Of a stretch of 64,000 nucleotides of DNA, positions 1 through 64,000 are shown piece after piece. Origin of the DNA: Chrysomallon squamiferum (taxonomy: Eukaryota > Animalia > Mollusca); NCBI GenBank assembly GCA_012295275.1, contig CM022672.1, positions 16,306,001-16,370,000 on the forward strand, given 5' to 3'. The notes under the pieces were generated by a model. The model had not been told where the DNA came from and did no database searches. It saw only the letters and a list, made by a program, of their open reading frames with translations. The translations under genes and the position numbers were made by a program. Within the stretch, counting starts at the first letter, position 1. Every line of letters begins with the position of its first letter.

Positions 1-1159
1 AAAAAAGCAATTCACATACATATAATTAATTTTTCTACATATTGTTATCTATAATGTACAAAATAGTCTGACACTGAATATGCTGGCTTTAGAATTTTTA
101 AATGTACAGTGATCAAATATGAATAACACGAACTGCAACAAATAAGCAAAATCAATCCAAAGATATTAAGTAGTTGAGAAATATTTACAATTTAATTACA
201 TATCAAAATTTTCATGCCATACATCTGAAATATCAGACTGGGAAAACTTCAAGGTATACAAAATACTACACATAAGAAACATTATGAATAAACAGTATTA
301 TTATTATTATTTTCTTTTTAAAGTGAAACAAAAAATACTGTATTATAACAGAATAACACTTTTGGAAAACAAATCAATCTAAAGTAGCAAAATTAACTCT
401 GAAAGCAATGTATATAACCTAAACTCATATTTAATACAAAAATGTTGGTTACATAAGTCATACTGAATTCAGATGTGTTACTGGTTAACTTTAATTCAAT
501 GTATCATCACTGCTGCTAGTTTCTGCAAACCATTAATATTTCATCACCAAATCAAATCAATAATTAAAATGAACAATCTTTAGCCTGTCATGCAATGTGA
601 CCAATTCTAATAATAAAACAAAGTGAAAATGAAGATTTATTTATATATATTTTTTTAAACATATATTTCATTATTCACTGACAATATGATTGTATATAAT
701 ATTGATGAATATTTACATAATACATTATAATACAAATATCTCACTGGTTTGTATTTAAAGGTAGTATGGTGATGTTCTATGCTCTGTAAAATATTAACTG
801 TTTGTCTGTCTCACAGATTTTATTTACATTTTACTGAGCTTCTGTTAGGTTAGGTTATGTCCAGCATCCCATTTCTTTACGTGAAATGTTTCACAAGAAC
901 AGTTGTTTGTTTGTTTCATGTACTACCTATTATGAGTTTTTCTTGGTTTATATCTTATACATCGAATATTTTACACTTTCTTATCTATAATGTTTTCATG
1001 TTTCAAAGAATTATTAATATTTTACTACACTAAAATACATAGAACTAAATATTCAATATAAGTTTAATGAAAGCATTTAATATGCTAAAACACTTAGAAC
1101 AGTTTTATGCATTTCACTGTTTTATGTTTCAATTAATTTTAAAACAGGCCCCTGTTATT

Positions 1160-1244
1160 TCAGACAGATGTTTCATTTGTGATTCCTTTTCTAGCCAGCT
1201 GTTCTCTCACTCTTTTCAGGTAATCTGGATCAGGATACCCATTT
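1160..1244 (-). CDS. DTX3L-like: Terminal exon, Deltex C-terminal (DTC) domain end
   Basis: After a ttttag acceptor it translates to NGYPDPDYLKRVREQLARKGITNETSV*, matching the Deltex/DTX3L C-terminal GYPDPxYLxRVxxEL.AKGI motif. Confidence 0.93.
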
Positions 1245-4200
1245 CTAAAATAAAAATAGCATAAAAACAATTACAGGAATTAATAAATATTTCATTCACA
1301 GAAATTCTACCCAATCAGCAACAGAGGAAAACAGTCTGACATTCAGACAAAATCCTGAAGGATAAACGTTTTTGACCCATGAAGAAAATACAAACTGTTG
1401 ATTGGGGTCCCTGTCTTAGTTTTGGATGAAGTTAAAGATTCATAGCAATAAATTTTCTGATATCATTTTGACATTATAAAATTACTCCATCATATCTAGA
1501 ACTAGGTGCTATACTTAAAAGTATATACTTTTTCTCATTAAAAAGAGATAAATAAAATAATTTTATTTTCATATAAAGAAATTTATTTCAGATGTTACGT
1601 ATGATAATTATATGAACAAATAAAAGAATGAAAAAAAAACTACACTTACTTTTCTGGACCTCCCCATGTATTTGTTTTATGTTCAATGTCACTCCATTTT
1701 ATAACGTTATCTGCCCCAATGATGAAAGTAAGTCCTCTGTCAAAAGCAATCTTCAACAATTTGTAGACTGTCCGACCTTCCTCATTATTTGGCAAATAAG
1801 CTTTCTTTCTTGTAGAATAATATTCCTTCCCTGGATTGGGATGTCCTTCCTGGAAATGGAAACACCAATTCGGTTAGTATAAAATCATTATTTAATTTAA
1901 TAATATGACTAAATTAAAAAATCTACTGTAAATTATAATAATGAACCACATTAATTAATAAGGTTAATATAGTATGAAAAAAAGTAGAGAAAAAAACACA
2001 ACAGAAAAAAGAAAGAATGTTTCTTGAAATTAATCTAATTTTGTTATGATTACATTAAGAAACAGCAAAACAAAAGTAACATGGAAGAAAGTAAAGAAAA
2101 CTAGGTCTGAATAATAAATAATTAAGAACTTACAGAACTGCATGAAAATGTTACTTTATCTTCTCATCTAATGTTAGTATAAGTAAAGATTGTTATATGC
2201 TTTATTAAATGAAATTTAACTAACAGTATACTACAGTCTGAGAAAATGGAATAAATTCATGTTGTTCTTGAATATCATTTTAAAAATTAGATTACTAGTA
2301 TCATTTGAAAGAAAAAGAAAAAAGTACACTTATATAAACCAGTTTTTGCTATATACACTGACGTTAATGAAATTTACTTGCTGGCAGCTATATAGTTACC
2401 TCTTCTGGTGCATTTATAGAAACTTAAACATATTAAAGTATTAGAATTAATAAATAAATATTGAATAAAAATATATTTTACTCATTATATGATTTATTTT
2501 AGTATACATAATTTTGTAACTATTTTGTGATGTACTGATTCTCAGCAGTAATCTTTTACATTTATCAAACAAATAAATTCTTTGGCATTTGATTGTGATA
2601 AATGCTTAGCTAATTCACATCTAAATAAATAACTGGCATGAAATATTTTGAACTGCACATTTTGCAGATCAGATAGGAGTAAATGATAGTTTTTAAAAAA
2701 GTAATTAAATAAATAAATAAAAAGTCTAAAAGTAGCCACAAATTTCTAATAGTTTTCTGACAAAACATATATATACATACTTGGATATGTATTATTATTT
2801 TCTGTACTCTTCCTCACTTAATAAATACTTTAGCTTTAATTCTGAAATTGAATTGATGTAAATATTTTCTGCAGATTACTAAATAATCATAATGTTTAGT
2901 GCTCTGATTAATGAAAATTAAACTATAGTGAATTGTATATAGGATATTTAAATCTTACCGACTGTGTGCCACCAGTAAGTGAATAATTAATGACTATTGT
3001 TCCATCATGAGGATATCCTTCCAGATGGAATCCATCAAAACTGAAGGACATTTGTCCCTTTGCCATATTTCCACAAACTGGTTTGTTTACTGAGGAACAA
3101 ACTGGACAGACAGATGAAAATTTATTTTTGCAGGTTTGACATAACAGATGTTTGCATTTCTGAAACACTGCAAGGGAAGAATCTTGTTGCTTGCAGGATG
3201 AACAGACATTTTTGTTTTCTCTGGATTCTGGTTTAGATAAGGCATTCGAAAAATGTAATTTTTTAAACTGTTCATAATTATCTTGCATTGTCTTAACATG
3301 AATTTGATTTTTATCAACAATTTGAACTTGTTTGAGAAATAGATTTGATTCTTTAGCAGCAAATTCCTCAACTGCTTCAAAGATCATTTTGGAGTAATCC
3401 TTTAGACAGACATCTGCAAAAAAACAACAAAAAAACATTAAAAAATATAACAAATAAAATAAATAAATAAATAGACCCCACACACATAAATATATAATAA
3501 TAATAAGAAGAAGAAAAAGCAGAAATAAAGAAAATGAAAGAAATAAATATCAGAAATGTATTTTATATTGAGCAAAAAATGATTCAAAGATATGTAGGAT
3601 ATGTTAAATTTATTGTCAATACAGTAATTCTTGCTAATATTTTTATTAATAAGAACACTTTAAATTATTAATCTATCATTGTGCTTTAACCAAGATAATA
3701 TAGATTGACCATTGTTTGCTTGCATAGATGCATTTCTCTATAACAAAGATGTAGGTAAATTTGGTTGAGACGATGTTTAAAATACTTCCTTAAACATATT
3801 CTTTTAATTAGAGGTTTATGTATTTGATAGATAAAAACAAATAACATTTTCTAGCCATTACAGCCAATTTAACTATCTAATGCACTAACTGACCAATATA
3901 CCTTTTGAGTCATCAACACAGGAAAAGCAACAGATGAAAGTTCTTGAGAGTTGGCAAAAGCAAAGATTTTACTAATAATCTCTTTAAGGTTAGAAATTTC
4001 TTTCAGATCAGATTTTAAGGATACCAAAGCATGTATGACCATTTTCTGAAGTTTTCCTTCTGTGGTTTGGAAAATATGTCCAATGGAGAACTGATTAACT
4101 GAATAAGCCTTCAAAGCTTTTCTGTATTCTTCTCCAGCAGCTTCAGAGATATCGTTGGGCACACTATGTTTTTCTGATAGATCTCTATCATGCCAGCAGA

Positions 4201-7200
4201 CTATGGCCTGAACATTTGAATGTAAAATGTTATCACAATATATTAATATGTCAGGTACTTTGTCACTTGTAGTTGTCACTTCTGAAGTATTATTTGACTT
4301 TTTTAATGTTTCATTAAATCTGACATTAGGTCTGTTTTTGGTGCTAACAGTTGAAATGTCAGATTTAGAGCTGAGCTGTTTCGTATTCTGCTGGATAACA
4401 GATTCATTACCAGCCTTTTCCTTTGATGCAGCTGATAGACTGGCAGAAGCAGAACTCTCATTTGCATCTTTTGTGTTAGCTGAAAACTGCCTTTTAGATC
4501 GTTTTGTAGGCTTAATTTTGTTAAGATAAAGATATGCTTTGGTTTTTGCCTTGTCTGTTGTGTCTCTATTATCACCAATTATCACCAGTTTGTCACAGCA
4601 GTATTTGCAAAAGACATCGCTGAATTCTTCCCCAAGTTTATTTTCAGCTTCTTTTGCTTTTTCTGATTCTGAAGATGAAATATCAATTTCAAATCTTATC
4701 ATACCTTCTATCTGATGATAAAGCTGCTTTGATTCATCAGGATTAGAAGAAATCTGAAAAGATAATTTCACTTTGTCGTTTACACATTCTGTGATACAAC
4801 ACTTTTCAAGCAGATGGTTTTTAATAATTTTCTTAACAGCCTCATAGTGACAAGAGTCAATAACAATTTCTTGAAACTGGTTAGGAATCATTTTTGAAGG
4901 AGAATGCTGTTGTGGTTGTTTCGGTCTTGCACCTTCTCCCATCTGATTAGATAGTCTATGTGAAAAATGAGCTACATCATACTGAGAATTTTGAAAACTA
5001 TTTATTATTTTGTAGACATCAATTAGGTGTGTAAAGGTTTTTGCTTTCACTGAAAAAGTTGGTGGGTTTGACTTTTCACATTTCATGACTTTTACACCAT
5101 CCAAAGTTTGGAGTTTCTCCAATAAATGATCATGTCCTTGACATCTAAGAATTGTTGGATTTATGTCTGCCATATGGTTGAAACTCTGAAGTACAGAAAT
5201 ACTTACTTTAAAAAAATTTAAAACACATATTTGTCTACTTATGTGGCTTCTAAAATATATATATAATTTTAAGAAAGAGAAATTAATATTTAAGTTCAAA
5301 CAAAATGATATATTGATTGGTATGTAGTAAGAATTGGAATTCTTAGAATTTGTTTTATGCTTCATGAATTTAATGTGTAAATAAAGATACATGATTTTTG
5401 TGTGAGGTTTTAATGGTGTATTCACACATACAAAAAATAAAATTACAAATGAAGTAAAAAATTAATTATAATGTCATGCTCTACACAGATATTAATAGAA
5501 AATAAATTAATTAACTGAGTATAATTTGATTTTCATTTCTGATCAAATCTACACTGTCTTTCAAATGATATCAAAATTTGGCCATCTGAAAATCACACAA
5601 ATTTTGGTATGTAGTAAACATTATGAAAATTAATTTATACCATTAAATAACAAACCTCAGTTTCTTCTGTATCTTGTGATTCTCTATCATCTGTAAATCA
5701 TTTTTGTAACAATTAAAATTTCAAATATAGCTGAACAAGAAAAATAAATAAAAGATTGAAATCGTCTTTATAAAATGAAAAGTTTGCATTATACTTAAAC
5801 ATATGTATTATTATTTATTTTAGTATTACAAAGTCTGAATATAAATTTAAAAGCTAAACAAACATTTTCAAGGGAGATAACTCTCAACATTTTAAAATCA
5901 ATTTACCAGCTCTTTCAGCATCTACAACCATGTTTTCTTGATTCTGGTAAAATATGTAAGAAATAGAATTATTAATAGTGCATCAATAAAATAAAAATAT
6001 TACACATATTGGTGACAACTTATGTAGAACATCAAAGTTTTAAATTTTTATTGTATCATAGGATCTCAAATACTAAAATTAATTTTGTCACCTATCAGAC
6101 AGATCAATAATTACTCATTTACAGTAAAATAAGAAAAGAAGAAACAAATAGAAAAAATGTGCAAAAACAAACCCCCTAAATAAAAAAGCAATAATATATT
6201 TTTACATTTAACCACAGTTGCAATACTATTTTTCTTAACTTTCAGTTAGATCAGAATTCATTACTAAAACCAAAATGTAAATATATCAAAAATATTCACT
6301 AAAAGGGATAACATTTTACCTTTTCAAATTGTGAAATTAAATTTTGTTTCGTTTTTTCATTTTTCTCAGATGAATTTGATGTAATCTTCAAAATTCCTAC
6401 ATTTTCTTCATCATGATCAGTGTCTTGGCTTGATAGAAGTCCTGAAAATATTTTAAACAAGGGTAAATGGAAATTCATTATAAAATAAATAATAATTGTA
6501 ATTATTGCATAACTGAGTTTAAAGAAAAAATATATTTGAAATATTAATTTATTTCTGAATGTAAATCATTTGTTAGGAAAATGAATTATTTGTGATATCA
6601 ATCTCAAACTAAAACTTACCAGTATAGGTCAGAACTTTTGAAAATAGTGATTGGCTGTTTCCATGCAGTATTTTTGCAAAGTTCTCATAGTCCTTTTTAT
6701 TGTGTACTGGTAGTGTGATGAGACATATATTCTTCTTAATCTCACTATCATTCAGACATTCCACCAAAGCCCTACATACCACTTCAGCATTCCTTGCTAA
6801 CAGGCCTGAAAATTGTTTGATCTTTTCATTAAATACAAATTCCACAAAATTAATAATTAAAAAAAAAGACAAAACAATTTCAACATATATAATCTTTCTA
6901 TTAATTTCAGTTAATTGAGAAAGAAAGTAAATTTTTCTCTTAATTTTTCTATCCTATTCCATTTTATTTGGTCAGAATATCTTTTAACTTTACAAAAGAA
7001 TGTCTGCAATTCTTAAGAGAACACTGCAATAAATGTAGAGAACACAACCATAGAAGCAACGGTAATTAATAAACTCAGTGCTTAATTAAAGTCCTTTTCA
7101 CTAAATAAATTAAGTTTTGAAATAGAATAATTTTAATATAGTTTTTTCAGTCAAAGATATATCAATTTACCATGTGCAGTAATAGGCATTTGCAATGTCT

Positions 7201-8072
7201 GTAAATACTGAGATGCTGCAATCTTCAAACTATTATTTATGGCTTCTTTTAGATTATTAGCAATATTCTGTTTTATCAAACAGTGAATCAACATCCTTGA
7301 AGCTGGCAAAGAGTGTGCTCTAGTTTTTACAAATCCATCAGTTTTAAGAGCTGAAACTTTAATAAAGAAGGATTAATTAATTATTTACCTAGTAACAGAG
7401 AAAGTAAGATATATATAGTGGTACCTTGACTTACAAGTTTATTTCATTCCATGACAGATTGTGTAACTCAATTTGTCATATATCAAATCAGTTTTCCCAA
7501 ATGAAATTAATTGAAATACCATTAATCCCTTCCAGTCCCACCCAAAAACCACCCCAATTTTTTGTAACTTGTTTTTGAATATGAAAAATGTATTTATAAA
7601 TGGCAAAAACTGTATAAAAACAAAACAAAACAGAAAGTAAAGAAATAAACTGGTTTTGTGAAGTATATTTATCTCGGAGATCATACAACCTGGCCTAACT
7701 GAAAATGCAAATTAAAAAAAAAAATTTGGCAAAATATTGCATAAAATGCAAGCACAACACAACAAAGATGCTTCCACAGTGAGGTAACCACATGAAGTAA
7801 ATGAGTGAAATGCAGGATACTAGCAGCGGCATATCTGAAGTTTGCTCGTAACTCAAACTTTGGCTTGTTATGAGCAGTTGTCTTGCAACTATATATATAT
7901 ACATACATACATACTGTGGTACCTTGACTTAAGAGTGCACCAACTCCAATTTTTTGTTTAGAGTTGCAAGCCAACTGCTCATAACTCAGAGAACTTGTAA
8001 GCTGGTGCACTCCTAAGTCAACGTACCACAGCATGTATGTATGTATATATATATAGTTGCATACATACATAC

Positions 8073-8145
<73 letters not shown>

Positions 8146-11100
8146 TTTACAGTATTACTGTTTATATCAATACCATTATTTTGTCTAAATAATATTTCAG
8201 TTAAGTGTAACAATTAATGCACCAAAAAAACTGATGTTCCATTTAATTTCATGTCTAGTGGTTAAAACCAGCATTAATTTCATTTATGTATTTACTTCCA
8301 TGGTCATGTTTAATGTTTTCAGAGCTTGGAATCATGATCATATCAAGTACATAAAAGTGACTATTTCTCGATATCATTTGATTTTTACCAGAACTGTTCT
8401 ACACTAAAAAGGTTAACTAACAACTAATGCACAACTTGTTTCAAAGAAAACACTAATTGATAAATATAAAAAAAAAAATCATTTCAGTTATAGAAAGAAG
8501 CACATATAATGAAATTTCATTTACTATTTAAAATAGGTAATCTCATTAGGAAGGATAGGGGCAGAAGTCCTGAGGATGAATCTTTTGTATTAATCCCTCA
8601 TAACATTAAATTAATTCACTAGTCAACAAATATTTTGAGAAGTTTGAATGAATGAAAATAATATTTCTGATTTGGCATGCTTAGTTTGAGACTGAATTCA
8701 TACAATGAAATTTCATGTAATCCCATTAGGAACAATAAGGGCACAAGTAATGGAAGAACTTTTTTTCTAATATTACCTTATAACATTAAATCAATTTACT
8801 AGACAGCAAATATTTTTTCGTTTGGTTATAAATGAAGATTTTGGTAGCTGAATTATTTTCTAATAAATAAAACATATTGGTATTTTAAAGTTTTCTACTT
8901 ACTGGATTCACTCAGTTTTATTGCTTTAATATCTTCATGTCTCATTAATGGATGTTCAGTTGTTTCTGGAAATTTGAAAGTTACAAACACTTAGATACAA
9001 TCAGATATTTGCTATATGCTGAATCGTTCACAATACACATGAGAAGATAAAAGCAATTTTTCTATCCTTTCAGAAAATCCTCTTTAAAAACATTTTTCTA
9101 ATTAAAAATTATTTTACTTTTAAACAACTTATTATTTTATTTATATGAATTATTTTTTTGTGACTAAAAAATAATATTATATTAATTATTAATGTGCTAG
9201 CCAACTCATTAAGAAAAAAAAAAGGATAATTAAAACAAGATAAAGGTGTAAGTATTGAGACGTTTTACCTGAATTCATTTACATTTCTGCAGTATTTAAA
9301 ATATAAAGTTTAATGAACTTCACCTGATAAATCCTCGCTTTCCCAGAAACAAAGAATAGCTTCAGATTTTCCTGCACATTGAGAGATATTTCCTAGAATG
9401 AGCTGAATATCAATACCATTGAAAGTGAAGATTCTTCCTGAAATGTTTAATTAAACATATAGAGTATCCAAATAGATAAAACACTGAGTAATGTAAAGAT
9501 TTTCTTTTTGATAAACCTTTAATTTGTGTTTGTATTAAAAAAAAAATCATTAAAACATTAGTAGAAATCTTCAAGTCAAATAAAAAGGGACTTTTGATTC
9601 GTCCTTAGATAGACCTTACAAATGTCCCATTACTTATACTCACAGGATCAAATATCTAGAACATAAATATGACCTGAAACCCTGTCAACAACTGAGTTTA
9701 GATACTGTATCACATGACTTTTGAAATAAATTAATAAAAATTAAAACATTTATATGTAAATAAAACAAGATCAACAATGATGTCCAGTGTTTGTAAACAT
9801 ATAATTTCATAAACATCTCATTTTCTTTCAGTAACATCAATAATAAATTTAATTCAGACTGAGTCTTCAATATAGATAACATAAATATTTCATAGCTTCA
9901 TCCATAAAACAATATATAGCCTATATTTAAACATAACTGCTGAATATTTAGAAAACACATTACTTAATAATGAATATAAAATGAAATTTCTAAGACAGTT
10001 TGGTTATTATAAATCCTATATCATGTAATGCACACACTATCAAGCATGGGTCAAGCTGACTGTCAGACAAAGACATCCTACACAAGAGACTGCTCTGATT
10101 AGCACACTGAATTTTCATTCATTCACTTATTAATGTTTAATAAAACAAAACAAACAAAATCTAAATTTATAATGCTGCTAATAATTCAGGAACTAACTGA
10201 AATTAAAAATTGTTACCTTTTTCTGCCCCATAACTTTTCTGCATGTACTTTGAGAGAAATATCTGAAACAGAAGATATTTAAATGTTTGCTAAACAATAC
10301 CATTTTCTGTTTGTAGTATGTATCCATACAAATTTGATTTAGTAATCCATTGTTTTTCTAAAATATGTTAGTAATTACTTAATTACCTTTTTGAATTTTG
10401 CCTTAGCAAATCATCTTTTTTATTTCTTTTTCAATGCTATTTTTTTCAGAAAATAATTATTGTTATGATTTGTTTTGTTTTGTTTTCTTTCTTTTTTTTT
10501 TTAGTTTTTTTTTTTTTTCTGGGAAACTGAAATCAAATATCAAAGTAAAAAGTGTAAAAATCTTGAAAACTTATATTTTCATTTTGATATATTGAAAGGA
10601 ATATTGCAGTACCAGAAAACCTTGACTGGAAATGAAATAATAATAATAACTGTCAAAGGCTAAGACATACCTTTTTAATTGTATTGTTAGAAGGACCATC
10701 ATATATAACAATGCCCACTTTCTCAATGGTGGAATCTTTCTTTTCTGTGAAATGTTTTTCCACAGCATTCAACATAGTTGTAACAACAATCTCTGGAGGA
10801 TAGTTTAAGTTTCCAGTACCAAGAGTAGGAAATGCAATTGTCTTGTAATGACATTTTTCACACAATGTCAGACATTCCAGAATGAAGTTAGTCATTAGGT
10901 GTGTCTATAGAAAATAAAGGCAACAGATAAATAAGGATGTTTTATTAATAAATTAATGCATCAGATCAGTTCCATTATGTTAATTATCATGTATGATATT
11001 TGATAATAAAGACAGAGTCATATTAAGATGTATCAAAATATGGATAAAAGAGTTGCATGCTTACTCATCACCACAAATGTTTCAGTTTATTTTTAAAGAT

Positions 11101-12201
11101 ATATTCTAGATGCTGTTTTATTCCATTATTTCAACATCATCATGTCTTAAGATGTATAACCACAAATTACAGTAATTCTGATTAATTTTAATGTTACAAG
11201 CAGCATGAAAAGTTTATTGTGCTATTGGGAATGTATATAATTTAGAGGCATGTATGACAGATAATCTAGAACAAACAATTAGATGCTGTTTGAAGGAACT
11301 CCCTCAGCAGAGTTATTAAATTATTTTTGTCATCAATCTTTAGTTGATGTTTGTATGTATATGTATTCATTTATCTCAATTTGCAGCATATTGTATGTTA
11401 TAATTGTTGGTACTGTATTGTCATTCTCACAGTCTGGTAGGTAAATCAAGTAACTTTGCCACCAGAGAGAATTACACAGTAACATGGAAGTACAGATAGA
11501 CTGGTCATATTAGAAGGGATTTAGCCTACTTTATTTTTAACTATAAATATTTTAAACCTCGATTTCAGATTTAAATAGTGTGAAAAGTCTTGGTTTACAT
11601 TAAAATGCACTGAATGAAGAATCTTAACATTGACAAAAATACTGTCACTAGACATTTGAATGTTTGAAGTGAACATTTAAAATGATTTATAAAGAAACAA
11701 AGATAAACAAATAAAGATAACTTTACAATATATATATTTTTTTGAATTCCTGAAATGCAAGAATTATAATGTGATGTTATTATTTTGTGACAAAATGTTA
11801 ATTACCTTTTTATCATACACTGGCAGAGCTCCATGAAATATTGCCTTAACTCCTGATAATCTTCCAGGTCCTGTGATTGCTACTTTCCCTTCTTCAATCC
11901 CCAAATAATAGTATTTTATACATTCTGTTTGAATCTGATCTCCTGCTGATTCAAGTAATGATTTTGAAATCATCCCTTTATTAAGATCTAAATCTGTGTT
12001 TGTGGAATTCACCAGAACATCCACCTAAAAAGAAACATATATTTTTCTACATTTATGAAAAAAGATTCCATTAAAGAATTAGATTTCATCTAATATTACA
12101 GATATTAATCCATAAAATAATAATAATAATAATAACAATAACAATAAACTGAAAAAAAAACTAATAACAAAACAATAACTAACTAACTAAAACTAACAAA
12201 A

Positions 12202-12237
<36 letters not shown>

Positions 12238-15200
12238 ATGAACAATGGAAATTTAACAATTTGCTTCAGTACCATACTTTATGCATGCACTGATATTAAA
12301 GGGCTGGTCCAAATAAAGACATATTTATTTGTTTTCCAAAAATATGTATTTACATGTAACTGGAATGGGAAATTACTTTAAAATCCATTTTTGAATTATA
12401 TTTCAATATAGATTTTTTAATGTTACTGGGATAAAAAGCAGGATAAATTTATGTGTGAAGTTCTATGTGACTGACCTGTGATTGAATGTTGAGAACTCAT
12501 GACATCACTATTATTTTCAATAACATCAGTACTGTTTTAAAGAAATTTTTGGACTAAATGATATAAGAGACAATACGAGAAAATACACAGTCAGTTATTA
12601 ATTAGTTATTCTCTGGGTTTCTAGGGACACATGGTTGTGATAATGAAAATGTAAAATAAATTATAGAGGAAAATATCATTTTTGGTAATGTCAAAATTAT
12701 TGTGAAACTGCCATCTTTATCCATCTTGGAAAAATGTAAGAATGAAATATTATTTCAATAGTAATTAGATATATTATATTTTCAGCATATCATTTGGATA
12801 GCCATTTTAAATATTAGCTGTTTATTGTAGAGAAATTCAGTTCATGTTTTGTACTCCTCTTTTCTATCACAAACATGGTTGAGAATTATCACTGATTTAA
12901 AAGTAAATCTAATTCTGAATAATATAAATGAACAAATGTATGACATTATAAATGACAGACTGAGGAGGTAGAGTTTAGAAAATAAAGAAGCTGATGTCAT
13001 AAGAAAAAGTGTAACTATTCTAAGGTTAAATTAAAACAGTATTTTTATTTTGTACCTTTTGCTTTGCAAGTTCTCCAAAATGAATGTCAATCTTTGAAAT
13101 ATATGATGTTACAGCATCTATTGAAGAAAATAAAAATCTTTAAGGAATTATTTTTTAATTAAGATTATTTAAAGTGACATGAATGAAGCAATAATGTTTA
13201 CAGTCATCTTGAAATCAAAATAATATGTACAGAAAGTACACTAATATCATTTGATTTTCTGAATATATGTACAGTTTATACACTGAAAGGAAGATTTACT
13301 AAAATAAAAAGACTTACCCTTTTCTTCTGATTTCCTTTTTCTAAGGAATTTATTCTTTGATAAAAATCAGAAAAGATTTTTTGGCAATACAAATGTGTCA
13401 TTTATCATATTTGTCAGTTTTAAAGCTTTCTCTCTTTTTTGTGTGACCAAAAAAATTTTGGTGATGGTAAAAATTCAGACATCTTGAAATCAAAATAATA
13501 TCTGTAATAAATTTACTTTTAATGTAAAGAAATAATATGTACAGAAAGTACTCTAATTTCATTTGATTTTCTGGATATATGTTCAGTTTATACACAGAAA
13601 GGCAGATTTATTGAAATAAAAAGACTTACCCTTTTCTTCTGATTTCTTTTTTCTAAGGAATTTATTCTTTGATAAAAATGAACTACTTTTTTCTTGCAAT
13701 ACAAATGTGTCATTTATCATATTTGTCAGTTGTAAAGCTTTCTCTCTTCTTTGTGTAACCAGGAAAAATTTGGTGATAGAAACAGCTTTGTTGTGGCTGG
13801 AGACAAAATCCCTAATTCCCATCATAATGAGTTCTGCCAGATGGCTCTCCAAAATATCTTCATATGACATATCAAACAACACAACTGTAACCTTTTTATT
13901 TTTATTCAGCTGTGTCAAAAGTTCTGTTATACTTTCTTTGCCATTATCTATGGATTTCTTTGAAGAAAAAACATTGTGAAAAACTATATTGTTTGAATAA
14001 TGTAAAACTTTTCCCCTTTGTTTTAGACTTTTCTTGAATTGCTGAGAAAGATCATCTGAAAAATAGAATATACAAATATATATTAATCAGATAATGTTTT
14101 TATATTTTCACATTTACTTTATTTATTAAATTTTAACCACAATTGCCTCTTTTTTATTACTGCTGTATTACCAATCATAATCAATCACACACACACACAC
14201 ACACACATATAAACCAAACAAACTAAAAAACAAAAAACATTTATTAAAGTATTAGTATTTAAAATGTCATAGTAACATTGTCATATGAATTATTTCTGGT
14301 GATTTTTTAAACTTTTATATCAATGCAAATCAAAGGGATAAAATAAACAAACAAATTTATTAAGTTGTAATTAATCTAATAATTATTTTATTTTATTTCT
14401 AGAATAATATTTGAAATTTACCTTTTGATGTTACTGCAGGGCTTGGAATTTGCTGTGTGAACTCATACATCACTGGAAAAACACAAACACTGCAATTTCC
14501 TGAATCAAAAAGTTCCTTAATTGAAATAATGTCCCCACTCATTACTGACAGAGTCACTGGATCATCTTTTTTCACTGAGTTCATTGTCCAACAGTCTACC
14601 TCATCTGGTTGCCATCCATCTACAACTGTTATCATGCAGTTATTAGTTTTTTCTTCATCACATATTATTTTCATGCCATTATTTGTGCTGTAGAAGTTGA
14701 ATGAATCTTCATCTAATGGTAGATCATCAGTATACAGCTGTTTTGACATATTTTTTATAGCTTCCACAGTTGAGTGTACCGCATCCATGTTTTGTCCTTT
14801 TACAACTAACATTTGTTTATTATGTGTTGAAGCATTTATTTTAGTTTTATACTTTATCTGAATGGCTTGCATTTCTTCAGAGCTGAATTTGTTTAAATAG
14901 TCAATTTTCTCTAGTGATAATAGTACAGACCCTTCACAATCACCATTCTCATTTTGTGAAAATGAGCTGTTTTCTGGTGATGAGACTGTTATTTCAGCCT
15001 TCAGTTTCTCAATTTTGTCATATACTTCAGCTGCATATGCTTTTAAACCAACAATCTCATATCCAGTATCTTCACCACCAGTAATTTTTTAACAAGTAGA
15101 GTTTCACTGTCATACTGTCTTGACAGTTTCTCTTCAATTTTATCCAAAATGCTTTTTCAATCACAATCTTCTTTTCCTCAAAATTTGTAAAATAATTTGT

Positions 15201-18200
15201 TAATTTGTTTCAAAATTTTAGGCAGAGATTTAACACTTGCAACAAACAGTAATTCATTTTCGGATTTATTTGGAATAACCAAAAGTTTTTCTTTTTCAAA
15301 TTTATCTTGAATATTTGTTGCTGTTTTTTCAAGCCCAAGAAGTTTTGTTACAGGCTGTGAGGACATTTTCTCGTGGTGTTCCAAAATGACTTCTTCAACC
15401 ACTTTCTCTGCTTGTTTTACTTTGTCACCTTCAACATGCAAGACATTTTCTTCTTTAAAATCAAATGCATGAATGATATTTAGCTTCATTAATTTTTTAC
15501 TTACAAGGTTTTGTGCCTCACTACTACCTTTTAAGAAGTCAAATCTTGATGATGAAATTTTCACAGTTATAACCAGTTTTTCTAATCTTTTGCACACCTC
15601 TGCACATATGTCTTTCTTCCCAAAAATTATAAATTCAACTTCTGATTCACAACTAGAAACTGGATCAATTGTTACAGAGTTTTCATCAAACTCCTTTGCA
15701 ATCTGCCAAATTTCATGTAAAAGCCTTTCATTTTGATGTATTAAGTCTCTGCTAAAGAAAACAGATTTTTCTTCCAAACAGTCACATTTTTGTCTTATGA
15801 ATTCCAATGCCTCAGAAACTGCATCATTTAGTCCAACAAACAATAATGTGTTTTCTGAATTATCTGGTGTAACTGACAACTGATTTCCATACTTTTTTTC
15901 AAGTTGTCCTGCTATCTGGTCAAGTTCATACAGTCTCCTAATTGAGTAGGAACTCATATCCTCCCTTTGTTCAATGATTATATCATTTACAGTTGTTTTT
16001 GCTTGGTCTGCCTTTGAGGCTTCAATGTGTAAAATAACTTCAGGATCAATCTCAAAAATGTGCCCAATGCTCTGATCATTTAGAGATTTCTTAACAAACT
16101 CCTGGGCTGTAACACTGGTCTTTAAAAATGCTAGTTTTGTGTGTGAAATTAATAATGTGACGAACATGTTTTCCAATTTCTCGTAAACATTTTTACAGAT
16201 TACTTTTAAACCAATAATTAAAATTTCCACTCTTTTTTCAGAGGCAGCAAGTTGTTCAACTGAGAGATTTTCATGCTCATATTTAGCAGATATTTGGTGA
16301 ATTTCCTGAAGAATTTTAGCAGTACTGCATAAAGTCACCTTTCTTTCTTCATAATTGTTTATCATTTTATGGATCTTTTCTAATACAGATGTCATTACAT
16401 TTCTGGTTCCAACAACTAATAAATCTTCATTATTACAAGAAACCAGTACCTTTTCATGTCGAACTGTGTTTTGAATTTTCTCAACTGCTTTCTCAATTCC
16501 AAGGAGTTTTGTCATAGGCTGTGTACGTATATTCTCACAGTGTTCAAAGATGATTTCATCAAGTAAAATCTTTGCTTTCTGCACTTCTCTGTCTTCATTG
16601 TGCAGGATAACTCCTCTCTCAAAATCAAACCAGTATTGGATTTGGTTCTCTTTGAATTTTTCATCTATTATATTAGTAAACTCCTGACAATATTTCAGTT
16701 TTAAAGGAGAAAGTGGAATGGTGATAAATAAATTCTCCATTTTGTGGCAAACAGTAGCACATATGTCTCTAATCCCAATAATAACAAACCCAGTTTTTGG
16801 CTCATTGGTAAATGGTTTGATAATTAAAGCATCATCACGATACGTCGCAGATATTTCCTGAAATTCCTCAGAATTCTTGACTTGCTGATATATGCCTGGA
16901 CTGAATTCAATTTTCTTTTCTTCATATGAATTCAGATATTTATTAATTTTGTTCATAACATTTGGCATGACATCATGTGTTCCAATAAACTGTAATGAGT
17001 TTTTGTCATCTTTTGGAATAACTAATAGCTTCCCTTCTCCAAATTTTTCTTCAATCCATTCAGCTATTTTTGACAGGCCAAGAACTTTTTTTATGGGTTT
17101 TTCAGATATGTTGTCTTCATGTTGTTTAATTATTTCATCTAGCATCTGCTCTGGTTCTTCTGCACTCTTGCATTCTGTAAATATTATAATTCCTTTTTCT
17201 GGTTCAAACTGACATTTTGTTTGCTTACTTTCAAGTGTTTTCAAAATGTAATTCAGTGCAGTGTCCTTGGATTTTAAAAATCTGACTTTCAGAGTTGAAA
17301 GTTTCACCACTTTACTTTCCTGCTTTGGTTCGCATTCCAGGTCATCAACATTTAATTGGCTTTTAGTTTTTTCTATTTCGGCCTTGGGTCCTAAAATTAT
17401 TATCCTTAGAAGATCAGAATCTGTTTTCAGAAGAATTCTTACTTGCTGTGGTAAATCTGATCTTAGCTGGTCTAATTTCTGTTTCAAGAATTCCATTTTG
17501 GTTCTGGGTCCCAACTCAATTTGGTGAGTGTATTTGCAAATTTCTTTTATTGTAGTTAAACTGTCATCAAAAATGTCTGATGTTCCACAAATATGTAATC
17601 TATCTGCAGTTGGAAAAGAAATCAGGAACTTTCCTTTGTATTTTTCAAGTTTGTACACATCATTCAGAATATCAGTCAGAACATCTCTCAGTTCATTTAC
17701 ATCAAGAAGATGAATCAGTTTATTTTCCAACAGCAAAGTGTCACTTCTGAATAAACTGTCAAACAAAGATTTCATTTTTGAGTGACTTTTGACTTCAGTG
17801 GTACTTTTAATCAATTTATTTTCAAAATCAAATTCAATGCTGCTAGATAAATTTTCTCTGACATAATCTTTAGCATGCTCACTTTGTTTCAATAACTGGC
17901 ATACTGAATCAGGTATAAATTCTACAAATCTAAGCTTATCCAGAGAATGAAAAAAGTTGTCAATTTTCTCCTCATTATTGAGAATATCACATCTTGGTCC
18001 TATCAGATAAAAAACATATTCATCATTTTCTTTCTCCATAGATACTCTACAGGATTCTGTTTGATCATGCAAGTTGCCTATCATTTCATATATTTCTGTG
18101 TGAAAAGAGTCCTCTTGGAATTTATCCATCACAAGTGTTTTTTGAAAACAACAAACATCTGTTATTTCATTCAGCATTTCCATTGCCTTTGGCATTATGT

Positions 18201-20469
18201 CATCTGTTCCACACAACAGTAGTTTTTTGGAATCAAGAAAACATTCTATTAACAGCTTCTCAGGAAATTTGAATTCCAGTTTACTTTTAATCTCATTCAG
18301 TGTTAATATTTGATTGGTTAGATACTGTTTCAAACATTTACACTCTTCACATATTAATTTTTCAAACTTTTTAAATCCTTGCTCCAAATTTTCAAAGGTA
18401 TTTGATGTCAAGGTCACACTGTTTTCTCCATTTTGGAGGTGGAATTCTGTATGGATGTTCTCAAGTTCATGCTTTATGTACTGTTGTGCTTTTTCTCTTT
18501 TTCTCAAAAGCTTTACTTTTATTGCTGATAACAAATATGTTTGTGAATAGGTTTGCTGGTCTAGCCACTGTTTTACTTTTGTCTTTATGTTTCTCACTTT
18601 ATTTCTGTTTCCAATGATTTTTAAAGTAAATGTTTCACCATCAGTTATTTCTTCAAAATATACTTTTTGCTGAAGATCAGAATCTCGCATGTTGTAAACT
18701 TCATTCCAATGTCCAGATATTTTTAAATATTCTTGTTCCTTCATGGGTACAACAAGCTCATCTTCTGTTATATCATCAGTTATTGTTTTTATTTCACTTT
18801 CTACTGCAGCATGAACAGAATCTGTGCATAATACAATAACATCATGTGATGTTTCTTCTTTGGACACCATAAACATATCACATTCTGAACAAAGCCTCTC
18901 TCTCAATAACTGGTCAAGTTCTTGGATTGAAAACACATCTCTGTGTAATCCAGGTTCCAGTTTAAATGTCACAATCAGCTCTGAAAGTTTGTTCTTCAAT
19001 TTGTCAATTTCATGCTCATCTACATGAACAAAACTTAGACAGCCACCTTCAACATCTATCCTCACAGTCTTCGACTAATGATTGAAGCTGCTGGGTAACA
19101 TAATGTAAGGCCTTCTCACATTTCTTCAGAAATAAAATTTGTTTTTTCTCAATCTTAATTATTGTGACAGGAAGGTTTTTGTTTAGACTAATGTTTGATC
19201 CTGATTCTGTTACACCTCTTTGACCTGTTTTACACAAATTTGATTTATGATCAGTTAGAAGTTGCAGTGTTTTGTTTGCTTCATCACAAACTGTATCAAT
19301 ATCATTTTCTTTTGCCACTACCATAATGGTTTGGGGACCTTTAACTGCTATTGCTTTGCTATAATCAACTGAATGTTCGAATTTAGTGACAAAAGTCTCA
19401 AAAGATATCAGTGAAAGATTATACTGAATGGTCCTGCATGCTACTTTCTTAAAAATTCTATCAAATATATCACTGATAGCAAGCAGTGAAGGTTGGTCAT
19501 CAGTATTGTTACTTTGTTTGAAGTCAATTTCAATTAGGTTATCTGAAGCTGACACATGATGAATAGTACAGTCTAGCTTTTCAAGTTCCTCTTTAATGAA
19601 ATCCATGAATTCTGCAGACTTTTGTACAAATTTCCACTGACAATTTTGCATTTTTAGATTGGTTTTTAAATGTTTTGATGAGAGTTTAACTGAAGTTTGC
19701 ACAATTGACTCATCATGTCAGAGATACCTAAATAACAAATTAATGATTATTTAAACCCTGAAATGTAAGATGCTAAATTTTGTACATTGTATGTTATTAA
19801 TATATGAATATATGAGAATTGGGAAGTGAAACAAAATTCTTCTAAAACTTTATTATAAACTACTTGTTCAAGTTCTGTTTTCAAGTACAGAGGACAAAAG
19901 CACTACTATGGTGGTAATATACTGTATTTTATATATTTATTTAAATGTCCTTGATTTTGTTTATTTTATTTTTTTCTAAGCACAGTAAAAGTTTTTTTCT
20001 CTCTTTCATCCAAATCTTGGATTTTATTTTGTGGGAAATAATTTATTTCACCTTTCTTATAACTGTCAGTTTCTTGACTAACATCTGATGACAGTGTTTC
20101 TTTTTTTTCTTTCTCATGGTGTAAACTTGGACTCTCTGATTTGCAATCCAGATAGCTTCCTGTAAATTATATTCACAGTTCTTACCATAATCAAAATACT
20201 AGTTCCAAAATTCTACTTTTATTTAAGTACAGGGTGCTAATTACAACATTATAAACATTTCCTCACTTTACATCGCAACACTTACCACTGTCTTCTAGCA
20301 CTAACTGTTGAGAGAGATGTAATATTTAAATTAAAACATAGAATTATTTTCACCATAATATTCTACAATAATTCATTTCAGCTGAAAACAATTTTGTTAT
20401 TTCTTTATTTTTTATTTATTTATAAATTTTAATTATTTATTATTTTATTTATTTTATCTTATTTTATTA

Positions 20470-20507
<38 letters not shown>

Positions 20508-20582
20508 GTTTTTATGAATAAGATATTATTCAAAAGATAATATAATACCAGGCCCATCAACTCCATCTGAATGGGCTGCCAT
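1160..20582 (-). CDS. DTX3L-like: Copy A: multi-exon KH-repeat + 4x macrodomain + RING-DTC protein (PARP14/PARP9-like N-terminus joined to a DTX3L/Deltex-like E3 ligase C-terminus), ~3070 aa if indels are corrected
   Basis: Hand-built GT-AG model: 20549-20582 (ATG in AAAGATGGC), 20286-20300, 20052-20159, 14422-19727, 13630-14055, 13056-13117, 11806-12024, 10671-10904, 10217-10262, 9324-9437, 8903-8965, 7171-7350, 6620-6805, 6320-6441, 5907-5943, 5656-5690, 3902-5185, 2959-3413, 1650-1849, 1160-1244 (TGA). Junction phases match except 3902/3413. Five apparent 1-nt indels lie in the giant exon, so it may be a pseudogene or carry assembly errors. Confidence 0.75.
1650..1849 (-). CDS. DTX3L-like: DTC domain exon
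   Basis: EGHPNPGKEYYSTRKKAYLPNNEEGRTVYKLLKIAFDRGLTFIIGADNVIKWSDIEHKTNTWGGPE; contains the Deltex HPNPG, AYLPxNxEG and HKT motifs; ccag/gtaag boundaries. Confidence 0.93.
2959..3413 (-). CDS. DTX3L-like: Exon: end of macrodomain D, C3HC4 RING finger, start of DTC
   Basis: CSSC-x12-CKH-x2-CQTC-x7-CPVC followed by GNMAKGQM...LEGYPHDGTIVINYSLTGGTQ, the Deltex GxQPxGxM / LPGY / GTIxIxY pattern. Confidence 0.9.
3902..5185 (-). CDS. Exon: KH-like units, low-complexity linker, degenerate macrodomain D
   Basis: Part of the 518-aa ORF. The macro-like segment reads ILIYCDNILHSNVQAIVC...ISEAAG...TTEGKL...VIHA...SSVAFPVL. The cttcag acceptor is phase 0. Confidence 0.8.
5656..6441 (-). CDS. Three short linker exons (6320-6441, 5907-5943, 5656-5690) joining the macrodomain region to the DTX-like region
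   Basis: All have AG/GT ends with phases 1-0, 0-1, 1-0 and no stops. Copy B conserves them, with three synonymous-only changes in the 35-nt exon and an in-frame 12-nt insertion in the 37-nt exon. Confidence 0.75.
6620..9437 (-). CDS. Degenerate macrodomain C (exons 9324-9437, 8903-8965, 7171-7350, 6620-6805)
   Basis: IDIQLILGNISQCAGKSEAILCF...FVKTRAHSLPASRMLIHC...LQTLQMPITAHG... follows the macro-fold order; all exons are phase 1-1 and conserved in copy B. Confidence 0.65.
7914..8031. mobile_element. 118-bp MITE with Tigger/pogo-like TIRs (also in copy B at ~38944-39061)
   Basis: CTGTGGTACCTTGACTTAAGAGTGCACCA matches the reverse complement of the right end at 27/29. A related end, (C/T)AGTGGTACCTTGACTTAC, starts a longer element at ~7416. 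Confidence 0.7.
8077..8140. repeat. (GA)n microsatellite
   Basis: Direct reading; similar tracts at ~20729-20795, ~22648-22708 and ~39111-39156. Confidence 0.95.
10671..13117 (-). CDS. Canonical macrodomain B, PARP14/PARP9 macro-type (exons 13056-13117, 11806-12024, 10671-10904)
   Basis: IDIHFGELAKQK|VDVLVNSTNTDLDLNKGMISKSLLESAG...VAITGPGRL...IFHG|...TIAFPTLGTGNLNYPPEIV carries the hallmark macro-PARP motifs. Confidence 0.9.
13200..13780. repeat. Local ~300-bp tandem duplication including a degenerate copy of the 3' end and donor of exon 13630-14055
   Basis: gacttacccttttcttctgattt...tttgtcagt occurs at both ~13311 and ~13623, and catcttgaaatcaaaataata at both ~13205 and ~13480. Confidence 0.8.
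13630..14610 (-). CDS. Highly degenerate macrodomain-like unit A (end of giant exon plus exon 13630-14055)
   Basis: VTLSVMSGDIISI...VCVFPV; later LAELIMMGIRDFVSSH...ITKFFLV resembles the macro C-terminal helix and strand. Confidence 0.5.
14422..19727 (-). CDS. Giant (~5.3 kb) exon of tandem KH-like repeats of the PARP14/PARP9/DTX3L type
   Basis: Made of ORFs 19049-19702, 15178-19065 (1295 aa) and 14399-14872, joined by apparent 1-nt indels; internal ~195-aa repeat; tttag acceptor at 19728-19729 and gtaaat donor at 14420-14421. Confidence 0.8.
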
Positions 20583-20723
20583 CTTTAAACAATCCAGATC
20601 AAACAGCTGTTGCCACTGCAGTTACATTCTGCAAAAATAAATAAATAAATAAATGATCATTTATACCGCCAACCGTTTCATGGAACGACAATGGCTATAT
20701 AATTTTCCTTTCAAATGTAAAGC

Positions 20724-20797
<74 letters not shown>

Positions 20798-21077
20798 AAA
20801 TGAACATAATTATAAATATTTTCTTCACAGCCTAAGACAGTAAAGTGATACTCAATAAAGACTACACAGAGATAGTCGTATACATACAATGATACATGTA
20901 CATTACATCAGGAAATAGGTAACTCAGTCAGTGATTTAATAATAATCATATATATATACCTGCATTTAATTACATTAGTATAAAGTTATAAACTTACATA
21001 TTTTGTAATTAAAATTCAATAGAACAAAATTTTAAATAATAACCGTTCGAATAAAAAGAATTGCATGAAGAATGTAA

Positions 21078-21096
21078 GGAAATCGAAACCGAAACT
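21078..21096 (-). promoter_or_regulatory. ISRE / IRF-binding element (AGTTTCGGTTTCGATTTCC) upstream of copy A
   Basis: Three GAAA cores with 2-nt spacers; exact AGTTTCNNTTTC consensus; ~500 bp upstream of the predicted ATG; TGACGTAA at 21123-21130. Confidence 0.75.
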
Positions 21097-21292
21097 GGGA
21101 GTTATTAGAAATCGCGTGACTATGACGTAAAATATAAACTAGACTGGTCATTCAACTCAACTCGAAATACTGTCTAACAAGTCGTAACTTCCGATTAAAA
21201 AAAAAAATAATAAAATAATAATAATAATAATAATAATAACAATAATAACAAAATGAAAACAAACTCAACTCAAAATACTGACTTCCGATTAA

Positions 21293-21338
<46 letters not shown>

Positions 21339-21544
21339 GTAATTATAATAATATTAACGGGGGAAAAAGGTAAATAAATAAATGAAGATAAAAAAAAAAA
21401 ATAATTAAACATTCAACAAGTTCGGGTTTAAAATAAGATGTAAATACTGTCCTGTTATTCTGAATTGTCTCGATACAGAAAAAGCGTTTGAAATCAGAAT
21501 TTCGATTAGTAAACAAATACTCGAAATAAAAATAATATAAACTG

Positions 21545-21580
<36 letters not shown>

Positions 21581-21764
21581 ATTCACAAAACTAAGTAATG
21601 GAAATTTTATTAAAATGACGTATTTGGGAGAAAGATAGCCGCTGACGATGAATGTAATCGACAAAGATCACAAGGGAGTTCAGTATTTTCACTTTCTTCT
21701 GCTTCCCTAGTATTTAAATTTTTATAGACTTTAATTTACACTAATATATAAAATAAATTTGAGT

Positions 21765-21810
<46 letters not shown>

Positions 21811-22080
21811 GTGTTATATGTACATAATTATTAACATTTTTCTCACAGCAAGCTATATTGGTACAAATATAATGACCACTCACATATCCATACATGTATA
21901 TTAAACACATCCAGCAACTGAATAAATAATAATTACATACCACACGTAAATGTAATTATGAGAGAAAAAAAGTAATAAATGTATATTGTTTGAAAATAAA
22001 TTATAATGAAACAAATTTTTAACAATTACCGTTCAAATAAATTCCAAAAAAAAATTGAAGGAAGAATATTCGAACATTAG

Positions 22081-22098
22081 GGAAATCGAAACGAAACT
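22081..22098 (-). promoter_or_regulatory. ISRE-like element in the second promoter module
   Basis: GGAAATCGAAACGAAACT followed by GGGAGTTA.TAGAAATCGCG and TGACGTAC (22126-22133), the same layout as at 21078. Confidence 0.6.
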
Positions 22099-22196
22099 GG
22101 GAGTTACTAGAAATCGCGGGACCAGTGACGTACAATAACAAAAATAGACTGGACATTATAATGGAAATGTGACTAACAAACCGGTCGTATCATACG

Positions 22197-22232
<36 letters not shown>

Positions 22233-22643
22233 TAATGAATTAATAAGAAGAAGAAGAAGAAAGAAAGAAAGAAAGAAAGAAATGCAAATAAATAAATAAA
22301 TAAAGAAATAATCAGCAGGTTCGGCCTTAGAATAACATATGTAAACATTGTTCTGATGTTTCGATTTCAAAGCTTCTCGATGCTTCAGAATTTCGAATTT
22401 GTAAACATGAATACGCAATTATAAAGATTACGTTAATTTATTTATTTTGGGTTAGGAAAAATTACTGTTTAGGTTAATAAAATGAGCACATTTAAACATC
22501 TTTTAAAAATATTAGATTTTCAGGGAATGGTAGCCACTATGACGATAATTTAAAGGATTACGGTAGAAAAAAGTATTTTTACTCTAGTGCTAATCTACTA
22601 TTTTAAACATTTATGAACTTTAATTTATATTAATATATGAAAC

Positions 22644-22709
<66 letters not shown>

Positions 22710-23135
22710 TAACATGCATGTAATAACAAATCTTTTCCTTACAGCATAATTAAACGTTTAAATTGATACACAATAAAGACTACAGAGACATATATGCCTG
22801 TACATTATATCTACAATATATTTATATGGGTAGATGAAATTATATCATTATAAATTATATATTTTGAAATTAAAATATAATAAAAGAAAATTTAAAACAA
22901 ATACCTTAGAAAAAAGATAATAATAATAAATAATAAAAAAGAGAGAAAACAGATACAATATATTCAGCAAGAAAGTACGAACATAAAGAAAATCGAAAAT
23001 TAAATGAAAATAAGTTATAAACTTGTATAGTTTGAAATTTTGAAATTAAAATATATTAAAACCAATTTTTAAACAATTACCAGGAAATAAATTCCAAATG
23101 CAAAATTTTGCAGCAAGAACGAACATTAAGTACAT

Positions 23136-23148
23136 GGAAACAGAAACT
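23136..23148 (-). promoter_or_regulatory. ISRE-like element in the third promoter module
   Basis: GGAAACAGAAACT followed by GGAGTTAGTAGAAATCGC and TGACGCAG (23176-23183). Confidence 0.6.
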
Positions 23149-24789
23149 AGGAGTTAGTAGAAATCGCATGAGTAGTGACGCAGAATATAAACTAGTCTTA
23201 ACCAATTAGGAAAAAAATAAAATAATAAAAAAAATAAAAATAAATAAAAAAGTAAAAATAAAATAAAATAAAATAAATAATCAAGAATTTGGTTGTTAGA
23301 ATAGTTTGTAAATACTTATTTGACATTCTGATTTGCAAATTTTCTCGATAAAGAAAATGTTTTGAAGTCAAAATTATTTCGGAGTAATAAAGATGAGTAT
23401 GGAAAATAATAAAATGTTCTTATCAAATTCTATAAAATAACATAATCTTTAGCATTTTCACTTCAGTTCTGTATTAGCCATGCTGAGTAATTAATTTTAA
23501 TAGACAGATATTGCGATCGTGCAAAAGTGGTTAACTCAAGTCTTTCAAAATGTAAGATGGATTGACTAACGTGAATATATATACACACACATACACAGAC
23601 ATAACGTTATGAAATACAATTTCAAATAAGAATAACTTTAAATTTACCTCAAAGGCTGTGATTGGCTATCTGTATTTCTGTTAACAACAGATCTCCGATG
23701 TCCTTTGGTTTGAGTCATTAATCATTAATTACTGAAACCAGAAAAGAACACAAATTTGTTCGTCATGGTTGAAGTAAATATATTTGATGTAAACAAAATT
23801 AATGGTAATTAGTACTTCAAAATTTACTGTTCAATATTGATCAACATTGGAAGCGTTTAAAACAAAATACGATCGACATGAACCAAGAATAATAAACGTT
23901 GAAACTAGCATTAATTATAAAGTATTAAATTTGAAAAGAATACAACAGATGTTCAGCAGAATAGATATATACATTAAATGTGACAAATGTTATTTTTCTT
24001 GAACACAACTAGCCAACAAACTGTCCGATGCGGAAAAATAACAAACACCATACTTCTAAAATAAATTATAATATATATTATATCTGAATTTTTCGTTTTT
24101 TTATTGTTGTTTTTTTTGCTTTTTTTTTGCTATATATTCAGACTCGCATGTACTTTATTTTATAATACCTTAGAAATCTAAACACATATTCAAACTGGGA
24201 TCTATTAATTTTTAATTAAATTTATTTATTTATTTATTTATTTATTTTATTTATTTACTTTTTAAAGAACTGACGTGCGGAGTTATCTTTCGCGAATTTC
24301 ACAGCGGCTGGAATTGTTTGCTGGCTTTATTTCAGTGTTATCAATGGATAGAAACTTGATATGGTTTTGCTACGAATAGTAAAATGTGTGGTGGTCAGGA
24401 AGAACCGTTGGAAGTCATTGGGAGTATTATCGAGATGGAGGTCAAAATACATTATGAAGTCATCGCATTTTTTTTCTTTTTTTTCTTATAACTAAGTTAT
24501 TAAAGTATTTTGTTCAATAAGGAAATTTGGTTGTACTTTGGCGTGTGATCTACACTGGCGTGAAACTACTTTGGCATGTGATAAATTATGTTCCTTTAAC
24601 AGGAAATACCAGTTTATAAGATATTATATTCCTTTAACTTTAACAGTGTGTCAGTTTATAGCGGGCAGGTAAAGTAATACTTTAAGTTTAAAGAACACCA
24701 CATCCAGACAATTTTTTCATTTACTGTTCAATTTCTAAAGAACCCTTCAGATGTTAGCTACATATTTTTACATTCTGATCTGTGACAAG

Positions 24790-25330
24790 ACAAAGGCAGT
24801 TGTATTTTTACGGAGAAATGGCCTTGTAGATGATGAAGAAAATGTTGCACCATGTCATCGTTCTGGTGGAGAAATGAAGGTAGCTCAAAGAAAAGAGAAA
24901 AACGGCAAAATCGAGGCAACTTTTCGATGAAACTCTCGCGGCTGCCAAACTTATACGCGACGGAAATTCTTTTTTTCCCATTATACCGATTTTAATGGCA
25001 AAGTCCATTCTTTCTCTGAGCCAAATTTTAGAATTGGTTTTGTTTTTTTATTCAAGATGTCTCTTGTGATAAGGTGCATGAATTGAAAGGTAGAGGTAGC
25101 GAATTAATATGTTATTGGTTCAACATTTGTTCACAAATTGTTTTCGTTAACAATCGTTGAAAAATGGTTTAAACTGTCAATAACGAAAGACACACTGGAG
25201 CCGATACTCCAGAAACTGAAAGAACCCTGGTTGGATTCCAAAAAGATGAGAGGAGTGAATCAAAGACTCTTCCAATCATACCTTGATTAAATAATCAATT
25301 GTTTGCTACAGATGGGGAACAATACTGAAC
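24790..25330 (+). mobile_element. Degraded Merlin / IS1595(ISXO2)-like DDE transposase remnant
   Basis: Fragments VFLRRNGLVDD...PCHR.GGEM...TFR*NSRGCQTY (Zn-ribbon-like), LSQILELV...WFNIC and HTGADT..TER.W...RGV...QSYLD, broken by stops and frameshifts. Confidence 0.65.
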
Positions 25331-26189
25331 TGCTTTTTCCTTGTGTTTCTAGCAGATGTTCGCTATATACAGTAGGCTATATACCTTTCATGATTTTGAT
25401 GTTTGGATATCTCTTCGAAAATCATGTTTCAAACACTGGGTAGTGAAAACTAATGCATGTTCAGTCTACAACTCATTAACCTTTATCTTGTACATGCGGT
25501 GAAATATCTTCATCATTAATATTTATTGTTGCAGACAACAAAGCACTACATTCATTCGTATATGATAATACTGTTTCTGTGTTTTTATCAAGATTATTTA
25601 TTTTATTTTGTTTTGTTTTTTTTGTGGGGGGAGGGGGCTGCATTTTTTAAATGTTTATTTAGCTGAATTGCTCATATTTATTGCAGACATCGAGCAAACT
25701 TCAGTTTATCGTGGCAGACAATAGGCGTTGCTGTCTTATTTTTTGCCCGAGATCATAAAAATAATTTTCAACTACAAAAACAAAAGTCAATCCCATCTAA
25801 GATAAAATAAAACAAAAATCATTTTGGTTTCATATATAGCGAACAGTACTAAGTCGATAAATGCCAACACAGTTGCCAATGTTATTAAAGATTTTGAAAA
25901 TGAAACATTGAAAACGGCTGATATTGCATTGGTAAGCTTTTGCTGGCTTTGAACAATGGGTAGCTGTATTGTAAACAATTTATTTATGAACTGTGGAAAA
26001 AGGGTCATAGATAGTTTGACAGTCATTACAGTGATAAGCGACATGTGTATACATGCGATGAGAAAGATGCTCAACAATCAGGAGAATCCAAACCCGTTTT
26101 CTTTTTGGAAATTATCAAATTAAATTTAATTCACAACATAAAATTAAACAAAATCACATTTTATAGTGCACGGATTAAATGTTCCGGTG

Positions 26190-26560
26190 TTACTTTCGCG
26201 CGTAATCTGTGCGATCTAGTGATTTACAACGAGCAAATTCTACTTTGGAGTGTGATCTGTGCGATCTAGTGATCTACACCGAGCAAATTCTACTTTGGCG
26301 TGTGATCTGTGCGATCTAGTGATCTACAACGAGCAAATTCTACTTTCGCGCGTAATCTGTGCGATCTAGTGATTTACAACGAAAATTCTACTTTCTGGCG
26401 TCTAGTGATTTACAACGAGCAAATTCTAATGAGCTATCATCTAATTTACACCGAGCAAATTCTACTTTGGAGTGTGATCTGTGCGATCTAGTGATTTACA
26501 ACGATTCTAGTTTGATCTGATCTGTGCATCAAGTGATTTACAAAGCAAATTCTACTTTGG
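26190..26560. repeat. ~50-bp minisatellite, about 7 copies, probably subterminal repeats of a DNA transposon
   Basis: Unit actttggcgtgtgatctgtgcgatctagtgatctacaacgagcaaattct; the same ACTTTGGCGTGTGATCT motif occurs at ~24535 just upstream of the Merlin-like remnant. Confidence 0.85.
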
Positions 26561-26864
26561 AATCACTTCTATTTTAATTATTATTTTGTTTATTGTTGGT
26601 TTTTTATAAAATATTTATAATTTATAGGAACAATGGGTAAAAGTAGACATATTTGAATAATTTTATCCATGAACTGAGCGAACAACTGCTAGATACGCAA
26701 GAAAAATCTTGGTTTTTGATCTATGCACTTATAATTTATAGGAACAAGGGCTAAAAAGTATTCAAATTTGAATATTGTTATTGGATTTCAATGAATAATA
26801 TGAATCGAAAATAGCAGACATTCCTCAAATTTATTTTTTCATCCATCAAATAAATAAATTTTAC

Positions 26865-27600
26865 AGGGAACCCTGAACTTTGATGCTCCACCGTTCACCA
26901 TTTCAGACAAACTACATCTTTATTCTGCTCAAAAGATTCTACATGGACAAACATGTAGAATTATACAGTTTGATGGCTTGGTTAACAGGAATCTTATTTG
27001 ACCCTACATTTGAAAATGATGTTCAAGCAGGTGATGGTACTGAAAGAAAAATGCTTTCCATTTGTCAAGACATCTTTCATTCATCAATCAGAGGGATGAA
27101 ATAAATGCCAAGCCTTAGGCACTGGCAACAACTGTAAGACACCAGACAGGTTCTTCCATTAAACAAAACTGGCCACAATTTTATGTTTTCCTAGAAACTC
27201 TTTGTGACTGCCATTTTAAATTATCATGCATCTCTTGCATCACTGTAAGTTGAGAATAATGATTCTATGCCATAGGGTTTTAACAAAAATACATTTATAA
27301 CTTTTATTTTGGGAAAATGGACATTATCAGCAAAAATTACTACATACAACACCAGTGGAATCATCATACAATCACCCAGAGATGACTTAACAAAAATTAA
27401 AAGAGGTGAAGAAAACAGTAGTCTAGGAACGTACTGAAGAACTGTGGACCACGCTAAATTAGATGTTAATTAACAAGCTGTTGTCTACAAGCAAAGACCA
27501 GACTATCTTTAGAACATAACAGCTTGCATATAGTAGCTTTGAAGCATGTACTAGTAAATATCCCAGTGTTGCACAAGAGAGCACTTTTAAATTATTTCAG
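26865..27600 (+). mobile_element. Degraded DNA-transposase remnant, possibly Academ-like
   Basis: LMAWLTG...ERKMLSICQDI...MP...ALATTVRHQTGS...LNKTGH and WEN..TLS...TT.NTSGIIIQ resemble motifs I associate with large invertebrate DDE transposases; many stops and frameshifts. Confidence 0.45.
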
Positions 27601-27854
27601 GAGGAAATCCTGCATAATGACTTGGAGGTCTTAAGCAAATCACCCGTCTTTTGTATAGTTGTACGGATGTAGTTAGATTGTGGCTATAGATTCTGTCAAT
27701 TTCCCATGCGGGCGCGTGTGTGATTATTTATATCTTGTTTCATCTTGTTGTAAAATAATGAATAATAAAATGATGCATTTACTATCATAAAAAATACAAT
27801 TTGTATTTGCAAAATATTGAAGATTATTGGAAGAAAAAAGCAGCATGAGGAATG

Positions 27855-27916
27855 TATCTATCTATCTATATATCTATCTATGTGTGTGTCTGTATGCATG
27901 TATGTATATATATATA

Positions 27917-27948
<32 letters not shown>

Positions 27949-28095
27949 CACACATATATACAAATATATATATATATATATATGTATGTATATACATATA
28001 CAAATATATATACACACACAATCATACATACATATATACATACATACATACATACATACATATATGCATTTATATATATAAACACACAGACACAC
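27855..28095. repeat. Compound TA/TG/CATA microsatellite
   Basis: Direct reading; it explains the five overlapping YI/HT-rich pseudo-ORFs. Confidence 0.95.
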
Positions 28096-30114
28096 GGTCC
28101 AGTACTGGTATTCCAAAACCTCTAGTATATGCTGATTTTTGTGAAACAATATAAAAAGATTTTGTTGCCTATCTAATACTACCATAAATTTTGACAACAA
28201 TTATTAAACACTCTGCATGTATTTCATTATAGCGTAAAGGCCTAATTCTAAATGGAAAATAAAACAAGCCCAGAGCTTTTACATAGGTCTAATTACATTT
28301 CACATAGAACTTTGAAATATTTTAGCAAAAATAGGATTTTGAGGCCAATCAGGAAAAATGCTTTAATATTGAACTACTAGAAATTTGTTTGAGATATCAA
28401 TTAATAAAGTGCCCATATGATTATCATTTACATCTAAAAAAATGTACACAGTGCTAAAAGAAGAGGAAAAGAAAAAGGAAAGGTGAATTAAAAGAAAAAA
28501 AACTGTCTGTTGGCTGCTTCCCTTTCCATGGCCCTTTGTAATTAGGCTTTTAAAATAACTTAGACTAGTCTCTTCCACTTAAGAACACTGGATTCATGTA
28601 TATCACAACTACTTCATAATCTCAGGCAAAATATGTGACTATTATGTATTTTAACATAGGTTTCCCTTCAAAAATTATTTTATGCCACTGAAAATATACC
28701 AGAATTGCTTTATGTGACACAGACTCATGGAAGCTGAAAATTTTATGAAAATGAATATTGATCATATCTAACTTTAATCATCTGTAAAAAAAAAAATTAA
28801 GCACGCATTTTTCACATGAAAAGTTAGATTTGTTAAACAGAAAAATATATCTGGTAAATATAGCTGCATAAGATTTCTATAATGTATGTATGTATGTATG
28901 TATGTATGTATGTATGTATACTAGTGTTCTATTTTGTTCTTTATAACAAATTTCATATAGGCCTCAAAAAAAAAAAAAAAAAAAAAAATTTAATAAACAA
29001 ATAAAAAATAATAAGAAGTCTGTAATCACTGAAACACTTCATCTAAAGCTATTTATGTTTTTCCATTTTTATTTTTGAAATAATGTGTAATTTATGATCA
29101 CTCAACAAAAGTAAACTGTTTTATAAGGTGTTATTTTATACACACATTAAATTAAAATATATATATATATATATATACTTTATAATTTAAAGCCAAACAT
29201 ATAAATACAGAAGATTAGTACAATATGGAATTATAAATTTATTATTTCTTAACAGTTAAAAACAGCTAATTACAAATATCTGAAGAAAAACACCAACAAA
29301 TGATTTTGAAAATAGGCCAATATTTATTAGCATTCTCTTCACAAAACAATTATTAAATCTTCTAAATTCCAACAACCACATTATTTTACTGATTTCTTAA
29401 TTATTCAATTCAAATATCTAACCATTAAGAGTAATAAGAATATTTTGCCTTAGAATATTAATATTATAAATCAAGTTTCTTTATCATCAATATCTTGTAT
29501 AAATAACTAACTGGATTACTTTAAAAAATGATGGTTGCATTGGTTTATCTAATTTGCTGTTGTCATTCACAGTGGAATTAAACTTCTTTAAATGATTTTA
29601 AAATATAAAACTGATTTTAATTTTCTATTAAATTATGGAGTTAAATTCTCGAATTATACTAATACAAACAACACTGTGCTAAATAAAATTGTGCACACAT
29701 ATATGGATACATTCCTTTAGAATTTTTTAGAACATAATTATCTTTCAGCATTATTTCCATCTTCAATAAATCATCATCCATCCTCATATTATAACTGCTG
29801 ATGTATCAAATTTACAAATAAAATTCATTCTCTTATAACTTTGATTTTGTTGACAACTGTCCCTTCTTCAAGAATGTTACATCATCAACTTATAAGCAAA
29901 GTGCCACAGTAATGGAAACCCCAAAATTAATGGTTCCCTTGTTCAAAATAATTCTGAAATATTTAATAAACTTTCTCCATATTTCCTTTCTTTGCCTTTC
30001 TTTGCCTTATTGATATTAATAAAAGGAAATAAAATATAAACAAGGTATAAATCTGATCATAGATATAACAAATTTATCTGTTTCTAAATATTTTTGAAAC
30101 TGAAAATACATTTC

Positions 30115-30171
<57 letters not shown>

Positions 30172-30649
30172 AATTAATTAATTAATTAAAAAAATATTAG
30201 TAACTGGGTTATATATAATAATAATAATAATAATCTTAGAACAACGACAGTCATACGTCAATAATGAAAACTGTATGTATCACCAATTAAAATAATACAA
30301 AAAAACATAACAAAAGTACATCTCATAGACTACCTATATTTTTGTAAACCAAAATAAACTGAATTTATTTCCCACAAATGTGTAAAAATAGTCTTTTATG
30401 ATTATAAATTCAAGTGGTATCATTTTTTTTCTACTTATGTATTTATATAGTTAAAATCAAACAAATATGTGAAATACTAAATAAATTGGATTGATCATCC
30501 AATTTTAATTGGAAAGAAAATGTGTCAAAGTTAAAAGTTCAAATATTCAAACAAAATCTGTAATAGGAAGCTAAGTAGCTTGTAAAACATACAAAGCTTA
30601 TCTATATTAAAACAATACCAAAACAAAACAAACTGAAAAACAACAACAA

Positions 30650-33600
30650 AAAAGCAATTCATATACATATAATTAATTTTTCTACATATTGTTATCTTGT
30701 ATAATGTACAAAATACTCTGACACTGAATATGCTGGCTTTAGAATTTTTAAATGTACAGTGATCAAATATGAATAACATGAACTGCAACAAATAAGCAAA
30801 ATCAATCCAAAGATATTAGATAGTTGAGAAATATTTACAATTTAATTATATATCCAAATTTACATGCCATACATCTGAAATATAAGACTGGGAAAACTTC
30901 AAGGTATACAGAATGCTACACATAAGAAACATTATGAATAAAAATTCTTCTTATTATTATTTTTTTTTTTAAAGTGGAAAAAAAATTATATTATAATAGA
31001 ATAACACTTTTGGATTTTAAAAGGAAAAATTAACTCTGAAAGCAATGTATATAAACTAAAATACATATTTAATACAAAAATGTCTGAATAAACCTTTTAT
31101 TTATTTCACTAGTTTCTAAACCATTAAATTTCAATAAATTAAAATGAACAAAAAATGAACAAACTTTAGCCTGGCATACTATATGACCAATTCTAATAAT
31201 AAAACAAAGTGAAAATGAAGATTTTTGCTTTAAACATATATTTTATTATTCACTGACAGTGTGTTTTTATACAATATTGATGATTATTTACATAATACAT
31301 TATAATACAAATACCTCACTGGTTTGTATTTAAAGTTAGTATGGTGATGTTCTATGCTCTGTAAAATATTAACTGTTTGTCTGTCTCACAGATTTTATTT
31401 ACATTTTAGTGAGCTTCTGTTAGGTTCTGTTATGTCCAATATCCCATTTCTTTATGTCAAATGTTTTACAAGAAAATTTGTTTCTTTCATGTACTATCTA
31501 TTATGCTCAGAGTTTTTCTTGGTTTATGTCATACATTGATTATGTTACACTTTCTTATATATAATGTTTTCATGTTTCAAACAAATATTGATAGTGTATA
31601 TCACATGTAATAGCAATTATTTGATATCAAATGTTACTCAAATACAACATAAAATATTGCAAAATCAAAACTTTACATTTCAAAAATCTAAATCAAATAT
31701 CTATACTTTTACCACTTTTTAAATTATATATTATGAATGAAGATTAAGTATATACAGTGACATCAGCATACAGTTTTATAAACAAACAATCTTTGTAATT
31801 TGTTATATATTTCTAATGAATATTCAAATACTTTTGAATAAGTGTTTTTATTTCTAAAATTTTATTTTATTGTCAGCTTAATTAATTATAATATTTACAA
31901 CCTATTAAAAAGATTAAATGTTTTTGCTAATTAAGTAACTAAATATATTTATGTTTTATAAAAAATATTTCAAGCATTTCACAATAATGTTATACCAAAT
32001 ATAGGAACTATTTCAGTAGTTAAAACAAATTTCAAAACATATATTCTATTCAGTGACATATTTATTATATAACACAATATAATATAAAATGTATGTTCAC
32101 TGAAAAGTTACAGAGAATATTTACTACACTAAAATACATAGAACTAAATATTCAATATAAGTTTATTGAAAGCATTTAATATGCTAAAACACTTAGAACA
32201 GTTTTATACATTTCACTGTTTTATGTTTCAATTAATTTTAAAACAGGCGACTGTTATTTCAGACAGATGTTTCATCTGTGATTCCTTTTCTAGCCAGCTG
32301 TTCTCTCACTCTTTTCAGGTAATCTGGATCAGGATACCCATTGCTAAAACAAAAATAGCATAAAAACAATTACAGGAATTAATAAATATTCCATATAGAA
32401 ATACTCACCCATCAGCACCAGAAGAAAACATTCTGACATTCAGACAAAATCCTGAAGGAGAAACATTTTTGACCCATGAAGAAAATACAGTAGTTCAAAC
32501 TATTGATTAGGGTCCCTGTCTTAGTTTTGAATGAAGATAAAGATTCACAGAAATAAATTTTCTGATATCATTTTGACTTTATAAAATTACTCCATCAGAT
32601 CTAGAACTATCTTCTATACTTAAAAGTATAAACTTTATTTTATTAAACAGAGATAAATGAAATAATTTTATATTCATATTACGAAATTTGTCTGATATAT
32701 ATGTATGCTAATTATGTGAACAAATAAAAGAATGAAAAAAAAAAAAAAAATTAAACTTACGATTCTGGACCTCCCCATGTATTTGTTTTATGTTCAATGT
32801 CACTCCATTTTATAAAGTTATCTGCCCCAATGATGAAAGTAAGTCCTCTGTCAAAAGCAATTTTCAACAATTTGTAGACTGTCCGACCTTCCTCATTATT
32901 TGGCAAATAAGCCGTCTTTCTTGTAGAATAATAGAGCTTCCCTGGATTGGGATGTCCTGCCTGGAAATGAAAACACCAATTCTGTTAGTATAAAATCATT
33001 ATTAAATTTAATAATATGACTAAAGATAACGTCTACTGTAAATTATAATAATGAACCACGTTAACTAATAAGATTAATATAGTATTTTAAATAACAAAAA
33101 AAATAAAAAACAGAAAAAAGAAAGAAAGTTTGTTGAAATTAATCTAATTTTGTTATGATAACATTAACAACAGCAAAAAAAAAAACAAAAAAAAAAATAT
33201 ATGGAAGAAAGTGAAAAAATTATATGATTCTGAATAATAAATAATTAAGAACTTACAGAACTGCAAACAAATGTTACTTTATCTTCTCATCTAATGTTAG
33301 TATAAATAAAGATTGTTATATGCTTTATTAAATGAAATTTAACTAACAGTATGCTACAGTCTGAGAAAACAATATAAATTTTTGCTGTTCTTGAATATCA
33401 TGGTTTTAAAAATTACATTACTAGTATCATTTGAAAGATAAAGAAAAAAGTACACTGTATATATACCAGTTTTTGCTATATACACTGATGTTAATGGAAT
33501 TTACTTGCTGGCAGCTATATAGTTACCTTTTCTGGTGCATTTATAGAAACTTAAACATATTAAAGTATTAGAATTAATAAATAAATATTGAATAAAAATA

Positions 33601-36312
33601 TATTTTACTCATTATATGATTTATTTTAGTATATATAATTTTGAAACTATTTTGTAATATACTGATTCTCAGAAGTTATCTTTTACATTTATCAAACAAA
33701 TAAATTCTTTGGCAATTGATTGTGATAAATGTTTAACTAATTTACATGCATTATTCATCTAATTGAATAACTGGCATGAAATGTTTTTAACTGCACATTT
33801 TGCAAATCAGATAGGAGTCATTAATAGTTTTTAAATATTTGAAAGAAGTAATTTTAAAAAAGTAATAAAAAATCTAAATGTAGTCATCATTTTTTTTTTT
33901 TTTTTATAAAGGAAAGTAGTGTTATTGACAAATATTTTATATATATGGATTGTACTATGTACTATTATGTACTATTATTTTCTTTAGTCTTCCTCACTTA
34001 ATAAATACTTTAGCTTTAATTCTCAAAATGAGTTGTTGTAAATATTTTCTGCAGATTACTAAATAATTAAAGTTTGTGATAATAAAATTAAACTATAGTG
34101 AATTGTATATCTTACCGACTGCGTGCCACCAGTAAATGAATAATTAATGACTATTGTTCCATCATAAGGATATCCTTCCAGATGGAATCCATGAATATTT
34201 AAAGACATTTGTCCCTTTGGCATACTTCCCCAAACTAGTTTGTTTACTGAGGAACAAACTGGACAGACAGATGAAAATTTATTTTTGCAGGTTTGACATA
34301 ACAGATGTTTGCATTTCTGGAACACTGCAAGGGAAGAGTCTTGTTGCTGGCAGGATGAACAGACATTTTTGTTTTGTCTGGATTCTGGTTTACATAAGGA
34401 ATTTAATAAATGTAATTTTTTAAAATGTTGAATAATTAACTTCCATCATCTGAACATGATCTGTATTCTCATCAACAATTTGAACTTGTTTGAGAAATGG
34501 ATTTGATTCTTTAGCAGCAAATTCCTGAATGGCTTCAAAGATTATTTTGGTGTAATTCTTTAGAGAGACATCTATGTAAAAAATAAATAAAAAGACACCA
34601 CACATATAAATATAAAATAATAAGAAGAAGAAGAAGAAAGAAGAAAAAATCAGAAATAAAGAAATGGAAATAAATAAATGTCAGATATGTATATTATATT
34701 ATGAAAAAATATAATTCAAAGATATGTATGATTTCCTAACCAGGATAATATAGATCAATCATTATTTGTTTCATTGATGTATTTCTTTATAATAGAAAGA
34801 TGTTGGTAAATTTGGTTGACAAAAAACATGCTTCAGGATGTTTAAAATACTTAATTAAATATAATTTCTATACAGAAATTTATTCATTTGATAGATAATA
34901 GCAATTCATATTTTCTAGTCTTTACAGCCAATTTAAATATCTAAGAGACTGATCAACAGACTAACATAACTTACCTTTTTGAATTATCAACACAGGAAAA
35001 GCAACAGATGAAAGTTCTTGAGAGTTGGCAAAAGCAAAGATTTTACTAATAATCTCTTTAAGGTTAGAAATTTCTTTCAGATCAGTTTTTAAGAATACCA
35101 AAGCATGTATGACCATTTTCTGAAGCTTTCCTTCAGTGGTTTTGGAAAATATATCCAATGGAGAACTGATTAACTGAATAAGCCTTCAAAGCTTTTCTGT
35201 ATTCTTCTCCAGCAGCTTCAGAGATATTGTTGGGCACACTATGTTTTTCTGATAAATCTGTATCATGCCAGCAGACTATGGCCTGAACATTTGAATGTAA
35301 AATGTTATCACAATATATTAATATGTCAGGTACTTTGATACTTATAGTTTTCGCTTCTGAAGTACTATTTGACATTTTTAATGATTCCTTAAATCTGACA
35401 TCAGGTCTGTGTTTGGTGCTAACAGTTGAAATTTCAGATTTAGGACTCAGCTGTTTGGTATTCTGCTGGATAACAGATTCATTACCAGCCTTTTCCTTTG
35501 ATCTAGCTGATAGACAGGCAGACAAAGAAGTAGAATGTTCATTTGCATGTTTTGTGTTAGCTGAAAACTGTCTTTTAGATCGCTTTGTAGGCTTAATTTT
35601 GTTAAGATAAATGATTGCTTTGGTTTTTGCCTCATCTGTTCTGTCTCTATTATTACCAATTATCACCAGTTTGTCACAGCAGTATTTGCAAAAGACACAT
35701 CACTGAATTCTTCCCCAAGTTTATTTTCAGCCTGTTTTGCTTTTTCTGATTCTGAAGATGAAATATCAATGTCAAATCTTATCATACCTTCAATCTGATG
35801 ATAAAGTTGCTTTGATTCATCAGGATTTGAAGTAATTGGAAAAGATATTTTCACTTTGTCATTTACAGTTTGTGTGATACAATACTTTTCAAGCAGATGT
35901 TTTTTAATAATTTTCTTAGCAGCTTCATAGTGACAAGAGTCAATAACAATTTCTTGAAACTGATTAGCATTCATTTTTAAAGAAGAATACTGTTGTGGTT
36001 GTTTCAGTCTTGCACCTTCTCCCATCTGATAAGATAGTCTATGTGAAAAATGAACTACATCAGGTTGAGAGTTTTGAAATCTGTCTATTATTTTGTATAC
36101 TTCAATTAGAAGTTTAAAGGTTTTTGCTTTCACTGTGAATGTTGGTGGATTTGACATTTCACATTTCATGACTTTTACACCATCCAGACTTTCAAGTTGC
36201 TTTAGTAGATGATCATGTCCTTGACATCTAAGAATTGATGGGTTAAGGTTCATCTTATGGTTGAAATCCTGAAGTACAGAAATACATATTTATTTACTTA
36301 CATGATGGTGTG

Positions 36313-36355
<43 letters not shown>

Positions 36356-39088
36356 AGAAATTAATATTTAGGTTTCAAACAAAATCATAATTGATTGATA
36401 TGTAAAATAACTGCAATTCTTAGATTTTTTTTAATGGTTCATTAATTTAATATTTTACTAATGAAAACTCTTCAAGGTACCTAGACATTTTTTATGTGTT
36501 TTCAAAATTTGGCCATCTCAAAATCACACAAATTTTGGTATATAGTAAACATTATGAAAATTTATTTAATTTAAAAGTTATTCATACTATTAATAACAAA
36601 CCTCAGTTTCTTCAGTATCTTGTGACTCTCTGTCATCTGTAAGTCATTTTTGTAACAATTAAAATTCAAATATAGCTGAACAAGAAAAATAAATCACAAG
36701 TTTGCATGATACTTAAACATGAGAATTATTTTTCCAATATTACAAGTTTATAATATAAATTTATATGAAAATTATTACTATTTCAAATAAAAAGTAAGAT
36801 TATTACATTAAAAAGGTACACATTTTTTTTTGTTTTAAAATATATAACTCAATATTTTACAATCATTTTACCAGCTATTTCAACATCTAAAGATGACTCT
36901 ACAACTATGTTTTCTTGATTCTGAAAAAATGTATAAGAAACAGAATTATTAATAGTGCATCAAAGATCAATAAAGCAAAAATATCACACATATTATGTTG
37001 ACAATTTATTTGGAATATCAAAGGTTTTAGGTTTTATCTAGTCATAGGACCAAAAAAGACTAAGGAATTTTGTTACTGAATCAAACAGATCAGTAATTAC
37101 TGACTCACATTTAAATAACAAAAGAAGAAATAAAGGCAAAAAATGAGCAACAACCCCCACCCTCGGTGAAAAAGGAACATCATATTAATTTGTTAAACAT
37201 TATTACATTTAACCACAGTTGAATTTTATTTTCCTTAACTTTCAGTTAGATTAGATGTCATTACTAAACCAAAATGTAATGATATAAACAAACAGTCTTT
37301 AAAAGGGATAACATTTTACCTTTTCAAATTGTGAAATTAAATTTTGTTTAGTTTTTTCATTTTTCTCAGATGAATTTGATGTAATCTTCAAAATTCCTAC
37401 ATTTTCCTCATCATGATCAATGTCTTGGTTTGATCCAAATCCTGAAAATATTTTAAACAAGGGTAAATGGAAATTCATTATAAAATAAATAATAATTATG
37501 ATTATTGCATAACTGAGTTTAAAGAAAAAATATATTTGAAATATTAATTTATTTCTGAATGTAAATCATTTGTTAGAAAAATGAATTATTTGTGATATCA
37601 ATCTCAAACTAAAACTTACCAGCAAATGTCAGCAATTTTGAAAGTATTGATTGGCTGTTTTCATGCAGTAATTTTGCAAAGTTCTCATAGTCCTTTTTAT
37701 TGTGTACTGGTAGTGTGATGAGACATATCTTCTTCTTAATCTCACTATCATTCAGACATTCCACCAAAGCCGAACATACCACTTCAGCATTCTTTGCTAA
37801 CAGGCCTGAAATTTGTTTGATCTTTTCATTAAATACAAATTCTACAAAATTAATAATTTAAAAAAAAAGACAAAAAAATATCAACATATATAATCTTTCT
37901 ATTAATTTCAGTTAATTGAGAAAGAAAGTAAATTGTTCTCTTAATTTTTCTATCCTATTCCATTTTATTTGGTCAGAATATCTTTTAACTTTACAAAAAA
38001 ATTTCTGCAATTCTTAAGAGAACAGTGCAATAAATGTACAGAATACAACCACAGAAGCAACAGTAATTAAAAAACTCAGTGCTTAATTACAGTCCTTTTC
38101 ACTAAATAAATTAAGTTTTGAAATAGATTTATTTTAATATAGTTTTTTGAATCAAAGATATATCAGATTACCATGTGAAGTAATAGGCATTTGCAGTGTC
38201 TGTAAATTATGAGATGCTGCAATCTTCAAGCTCTTATTTATGGCTTCTTTTAGATCATTAGTAGTATACTGCTTTATCAAACAGTGAATCAACATCCTTG
38301 AAGCTGGCAAAGAATGTGCTCTAGTTTTTACAAATCCATCAGTTTTAAGAGCTGAAACTTTAATAAAGAAAGATTAATTAATTATTTAGCTAGTAATAGA
38401 GAAAGTAAGATATATATATATATATGTATACATACACACATATACACAGTGGTACCTTGACTTACAAGTTTATTTCATTCCATGACACAGTGTGTAACTC
38501 AATTTGTCATATATCAAATCCGTTTTCCCAAATGAAATTAATTGAAATACCATTAATCCCTTCCAGTCCCACCCAAAAACCATCCCAATTTTTTGTAACG
38601 TGTTTTTGAATATGAAAAATGTATTTATAAATGGCAAAAACTGTATAAAAACAAAACAAAACAGAAAGTAAAGAAATAAACTGGTTTTGTGAAGTATATT
38701 TATCTCGGAGATCATACAACCTGGCCTAACTGAAAATGCAAATTAAAAATAAAAATTTGGCAAAATATTGCATAAAATGCAAGCACAACACAACAAAGAT
38801 GCTTCCACAGTGAGGTAACCATGTGAAGTAAATGAGTGAAATGCAGGATACTAGCGGCAGCATATCTGAAGTTTACTCATAACTCAAACTTTGCTTGTTA
38901 TGAGCAGTTGTCTTGCAACTATATATATATACATACATACGTACTGTGGTACCTTGACTTAAGAGTGCACCAACTCCGATTTTTTGTTTAGAGTTGCAAG
39001 CCAACTGCTCATAACTCAGAGAACTTGTAAGCTGGTGCACTCCTAAGTCAACGTACCACAGCATGTATGTATATATATATCTGCATAC

Positions 39089-39158
<70 letters not shown>

Positions 39159-42100
39159 TTTTTTTTTACAGTATTACTGTTTATATCAGTACCATTATTT
39201 TGTCTAAATAATATTTCAGTTAAGTGTAACAATTAATGCACCAAAAAAACTGATGTTCCATTTAATTTCATGTCTAGTGGTTAAAACCAGCATTAATTTC
39301 ATTTATGTATTTACTTCCATGGTCATGTTTAATGTTTTCAGACCTTGGAATCATAATCATATCAAGTACATAAAAGTGACTATTTCTCGATATCATTTGA
39401 TTTTTACCGGAACTGTTCTACACTAAAAATGTTAACTAACAACTAATGCACAACTTGTTTCAAAGAAAACACTAATTAAGAAATATGGGAACAGTTCAGG
39501 TATTTAACTTGCAGTAAAACTGATGACAAATACAAAAACAAATCATTTCAGTTATAGAAAGAAACACATATAATGAAATTTAATTTACTATTTAAAATAG
39601 GTAATATCGTTAGGAAGGGTAGGGGCAGAAATCCTGAGGATGAATCTTTTGTATTAGTCCCTCATAACATTAAATTATTTCACTAGTCAACAAATATTTT
39701 GAGAAGTTTGAATGAATGAAAATAATATTTCTGATTTGGCATGCTTAGTTTGAGACTGAATTCATACAATGAAATTTCATGTAATCTCATTAGGAACAAT
39801 AAGGTCACAAGTAATGGAAGAACTTTTTTTATAATAGTCCTTATAACATTAAATCAATTTACTAGACAGCAACTATTTTTTCGTTTGGTTATAAATGAAG
39901 ATTTTGGTAGCTGAATTATTTTCTAATAAATAAAACATATTGATATTTTTAAGTTTTCTACTTACTGCATTCACTCAGTTTTATTGCTTTAATATCTTCA
40001 TGTCTCATTAATGGATGCTTAGTTGGTTCTGGAAATATGAAAGTTAGAAACACTTAGATACAATCAGATATTTGCTATATGCTGAATCATTCATAATACA
40101 CATGAGAAGATAAAAACAATTTTTCTATCCTTTCAGAAAATCCTCTTTAAACACATTTTTCTAATTAAAAATTATTTTACTTTTAAACAACTTATTATTT
40201 TATTTATATGAATTATTTTTTGTGACTAAAAAATAATATTATATTAATTATTAATGTGCTAGCCAACTCGTTAAAAAAAAACGATAACTAAAACAAGATA
40301 AAGGTGTAAATATTGAGACCTTTTATCTGAATTCATTTACATTTCTGCAGTATTTAAAATATAAAGTTTAATGAATCTCACCTGATAAATCCTTGCATTG
40401 CCAGAAACAAAGAATAGATTCAGATTTTCCTGCACATTGAGAGATATTTCCTAGAATGAGCTGAATATCAATACCATTGAAAGTGAAGATTCTTCCTGAA
40501 ATGTTTAATTAAACATATAGAGTATCCACATAGTTAAAACACTGAGTAATGTAAAGATTTTCTTTTTGATAAACCTTTAATTTGTGTTTGTGTTAAAAAA
40601 AAATATCATTAAAACATTAGTAGAAATCTTTAAGTCAAATAAAAAGGTACTTTTGATTCCTCCTTAGATAGACCATACAAATGTCCTGTTACTTATACTG
40701 ACAGGATCAAATATCTAGAACATAAATATGACCTGAAACCCTGTCAACAACTGACTTTAGATGCTGTATCAAATGACATTTGAAAAAAAAAATAATAATA
40801 AAAAAAAATTATATGTAAATAAAACTAAATGTAAATATAATTTTATAAACATCTCATTTTCTTTCAGTAACATCAATTATAAATTTAATTTAGACTCATT
40901 CTTGACATATAGAGTGGTGCATAACATAAATATTTCATAGCTTCATCCATAAAACTATATATCCCCAATATTTAAACATAACAGCTGAATACTTAGAAAA
41001 CACATGACATAATAATGAATATAAAATGAAATTTCTAAGACATTTTGGTTATTATAAATCCTATATCATGTAATGCACACATTCTCAAGCATGGGTCAAG
41101 CTGACTCTCAGACAAAGACATGCTACACAATAGACTGCTCTGATTAGCACATTGAATTTTCACTCATTCAATGTTTAATAAAACAAAACAAAAAGAATCT
41201 AAATTTATAATGCTGCGAATAATTCAGGAACTAACTGAAATTAAAAACTGTTACCTTTTTCTGCCCCATAGCTTTGCTGCATGTACTTTGAGAGTAATAT
41301 CTGAAACAGAAGATATTTAAATGTTTGCTAAACAATACCATTTTCTGTTTGTAGTATGTATCCATACAAATTTGATTTATAAACCATTGTTTTTCTAAAA
41401 TATGTTAGTAATTACTTAATTACTTTTTTGAATTTTGCTATAGCAAATCATCTTTTTTATTTCTTTTTCAATGCTATTTTTTTCAGAAAATAATTATTGT
41501 TATGATTTGTTTTTTGTTTTGTTTTGTTTCTTTCTTTTTTTTTTTTTTTTTAGTTTTTTTCTGGGAAACTGAAATCAAATATCAAGGTAAAAAGTGTAAA
41601 AATCTTGAAAATTTAAATCTTCATTTTGATATATTGAAAGGAATATTGCACGGAAACCTTTAAAGGAAATAATAATAATAACTGTCAAAGGCTAAGACAT
41701 ACCTTTTTAATTGTATTGTTAAAAGGATCATCATATATAACAATGCCAACTTTCTCAATGATGGAATCTTTTTTTTCTGTGAAATGTTTTTCCACAGCAT
41801 TCAAAATAGTTGCAAAAACAATCTCTGGAGGATAGTTTAAGTTTCCAATACCAAGAGTAGGAAATGCAATTGTCTTGTAATGATTTTTTTCACACAATGT
41901 CAAACATTCCAGAATGAAGTTAGTCATTTCGGTTGTCTATAGAAAATAAAGGCAAGAGTTAAATAAAGATGGTTGATTAATAAATTAATGCATCAGATCA
42001 TTTCTATTATGTTAACTGTTGTTTAATGTATGATATTTGATAATAAATACATATTCATATTAAGATGTATTAACATATGGAAAAAAAGAGTTGCATGCTT

Positions 42101-43245
42101 ACTCACCACAAATGTTTCAGTTTATTTTCAAAGATATATTCTAGATGTTGTTTTATTCCATTATTTCAACATGATCATGTCTTAAGATGTATAACCACAA
42201 AGTACAGTAATTCTGATTAATTTTAATGTTACAGGCAGCATGAAAAGTTTACTGTATTATTGGGAATGTATATAATTTAGAGGCCTGTGTGACAGATAAT
42301 CTAGAACAAACAATTAGATGCTGTTTGAAGGAACTCCCTTCAGGAGTTATTTAATTATTTTTGTCATCAATCTTTAGTTGGTGTTTGTGTGTATATGTAT
42401 TCATTTATTTCAATTTGCAGCGTATTGTATGTTATAATTGTTGGTACTGTATTGTCATTCTCACAGTCTGGTAGGTAAATCAAGTAACTTTGCCACCAGA
42501 GAGAATTACACAGTAACATGGAAGTACAGATAGACTGGTCATATTAGAAGGGATTTAGCCTTCTTTATTTTTAACTATAAATATTTTAAACCTCGATTTC
42601 AAATTTAAATAGTGTGAAAAGTCTTGGTTTACATTAAAATGCACTGAATGAAGAATCTTAACATTGACAAATATACTGTCACTAGACATCTGAATGTTTG
42701 AAGTGAAAATTTAAAATGATTTATAAAGAAACAAAGATAAACAAATAAAGATAATTTTACAATATATATATTTTTTTGAATTCCTGAAATGCAAGAATTA
42801 TAATCTGATGTTATTATTTTGGGACAAAATGTTAATTACCTTTTTATCATACACGGGCAGAGCTCCATGAAATATTGCCTTAACTCCTGATAATCTTCCA
42901 GGTCCTGTGACTGCAACTTTCCCTTCTTCAATTCCAGATTTATATTTCTCTCTACATTCTTTTTGAATCTGATCTCCTGCTGATTCAAGTAATGATTTTG
43001 AAATCATCCCTTGATTAAGATCTAAATGTTTGTTTGTGGAATTCACCAGAACATCCACCTAAAAAGAGACATTATATCATTTCTATGTTTCTGAAAACAG
43101 ATTCCATTAAAGAATTAGATTTCATCTAATATTACAGATATTGATCCATAAAATAATAATAATAATAATAACAATAACAATAAACTGAAAAAAGACTAAT
43201 AACAAAACAATAACTAACTAACTAAAACTAACTAACAAAATAAAA

Positions 43246-43276
<31 letters not shown>

Positions 43277-43693
43277 ATGAACAATGGAAATTGTAATAAT
43301 CCGCTTCAGTACCATACTTTATGCATGCACTGATATTAAAGGGCTGGTCCAAATAAAGACATATTTATGTGTTTTCCAAAAATATGTATTTACATGTAAC
43401 TGGAATGGGAAATTACTTTAAAATCCATTTTTGAATTATATTTCAATATAGATTTTTTAATGTTCCTGGGATAAAAAGCAGGATAAATTTATGTGTGAAG
43501 TTCTATGTGACTGACCTGTGATTGAATGTTGAGAACTCATGACATCACTATTATTTACAATAACATTGGTACTGTTTTAAAGAAATTTTTGGACTAAATG
43601 ATATAAGAGACAATACGAGAAAATACACAGTCAGTTATTAATTAGTTATTCTCTGGGTTTCTAGGGACACATGGATGTGATAATGAAAATGTA
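30650..43693. repeat. Segmental tandem duplicate of window 1-~12650 (offset ~30.6-31.1 kb)
   Basis: Exons and introns are colinear and nearly identical, e.g. 1-300 vs 30650-30950 and 12300-12650 vs 43340-43693; the copy ends at the N gap. Confidence 0.95.
32259..43058 (-). pseudogene. DTX3L-like: Copy B of the macrodomain-RING-DTC gene (3' half; 5' half lost in or beyond the gap), frameshifted as assembled
   Basis: Exons include 42840-43058, 41703-41936, 38172-38351, 37620-37805, 37320-37441, 36872-36920, 36602-36636, 34975-36268, 34116-34571, 32761-32960 and 32259-32343. Insertions vs copy A: +2 at ~35697, +1 at ~35141, +1 at ~34431. Confidence 0.75.
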
Positions 43694-43893
43694 NNNNNNN
43701 NNNNNNNNNNNNNNNNNNNNNNNNNNNNNNNNNNNNNNNNNNNNNNNNNNNNNNNNNNNNNNNNNNNNNNNNNNNNNNNNNNNNNNNNNNNNNNNNNNNN
43801 NNNNNNNNNNNNNNNNNNNNNNNNNNNNNNNNNNNNNNNNNNNNNNNNNNNNNNNNNNNNNNNNNNNNNNNNNNNNNNNNNNNNNNNNNNNNN
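43694..43893. other. Assembly gap (200 N)
   Basis: Exactly 200 N, a round scaffolding placeholder; true size unknown. Confidence 0.99.
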
Positions 43894-43919
43894 CTGTTGT
43901 ACTTCGTTCAGTTACGTAT

Positions 43920-46900
43920 TGCTAATTATTAAAACGATAGAAGCTCGGCGTCTTCGCAGGTTCCATTTTTCGGATAATTACCGTACGTAATCTTAGTGAA
44001 TACATCTCACGTAAGGGACATAACTCTAATCTCTGTCTGTGAACACATCTTACTAAAGGGAGATAACTGTAATCGATATAATTTTTACTTTCCTTAGTGA
44101 GTACATCTCACGTAAGGGACCTAACTCTAATCTGTTTGTGAGCACATACCATTCAAACGAGATAATTCTAATTGATCTGATTCTTCTCTATCCTTAGTAT
44201 ACACAGACACACACACACACACACAGACACACACACTCACACACACATAATCATACACAGACAAAAAGCTCTGGTACTTAATGCATATACAATTCTAAAA
44301 GAAATAAAATTCAATTAATTAAAAATTGCCAGAGAATTTAAAAACAAATAAAGTTCAGAATATTAACAAAATACAAAAAGAAATAATAAATTCTGATATT
44401 AAAAAGTCGAATCTCTCAAATGACAGATTAAAATATTTTATTTACTGATTTTTTTATTATAACAGAAATAAGCAAAGTACACAGGATAAAACAAAAGAAA
44501 AAAGAAACAAATAAAGAACCACGTTGAATTATTAAAACGATAGAAGCTCGGCGTCTTCGCAGGTTCCATTTTTCGGATAATTACCGTACGTAAGCTTAGT
44601 GAATACATCTCACGTAAGGGACATAACTCTAATCTATGTCTGTGAACACATCTCACTAAAGGGAGATAACTGTAATCGATATAATTTTTACTTTGCTTAG
44701 TGAGTACATCTCACGTAAGGGACCTAACTCTAATCTGTTTGTGACCACATATCACTCAAACGAGATAATTCTAATTGATCTGATTTTTCTCTTTCCTTAG
44801 TATACACAGACCCACACACACACACAGACACACACACTCACACACACATAATCATACACAGACAAAAAGCTCTGGTACTTAATGCATATACAATTCTAAA
44901 AGAAATAAAATTCAATTAATTAAAAATTGCCAGAGAATTTAAAAACAAATAAAGTTCAGAATATTAACAAAATACAAAAAGAAATAATAAATTCTGATAT
45001 TAAAAAATGACACATTAAATGACACATTAAAATATTTTATTTACTGATTTTTTTTTATTATAACAGAAGTAAGAAAAGTACACAGGATAAAACAGAAGAA
45101 AAAAGAAACAAATAAAGAACCACGTTGAATTATTAAAACGATAGAAGCTCGGCGTCTTCGCAGGTTCCATTTTTCGGATAATTACCGTACGTAAGCTTAG
45201 TGAATACATCTCAAGTAAGGGACATAACTCTAATCTATGTCTGTGAACACATCTCACTAAAGGGAGATAACTGTAATCGATATAATTTTTTACTTTGCTT
45301 AGTGGGTACATCTCACGTAAGGGACCTAACTCTAATCTGTTTGTGAGCACATATCACTCAAACGAGATAATTCTAATTGATCTGATTTTTCTCTTTCCTT
45401 AGTATACACAGACACACACACACACACACACACAAACACACACAGACCGACAGACACACTCACACACACATAATCATACACAGAGAAAAACCTCTGGTCC
45501 TTAATGCATCTACAATTCTAAAAGGAATAAAATTCAATTAATTAAAAATTGCCAGAGAATTTAAAAACAAATAAAGTTCAGAATATTAACAAAATACAAA
45601 AAGAAATAATAATTTCTGATATTAAATAACCGAATCTCTCAAATGACACATTAAAATATTTTATTTACTGATTTTTTTTTGTAACAGAAATAAGCAAACT
45701 ACACAGGATAAAAAAAAAAAAAACGAAACCAATAAAGAACCACGTTGAATTATTGAAACGATAGAAGCTCGGCGTCTTCGCAGGTTCCATTTTTCGGATA
45801 ATTACCGTACGTAATCTTAGTGAATACATCTCACGTAAGGGACATAACTCTAATCTGTCTGTGAACACGTCTTACTAAAGGGAGATAACTGTAATCGATA
45901 TAATTTTTACTTTCCTTAGTGAGTACATCTCACGTAAGGGACCTAACTCTAATCTGTTTGTGAGCACATATCACTCAAACGAGATAATTCTAATTGATCT
46001 GATTTTTCTCTTTCCTTAGTATACACAGACACACACACACGCACAGACACACACACTCACACACACATAATCATACACAGAGAAAAACCTCTGGTACTTA
46101 ATGCATATACAATTCGAAAAGAAATAAAATTCAATTAATTAAAAATTGCCAGAGAATTTAAAAACAAATAAAGTTCAGAATATTAACAAAATACAAAAAG
46201 AAATAATAAATTCTGATATTAAAAAACCGAATCTCTCAAATGACACATTAAAATATTTTATTTACTGATTTTTTTTTATTATAACAGAAGTAAGAAAAGT
46301 ACACAGGATAAAACAGAAGAAAAAAGAAACAAATAAAGAACCACGTTGAATTATTAAAACGATAGGAGCTCGGCGTCTTCGCAGGTTCCATTTTTCGGAT
46401 AATTACCGTACGTAAGCTTAGTGAATACATCTCAAGTAAGGGACATAACTCTAATCTATGTCTGTGAACACATCTCACTAAAGGGAGATAACTGTAATCG
46501 ATATAATTTTTACTTTGCTTAGTGGGTACATCTCACGTAAGGGACCTAACTCTAATCTGTTTGTGAGCACATATCACTCAAACGAGATAATTCTAATTGA
46601 TCTGATTTTTCTCTTTCCTTAGTATACACAGACACACACACACACACACACACACAACACACACAGACCGACAGACACACTCACACACACATAATCATAC
46701 ACAGAGAAAAACCTCTGGTCCTTAATGCATCTACAATTCTAAAAGGAATAAAATTCAATTAATTAAAAATTGCCAGAGAATTTAAAAACAAATAAAGTTC
46801 AGAATATTAACAAAATACAAAAAGAAATAATAATTTCTGATATTAAATAACCGAATCTCTCAAATGACACATTAAAATATTTTATTTACTGATTTTTTTT

Positions 46901-49082
46901 TGTAACAGAAATAAGCAAACTACACAGGATAAAAAACAAAAAAACGAAACCAATAAAGAACCACGTTGAATTATTGAAACGATAGAAGCTCGGCGTCTTC
47001 GCAGGTTCCATTTTTCGGATAATTACCGTACGTAATCTTAGTGAATACATCTCACGTAAGGGACATAACTCTAATCTCTGTCTGTGAACACATCTTACTA
47101 AAGGGAGATAACTGTAATCGATATAATTTTTACTTTCCTTAGTGAGTACATCTCACGTAAGGGACCTAACTCTAATCTGTTTGTGAGCACATATCACTCA
47201 AACGAGATAATTCTAATTGATCTGATTTTTCTCTTTCCTTAGTATACACAGACACACACACACACACAGACACACACACACTCACACACACATAATCATA
47301 CACAGAGAAAAACCTCTGGTACTTAATGCATATACAATTCGAAAAGAAATAAAATTCAATTAATTAAAAATTGCCAGAGAATTTAAAAACAAATAAAGTT
47401 CAGAATATTAACAAAATACAAAAAGAAATAATAAATTCTGATATTAAAAAACCGAATCTCTCAAATGACACATTAAAATATTTTATTTACTGATTTTTTT
47501 TATTATAACAGAAGTAAGCAAAGTACACAGGATAAAACAAAAGAAAAAAGAAACAAATAAAGAACCACGTTGAATTATTAAAACGATAGAAGCTCGGCGT
47601 CTTCGCAGGTTCCATTTTTCGGATAATTACCGTACGTAATCTTAGTGAATACATCTCACGTAAGGGACATAACTGTAATCTCTGTCTGTGAACACATCTT
47701 ACTAAAGGGAGATAACTGTAATCGATATAATTTTTACTTTCCTTAGTGAGTACATCTCACGTAAGGGACCTAACTCTAATCTGTTTGTGAGCACATATCA
47801 CTCAAACGAGATAATTCTAATTGATCTGATTTTTCTCTTTCCTTAGTATACACAGACACACACACACACACACACACAAACACACACAGACCGACAGACA
47901 CACTCACACACACATAATCATACACAGAGAAAAACCTCTGGTACTTAATGCATCTACAATTCTAAAAGGAATAAAATTCAATTAATTAAAAATTGCCAGA
48001 GAATTTAAAAACAAATAAAGTTCAGAATATTAACAAAATACAAAAAGAAATAATAATTTCTGATATTAAATAACCGAATCTCTCAAATGACACATTAAAA
48101 TATTTTATTTACTGATTTTTTTTTATAACAGAAATAAGCAAACTACACAGGATAAAAAAAAAAAAAAAAAAGAAACAAATAAAGAACCACGTTGAATTAT
48201 TAAAACGATAGATGCTCGGCGTCTTCGCAGGTTCCATTTTTCGGATAATTACCGTACGTAAGCTTAGTGAATACATCTCACGTAAGGGACATAACTCTAA
48301 TCTATGTCTGTGAACACATCTGACTAAAGGGAGATAACTGTAATCGATATAATTTTTACTTTGCTTAGTGAGTACATCTCACGTAAGGGACCTAACTCTA
48401 ATCTGTTTGTGACCACATATCACTCAAACGAGATAATTCTAATTGATCTGATTTTTCTCTTTCCTTAGTATACACAGACCCACACACACACACATACAAA
48501 CACACACACACACACACACATAATCATACACAGACAAAAACCTCTGGTACTTAATGCATATACAATTCTAAAAGAAATAAAATTCAATTAATTAAAAATT
48601 GCCAGAGAATTTAAAAACAAATAAAGTTCAGAATATTAACAAAATACAAAAAGAAATAATAAATTCTGATATTAAAAAATGACACATTAAATGACACATT
48701 AAAATATTTTATTTACTGATTTTTTTTTATTATAACAGAAGTAAGAAAAGTACACAGGATAAAACAGAAGAAAAAAGAAACAAATAAAGAACCACGTTGA
48801 ATTATTAAAACGATAGGAGCTCGGCGTCTTCGCAGGTTCCATTTTTCGGATAATTACCGTACGTAAGCTTAGTGAATACATCTCAAGTAAGGGACATAAC
48901 TCTAATCTATGTCTGTGAACACATCTCACTAAAGGGAGATAACTGTAATCGATATAATTTTTACTTTGCTTAGTGGGTACATCTCACGTAAGGGACCTAA
49001 CTCTAATCTGTTTGTGAGCACATATCACTCAAACGAGATAATTCTAATTGATCTGATTTTTCTCTTTCCTTAGTATACACAG

Positions 49083-49116
<34 letters not shown>

Positions 49117-50304
49117 AGACCGACAGACACACTCACACACACATAATCATACACAGAGAAAACCTCTGGTCCTAATGCATCTACAATTCTAAAAGGAATA
49201 AAATTCAATTAATTAAAAATTGCCAGAGAATTTAAAAACAAATAAAGTTCAGAATATTAACAAAATACAAAAAGAAATAATAATTTCTGATATTAAATAA
49301 CCGAATCTCTCAAATGACACATTAAAATATTTTATTTACTGATTTTTTTTTAGTAACAGAAATAAGCAAACTACACAGGATAAAAAAAAAAAAAAACGAA
49401 ACCAATAAAGAACCACGTTGAATTATTGAAACGATAGAAGCTCGGCGTCTTCGCAGGTTCCATTTTTCGGATAATTACCGTACGTAATCTTAGTGAATAC
49501 ATCTCACGTAAGGGACATAACTCTAATCTCTGTCTGTGAACACATCTTACTAAAGGGAGATAACTGTAATCGATATAATTTTTACTTTCCTTAGTGAGTA
49601 CATCTCACGTAAGGGACCTAACTCTAATCTGTTTGTGAGCACATATCACTCAAACGAGATAATTCTAATTGATCTGATTTTTCTCTTTCCTTAGTATACA
49701 CAGACACACACACACGCACAGACACACACACTCACACACACATAATCATACACAGAGAAAAACCTCTGGTACTTAATGCATATACAATTCGAAAAGAAAT
49801 AAAATTCAATTAATTAAAAATTGCCAGAGAATTTAAAAACAAATAAAGTTCAGAATATTAACAAAATACAAAAAGAAATAATAAATTCTGATATTAAAAA
49901 ACCGAATCTCTCAAATGACACATTAAAATATTTTATTTACTGATTTTTTTTATTATAACAGAAGTAAGCAAAGTACACAGGATAAAACAAAAGAAAAAAG
50001 AAACAAATAAAGAACCACGTTGAATTATTAAAACGATAGATGCTCGGCGTCTTCGCAGGTTCCATTTTTCGGATAATTACCGTACGTAAGCTTAGTGAAT
50101 ACATCTCACGTAAGGGACATAACTCTAATCTATGTCTGTGAACACATCTGACTAAAGGGAGATAACTGTAATCGATATAATTTTTACTTTGCTTAGTGAG
50201 TACATCTCACGTAAGGTGCCTAACTCTAATCTGTTTGTGAGCAAATATCACTCAAACGAGATAATTCTAATTGATCTGATTTTTCTCTTTCCTTAGTATA
50301 CACA

Positions 50305-50343
<39 letters not shown>

Positions 50344-50823
50344 CGACAGACACACTCACACACACATAGTCATACACAGAGAAAAACCTCTGGTACTTAA
50401 TGCATATACAATTCTAAAAGAAATAAAATTCAATTAATTAAAAATTGCCAGAGAATTTAAAAACAAATAAAGTTCAGAATATTAACAAAATACAAAAAGA
50501 AATAATAAATTCTGATATTAAAAAACCGAATCTCTCAAATGACACATTAAAATATTTTATTTACTGATTTTTTTTATTATAACAGAAATAAGCAAAGTAC
50601 ACAGGATAAAAAAAACCAAAAAAACGAAACAAATAAAGAACCACGTTGAATTATTAAAACGATAGAAGCTCGGCGTCTTCGCAGGTTCCATTTTTCGGAT
50701 AATTACCGTACGTAATCTTAGTGAATACATCTCACGTAAGGGACATAACTCTAATCTATGTCTGTGAACACATCTCACTAAAGGGAGATAACTGTAATCG
50801 ATATAATTTTTACTTTGCTTAGC
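43920..50823. repeat. Tandem satellite array, ~600-625 bp unit, 11 full copies plus a partial one
   Basis: The marker aaacgatag(a/g)(a/t)gctcggcgtcttcgcagg recurs near 43930, 44535, 45135, 45755, 46355, 46975, 47580, 48200, 48805, 49430, 50030 and 50655. Each unit has an internal duplication (cttagtga.tacatctcacgtaagggac.taactctaatc) and a (CA)n tract. Confidence 0.97.
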
Positions 50824-50825
50824 GA

Positions 50826-52630
50826 CACAGAATTAAAAAATAAATTCTTAATAACCACACGTTATCTAAAACTACACTCTCACATATCAAATGATCCCAT
50901 ATAAATGAAGTTTACAAAAACAAATTAATTAAAATCAGTCAGTAAAAAAAAAGAACATATCAATTCAACCAGATAAAAAAAATGTGTAATTTATTCAGTA
51001 CCCATCCATCTAGTCAGTTTTATTCCATTTATTTGTCAGGTTTTCTCTGTTTTCAATTAACTTCTTTCAGTCAGTTTTTCTTTCCATATTTAACAATGAC
51101 CTTCAGGAAGTAACCTGAAGCTCAGTGGTAGAGGACGGACTGAGTCTCAATTTGGGCTATTTCCAATTCTAGCTGTAGCTCCATAGCTGGATGTTTTATA
51201 TATAAACGCATTCAGAAACTCTCTGCTGCCACTTTTATTAGCTATTTTACATTAACAAATATATATATATGAAATGGCAGCAGAGAGTTTCTTGTTTTTT
51301 AATTGTTATTTAATTTTTTTTTTTAAATACGAAAACATGTTTAGTTGTTGTTAAAACTTCAGTCTTGTATTCCTTTTAATAATAGTTCTAACTATGGATT
51401 TGATCAAAAAGAGTATATACAACAATTTTGAATATTGATCTTATTTTACAATAAAAGTATAACATTTAATGTTTAATTAAAAAATTAAATATTAGCACTG
51501 GAAATGATATATTATAGCATAATGAAAATTATGTAACTAACATATAATGAAAATGATATATTAATACAAAATAAAAATATATTTTAACACATGGTCGTAA
51601 CTACATTGAGGAAAATCAGGCAAATGCCTCATACCGAAATTGACGATCTATTTTTTTTTTTTTTTTTTTGGGTATTTAAAAAAATATATATATATAAAAT
51701 ATAAATCTCTATTTCTTATAGAAAAGATATCCACTAAATGAGTTTCAGTATGTCTACGGTTACCGTTTGAAGTCAACAGACATCGTTGCAATGAAAGTCA
51801 TAAGTGATTTCACACATATCAGATATCAGACAGCTTTATCGAACACCTGAGATTTGAGGCATACAGCATCCTTTTCACACATTTCATTCTTAGCCCGGTC
51901 CTTGCCCTGATGCAATGTAAAGTGTCGTTTCGCGTCACGATAGCACTCGTCATATCTCTAAGAAACTGGTCGATGACGGATGCGTTGAAAATAACTTCAG
52001 AAGATGGTAAGCATAACTTTAAAGTCTCAAAACGTAAAGGAATCTCGATATCTTATGTTATTTGGTCCATGGAAATGTCTTGGCCTGAAATTGAGCATGG
52101 TCTTTATTTTCTACGGGACTTTAGTTCAATTTAATTTTAAGTGTTTCTGCCTCACTTGAAAAAGAATCTAGTTACGGCCATGTAACATATAATGAAAATA
52201 GCACATTTAATGCATAATGGAAATAATATATTTAGTTATAATGAAAATAATCAAACAGTTCATATTTTAGATGTTTAATACATAAAGAAAATTACCACAA
52301 TAAAACTATCACAGTGAAAACATTAATACATAATAAAAATAATATATTAAATAACATGATAATTATTTATCAAGCCACTTAAAGAAAAAAAAAAAGAGAG
52401 AAGTAAAAAAATGAAAATTTGTTAATTTGTATTTAATGTTACATCACCTTCTAAAATTAATGTTGAATAATAAGGTGAAGTTTACAGTTTTCTGATGTTA
52501 CGAAAATTATAAATTAACCATCAGTGTTGACATGTTTTTCTGATGTGGAAGCAGTTTTGAAGAAAAGTCACACCATTGAAGGAAATCATATAACAATAAA
52601 ACTTTATCAACCACCACGGATGTACAAAGA
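50826..52630 (+). pseudogene. Relic of another PARP14-like paralog (intron plus start of the RRM exon homologous to 60886)
   Basis: Colinear with ~59550-60975; 52543-52630 encodes DVEAVLKKSHTIEGNHITIKLYQPPRMYKD; the acceptor is mutated (ttctg instead of ttcag). Confidence 0.8.
51590..52182. mobile_element. 593-bp non-autonomous DNA transposon (MITE-like)
   Basis: TIRs CATGGTCGTAACTA / TAGTTACGGCCATG (13/14 match), flanked by TAACA on both sides; absent at the paralogous site ~60549. Confidence 0.8.
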
Positions 52631-54014
52631 TATACAGATGTATAAAGAATACATATAGAAGGATAAATTCATCTTGTTCATCCTTAAAAACAAAAACAAA
52701 ATCAGAATTTGTATGAAAATCTGGATTTTAATAAAAATGAAATACTAAATAAGGTTACCTTTTATTAAGCCTCGTTAATTTTTTACTTATGGTTCATAAA
52801 GAAAGGTAATTTCTTAAAAGTTCATTGTGAATATAAGAGTATGAAAAAAATATTAGATGATTTTCCCCTTTTTAAAATTTTCATCATGTTTTGTTTCTTA
52901 GTTTGATTTAGCCATTGTCTTAACCTTACACTAGATTTACTGCAGACTAAAAATCATGTACAGGTAAACATGCTTTCAGTTGTCGACTCAACCCTCTTCA
53001 ATGAAAAAGATTCTCTTTCTCTATTTTGACATTATTATTCGTAACTTTTTAAAAATCGTACAAGTCTGTGATAGCTTGTTTGCTTTTATGATCACCTGGT
53101 AACTATTTTCACCATTACTGAATAAGTGTATTTCAGTGACCACAATTTGAGGGGAGAAAAGCTAAACTATTCATTTAACAGTATCCATATTTTTGATAAT
53201 AAAATAACCAGAATCTACTCCAAAAAAATAATCTAAACCCTTTTAGTCCTGATCAACACTGTTTTTACTATTTCTCTCTAGGCACATATCTAAATTGGAA
53301 GGAAATGTAAATTTGTGAATGCTCTATTTGGTAAATTTTAGCAGCTCCTGTATTCGTACATAATCGTAATAATTCGGGTCACGATGCTATTCTGAATGAC
53401 AAAATTTGACCACGGGTATCAGTATTCTTATTTTATATACACACTTAGCATCAACACAACAACAACAACACACTATGTGTAAAAAAGAAAAGGATCGCAT
53501 ATTACGAGAAAAACATGCCAATTTTCTTTTATGTGTATCGTATGACTGTACCTTTTCAAAAGCACCTACTCAAAACTGGGGAAACAGCTAGGACATTATG
53601 TGAGTTGTCCCGCCTTCAAAACATTTATAGAAAACTGAATGTACGTGAGTAAATAAGTACTGTAAATTATAACAATCAAATGAGCACTGAGTATTTTCAA
53701 TGAGTTTTAACCCAAAGGTGGTACTTTTTAGTTTAGCACACTACGGTTGGGTACGTTCATAACCGGAATAGTTCATACTGGAAGACAAGATGACAAAATG
53801 CTAAATATAGATAAATCGGAAAGCAGCCAAACAAATAAAAAAATATATATTAAAAATAAAAAATTATACAGTTAAAATGAATACAACAGCAGATACAGAC
53901 AACGAATGTATTTCATTATATTATAATTTTAAAAATATATACATATGTATTTAAAATAAATAAATAACAGTGAAAATTAAAATTTAGAAAACGCGGAAAT
54001 AATTTTCGGAATGT

Positions 54015-54027
54015 ACTTTCGGTTTCT
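54015..54027 (+). promoter_or_regulatory. IRF-E/ISRE element (ACTTTCGGTTTCT) upstream of the PARP14-like gene
   Basis: The reverse complement AGAAACCGAAAGT is a consensus IRF-E; TGACGT at 54066-54071; candidate ATG at 54113. Confidence 0.65.
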
Positions 54028-55367
54028 TAATATTAAGGCATTTCAGTAATGTAACCAGGTATTATTGACGTTCCAGAGATATATCGGTCCATTACTTGGA
54101 ACAAATTAATTTATGGTTTGCAAATGTATGTCTTATTTGTTTCCTTGAAAACTCGAAAATTAATTTAATAGAAAATATTAATACCTAAATATCACTTTAA
54201 CGAAAATAACTTTTATGATAATGACCTTTGAATTTCACCACAGTGCTAATGTGATGAAATATTTCTGTCGATAATAGTTATATTTTTAGGCCAAGTGTAT
54301 TAATATGATAATATTTAATCATAATTTACTTATAATTATTCAGTTTTCATGAATTTAATTACAGGATTTAAGTTGATTGCAAATTCTAATTTGCCTGTTA
54401 ATGTAATTACCTGTGAATCAGTAATATTATTATTATTTCCGTATTTCATTTTTTAATTTTACTGATTTTTTTTTAATTTAATTTATTTATTTATTTTATT
54501 TTTTTATTATTATTTTTTATTTATTTAAATAGTGTAATGCTGTTATGGTAAATTAATGGAATTTATTCAATTAAATTTACAATATAATTCAGTTATATCT
54601 TTACAATCATGAACAAATAGCCAGAATATATTTTGCATACCTTGCAGTACATATAATTATATTATTTGTTTCTGCTGAACATCTATATATCATTCTCTAC
54701 AAAGAAACAGTGGTGGAAGTGGTGATAGCCATTCATGGGGAAGCATTCTTGAACATTTTTGTTTCCTGCTGATTTGGTCCATGAAAGATAATGAAGCATT
54801 TTGTTTTTGTTTCCTGCTGATTTGGTCCATGAAATAGAGGGTCAACAGTATTTTGAAATGGCTACTGATTGTAGATTCTGTGTACTTTCAAAAAAATTAC
54901 TTTATATATTTTTATAACAAATATTTTGCCTATAATAACATAAGAAGAACATTTTTTTCAAAAGCCTGTGAAGATGCCCTAAGGCTTACAACATCTCTTT
55001 TATCACAGCATGACAATAATCTGTTTTAGACTGAGGGAAAGGCTTCTTAGCAATGATTTACTCAATATGTTATGTTTTGTTTTACTCTTTTATTAATAAA
55101 ATGATACCATAATTTGAAAAGGATCAATGTCAGCCTCTGAACATTCTCACAAAATTATTACATTATTTTTATCATAATCATGCATATTTTATTATTTGCA
55201 AAGATTCTTTACTTAGTACAAATAAAATAATATCTTTGATTTTGTATGAATTTATACAGAATATGTTTAAGTTGTAAATGCATGTCATTAAAAATACACT
55301 TTAGCAATTTAAAATTGAGTAATTATTTATTTTTATTGTTTATTTTAATTACAAACGTTTTGTTCAG

Positions 55368-55849
55368 TCTTACTCATAATACAAGTTTCTGGTTTTGGGA
55401 AGAATGTTTCAGTTGATACTTTAAAGAGTTACTTTTGTGATGAAGGCCGTTCTGGTGGAGGTGAAATTAAGGAAATCAAACTAAATCCAAAGACAAAAAG
55501 AGTTAACATTACATTTTGTGATGTGAAAGGTTTGATATAACTGTGTCTGTAAAAAAATATTTAAACAAAATCATCAAACTATGTTATAACTAGAATCAGA
55601 CTAAAGCTCAGTGGTATACTTCTGGCCTTATATTTGTATGATTGGTTATCTTTACCAATTTTCCATTCCCAACAGTGTGTTATGAAGATTTCTTAATTTA
55701 AAAAAATATATATAATTTCATTCTCACTATTTTTCTATTGGTAATGTATTATTGATTCATATTAGCTCTTTTGCACCTGTCTTCAACAAAATTATTTTAT
55801 TGTGGAAACTGAAGACTGTGGCAAGTGGATTAAAAAAAAGTTGTGTGAG

Positions 55850-55882
<33 letters not shown>

Positions 55883-56333
55883 GATGATTTTAATTATGTA
55901 AAAGACATTTTAAAATTATCTACTTTTTATAGTCCTTCTTCATTTAGTTTTAAACTTGTTGATTTTTTAAATATTTTTGTTTAGTAATTTACCAGATTTT
56001 ATTTTCAGTTGCTCAGAGAGTACTGAGAAAAAAGAAGCACAAAATTAACAAAGACAAATTAAAAGTGGAAATGCTTCAGCAAAGTACTTCAGATGAAGAA
56101 ATTGAGAATAAACCAAAAACCACCATTTTGGTAAAATGGCAGGGGAAAGATCTTGCTGATGAAGAAGCTGAAATATTGGAAATGTATTTTGAAAATAAGA
56201 GGAAATCTGGGGGAGAAAATGTAACTAATTTTGATTATAATAAGAAGAAAAAGGAAATTTACATTACCTTTGAAGATGAAAAAGGTAAATTGTCTTTAAA
56301 ATGTTAAAGATCTAATTATCAAAGAATCTTTTG

Positions 56334-56381
<48 letters not shown>

Positions 56382-59300
56382 GATTTGCAAATTTGGCTGA
56401 AAACATAAATTAGTTTTGTATTGTCACAATGCATTAATCATACACCTAACAGCCATTTCCTGTTAGGTTCTCACTTACAGCTGAGTGAACCACAGTTACC
56501 AAAGTTAACATATGACAATAGTGCAGTTCTGTGACATTGAAATCATGACCTTTACAATTATAAGTCCAGACCTATAACAACTGCACTAACATGGCAACAA
56601 TGACATATTGTAAATTAATTTTAAAAAATTCATTTATAAACTTATTATTAATTTATTACATTTTGAATCCCGAATCTGTTTGTTTTAAGAAAAACAATGT
56701 GTAATGATATTAAGTATAAATGTAGCAGACTTTAAATTGCATGCAATATTTTCAGAGTTTAAAATTGGAGCAACTTTGAAAATCCTTTTATTTTCATAAA
56801 TTTCTCTTTATAAACCTTTAATTTATATCTAATTAACTTTTTCATGAAATACAAGTCTAGCACATTGTGGATTTCAAGTAATTTTGTTAACTTACAATCC
56901 TTTGTTTGAAAAGCATATAATAATAATTTAAAAAAAAAATACATATATAAAATGTAAATACAGGAAGTATGGACTTTAATTAATTTTTTCTTAATTCACT
57001 GTTTAAAAAGAAAAAAAAAAAAAGATTATTTTGAAAATATTTTCAGTTACTCAAAGGGTTTTGGCAAAAAGTCCTCACTGTGTCAATAAGAGAACACTTA
57101 TGGTTGAACTTCTTGACCAGGCTGAGGAAGAAGAAAAAACAACAAAACTATTGAATACTGTTATGGTAACATGGGAAGGAAAAAACATCACCAAAGATGA
57201 ATTTGAAGTTATTGAATTATATTTTGAAAGCCAAAAGAAATCTGGAGGTGGAACACTATCAGAATTCAAGCCTGACAAGAAGAAGAAAATCATCTACATA
57301 ACATTTCAAGATGAAACAGGTTTGATTTAGATAATGTGATAGTATTAAAACACTTGTTTTCCAATTATTATAGTATTTTTTTTTTTAACAGAAAACTTTG
57401 ATAAACAATTTTTGTTTTCACATGTGTCAAAAATCCGATACAGTGCTATTTATAAATTGTAATTTCTAACTAACTAGGATTATAATTATTCATTTTTCTA
57501 GAAGTTTTTGTTTCTAATTATTCTGAAATTTGTTTATAGCTCCAACACTGGACTTTTACATCTGATTGGATTTTAACATCTAATCTGTCAAATGAAAATC
57601 CCTGTAATAGCAAAATGTTACATTTGGATTAACCTTTTCAACTAACAAATATTTAAGGGAAAACGTGAATGCTTTGGATTTGTTCTTTACAAAAATACAT
57701 ATTAATAATCTGAAGAGAAAATACAAGGGTTTTTTAATGTTTTTTGTTTTGTAGTTTTTTTTTTTCAGCTTGTTTATGTGAGAGAGAAACTGATTGATAG
57801 TCAATGAGTGTGCTTATGGGTTCATATGTGGATTTTCTTTTAACAAATAATATTCTTGTAGCTTTACAGCTAAGAAGTCTTTTTTTCCAGTTTGTTTTAA
57901 AAACCTGAGAGATTCATATTCCAAAGGTTTAAAATATTTTAATATATATTTTAGTTGCCCAAAGAGTACTGTCGAGACAAAGCTACCAAATTGGAAAAAG
58001 AACACTGCAGGTTCAACCATTTGATGCTTCTACAACTGAAGAAACAAAAACAAAAAAATCAGTAGTTGTGAAAAGTGCAGAGAAGAAGATTGAAGAAGAC
58101 GAAACTGAATTCATGGAAATGTACTTTGAAAATAAAAGGAAATCTGGTGGTGGAAGCATTGAAGAAATCAAATTGAGAAAAGGTGTCCTTTACATAACCT
58201 TTGAGGAAGATGGAGGTTAGTGTTTATATATTTAAAAACTTCAGCTGAGCAGTTTCCTATTACATCCACTGCCTCAAAACAGGTTTACACAAAAGCTAAA
58301 GTTTGTGCTTTAATGTCTATTGTCTTAATGTCTACAGGAAGAATAATTTAAAAGATCCATGCAGGTCAGTTAATAATAATAATCAATGTCATCATTGTAC
58401 ATGGAATGTATTAACTAATATTAAACTGTTTAGAAGGTTTGTTTAAGAATAGTTTATAATATTGCCTGGTTAGTTTTATTGTTTTAAGAACACTTGCTGA
58501 GCAGTCTTCCATGTATTTGTGTTATTATTTATCACAAGCTGCAACATAAAGATTTGGAAAAGATAATAAACAGGAATGGTAGCTGTGATGTTTTTCTCAC
58601 ATGGCATCATCAACAGGCCGTCTGTGGCATTTGCTAAAACGAGTTCTAAATTTAAAAACGCACATAAATATTAAAATATAGATTTTTTAGTTAACTTATA
58701 AAATCAGTTTTTCATTAATTAATTATCAAAAATAGTTTATGATATTTTAACAAAATTGTTTTAATTTAAAATAACTTGTATTATCTTTATCTTCTTTCAG
58801 TATAAAATTACATTTCATTCAAATCTGCAACCACAAGGATTTTAGTTTTTTAATATTTATTTTTCCAGATATTTCCACACTTAAATTCACCCATGATTAT
58901 CATAATACAAGATAGGAAAGGGCTTTTATCAAGTAAATTTACAAACTTATTTACTCATGTATTAAATATGTATAAAAATAACAATGATTACATGTAAAGA
59001 TTGAAATAAAATAGCATTAAATTATATTTTCACTGTGTTAACCTTTAAAAGACTAAAAGGAGGAACATTTTAATTATTTTTAAGTGGCTGAAAAAGTTGT
59101 GCAAAGACAACACAAAGTTCGTGGCAGAAATCTTGAGGTCACTCTGGCCGGTGAAGATACAGAAACAGAATCCGAAGAAGAAAAGGAAGAAGAACTGTCT
59201 GATGAAGAAAATGAAGCACAGACAACAGTTGTTATTAAAGGTTGTGGTTCAATATCTGATGACACAGTAAGCTTATATTTTGAAAACAAGAGACGAGGAG

Positions 59301-61132
59301 GGGGTGTCCAAGTTAAAGATATTGATCGTGATGAAGAGGGACTCATGTATGTTACTTTTGAAAGTGTTGAAGGTAAGTGTCTGTAATTAATCTGTTTGTA
59401 ACAATACAGTTTACAGACCAGATTTTTTTTCAAGAAATAATTTTTAATAATTATGTTTTAAAGTGATGATATAATTAACTTGTTAATAGTGAAACAATTC
59501 AGTCTTGAGTTTGAAGACTTTTTGAAAAAATAATGTTTTAAAGTGACAACACAGAAATCAAAAATAACTTCTTAATAACCACACATGTAGTCTAAAATGT
59601 CTCTCTTTCATATCAAACCATCCCATATAAATGAAGTCTACAAAAACAAATTAATTAAAATCAGTCAAAAAGATTTTAAAAAATCATATCAATCCAACAA
59701 GATTAATGCACTTAAAAAATATGGAATCTGGTCAGTACACCCATCTGGTCAGTTTTATTCCATTTATTTGTCAGGTTTTGTGTATTTTCCATTAACTTCT
59801 TTCAGTTACTTTTTCCTTCTATATTTAACAATGACATTAAGGGAAAAACATAACTCAGTGGTTGAGTACAGACTGAGTGTCAGTTTGGCTATTTCCAATT
59901 CTAGCTTTTGGTCCATATTGGATATTTTATATATATATACACACACACACTCATGTACATAGAAACTCTCTGCTGCATCTATTATTAGCTATTCTAGATT
60001 AACAACTATCTGTCTATACATACATACATACGTTCATACATATATACATACACACAAACATACTTATACAATACACACATAAATATAGATGTTAACCTAG
60101 AATAGCTAATAATAGTTGCTGCAGAGAGTTTCTGTGTATGTGCATATATATATATATAATATATAAAACATCCAGCTATGGAGCTACAGCTGTAATTGGA
60201 AATATTCCAAAGTGAAACTCAGTCTGTTAATCTAGAATAGCTAATAAAGCAGCAGCAGAGAGTTTTTCTTTTTAATGTTATTTAAAAAAAAAAAAAACAC
60301 ATTGAACTGTTGTTAAAACTTTAATCTTGTATTTTTTTTTAATAATAGTTCTAACTATGGATTTGATCAAAAATAGTAGACTACTATTTTGAATACTGAT
60401 CTTATTTTACAATAAAAAATATCACATTTAATGTTCAGCAAAAAAATGATATATTAACACTCTGAAAATGATATATTACAGCATAATTAAAATTACATAA
60501 CTAACACATAATGAAAATAATACGTTAATAAAAAATGATAATATAATTTAACACATAATGTAAAATTACATATTATTAGAATGAAGTAACTAGTTAATAA
60601 TCAAACAGTTCACATTTTACATATTTAATACATAAAGAAAATTACATATTAACACAATAACACTATCACAGTGAACACATTAACACACAATGAAAATGAT
60701 TAATTAGACAATAATGATAATTATTTATCAACCCACTAAAAAAAAAAAAAAAAAATAATTGTATATTTTTATTTAATGTTGACATCACCTTCTAAAAGGT
60801 GAAATAGACATTTTTCTAATTTTCTGAAAATTATAAATTAACCATCACTTTTATTTATCAAAGTCTCTGTTGATATGTTTTTCAGATGTGGAAACAGTTT
60901 TGAAGAAAAGTCACACCATTGAAGGAAATCATGTAACAATAAAACCTTATCAACCACCACAGATGTACAAAGACAAAATTCTTCTGACTAATGTTCCTGA
61001 ATCATCAACTACTGACACGATCACCAATTTCATAGAGGCTCGAAGTCACTATGATGTAGCTGATGATGGTGGGATACTATTTGGAGAAGATGTTGGCACA
61101 GTTCTTGTTTCATTTACAAAACCAATTGGTTC

Positions 61133-61166
<34 letters not shown>

Positions 61167-62171
61167 ATACAGACATACATAATAATTATTATTTAAATTT
61201 TGAAATTAATATGAGTTACTTCCCTTTGACATATTAATGTGTATGTGTATTTTTCACTTAAAACAGTTACATGTTCAGTGAGATTATCTAATTCACACAC
61301 ATATCACAAAAAATATTTCTTAAATTCCAGACTGTTCTTCAGTTGTCACATTACACTGAGTTACAACAGAAGTTCTGCTGATAGCAGAGTAAATGATTAA
61401 TTTTATCTACTATTATTATTGTTCAAATGTTTGTGGTCAGATGGCAACAAACAGCTAAAAAAGTGAAGGGATTAATAAAAGTTCTGTGATAGATGATTTA
61501 ATACAGACATGCACTCTTCATATAAAGGTATCTAATTGAGTTTGCATATGCTGGGATCTGGAATTTGTTTAGATCAGGTAAAACTGGGACCAGGCATTTG
61601 AGATTCATTAAGTTACAGTTAAGTTTTATGTTTGAATAATAAAAAGTGATTTTATCTAATGTTTTAATATACATTTAAGATTTATTTAGTGTATACTTCT
61701 AGTAAAAAATGGTGCTTGTGAGATATGGAAGATATATATTATCATTGAATTATGTGACTCTTTTGGTTCACTAAAAAAAATGATTATCTGAAAAGACTTT
61801 GGAACCATGGATTTTGCACCTGTATATGTATATAAATTTCATTATAAAAAAATAAAGAAAGGCATATTCTTCATCTATCTATCTATATTTAAGAATATAT
61901 CTTTGTGCGAATGTGTCATAATTTTATTTTTATTTAGATTTTGAAAAGCTCTCCAAAAATCTGACTTCAAAGGAGTTTAAAGGGAAAATACTTCAGGTCA
62001 AAAGAATACCATTCTCCAAGAGTATACTTGTAAAAGGCTTTGGTGATGTAACACCTGATGCTATTCAGATGTATTTTGAAAATGAAAGAAGAAGTGGAGG
62101 AAAGGATGTCACAAATGTTGAAATAGATTCTGAAAGAAAATGTGCTGTTGTGTCATTTGAGGATGAAAATG
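55368..62171 (+). CDS. PARP14-like: Seven open phase 1-1 RRM-like exons of the PARP14-like gene
   Basis: Lengths 162, 276, 273, 261, 288, 243 and 234 nt are all multiples of 3, with AG/GT ends and no internal stops. Confidence 0.85.
59870..60227. repeat. Imperfect ~140-bp inverted repeat in an intron
   Basis: cagactgagt...agaaactctctgctgc...ttagctattctagattaaca pairs with tgttaacctagaatagctaa...gcagagagtttct...actcagtctg around an ~80-nt CATA/CA-rich spacer. Confidence 0.75.
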
Positions 62172-64000
62172 GTAAAAAGATATACCAGACATGCTTTAGA
62201 TTTTTATTCTTGTTAAGATCTGATATGGAAAATGAAAACTTTCCCTTTCCTTTATTAATTCTGGTTTTGAAATAATATTCTGATGCATAAAATACAAAAC
62301 TAAAATATATTTTTTAAGAATTAAGAAAATTCTTAACCTAAAAATGTCAGTGCCTATTTTTGAAACCAAGAGCCTGTGTAGTTCTTACTTACAAATATCC
62401 ATGCATTTTTGATTAGAGTAAGGCCTGAAGTAAAGATCATTTAAAAGATTGTTGCTGCTGATAAGAATAATCCATGGAAGAGCTTTCCACTCTCTTATCA
62501 TTATATAAAACAAATTGCATATTTAACATATAATGAAAATTAATAATAAACTGAAATGTTATTTTTGATTTACTTTTTTCAGTTGTTAGCAATGTACTAA
62601 AGCAGAAAGAACATAAGCTTTCCAGCCATAAAATAGAAGTTTCCCTTTACCACAGATGTCTTGGTTTGTCAGGAGGTACCTCAGAAACTAACTGAGATAA
62701 AGTACCAGATCCTTTCTGCTTGGATAATATAAACAGATGATACAAGATTATGTTTATAGAAGAAAACCTTTCACATTTCCAAAACACTTTGAAGAATTAC
62801 TCGGCTGAAGCACTAGTAGACTCCCAATTAAATCAAATTGAAATAAGACCAACATTTACAATGGATAGTCCAGGTTTAAGGAATATTGCAGCTACATGGA
62901 CTGATGATGTGAAATCCTGTACACAGCAATTTATTGAGTAGATAGAAGTTCAGCAAATTGGATGCCCAGCTGACATTTGGACTGATATGAAGAAAAACAT
63001 CGAGTCAAAAGAACTGAGTAAATTAACAGAGTACAAGATATTTTATGATGATGAAAAATATGATGTTATTATTGTTGGACAGTCACTTGGTGATATGGCA
63101 GAAGAAATAAAAAACACATGTACTGATCTTACTGCAAAATTTGAGAGAACAAAGAGAATAAGGTAGGAAACCAAAACCTTTTCAGCTTGTAAACTAAGAA
63201 TCCTTAAGGATTCTGGTTTTATAACAAAACTAGAAGAAATATTTGAAGATGTCAAAATTGATGTGAATAACAATGAAAATGTCACAATTACTGGTGTTCC
63301 TGAAGAAATAAACGATTTATTTTGTAAGATTTATGATGAAATTCAAAAGATCAAACAAAAGGATTTTGTTCTAGAATTTATATTACAGCTTCTTCAGCGA
63401 CCACAAGTATGTCATCACCTTCACAGCAAGCTGCTACAAGGGAAGAACATGCATGCTGTATCATGGGAAGCAAGTGACAGGCATGTCACAATTTACTCTT
63501 TGTCTCAGTCTGACATCAACAAGACAAAAATATTTCTAGGGAATTTACCTTGCAGAATCATCACAGATTGTAGTTGCTGGTGTTGGTGAAGATGTCCATC
63601 CTGCCACCACAGAGATGAACAGTTTTATTCAAGAAAACTCAGTTTATACTGAAATTGCTTATTTGAAGATGAATGGAAATTAACATTTCTAGTTATAAAC
63701 AGAATTGAAAAATATCCATGATATACTGAACAGTTTACTCATTATACTTTTGAAATTATTTTATGTATTAAGACACATCACAATAAGAGTAAAGTGCCAG
63801 CTTACATTTAATCTGCATAACCATGTTATTATACAGTGTTTCTTTTCAGTACACATTAGAAACAATAAACTGATAACTGTAGGTTAACAAAATGTAATTG
63901 TGTGTTTTGACTTTAAGACAGTTATTGTATGTTTTGACGTAAAGACAGTTATTGTGTAATTTGACTTTATTCTATTAATCATTACATCTTTTACTTCTTT

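Follow-up and report, generated by a model that had tools for sequence, protein, structure and literature searches.

A transcribed macrodomain-Deltex gene of Chrysomallon squamiferum with replaced DTC catalytic residues

A gene on the minus strand of a 64,000-nucleotide stretch of the Chrysomallon squamiferum genome (assembly GCA_012295275.1, contig CM022672.1, positions 16,306,001 to 16,370,000; hereafter the window) is spliced from macrodomain exons through a short linker into a RING-DTC module of the Deltex type. In this gene, denoted copy A, DTX3L His707, Tyr719 and Glu733 are replaced by Glu, Asn and Gln. On balance, sequence comparisons lead us to favour copy A as a disarmed paralogue of the invertebrate macrodomain-containing DTX3L proteins (macro-DTX3L), likely a non-catalytic, ADP-ribose-reading scaffold or decoy. 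Its features, in window positions, are as follows.

20549 to 20582 (minus strand): exon 1, ATG at 20582; GT donor, RNA joint 20548/20158 in four of four RNA runs
20052 to 20159 (minus): exon 2, acidic and low-complexity; joints 19725/20050 (X1, X2, X3) and 13117/20052 (X3, X4)
14422 to 19727 (minus): giant exon 3 (~1,770 aa), KH-like alpha/beta units arrayed with a repeat length of ~193 aa, from repeat scoring and PARP14 KH profile matches
15196 to 17421 (minus): four tandem ~193-aa repeats with 26-36% identity to the first row, by pairwise scoring
18657 to 18085 (minus): fifth, weaker repeat copy, by pairwise scoring
13630 to 14557 (minus): possible fourth, very degenerate macrodomain (giant exon end plus exon 14055-13630); macro profile E 2e-4 at Z=1
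10217 to 13117 (minus): macrodomain A, exons 13117-13056, 12024-11806, 10904-10671 and 10262-10217; Pfam Macro E 3e-6 and 2e-6
6620 to 9437 (minus): macrodomain B, degenerate, exons 9437-9324, 8965-8903, 7356-7171 and 6805-6620; Pfam Macro E 0.0028
6320 to 6441 (minus): linker exon 1 (122 nt), spliced in X1, X2 and X3
5907 to 5943 (minus): linker exon 2 (37 nt), joint 5943/6320 in X1 and X3
5656 to 5690 (minus): linker exon 3 (35 nt), from a 72-letter span in X1 and variant letters between 5907 and 5187 in X2 and X3
3902 to 5185 (minus): KH-like region (~4891-4486), low-complexity spacer, start of macrodomain C (from ~4252) and a frame break at the donor; P0001 alignment and Pfam Macro
2959 to 3413 (minus): end of macrodomain C, C3HC4 RING (3204-3097) and start of DTC (from 3072); domain matches and alignment
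1650 to 1849 (minus): middle DTC exon, Glu (1684-1682) at DTX3L His707; Pfam DTC E 9e-21, alignment to 3pg6 and 6y22
1160 to 1244 (minus): last exon, with Asn in place of Tyr719 (1243-1241), Gln in place of Glu733 (1201-1199) and the stop TGA at 1162-1160; alignment
32251 to 43693 (minus): copy B, a tandem duplicate that matches A from exon 12024 onwards; self-BLAST 84-91%, exon mapping

Transcript and exon structure

A preliminary description, made from the letters of the window alone, had proposed a single gene running from a macrodomain body through the linker into RING-DTC, and the transcripts bear this out. A single 4,027-nt RNA contig leads from the macrodomain exons over the three short linker exons to RING-DTC; in run X1, exons 12022-11806, 10904-10671, 7356-7170, 6804-6619, 6440-6320, 5185-3903 and 3415-2958 lie in one contig with no differences, and exactly 72 letters (37 + 35) separate 6320 from 5185. 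In runs X2 and X3, 5907 is connected with 5187 through an exon closely similar to the 35-nt one, RNA depth in the intron bins of X1 is zero, and exon 8965-8903 was recovered from loose ends of RNA contigs. As the preliminary description had it, the three linker exons (6441-6320, 5943-5907 and 5690-5656), which have AG/GT borders, lead stop-free from the macrodomain exons into pre-RING exon 5185-3902. Exon mapping and rereading of the sequences likewise reproduced its comparison of copies A and B, in which the 35-nt exon differs by three synonymous changes only, the 37-nt exon by an in-frame 12-nt indel, and the first Met of the downstream exon is shifted (NHMAD versus NHKMN). It was also right that a WWE or PARP catalytic (ART) exon is absent: none of the 2,789 six-frame ORFs (at least 15 aa) of the window was recognised as such by a profile built from 10 PARP14 C-termini, the best E of 0.037 falling below inclusion.

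It is extremely improbable that two genes are present and the RING-DTC part has its own start. One X3 contig does run on from exon 5185, at 5183, into letters that do not resemble the linker and may stem from a paralogue, and the RNA contigs, all from runs of one study, are assemblies rather than single molecules; against this, spliced joints cross every linker intron, and orthologous one-chain proteins exist in Mytilus, Pecten and Patella. Exon 2 is spliced two ways, either to the giant exon or straight to exon 13117 (X3, X4), and the predicted short form of ~1,155 aa, which skips giant exon 3, would be the same protein devoid of the KH-like array.

As assembled, copy A contains six single-base frame breaks, five in giant exon 3 (near 19673, 19059, 15194, 15152 and 15084) and one between linker and RING (near 3903). 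Several sit in A runs, RNA contigs carry an indel or a shifted joint at each of the six sites, and all six are probably assembly errors. The chain of ~3000 aa that had been proposed thus stands as one chain on the spliced RNA, and its length of ~3,064 aa holds only if the six breaks are such errors; the coding sequence of ~9.2 kb is not covered whole by any RNA contig.

Macrodomains and KH-like array

Macrodomain A is of the PARP14 MD2/MD3 reader type, with PARP14 MD2 as its best PDB match and a place in a clade with MD2/MD3 (99, quick tree). Its loop 2 reads GNL and the hydrolase signature is absent. ADP-ribose binding by macrodomain A is predicted from this clade, whose PARP14 members are described as ADPr-binding (PMC13224862). 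Macrodomain B reaches E 2e-10 at Z=1 with a macro profile built without the window domains. In correction of the preliminary description, exon 5185-3902 carries a further macrodomain (C) just N-terminal to the RING (Pfam Macro E 7.8e-9). This exon is 44% identical to residues 510-681 and 49% identical to residues 950-1318 of the Gigantopelta aegis protein P0001, skipping the P0001 macrodomain at 694-872; its low-complexity spacer occupies the place of the hydrolase-signature macrodomain of relatives. Macrodomains B and C form long branches and are unplaced in the quick macro tree. For the possible fourth macrodomain, ESM Atlas gave matches of 0.82-0.84, and the ESM Atlas matches, all of them below 0.9, serve as leads only; this domain and macrodomain B match Mytilus P0012 at corresponding positions, at z values of 1 and 3 that are not significant in segment-wise alignment. 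The hydrolase signature, taken as Asn/Ser and Gly around loop 1 and a hydrophobic plus an aromatic residue in loop 2 (criteria from PMC10221186), occurs in none of three copy A macrodomains; among the matches listed, it occurs in 30 of 55 relatives and in 14 of the 18 molluscan ones.

The giant exon contributes ~1,700 aa of repeats with putative KH identity, a candidate partner-binding region. Self-BLAST of the exon reported no repeat, and the ~193-aa period was detected by pairwise scoring instead (scores of 173-255 versus shuffled maxima of 59-81). The repeat profile matches KH regions of vertebrate PARP14 at E ~1e-5 among 239 proteins, and Pfam KH_PARP14 matches in the exon are weak and below cut-off. 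A structural model from five repeat rows (pLDDT 66) has KH domains as its top Foldseek matches, none at E<=0.001 (best E 0.013, PCBP2 KH1-KH2); in a VIA fold search its best Z was 6.6, and the match to MEX-3C KH2 (Z 6.3, rmsd 4.0, 81 aligned) was not significant. A single-sequence fold of two repeats had a pLDDT of 37, too low to use. The repeats lack a GxxG motif, and the exon had no match at E<=0.001 among 1.84 billion representatives.

The macro-DTX3L family

The preliminary description took the fusion for a trait of this lineage, with an architecture not known to it from the literature, and named a described, widespread family as one refutation of that view; an architecture search showed the layout to be widespread, and it is already described, so that this refutation holds. 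Macro and DTC domains share a chain in at least 55 distinct proteins from corals, brachiopods, molluscs, echinoderms, hemichordates and amphioxus (22 of 120 and 35 of 120 matches listed), and in none of 78 vertebrate-named rows among the matches listed in one search. A 2026 preprint (bioRxiv 10.64898/2026.04.23.720386) places the loss of the DTX3L macrodomain at the origin of PARP9. Macro plus RING-DTC is the usual invertebrate DTX3L layout and the one-chain form is ancestral, so that the claimed fusion in itself adds little. A fusion particular to this lineage is ruled out by these relatives and by the common front macrodomain: the PARP14-MD2/3-type domain also occurs in DTC proteins of Mytilus, Pecten and Patella.

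In the invertebrate macro-DTX3L proteins of Mytilus (P0012), Pecten (P0006), Patella (P0007) and Saccoglossus (P0020), one or more macrodomains likewise precede RING and DTC in one chain, and Mytilus P0012 has nearly the same macrodomain order (degenerate, MD2/3-type, degenerate, core, degenerate). Copy A, by contrast, lacks the central hydrolase-signature macrodomain, has all three DTC residues (His/Tyr/Glu) altered and shows a far more extended KH-like array (~3,064 aa in total versus 709-2,258 aa in the 55 relatives, from searches reaching ~2,300 aa, so that orthologues of full length may exist beyond that limit). An N-terminal RRM is reported for most, though not all, metazoan DTX3L orthologues in the same preprint; it had no match in the 12 copy A exon pieces scanned, a set without exons 1-2 and the smallest exons. 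In the RING-DTC tree (28 rows chosen from 162), the copy A protein is sister to P0001 (100/99), beside Haliotis proteins (89/79); a 73-row tree was run in a quick version only. P0001 (LOC121391774, 1,322 aa) shares with copy A the array start, KH region, macrodomain C, Asn719 and Gln733, but keeps a hydrolase-signature macrodomain, lacks the front macrodomains, has Pro at 707 and has a truncated RING without the last CxxC. The vertebrate PARP9-DTX3L heterodimer likewise unites KH-like domains, macrodomains and RING-DTC, but in two proteins, with an inactive ART and an active MD1 in PARP9 and an intact dyad in DTX3L. PARP14 too has a KH array followed by tandem macrodomains, and macrodomain A resembles its MD2; copy A lacks the WWE, ART, RRM and active MD1 of PARP14. 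We found no account of a dyad-less invertebrate Deltex or a molluscan multi-macro DTX3L in the literature, though Fig. 1d and the supplements of the preprint may show such proteins.

Catalytic residues, paralogues and function

The C-terminus of copy A is a tandem RING (Pfam zf-C3HC4_3, E 1.9e-6) and DTC (E 9e-21). PDB scores favour DTX3L (best match DTX3L 3pg6) and a WWE is absent, the trees being without named DTX1-4 rows; for the RING exon, a PDB search at E 0.01 gave no match. Across 162 aligned DTC domains, His is conserved in 145 and Glu in 152, and the Tyr719 position is Phe, Tyr or His in 155; all three positions are altered only in the copy A protein and P0001. The His707/Glu733 dyad, described in the literature as strictly conserved in the sets examined there, is absent from copies A and B alike. 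All eight RING zinc ligands are present; copy A has Ser at RING position 3, which we take to be an E2 contact and where 149 of 152 matched RINGs have Ile or Val.

Ubiquitylation of ssDNA is lost with H707A and reduced with Y719A and with E733A (PMC11460948). Of the proposed reader and ligase in one chain, the single chain stands on the spliced RNA; a working reader and ligase is doubtful because ADP-ribose ubiquitylation depends on DTC residues that are missing here. It is still conceivable, though rather unlikely, that ADP-ribosylated proteins are captured by macrodomain A and receive ubiquitin on their lysines from the RING, with no need for the dyad. The full set of zinc ligands and the reader type of macrodomain A suit such an enzyme, and H707 and E733 are not required for lysine ubiquitylation (PMC10810221); the Ser in the RING, the loss of RING ligands in sister P0001, the ~750 residues between macrodomain A and the RING and the degenerate macrodomain C next to it do not. 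A remodelled site, in which Glu at 707, paired with Gln at 733, serves as a general base and a different hydroxyl substrate is ubiquitylated, is highly unlikely. Babylonia P0018, placed with Batillaria at 98/97, also has Glu and Gln at these positions, but a tree uniting P0018 and the window protein passes the AU test (p-AU 0.064), so that the pair need not be convergent; moreover, P0001 has Pro rather than Glu, and the adenine-pocket aromatic is Asn.

For the favoured non-catalytic scaffold or decoy, macrodomain A would bind ADP-ribosylated targets and the KH-like array partner proteins. By analogy with the human enzymes, neither ubiquitylation of ADP-ribose or nucleic-acid 3'-OH groups nor ADP-ribose erasure would be expected. 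More speculatively, the RING might recruit E2 weakly, the KH-like units might mediate assembly with PARP14-like proteins or active DTX3L paralogues, and the protein might serve innate immunity. The catalytic loss looks old, with both frames kept open, because P0001 is the sister protein at 100/99 and is still 49% identical from macrodomain C to DTC.

Unlikely, too, is a redundant duplicate decaying in a fast-turnover family, still transcribed into a protein without a maintained role. Across 1,083 codons, dN/dS between copies A and B is 0.69, and for RING-DTC it is 0.97, values compatible both with relaxed constraint and with diversifying selection; both window copies have frame breaks, copy B, whose 5' part is lost in an assembly gap, having the same Glu/Asn/Gln and breaks of its own. 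Run X5, which covers introns, indicates many divergent copies or alleles (46 of 461 contigs at >=99%). Decay is opposed by the RNA indels at the frame breaks, several in A runs, by the frame-preserving linker indels between A and B, and by Gigantopelta, which has the same catalytic loss at about 50% protein divergence with frames open in both.

The macro-DTC family offers natural single-chain models of a macrodomain that feeds or opposes a RING-DTC ligase; a hydrolase-signature macrodomain and an intact dyad occur together in about half of the relatives among the matches listed. Copy A would be a natural loss-of-catalysis Deltex, and a dyad-less paralogue, if maintained, would test for non-catalytic roles of Deltex in invertebrate immunity. 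We tentatively suggest that some snails have a selected pseudo-Deltex, an ancient, multi-copy and fast-evolving DTX3L paralogue with neither eraser nor ADPr-ubiquitin writer, an expanded KH-like array and a short splice form, which might act as decoy or dominant regulator of an ADPr-ubiquitin immune axis.

In its two final exons, the X1 contig departs from copy A by 12 letters each, and the very last exon is unlike copy B too; further copies or alleles must therefore exist. For the middle DTC exon, the listing gives two of the 12 differences, and the types of the remaining changes are compatible with a His codon at 707, so that the expressed X1 allele may differ from copy A there. X1 does retain Gln at 733, none of the 12 listed last-exon differences touching it.

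Structure and transcripts of the gene

The gene (copy A) and its tandem duplicate (copy B) lie in a window of 28% GC that is interrupted by a 200-N gap at 43694-43893.

1160..20582, minus strand: copy A, 19 exons, from the ATG at 20582 to the stop at 1162-1160
32251..43693, minus strand: copy B, reaching up to the gap and matching the 3' part of copy A at 84-91% identity

All exon borders of copy A are AG/GT, given a donor at 3902 for exon 5185. Reading of the exon borders and mapping between A and B agree in every detail with the preliminary description of the three linker exons, and a six-frame search of the window bore out its statement that there is no WWE or PARP exon. Copy A as assembled has six frame breaks. 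Assembly error is their likely cause, because several lie in A runs and every one of them coincides with an indel or a shifted joint in RNA contigs; a broken allele is the lesser possibility. With X placed at the breaks, the protein model comprises 3,064 aa. Copy B has frame-shifting indels of its own in the two large 3' exons (34106-36282) of the genomic assembly.

Five runs cover the stretch: four RNA runs from a single study (X1-X4) and one of unknown kind that covers introns. Each RNA contig is an assembly, and no single one covers the coding sequence from end to end. A 4,027-nt X1 contig joins the exons of macro A (10217..13117) and macro B (6620..9437) to the linker, to exon 5185 and on to the RING exon. 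It has 72 letters at the place of the 37- and 35-nt exons and is identical to copy A in the seven listed pieces, but its last two exons differ from copy A. The same joints occur in divergent copies from X2 and X3, and those from the giant exon (14422..19727) to exon 14055 and from exon 14055 to exon 13117 appear in X1, X2 and X3. The proposed run of a macro-PARP body into RING-DTC thus holds as one chain in the spliced X1 contig, and two separate genes are very improbable; the scheme had missed a further macrodomain, macro C (from ~4252 into exon 2959..3413), so that the DTX3L half on its own counts as a macro-DTX3L. One X3 contig leaves exon 5185 at 5183 and goes on into sequence that does not resemble the linker, pointing to a paralogue whose upstream part is different. 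In X3 and X4, exon 2 is joined directly to exon 13117 (joint 13117/20052), skipping both the giant exon and exon 14055 without a change of frame; this ~1,155-aa form is either a short isoform or a paralogue lacking the array.

Domain anatomy and age of the architecture

The protein begins with a short acidic stretch, followed by ~1,700 aa of alpha/beta units, by what may be a degenerate macro, by macro A and by macro B, which is degenerate. After these come the linker, a KH-like region, a spacer, macro C (also degenerate), RING and DTC. The alpha/beta array holds a ~193-aa repeat in four clear copies and one weak copy, and is probably KH-like: its repeat profile matches PARP14 KH regions (E ~1e-5 among 239 proteins), and KH domains rank first, without significance, in Foldseek. 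No match to the array was found among 1.84 billion representatives, and its repeats contain no GxxG loop. A legend in PMC13224862 describes KH domains as predicted to mediate PARP9/PARP14/DTX3L contacts.

The closest match of the protein is P0001 of Gigantopelta aegis (LOC121391774). Macro + DTC proteins made up 22 of the best 120 of 258 matches in a first database search and 35 of the best 120 of 245 in a second, giving at least 55 distinct proteins, from Cnidaria, Brachiopoda, Mollusca, Echinodermata, Hemichordata and Branchiostoma. Among the best 120 of 245 matches of the second search, none of the 78 vertebrate-named proteins has a macrodomain; PARP9 is confined to jawed vertebrates according to PMC10221186. 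Invertebrate proteins of this kind are unmentioned in passages of PMC13224862, PMC12687431 and PMC8961608. Macrodomains and RING-DTC do share one chain, as first noted, but the Macro + RING-DTC fusion is already known: a 2026 preprint (bioRxiv 10.64898/2026.04.23.720386) reports the loss of the DTX3L macrodomain at the rise of PARP9. What is new in copy A is catalytic loss and array expansion.

A PARP14-like front is likewise old in molluscs, since macro A is ~39% identical to N-terminal macros of Mytilus P0012, Pecten P0006 and Patella P0007, groups with these and PARP14 MD2/MD3 (99* in a quick tree), and P0012 carries five macros whose order is close to that of copy A. The macro module is shuffled otherwise in P0002-P0004, P0008 and P0019, whose forms are a RING/B-box front with macro, RING and DTC in Haliotis, macro + YTH in Gigantopelta, and KH-WWE + macro.

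Loss of catalytic residues

Aligned to DTX3L 3pg6 and DTX2 6y22, copy A has Glu, Asn and Gln at positions 707, 719 and 733, as does copy B. The numbering was derived from the protein lengths, taking each chain to end at the protein's last residue; the positions agree with the His and Glu named in papers. The X1 transcript keeps Gln733; Glu at 707 is the reading of the two genomic copies. The His/Glu pair is kept in 45/57 macro-bearing DTC domains (those of the window counted) versus 97/105 others. Among these 162 aligned domains, all three positions are changed solely in copy A and P0001, sisters in the RING-DTC tree (100/99). That the DTC active site of copy A has been remodelled is quite improbable. 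Babylonia P0018 carries the same Glu/Gln pair as copy A at the catalytic DTC positions, and its grouping with the copy A protein was not rejected (p-AU 0.064). H707, Y719 and E733 are as defined in PMC10810221 and PMC11460948 (section 8).

The copy A RING retains all its ligands but has Ser where 149/152 have Ile or Val; P0001 has lost the last two ligands. A ligase acting on lysine only is conceivable, if unlikely. By the criteria of PMC10221186 (section 14), a hydrolase-signature macro occurs in 30/55 relatives (14/18 molluscan), P0001 included, but in none of the three macros detected in copy A. Because 30/55 carry this ADP-ribosylhydrolase signature, eraser and ADPr-ubiquitin writer may sit together on a single chain in the form usual among invertebrates. 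Between copies A and B, dN/dS is 0.69 overall and 0.97 in RING-DTC; a decaying duplicate is a reading we consider rather doubtful. A disarmed DTX3L paralogue is the most likely reading, at slightly better than even chances. Such a protein is predicted to neither erase nor ubiquitylate ADP-ribose; macro A would serve as reader and the KH-like array as assembly platform. We infer an immune role from the pathway in vertebrates, from the presence of multiple copies and from fast evolution.

Neighbouring features

55364-64000, plus strand: gene pointing away from both copies, running off the window
43924-50825: tandem array starting right behind the gap, ~11 units of ~600-620 bp at 93-98% identity
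7884-8061: imperfect inverted repeat, 78% over 181 bp, in the long intron
7409-7450: high-depth repeated stretch near that repeat
20979-21258, 21964-22266, 23006-23198: three non-coding blocks that resemble one another at 70-76%, upstream of exon 1

The outward-facing gene has at least seven RRM-like exons followed by KH-like sequence, and best matches molluscan RRM-macro-DTC proteins and PARP14; it may recall the vertebrate PARP14/DTX3L/PARP9 cluster. The inverted repeat and the high-depth stretch are probably a small mobile element.
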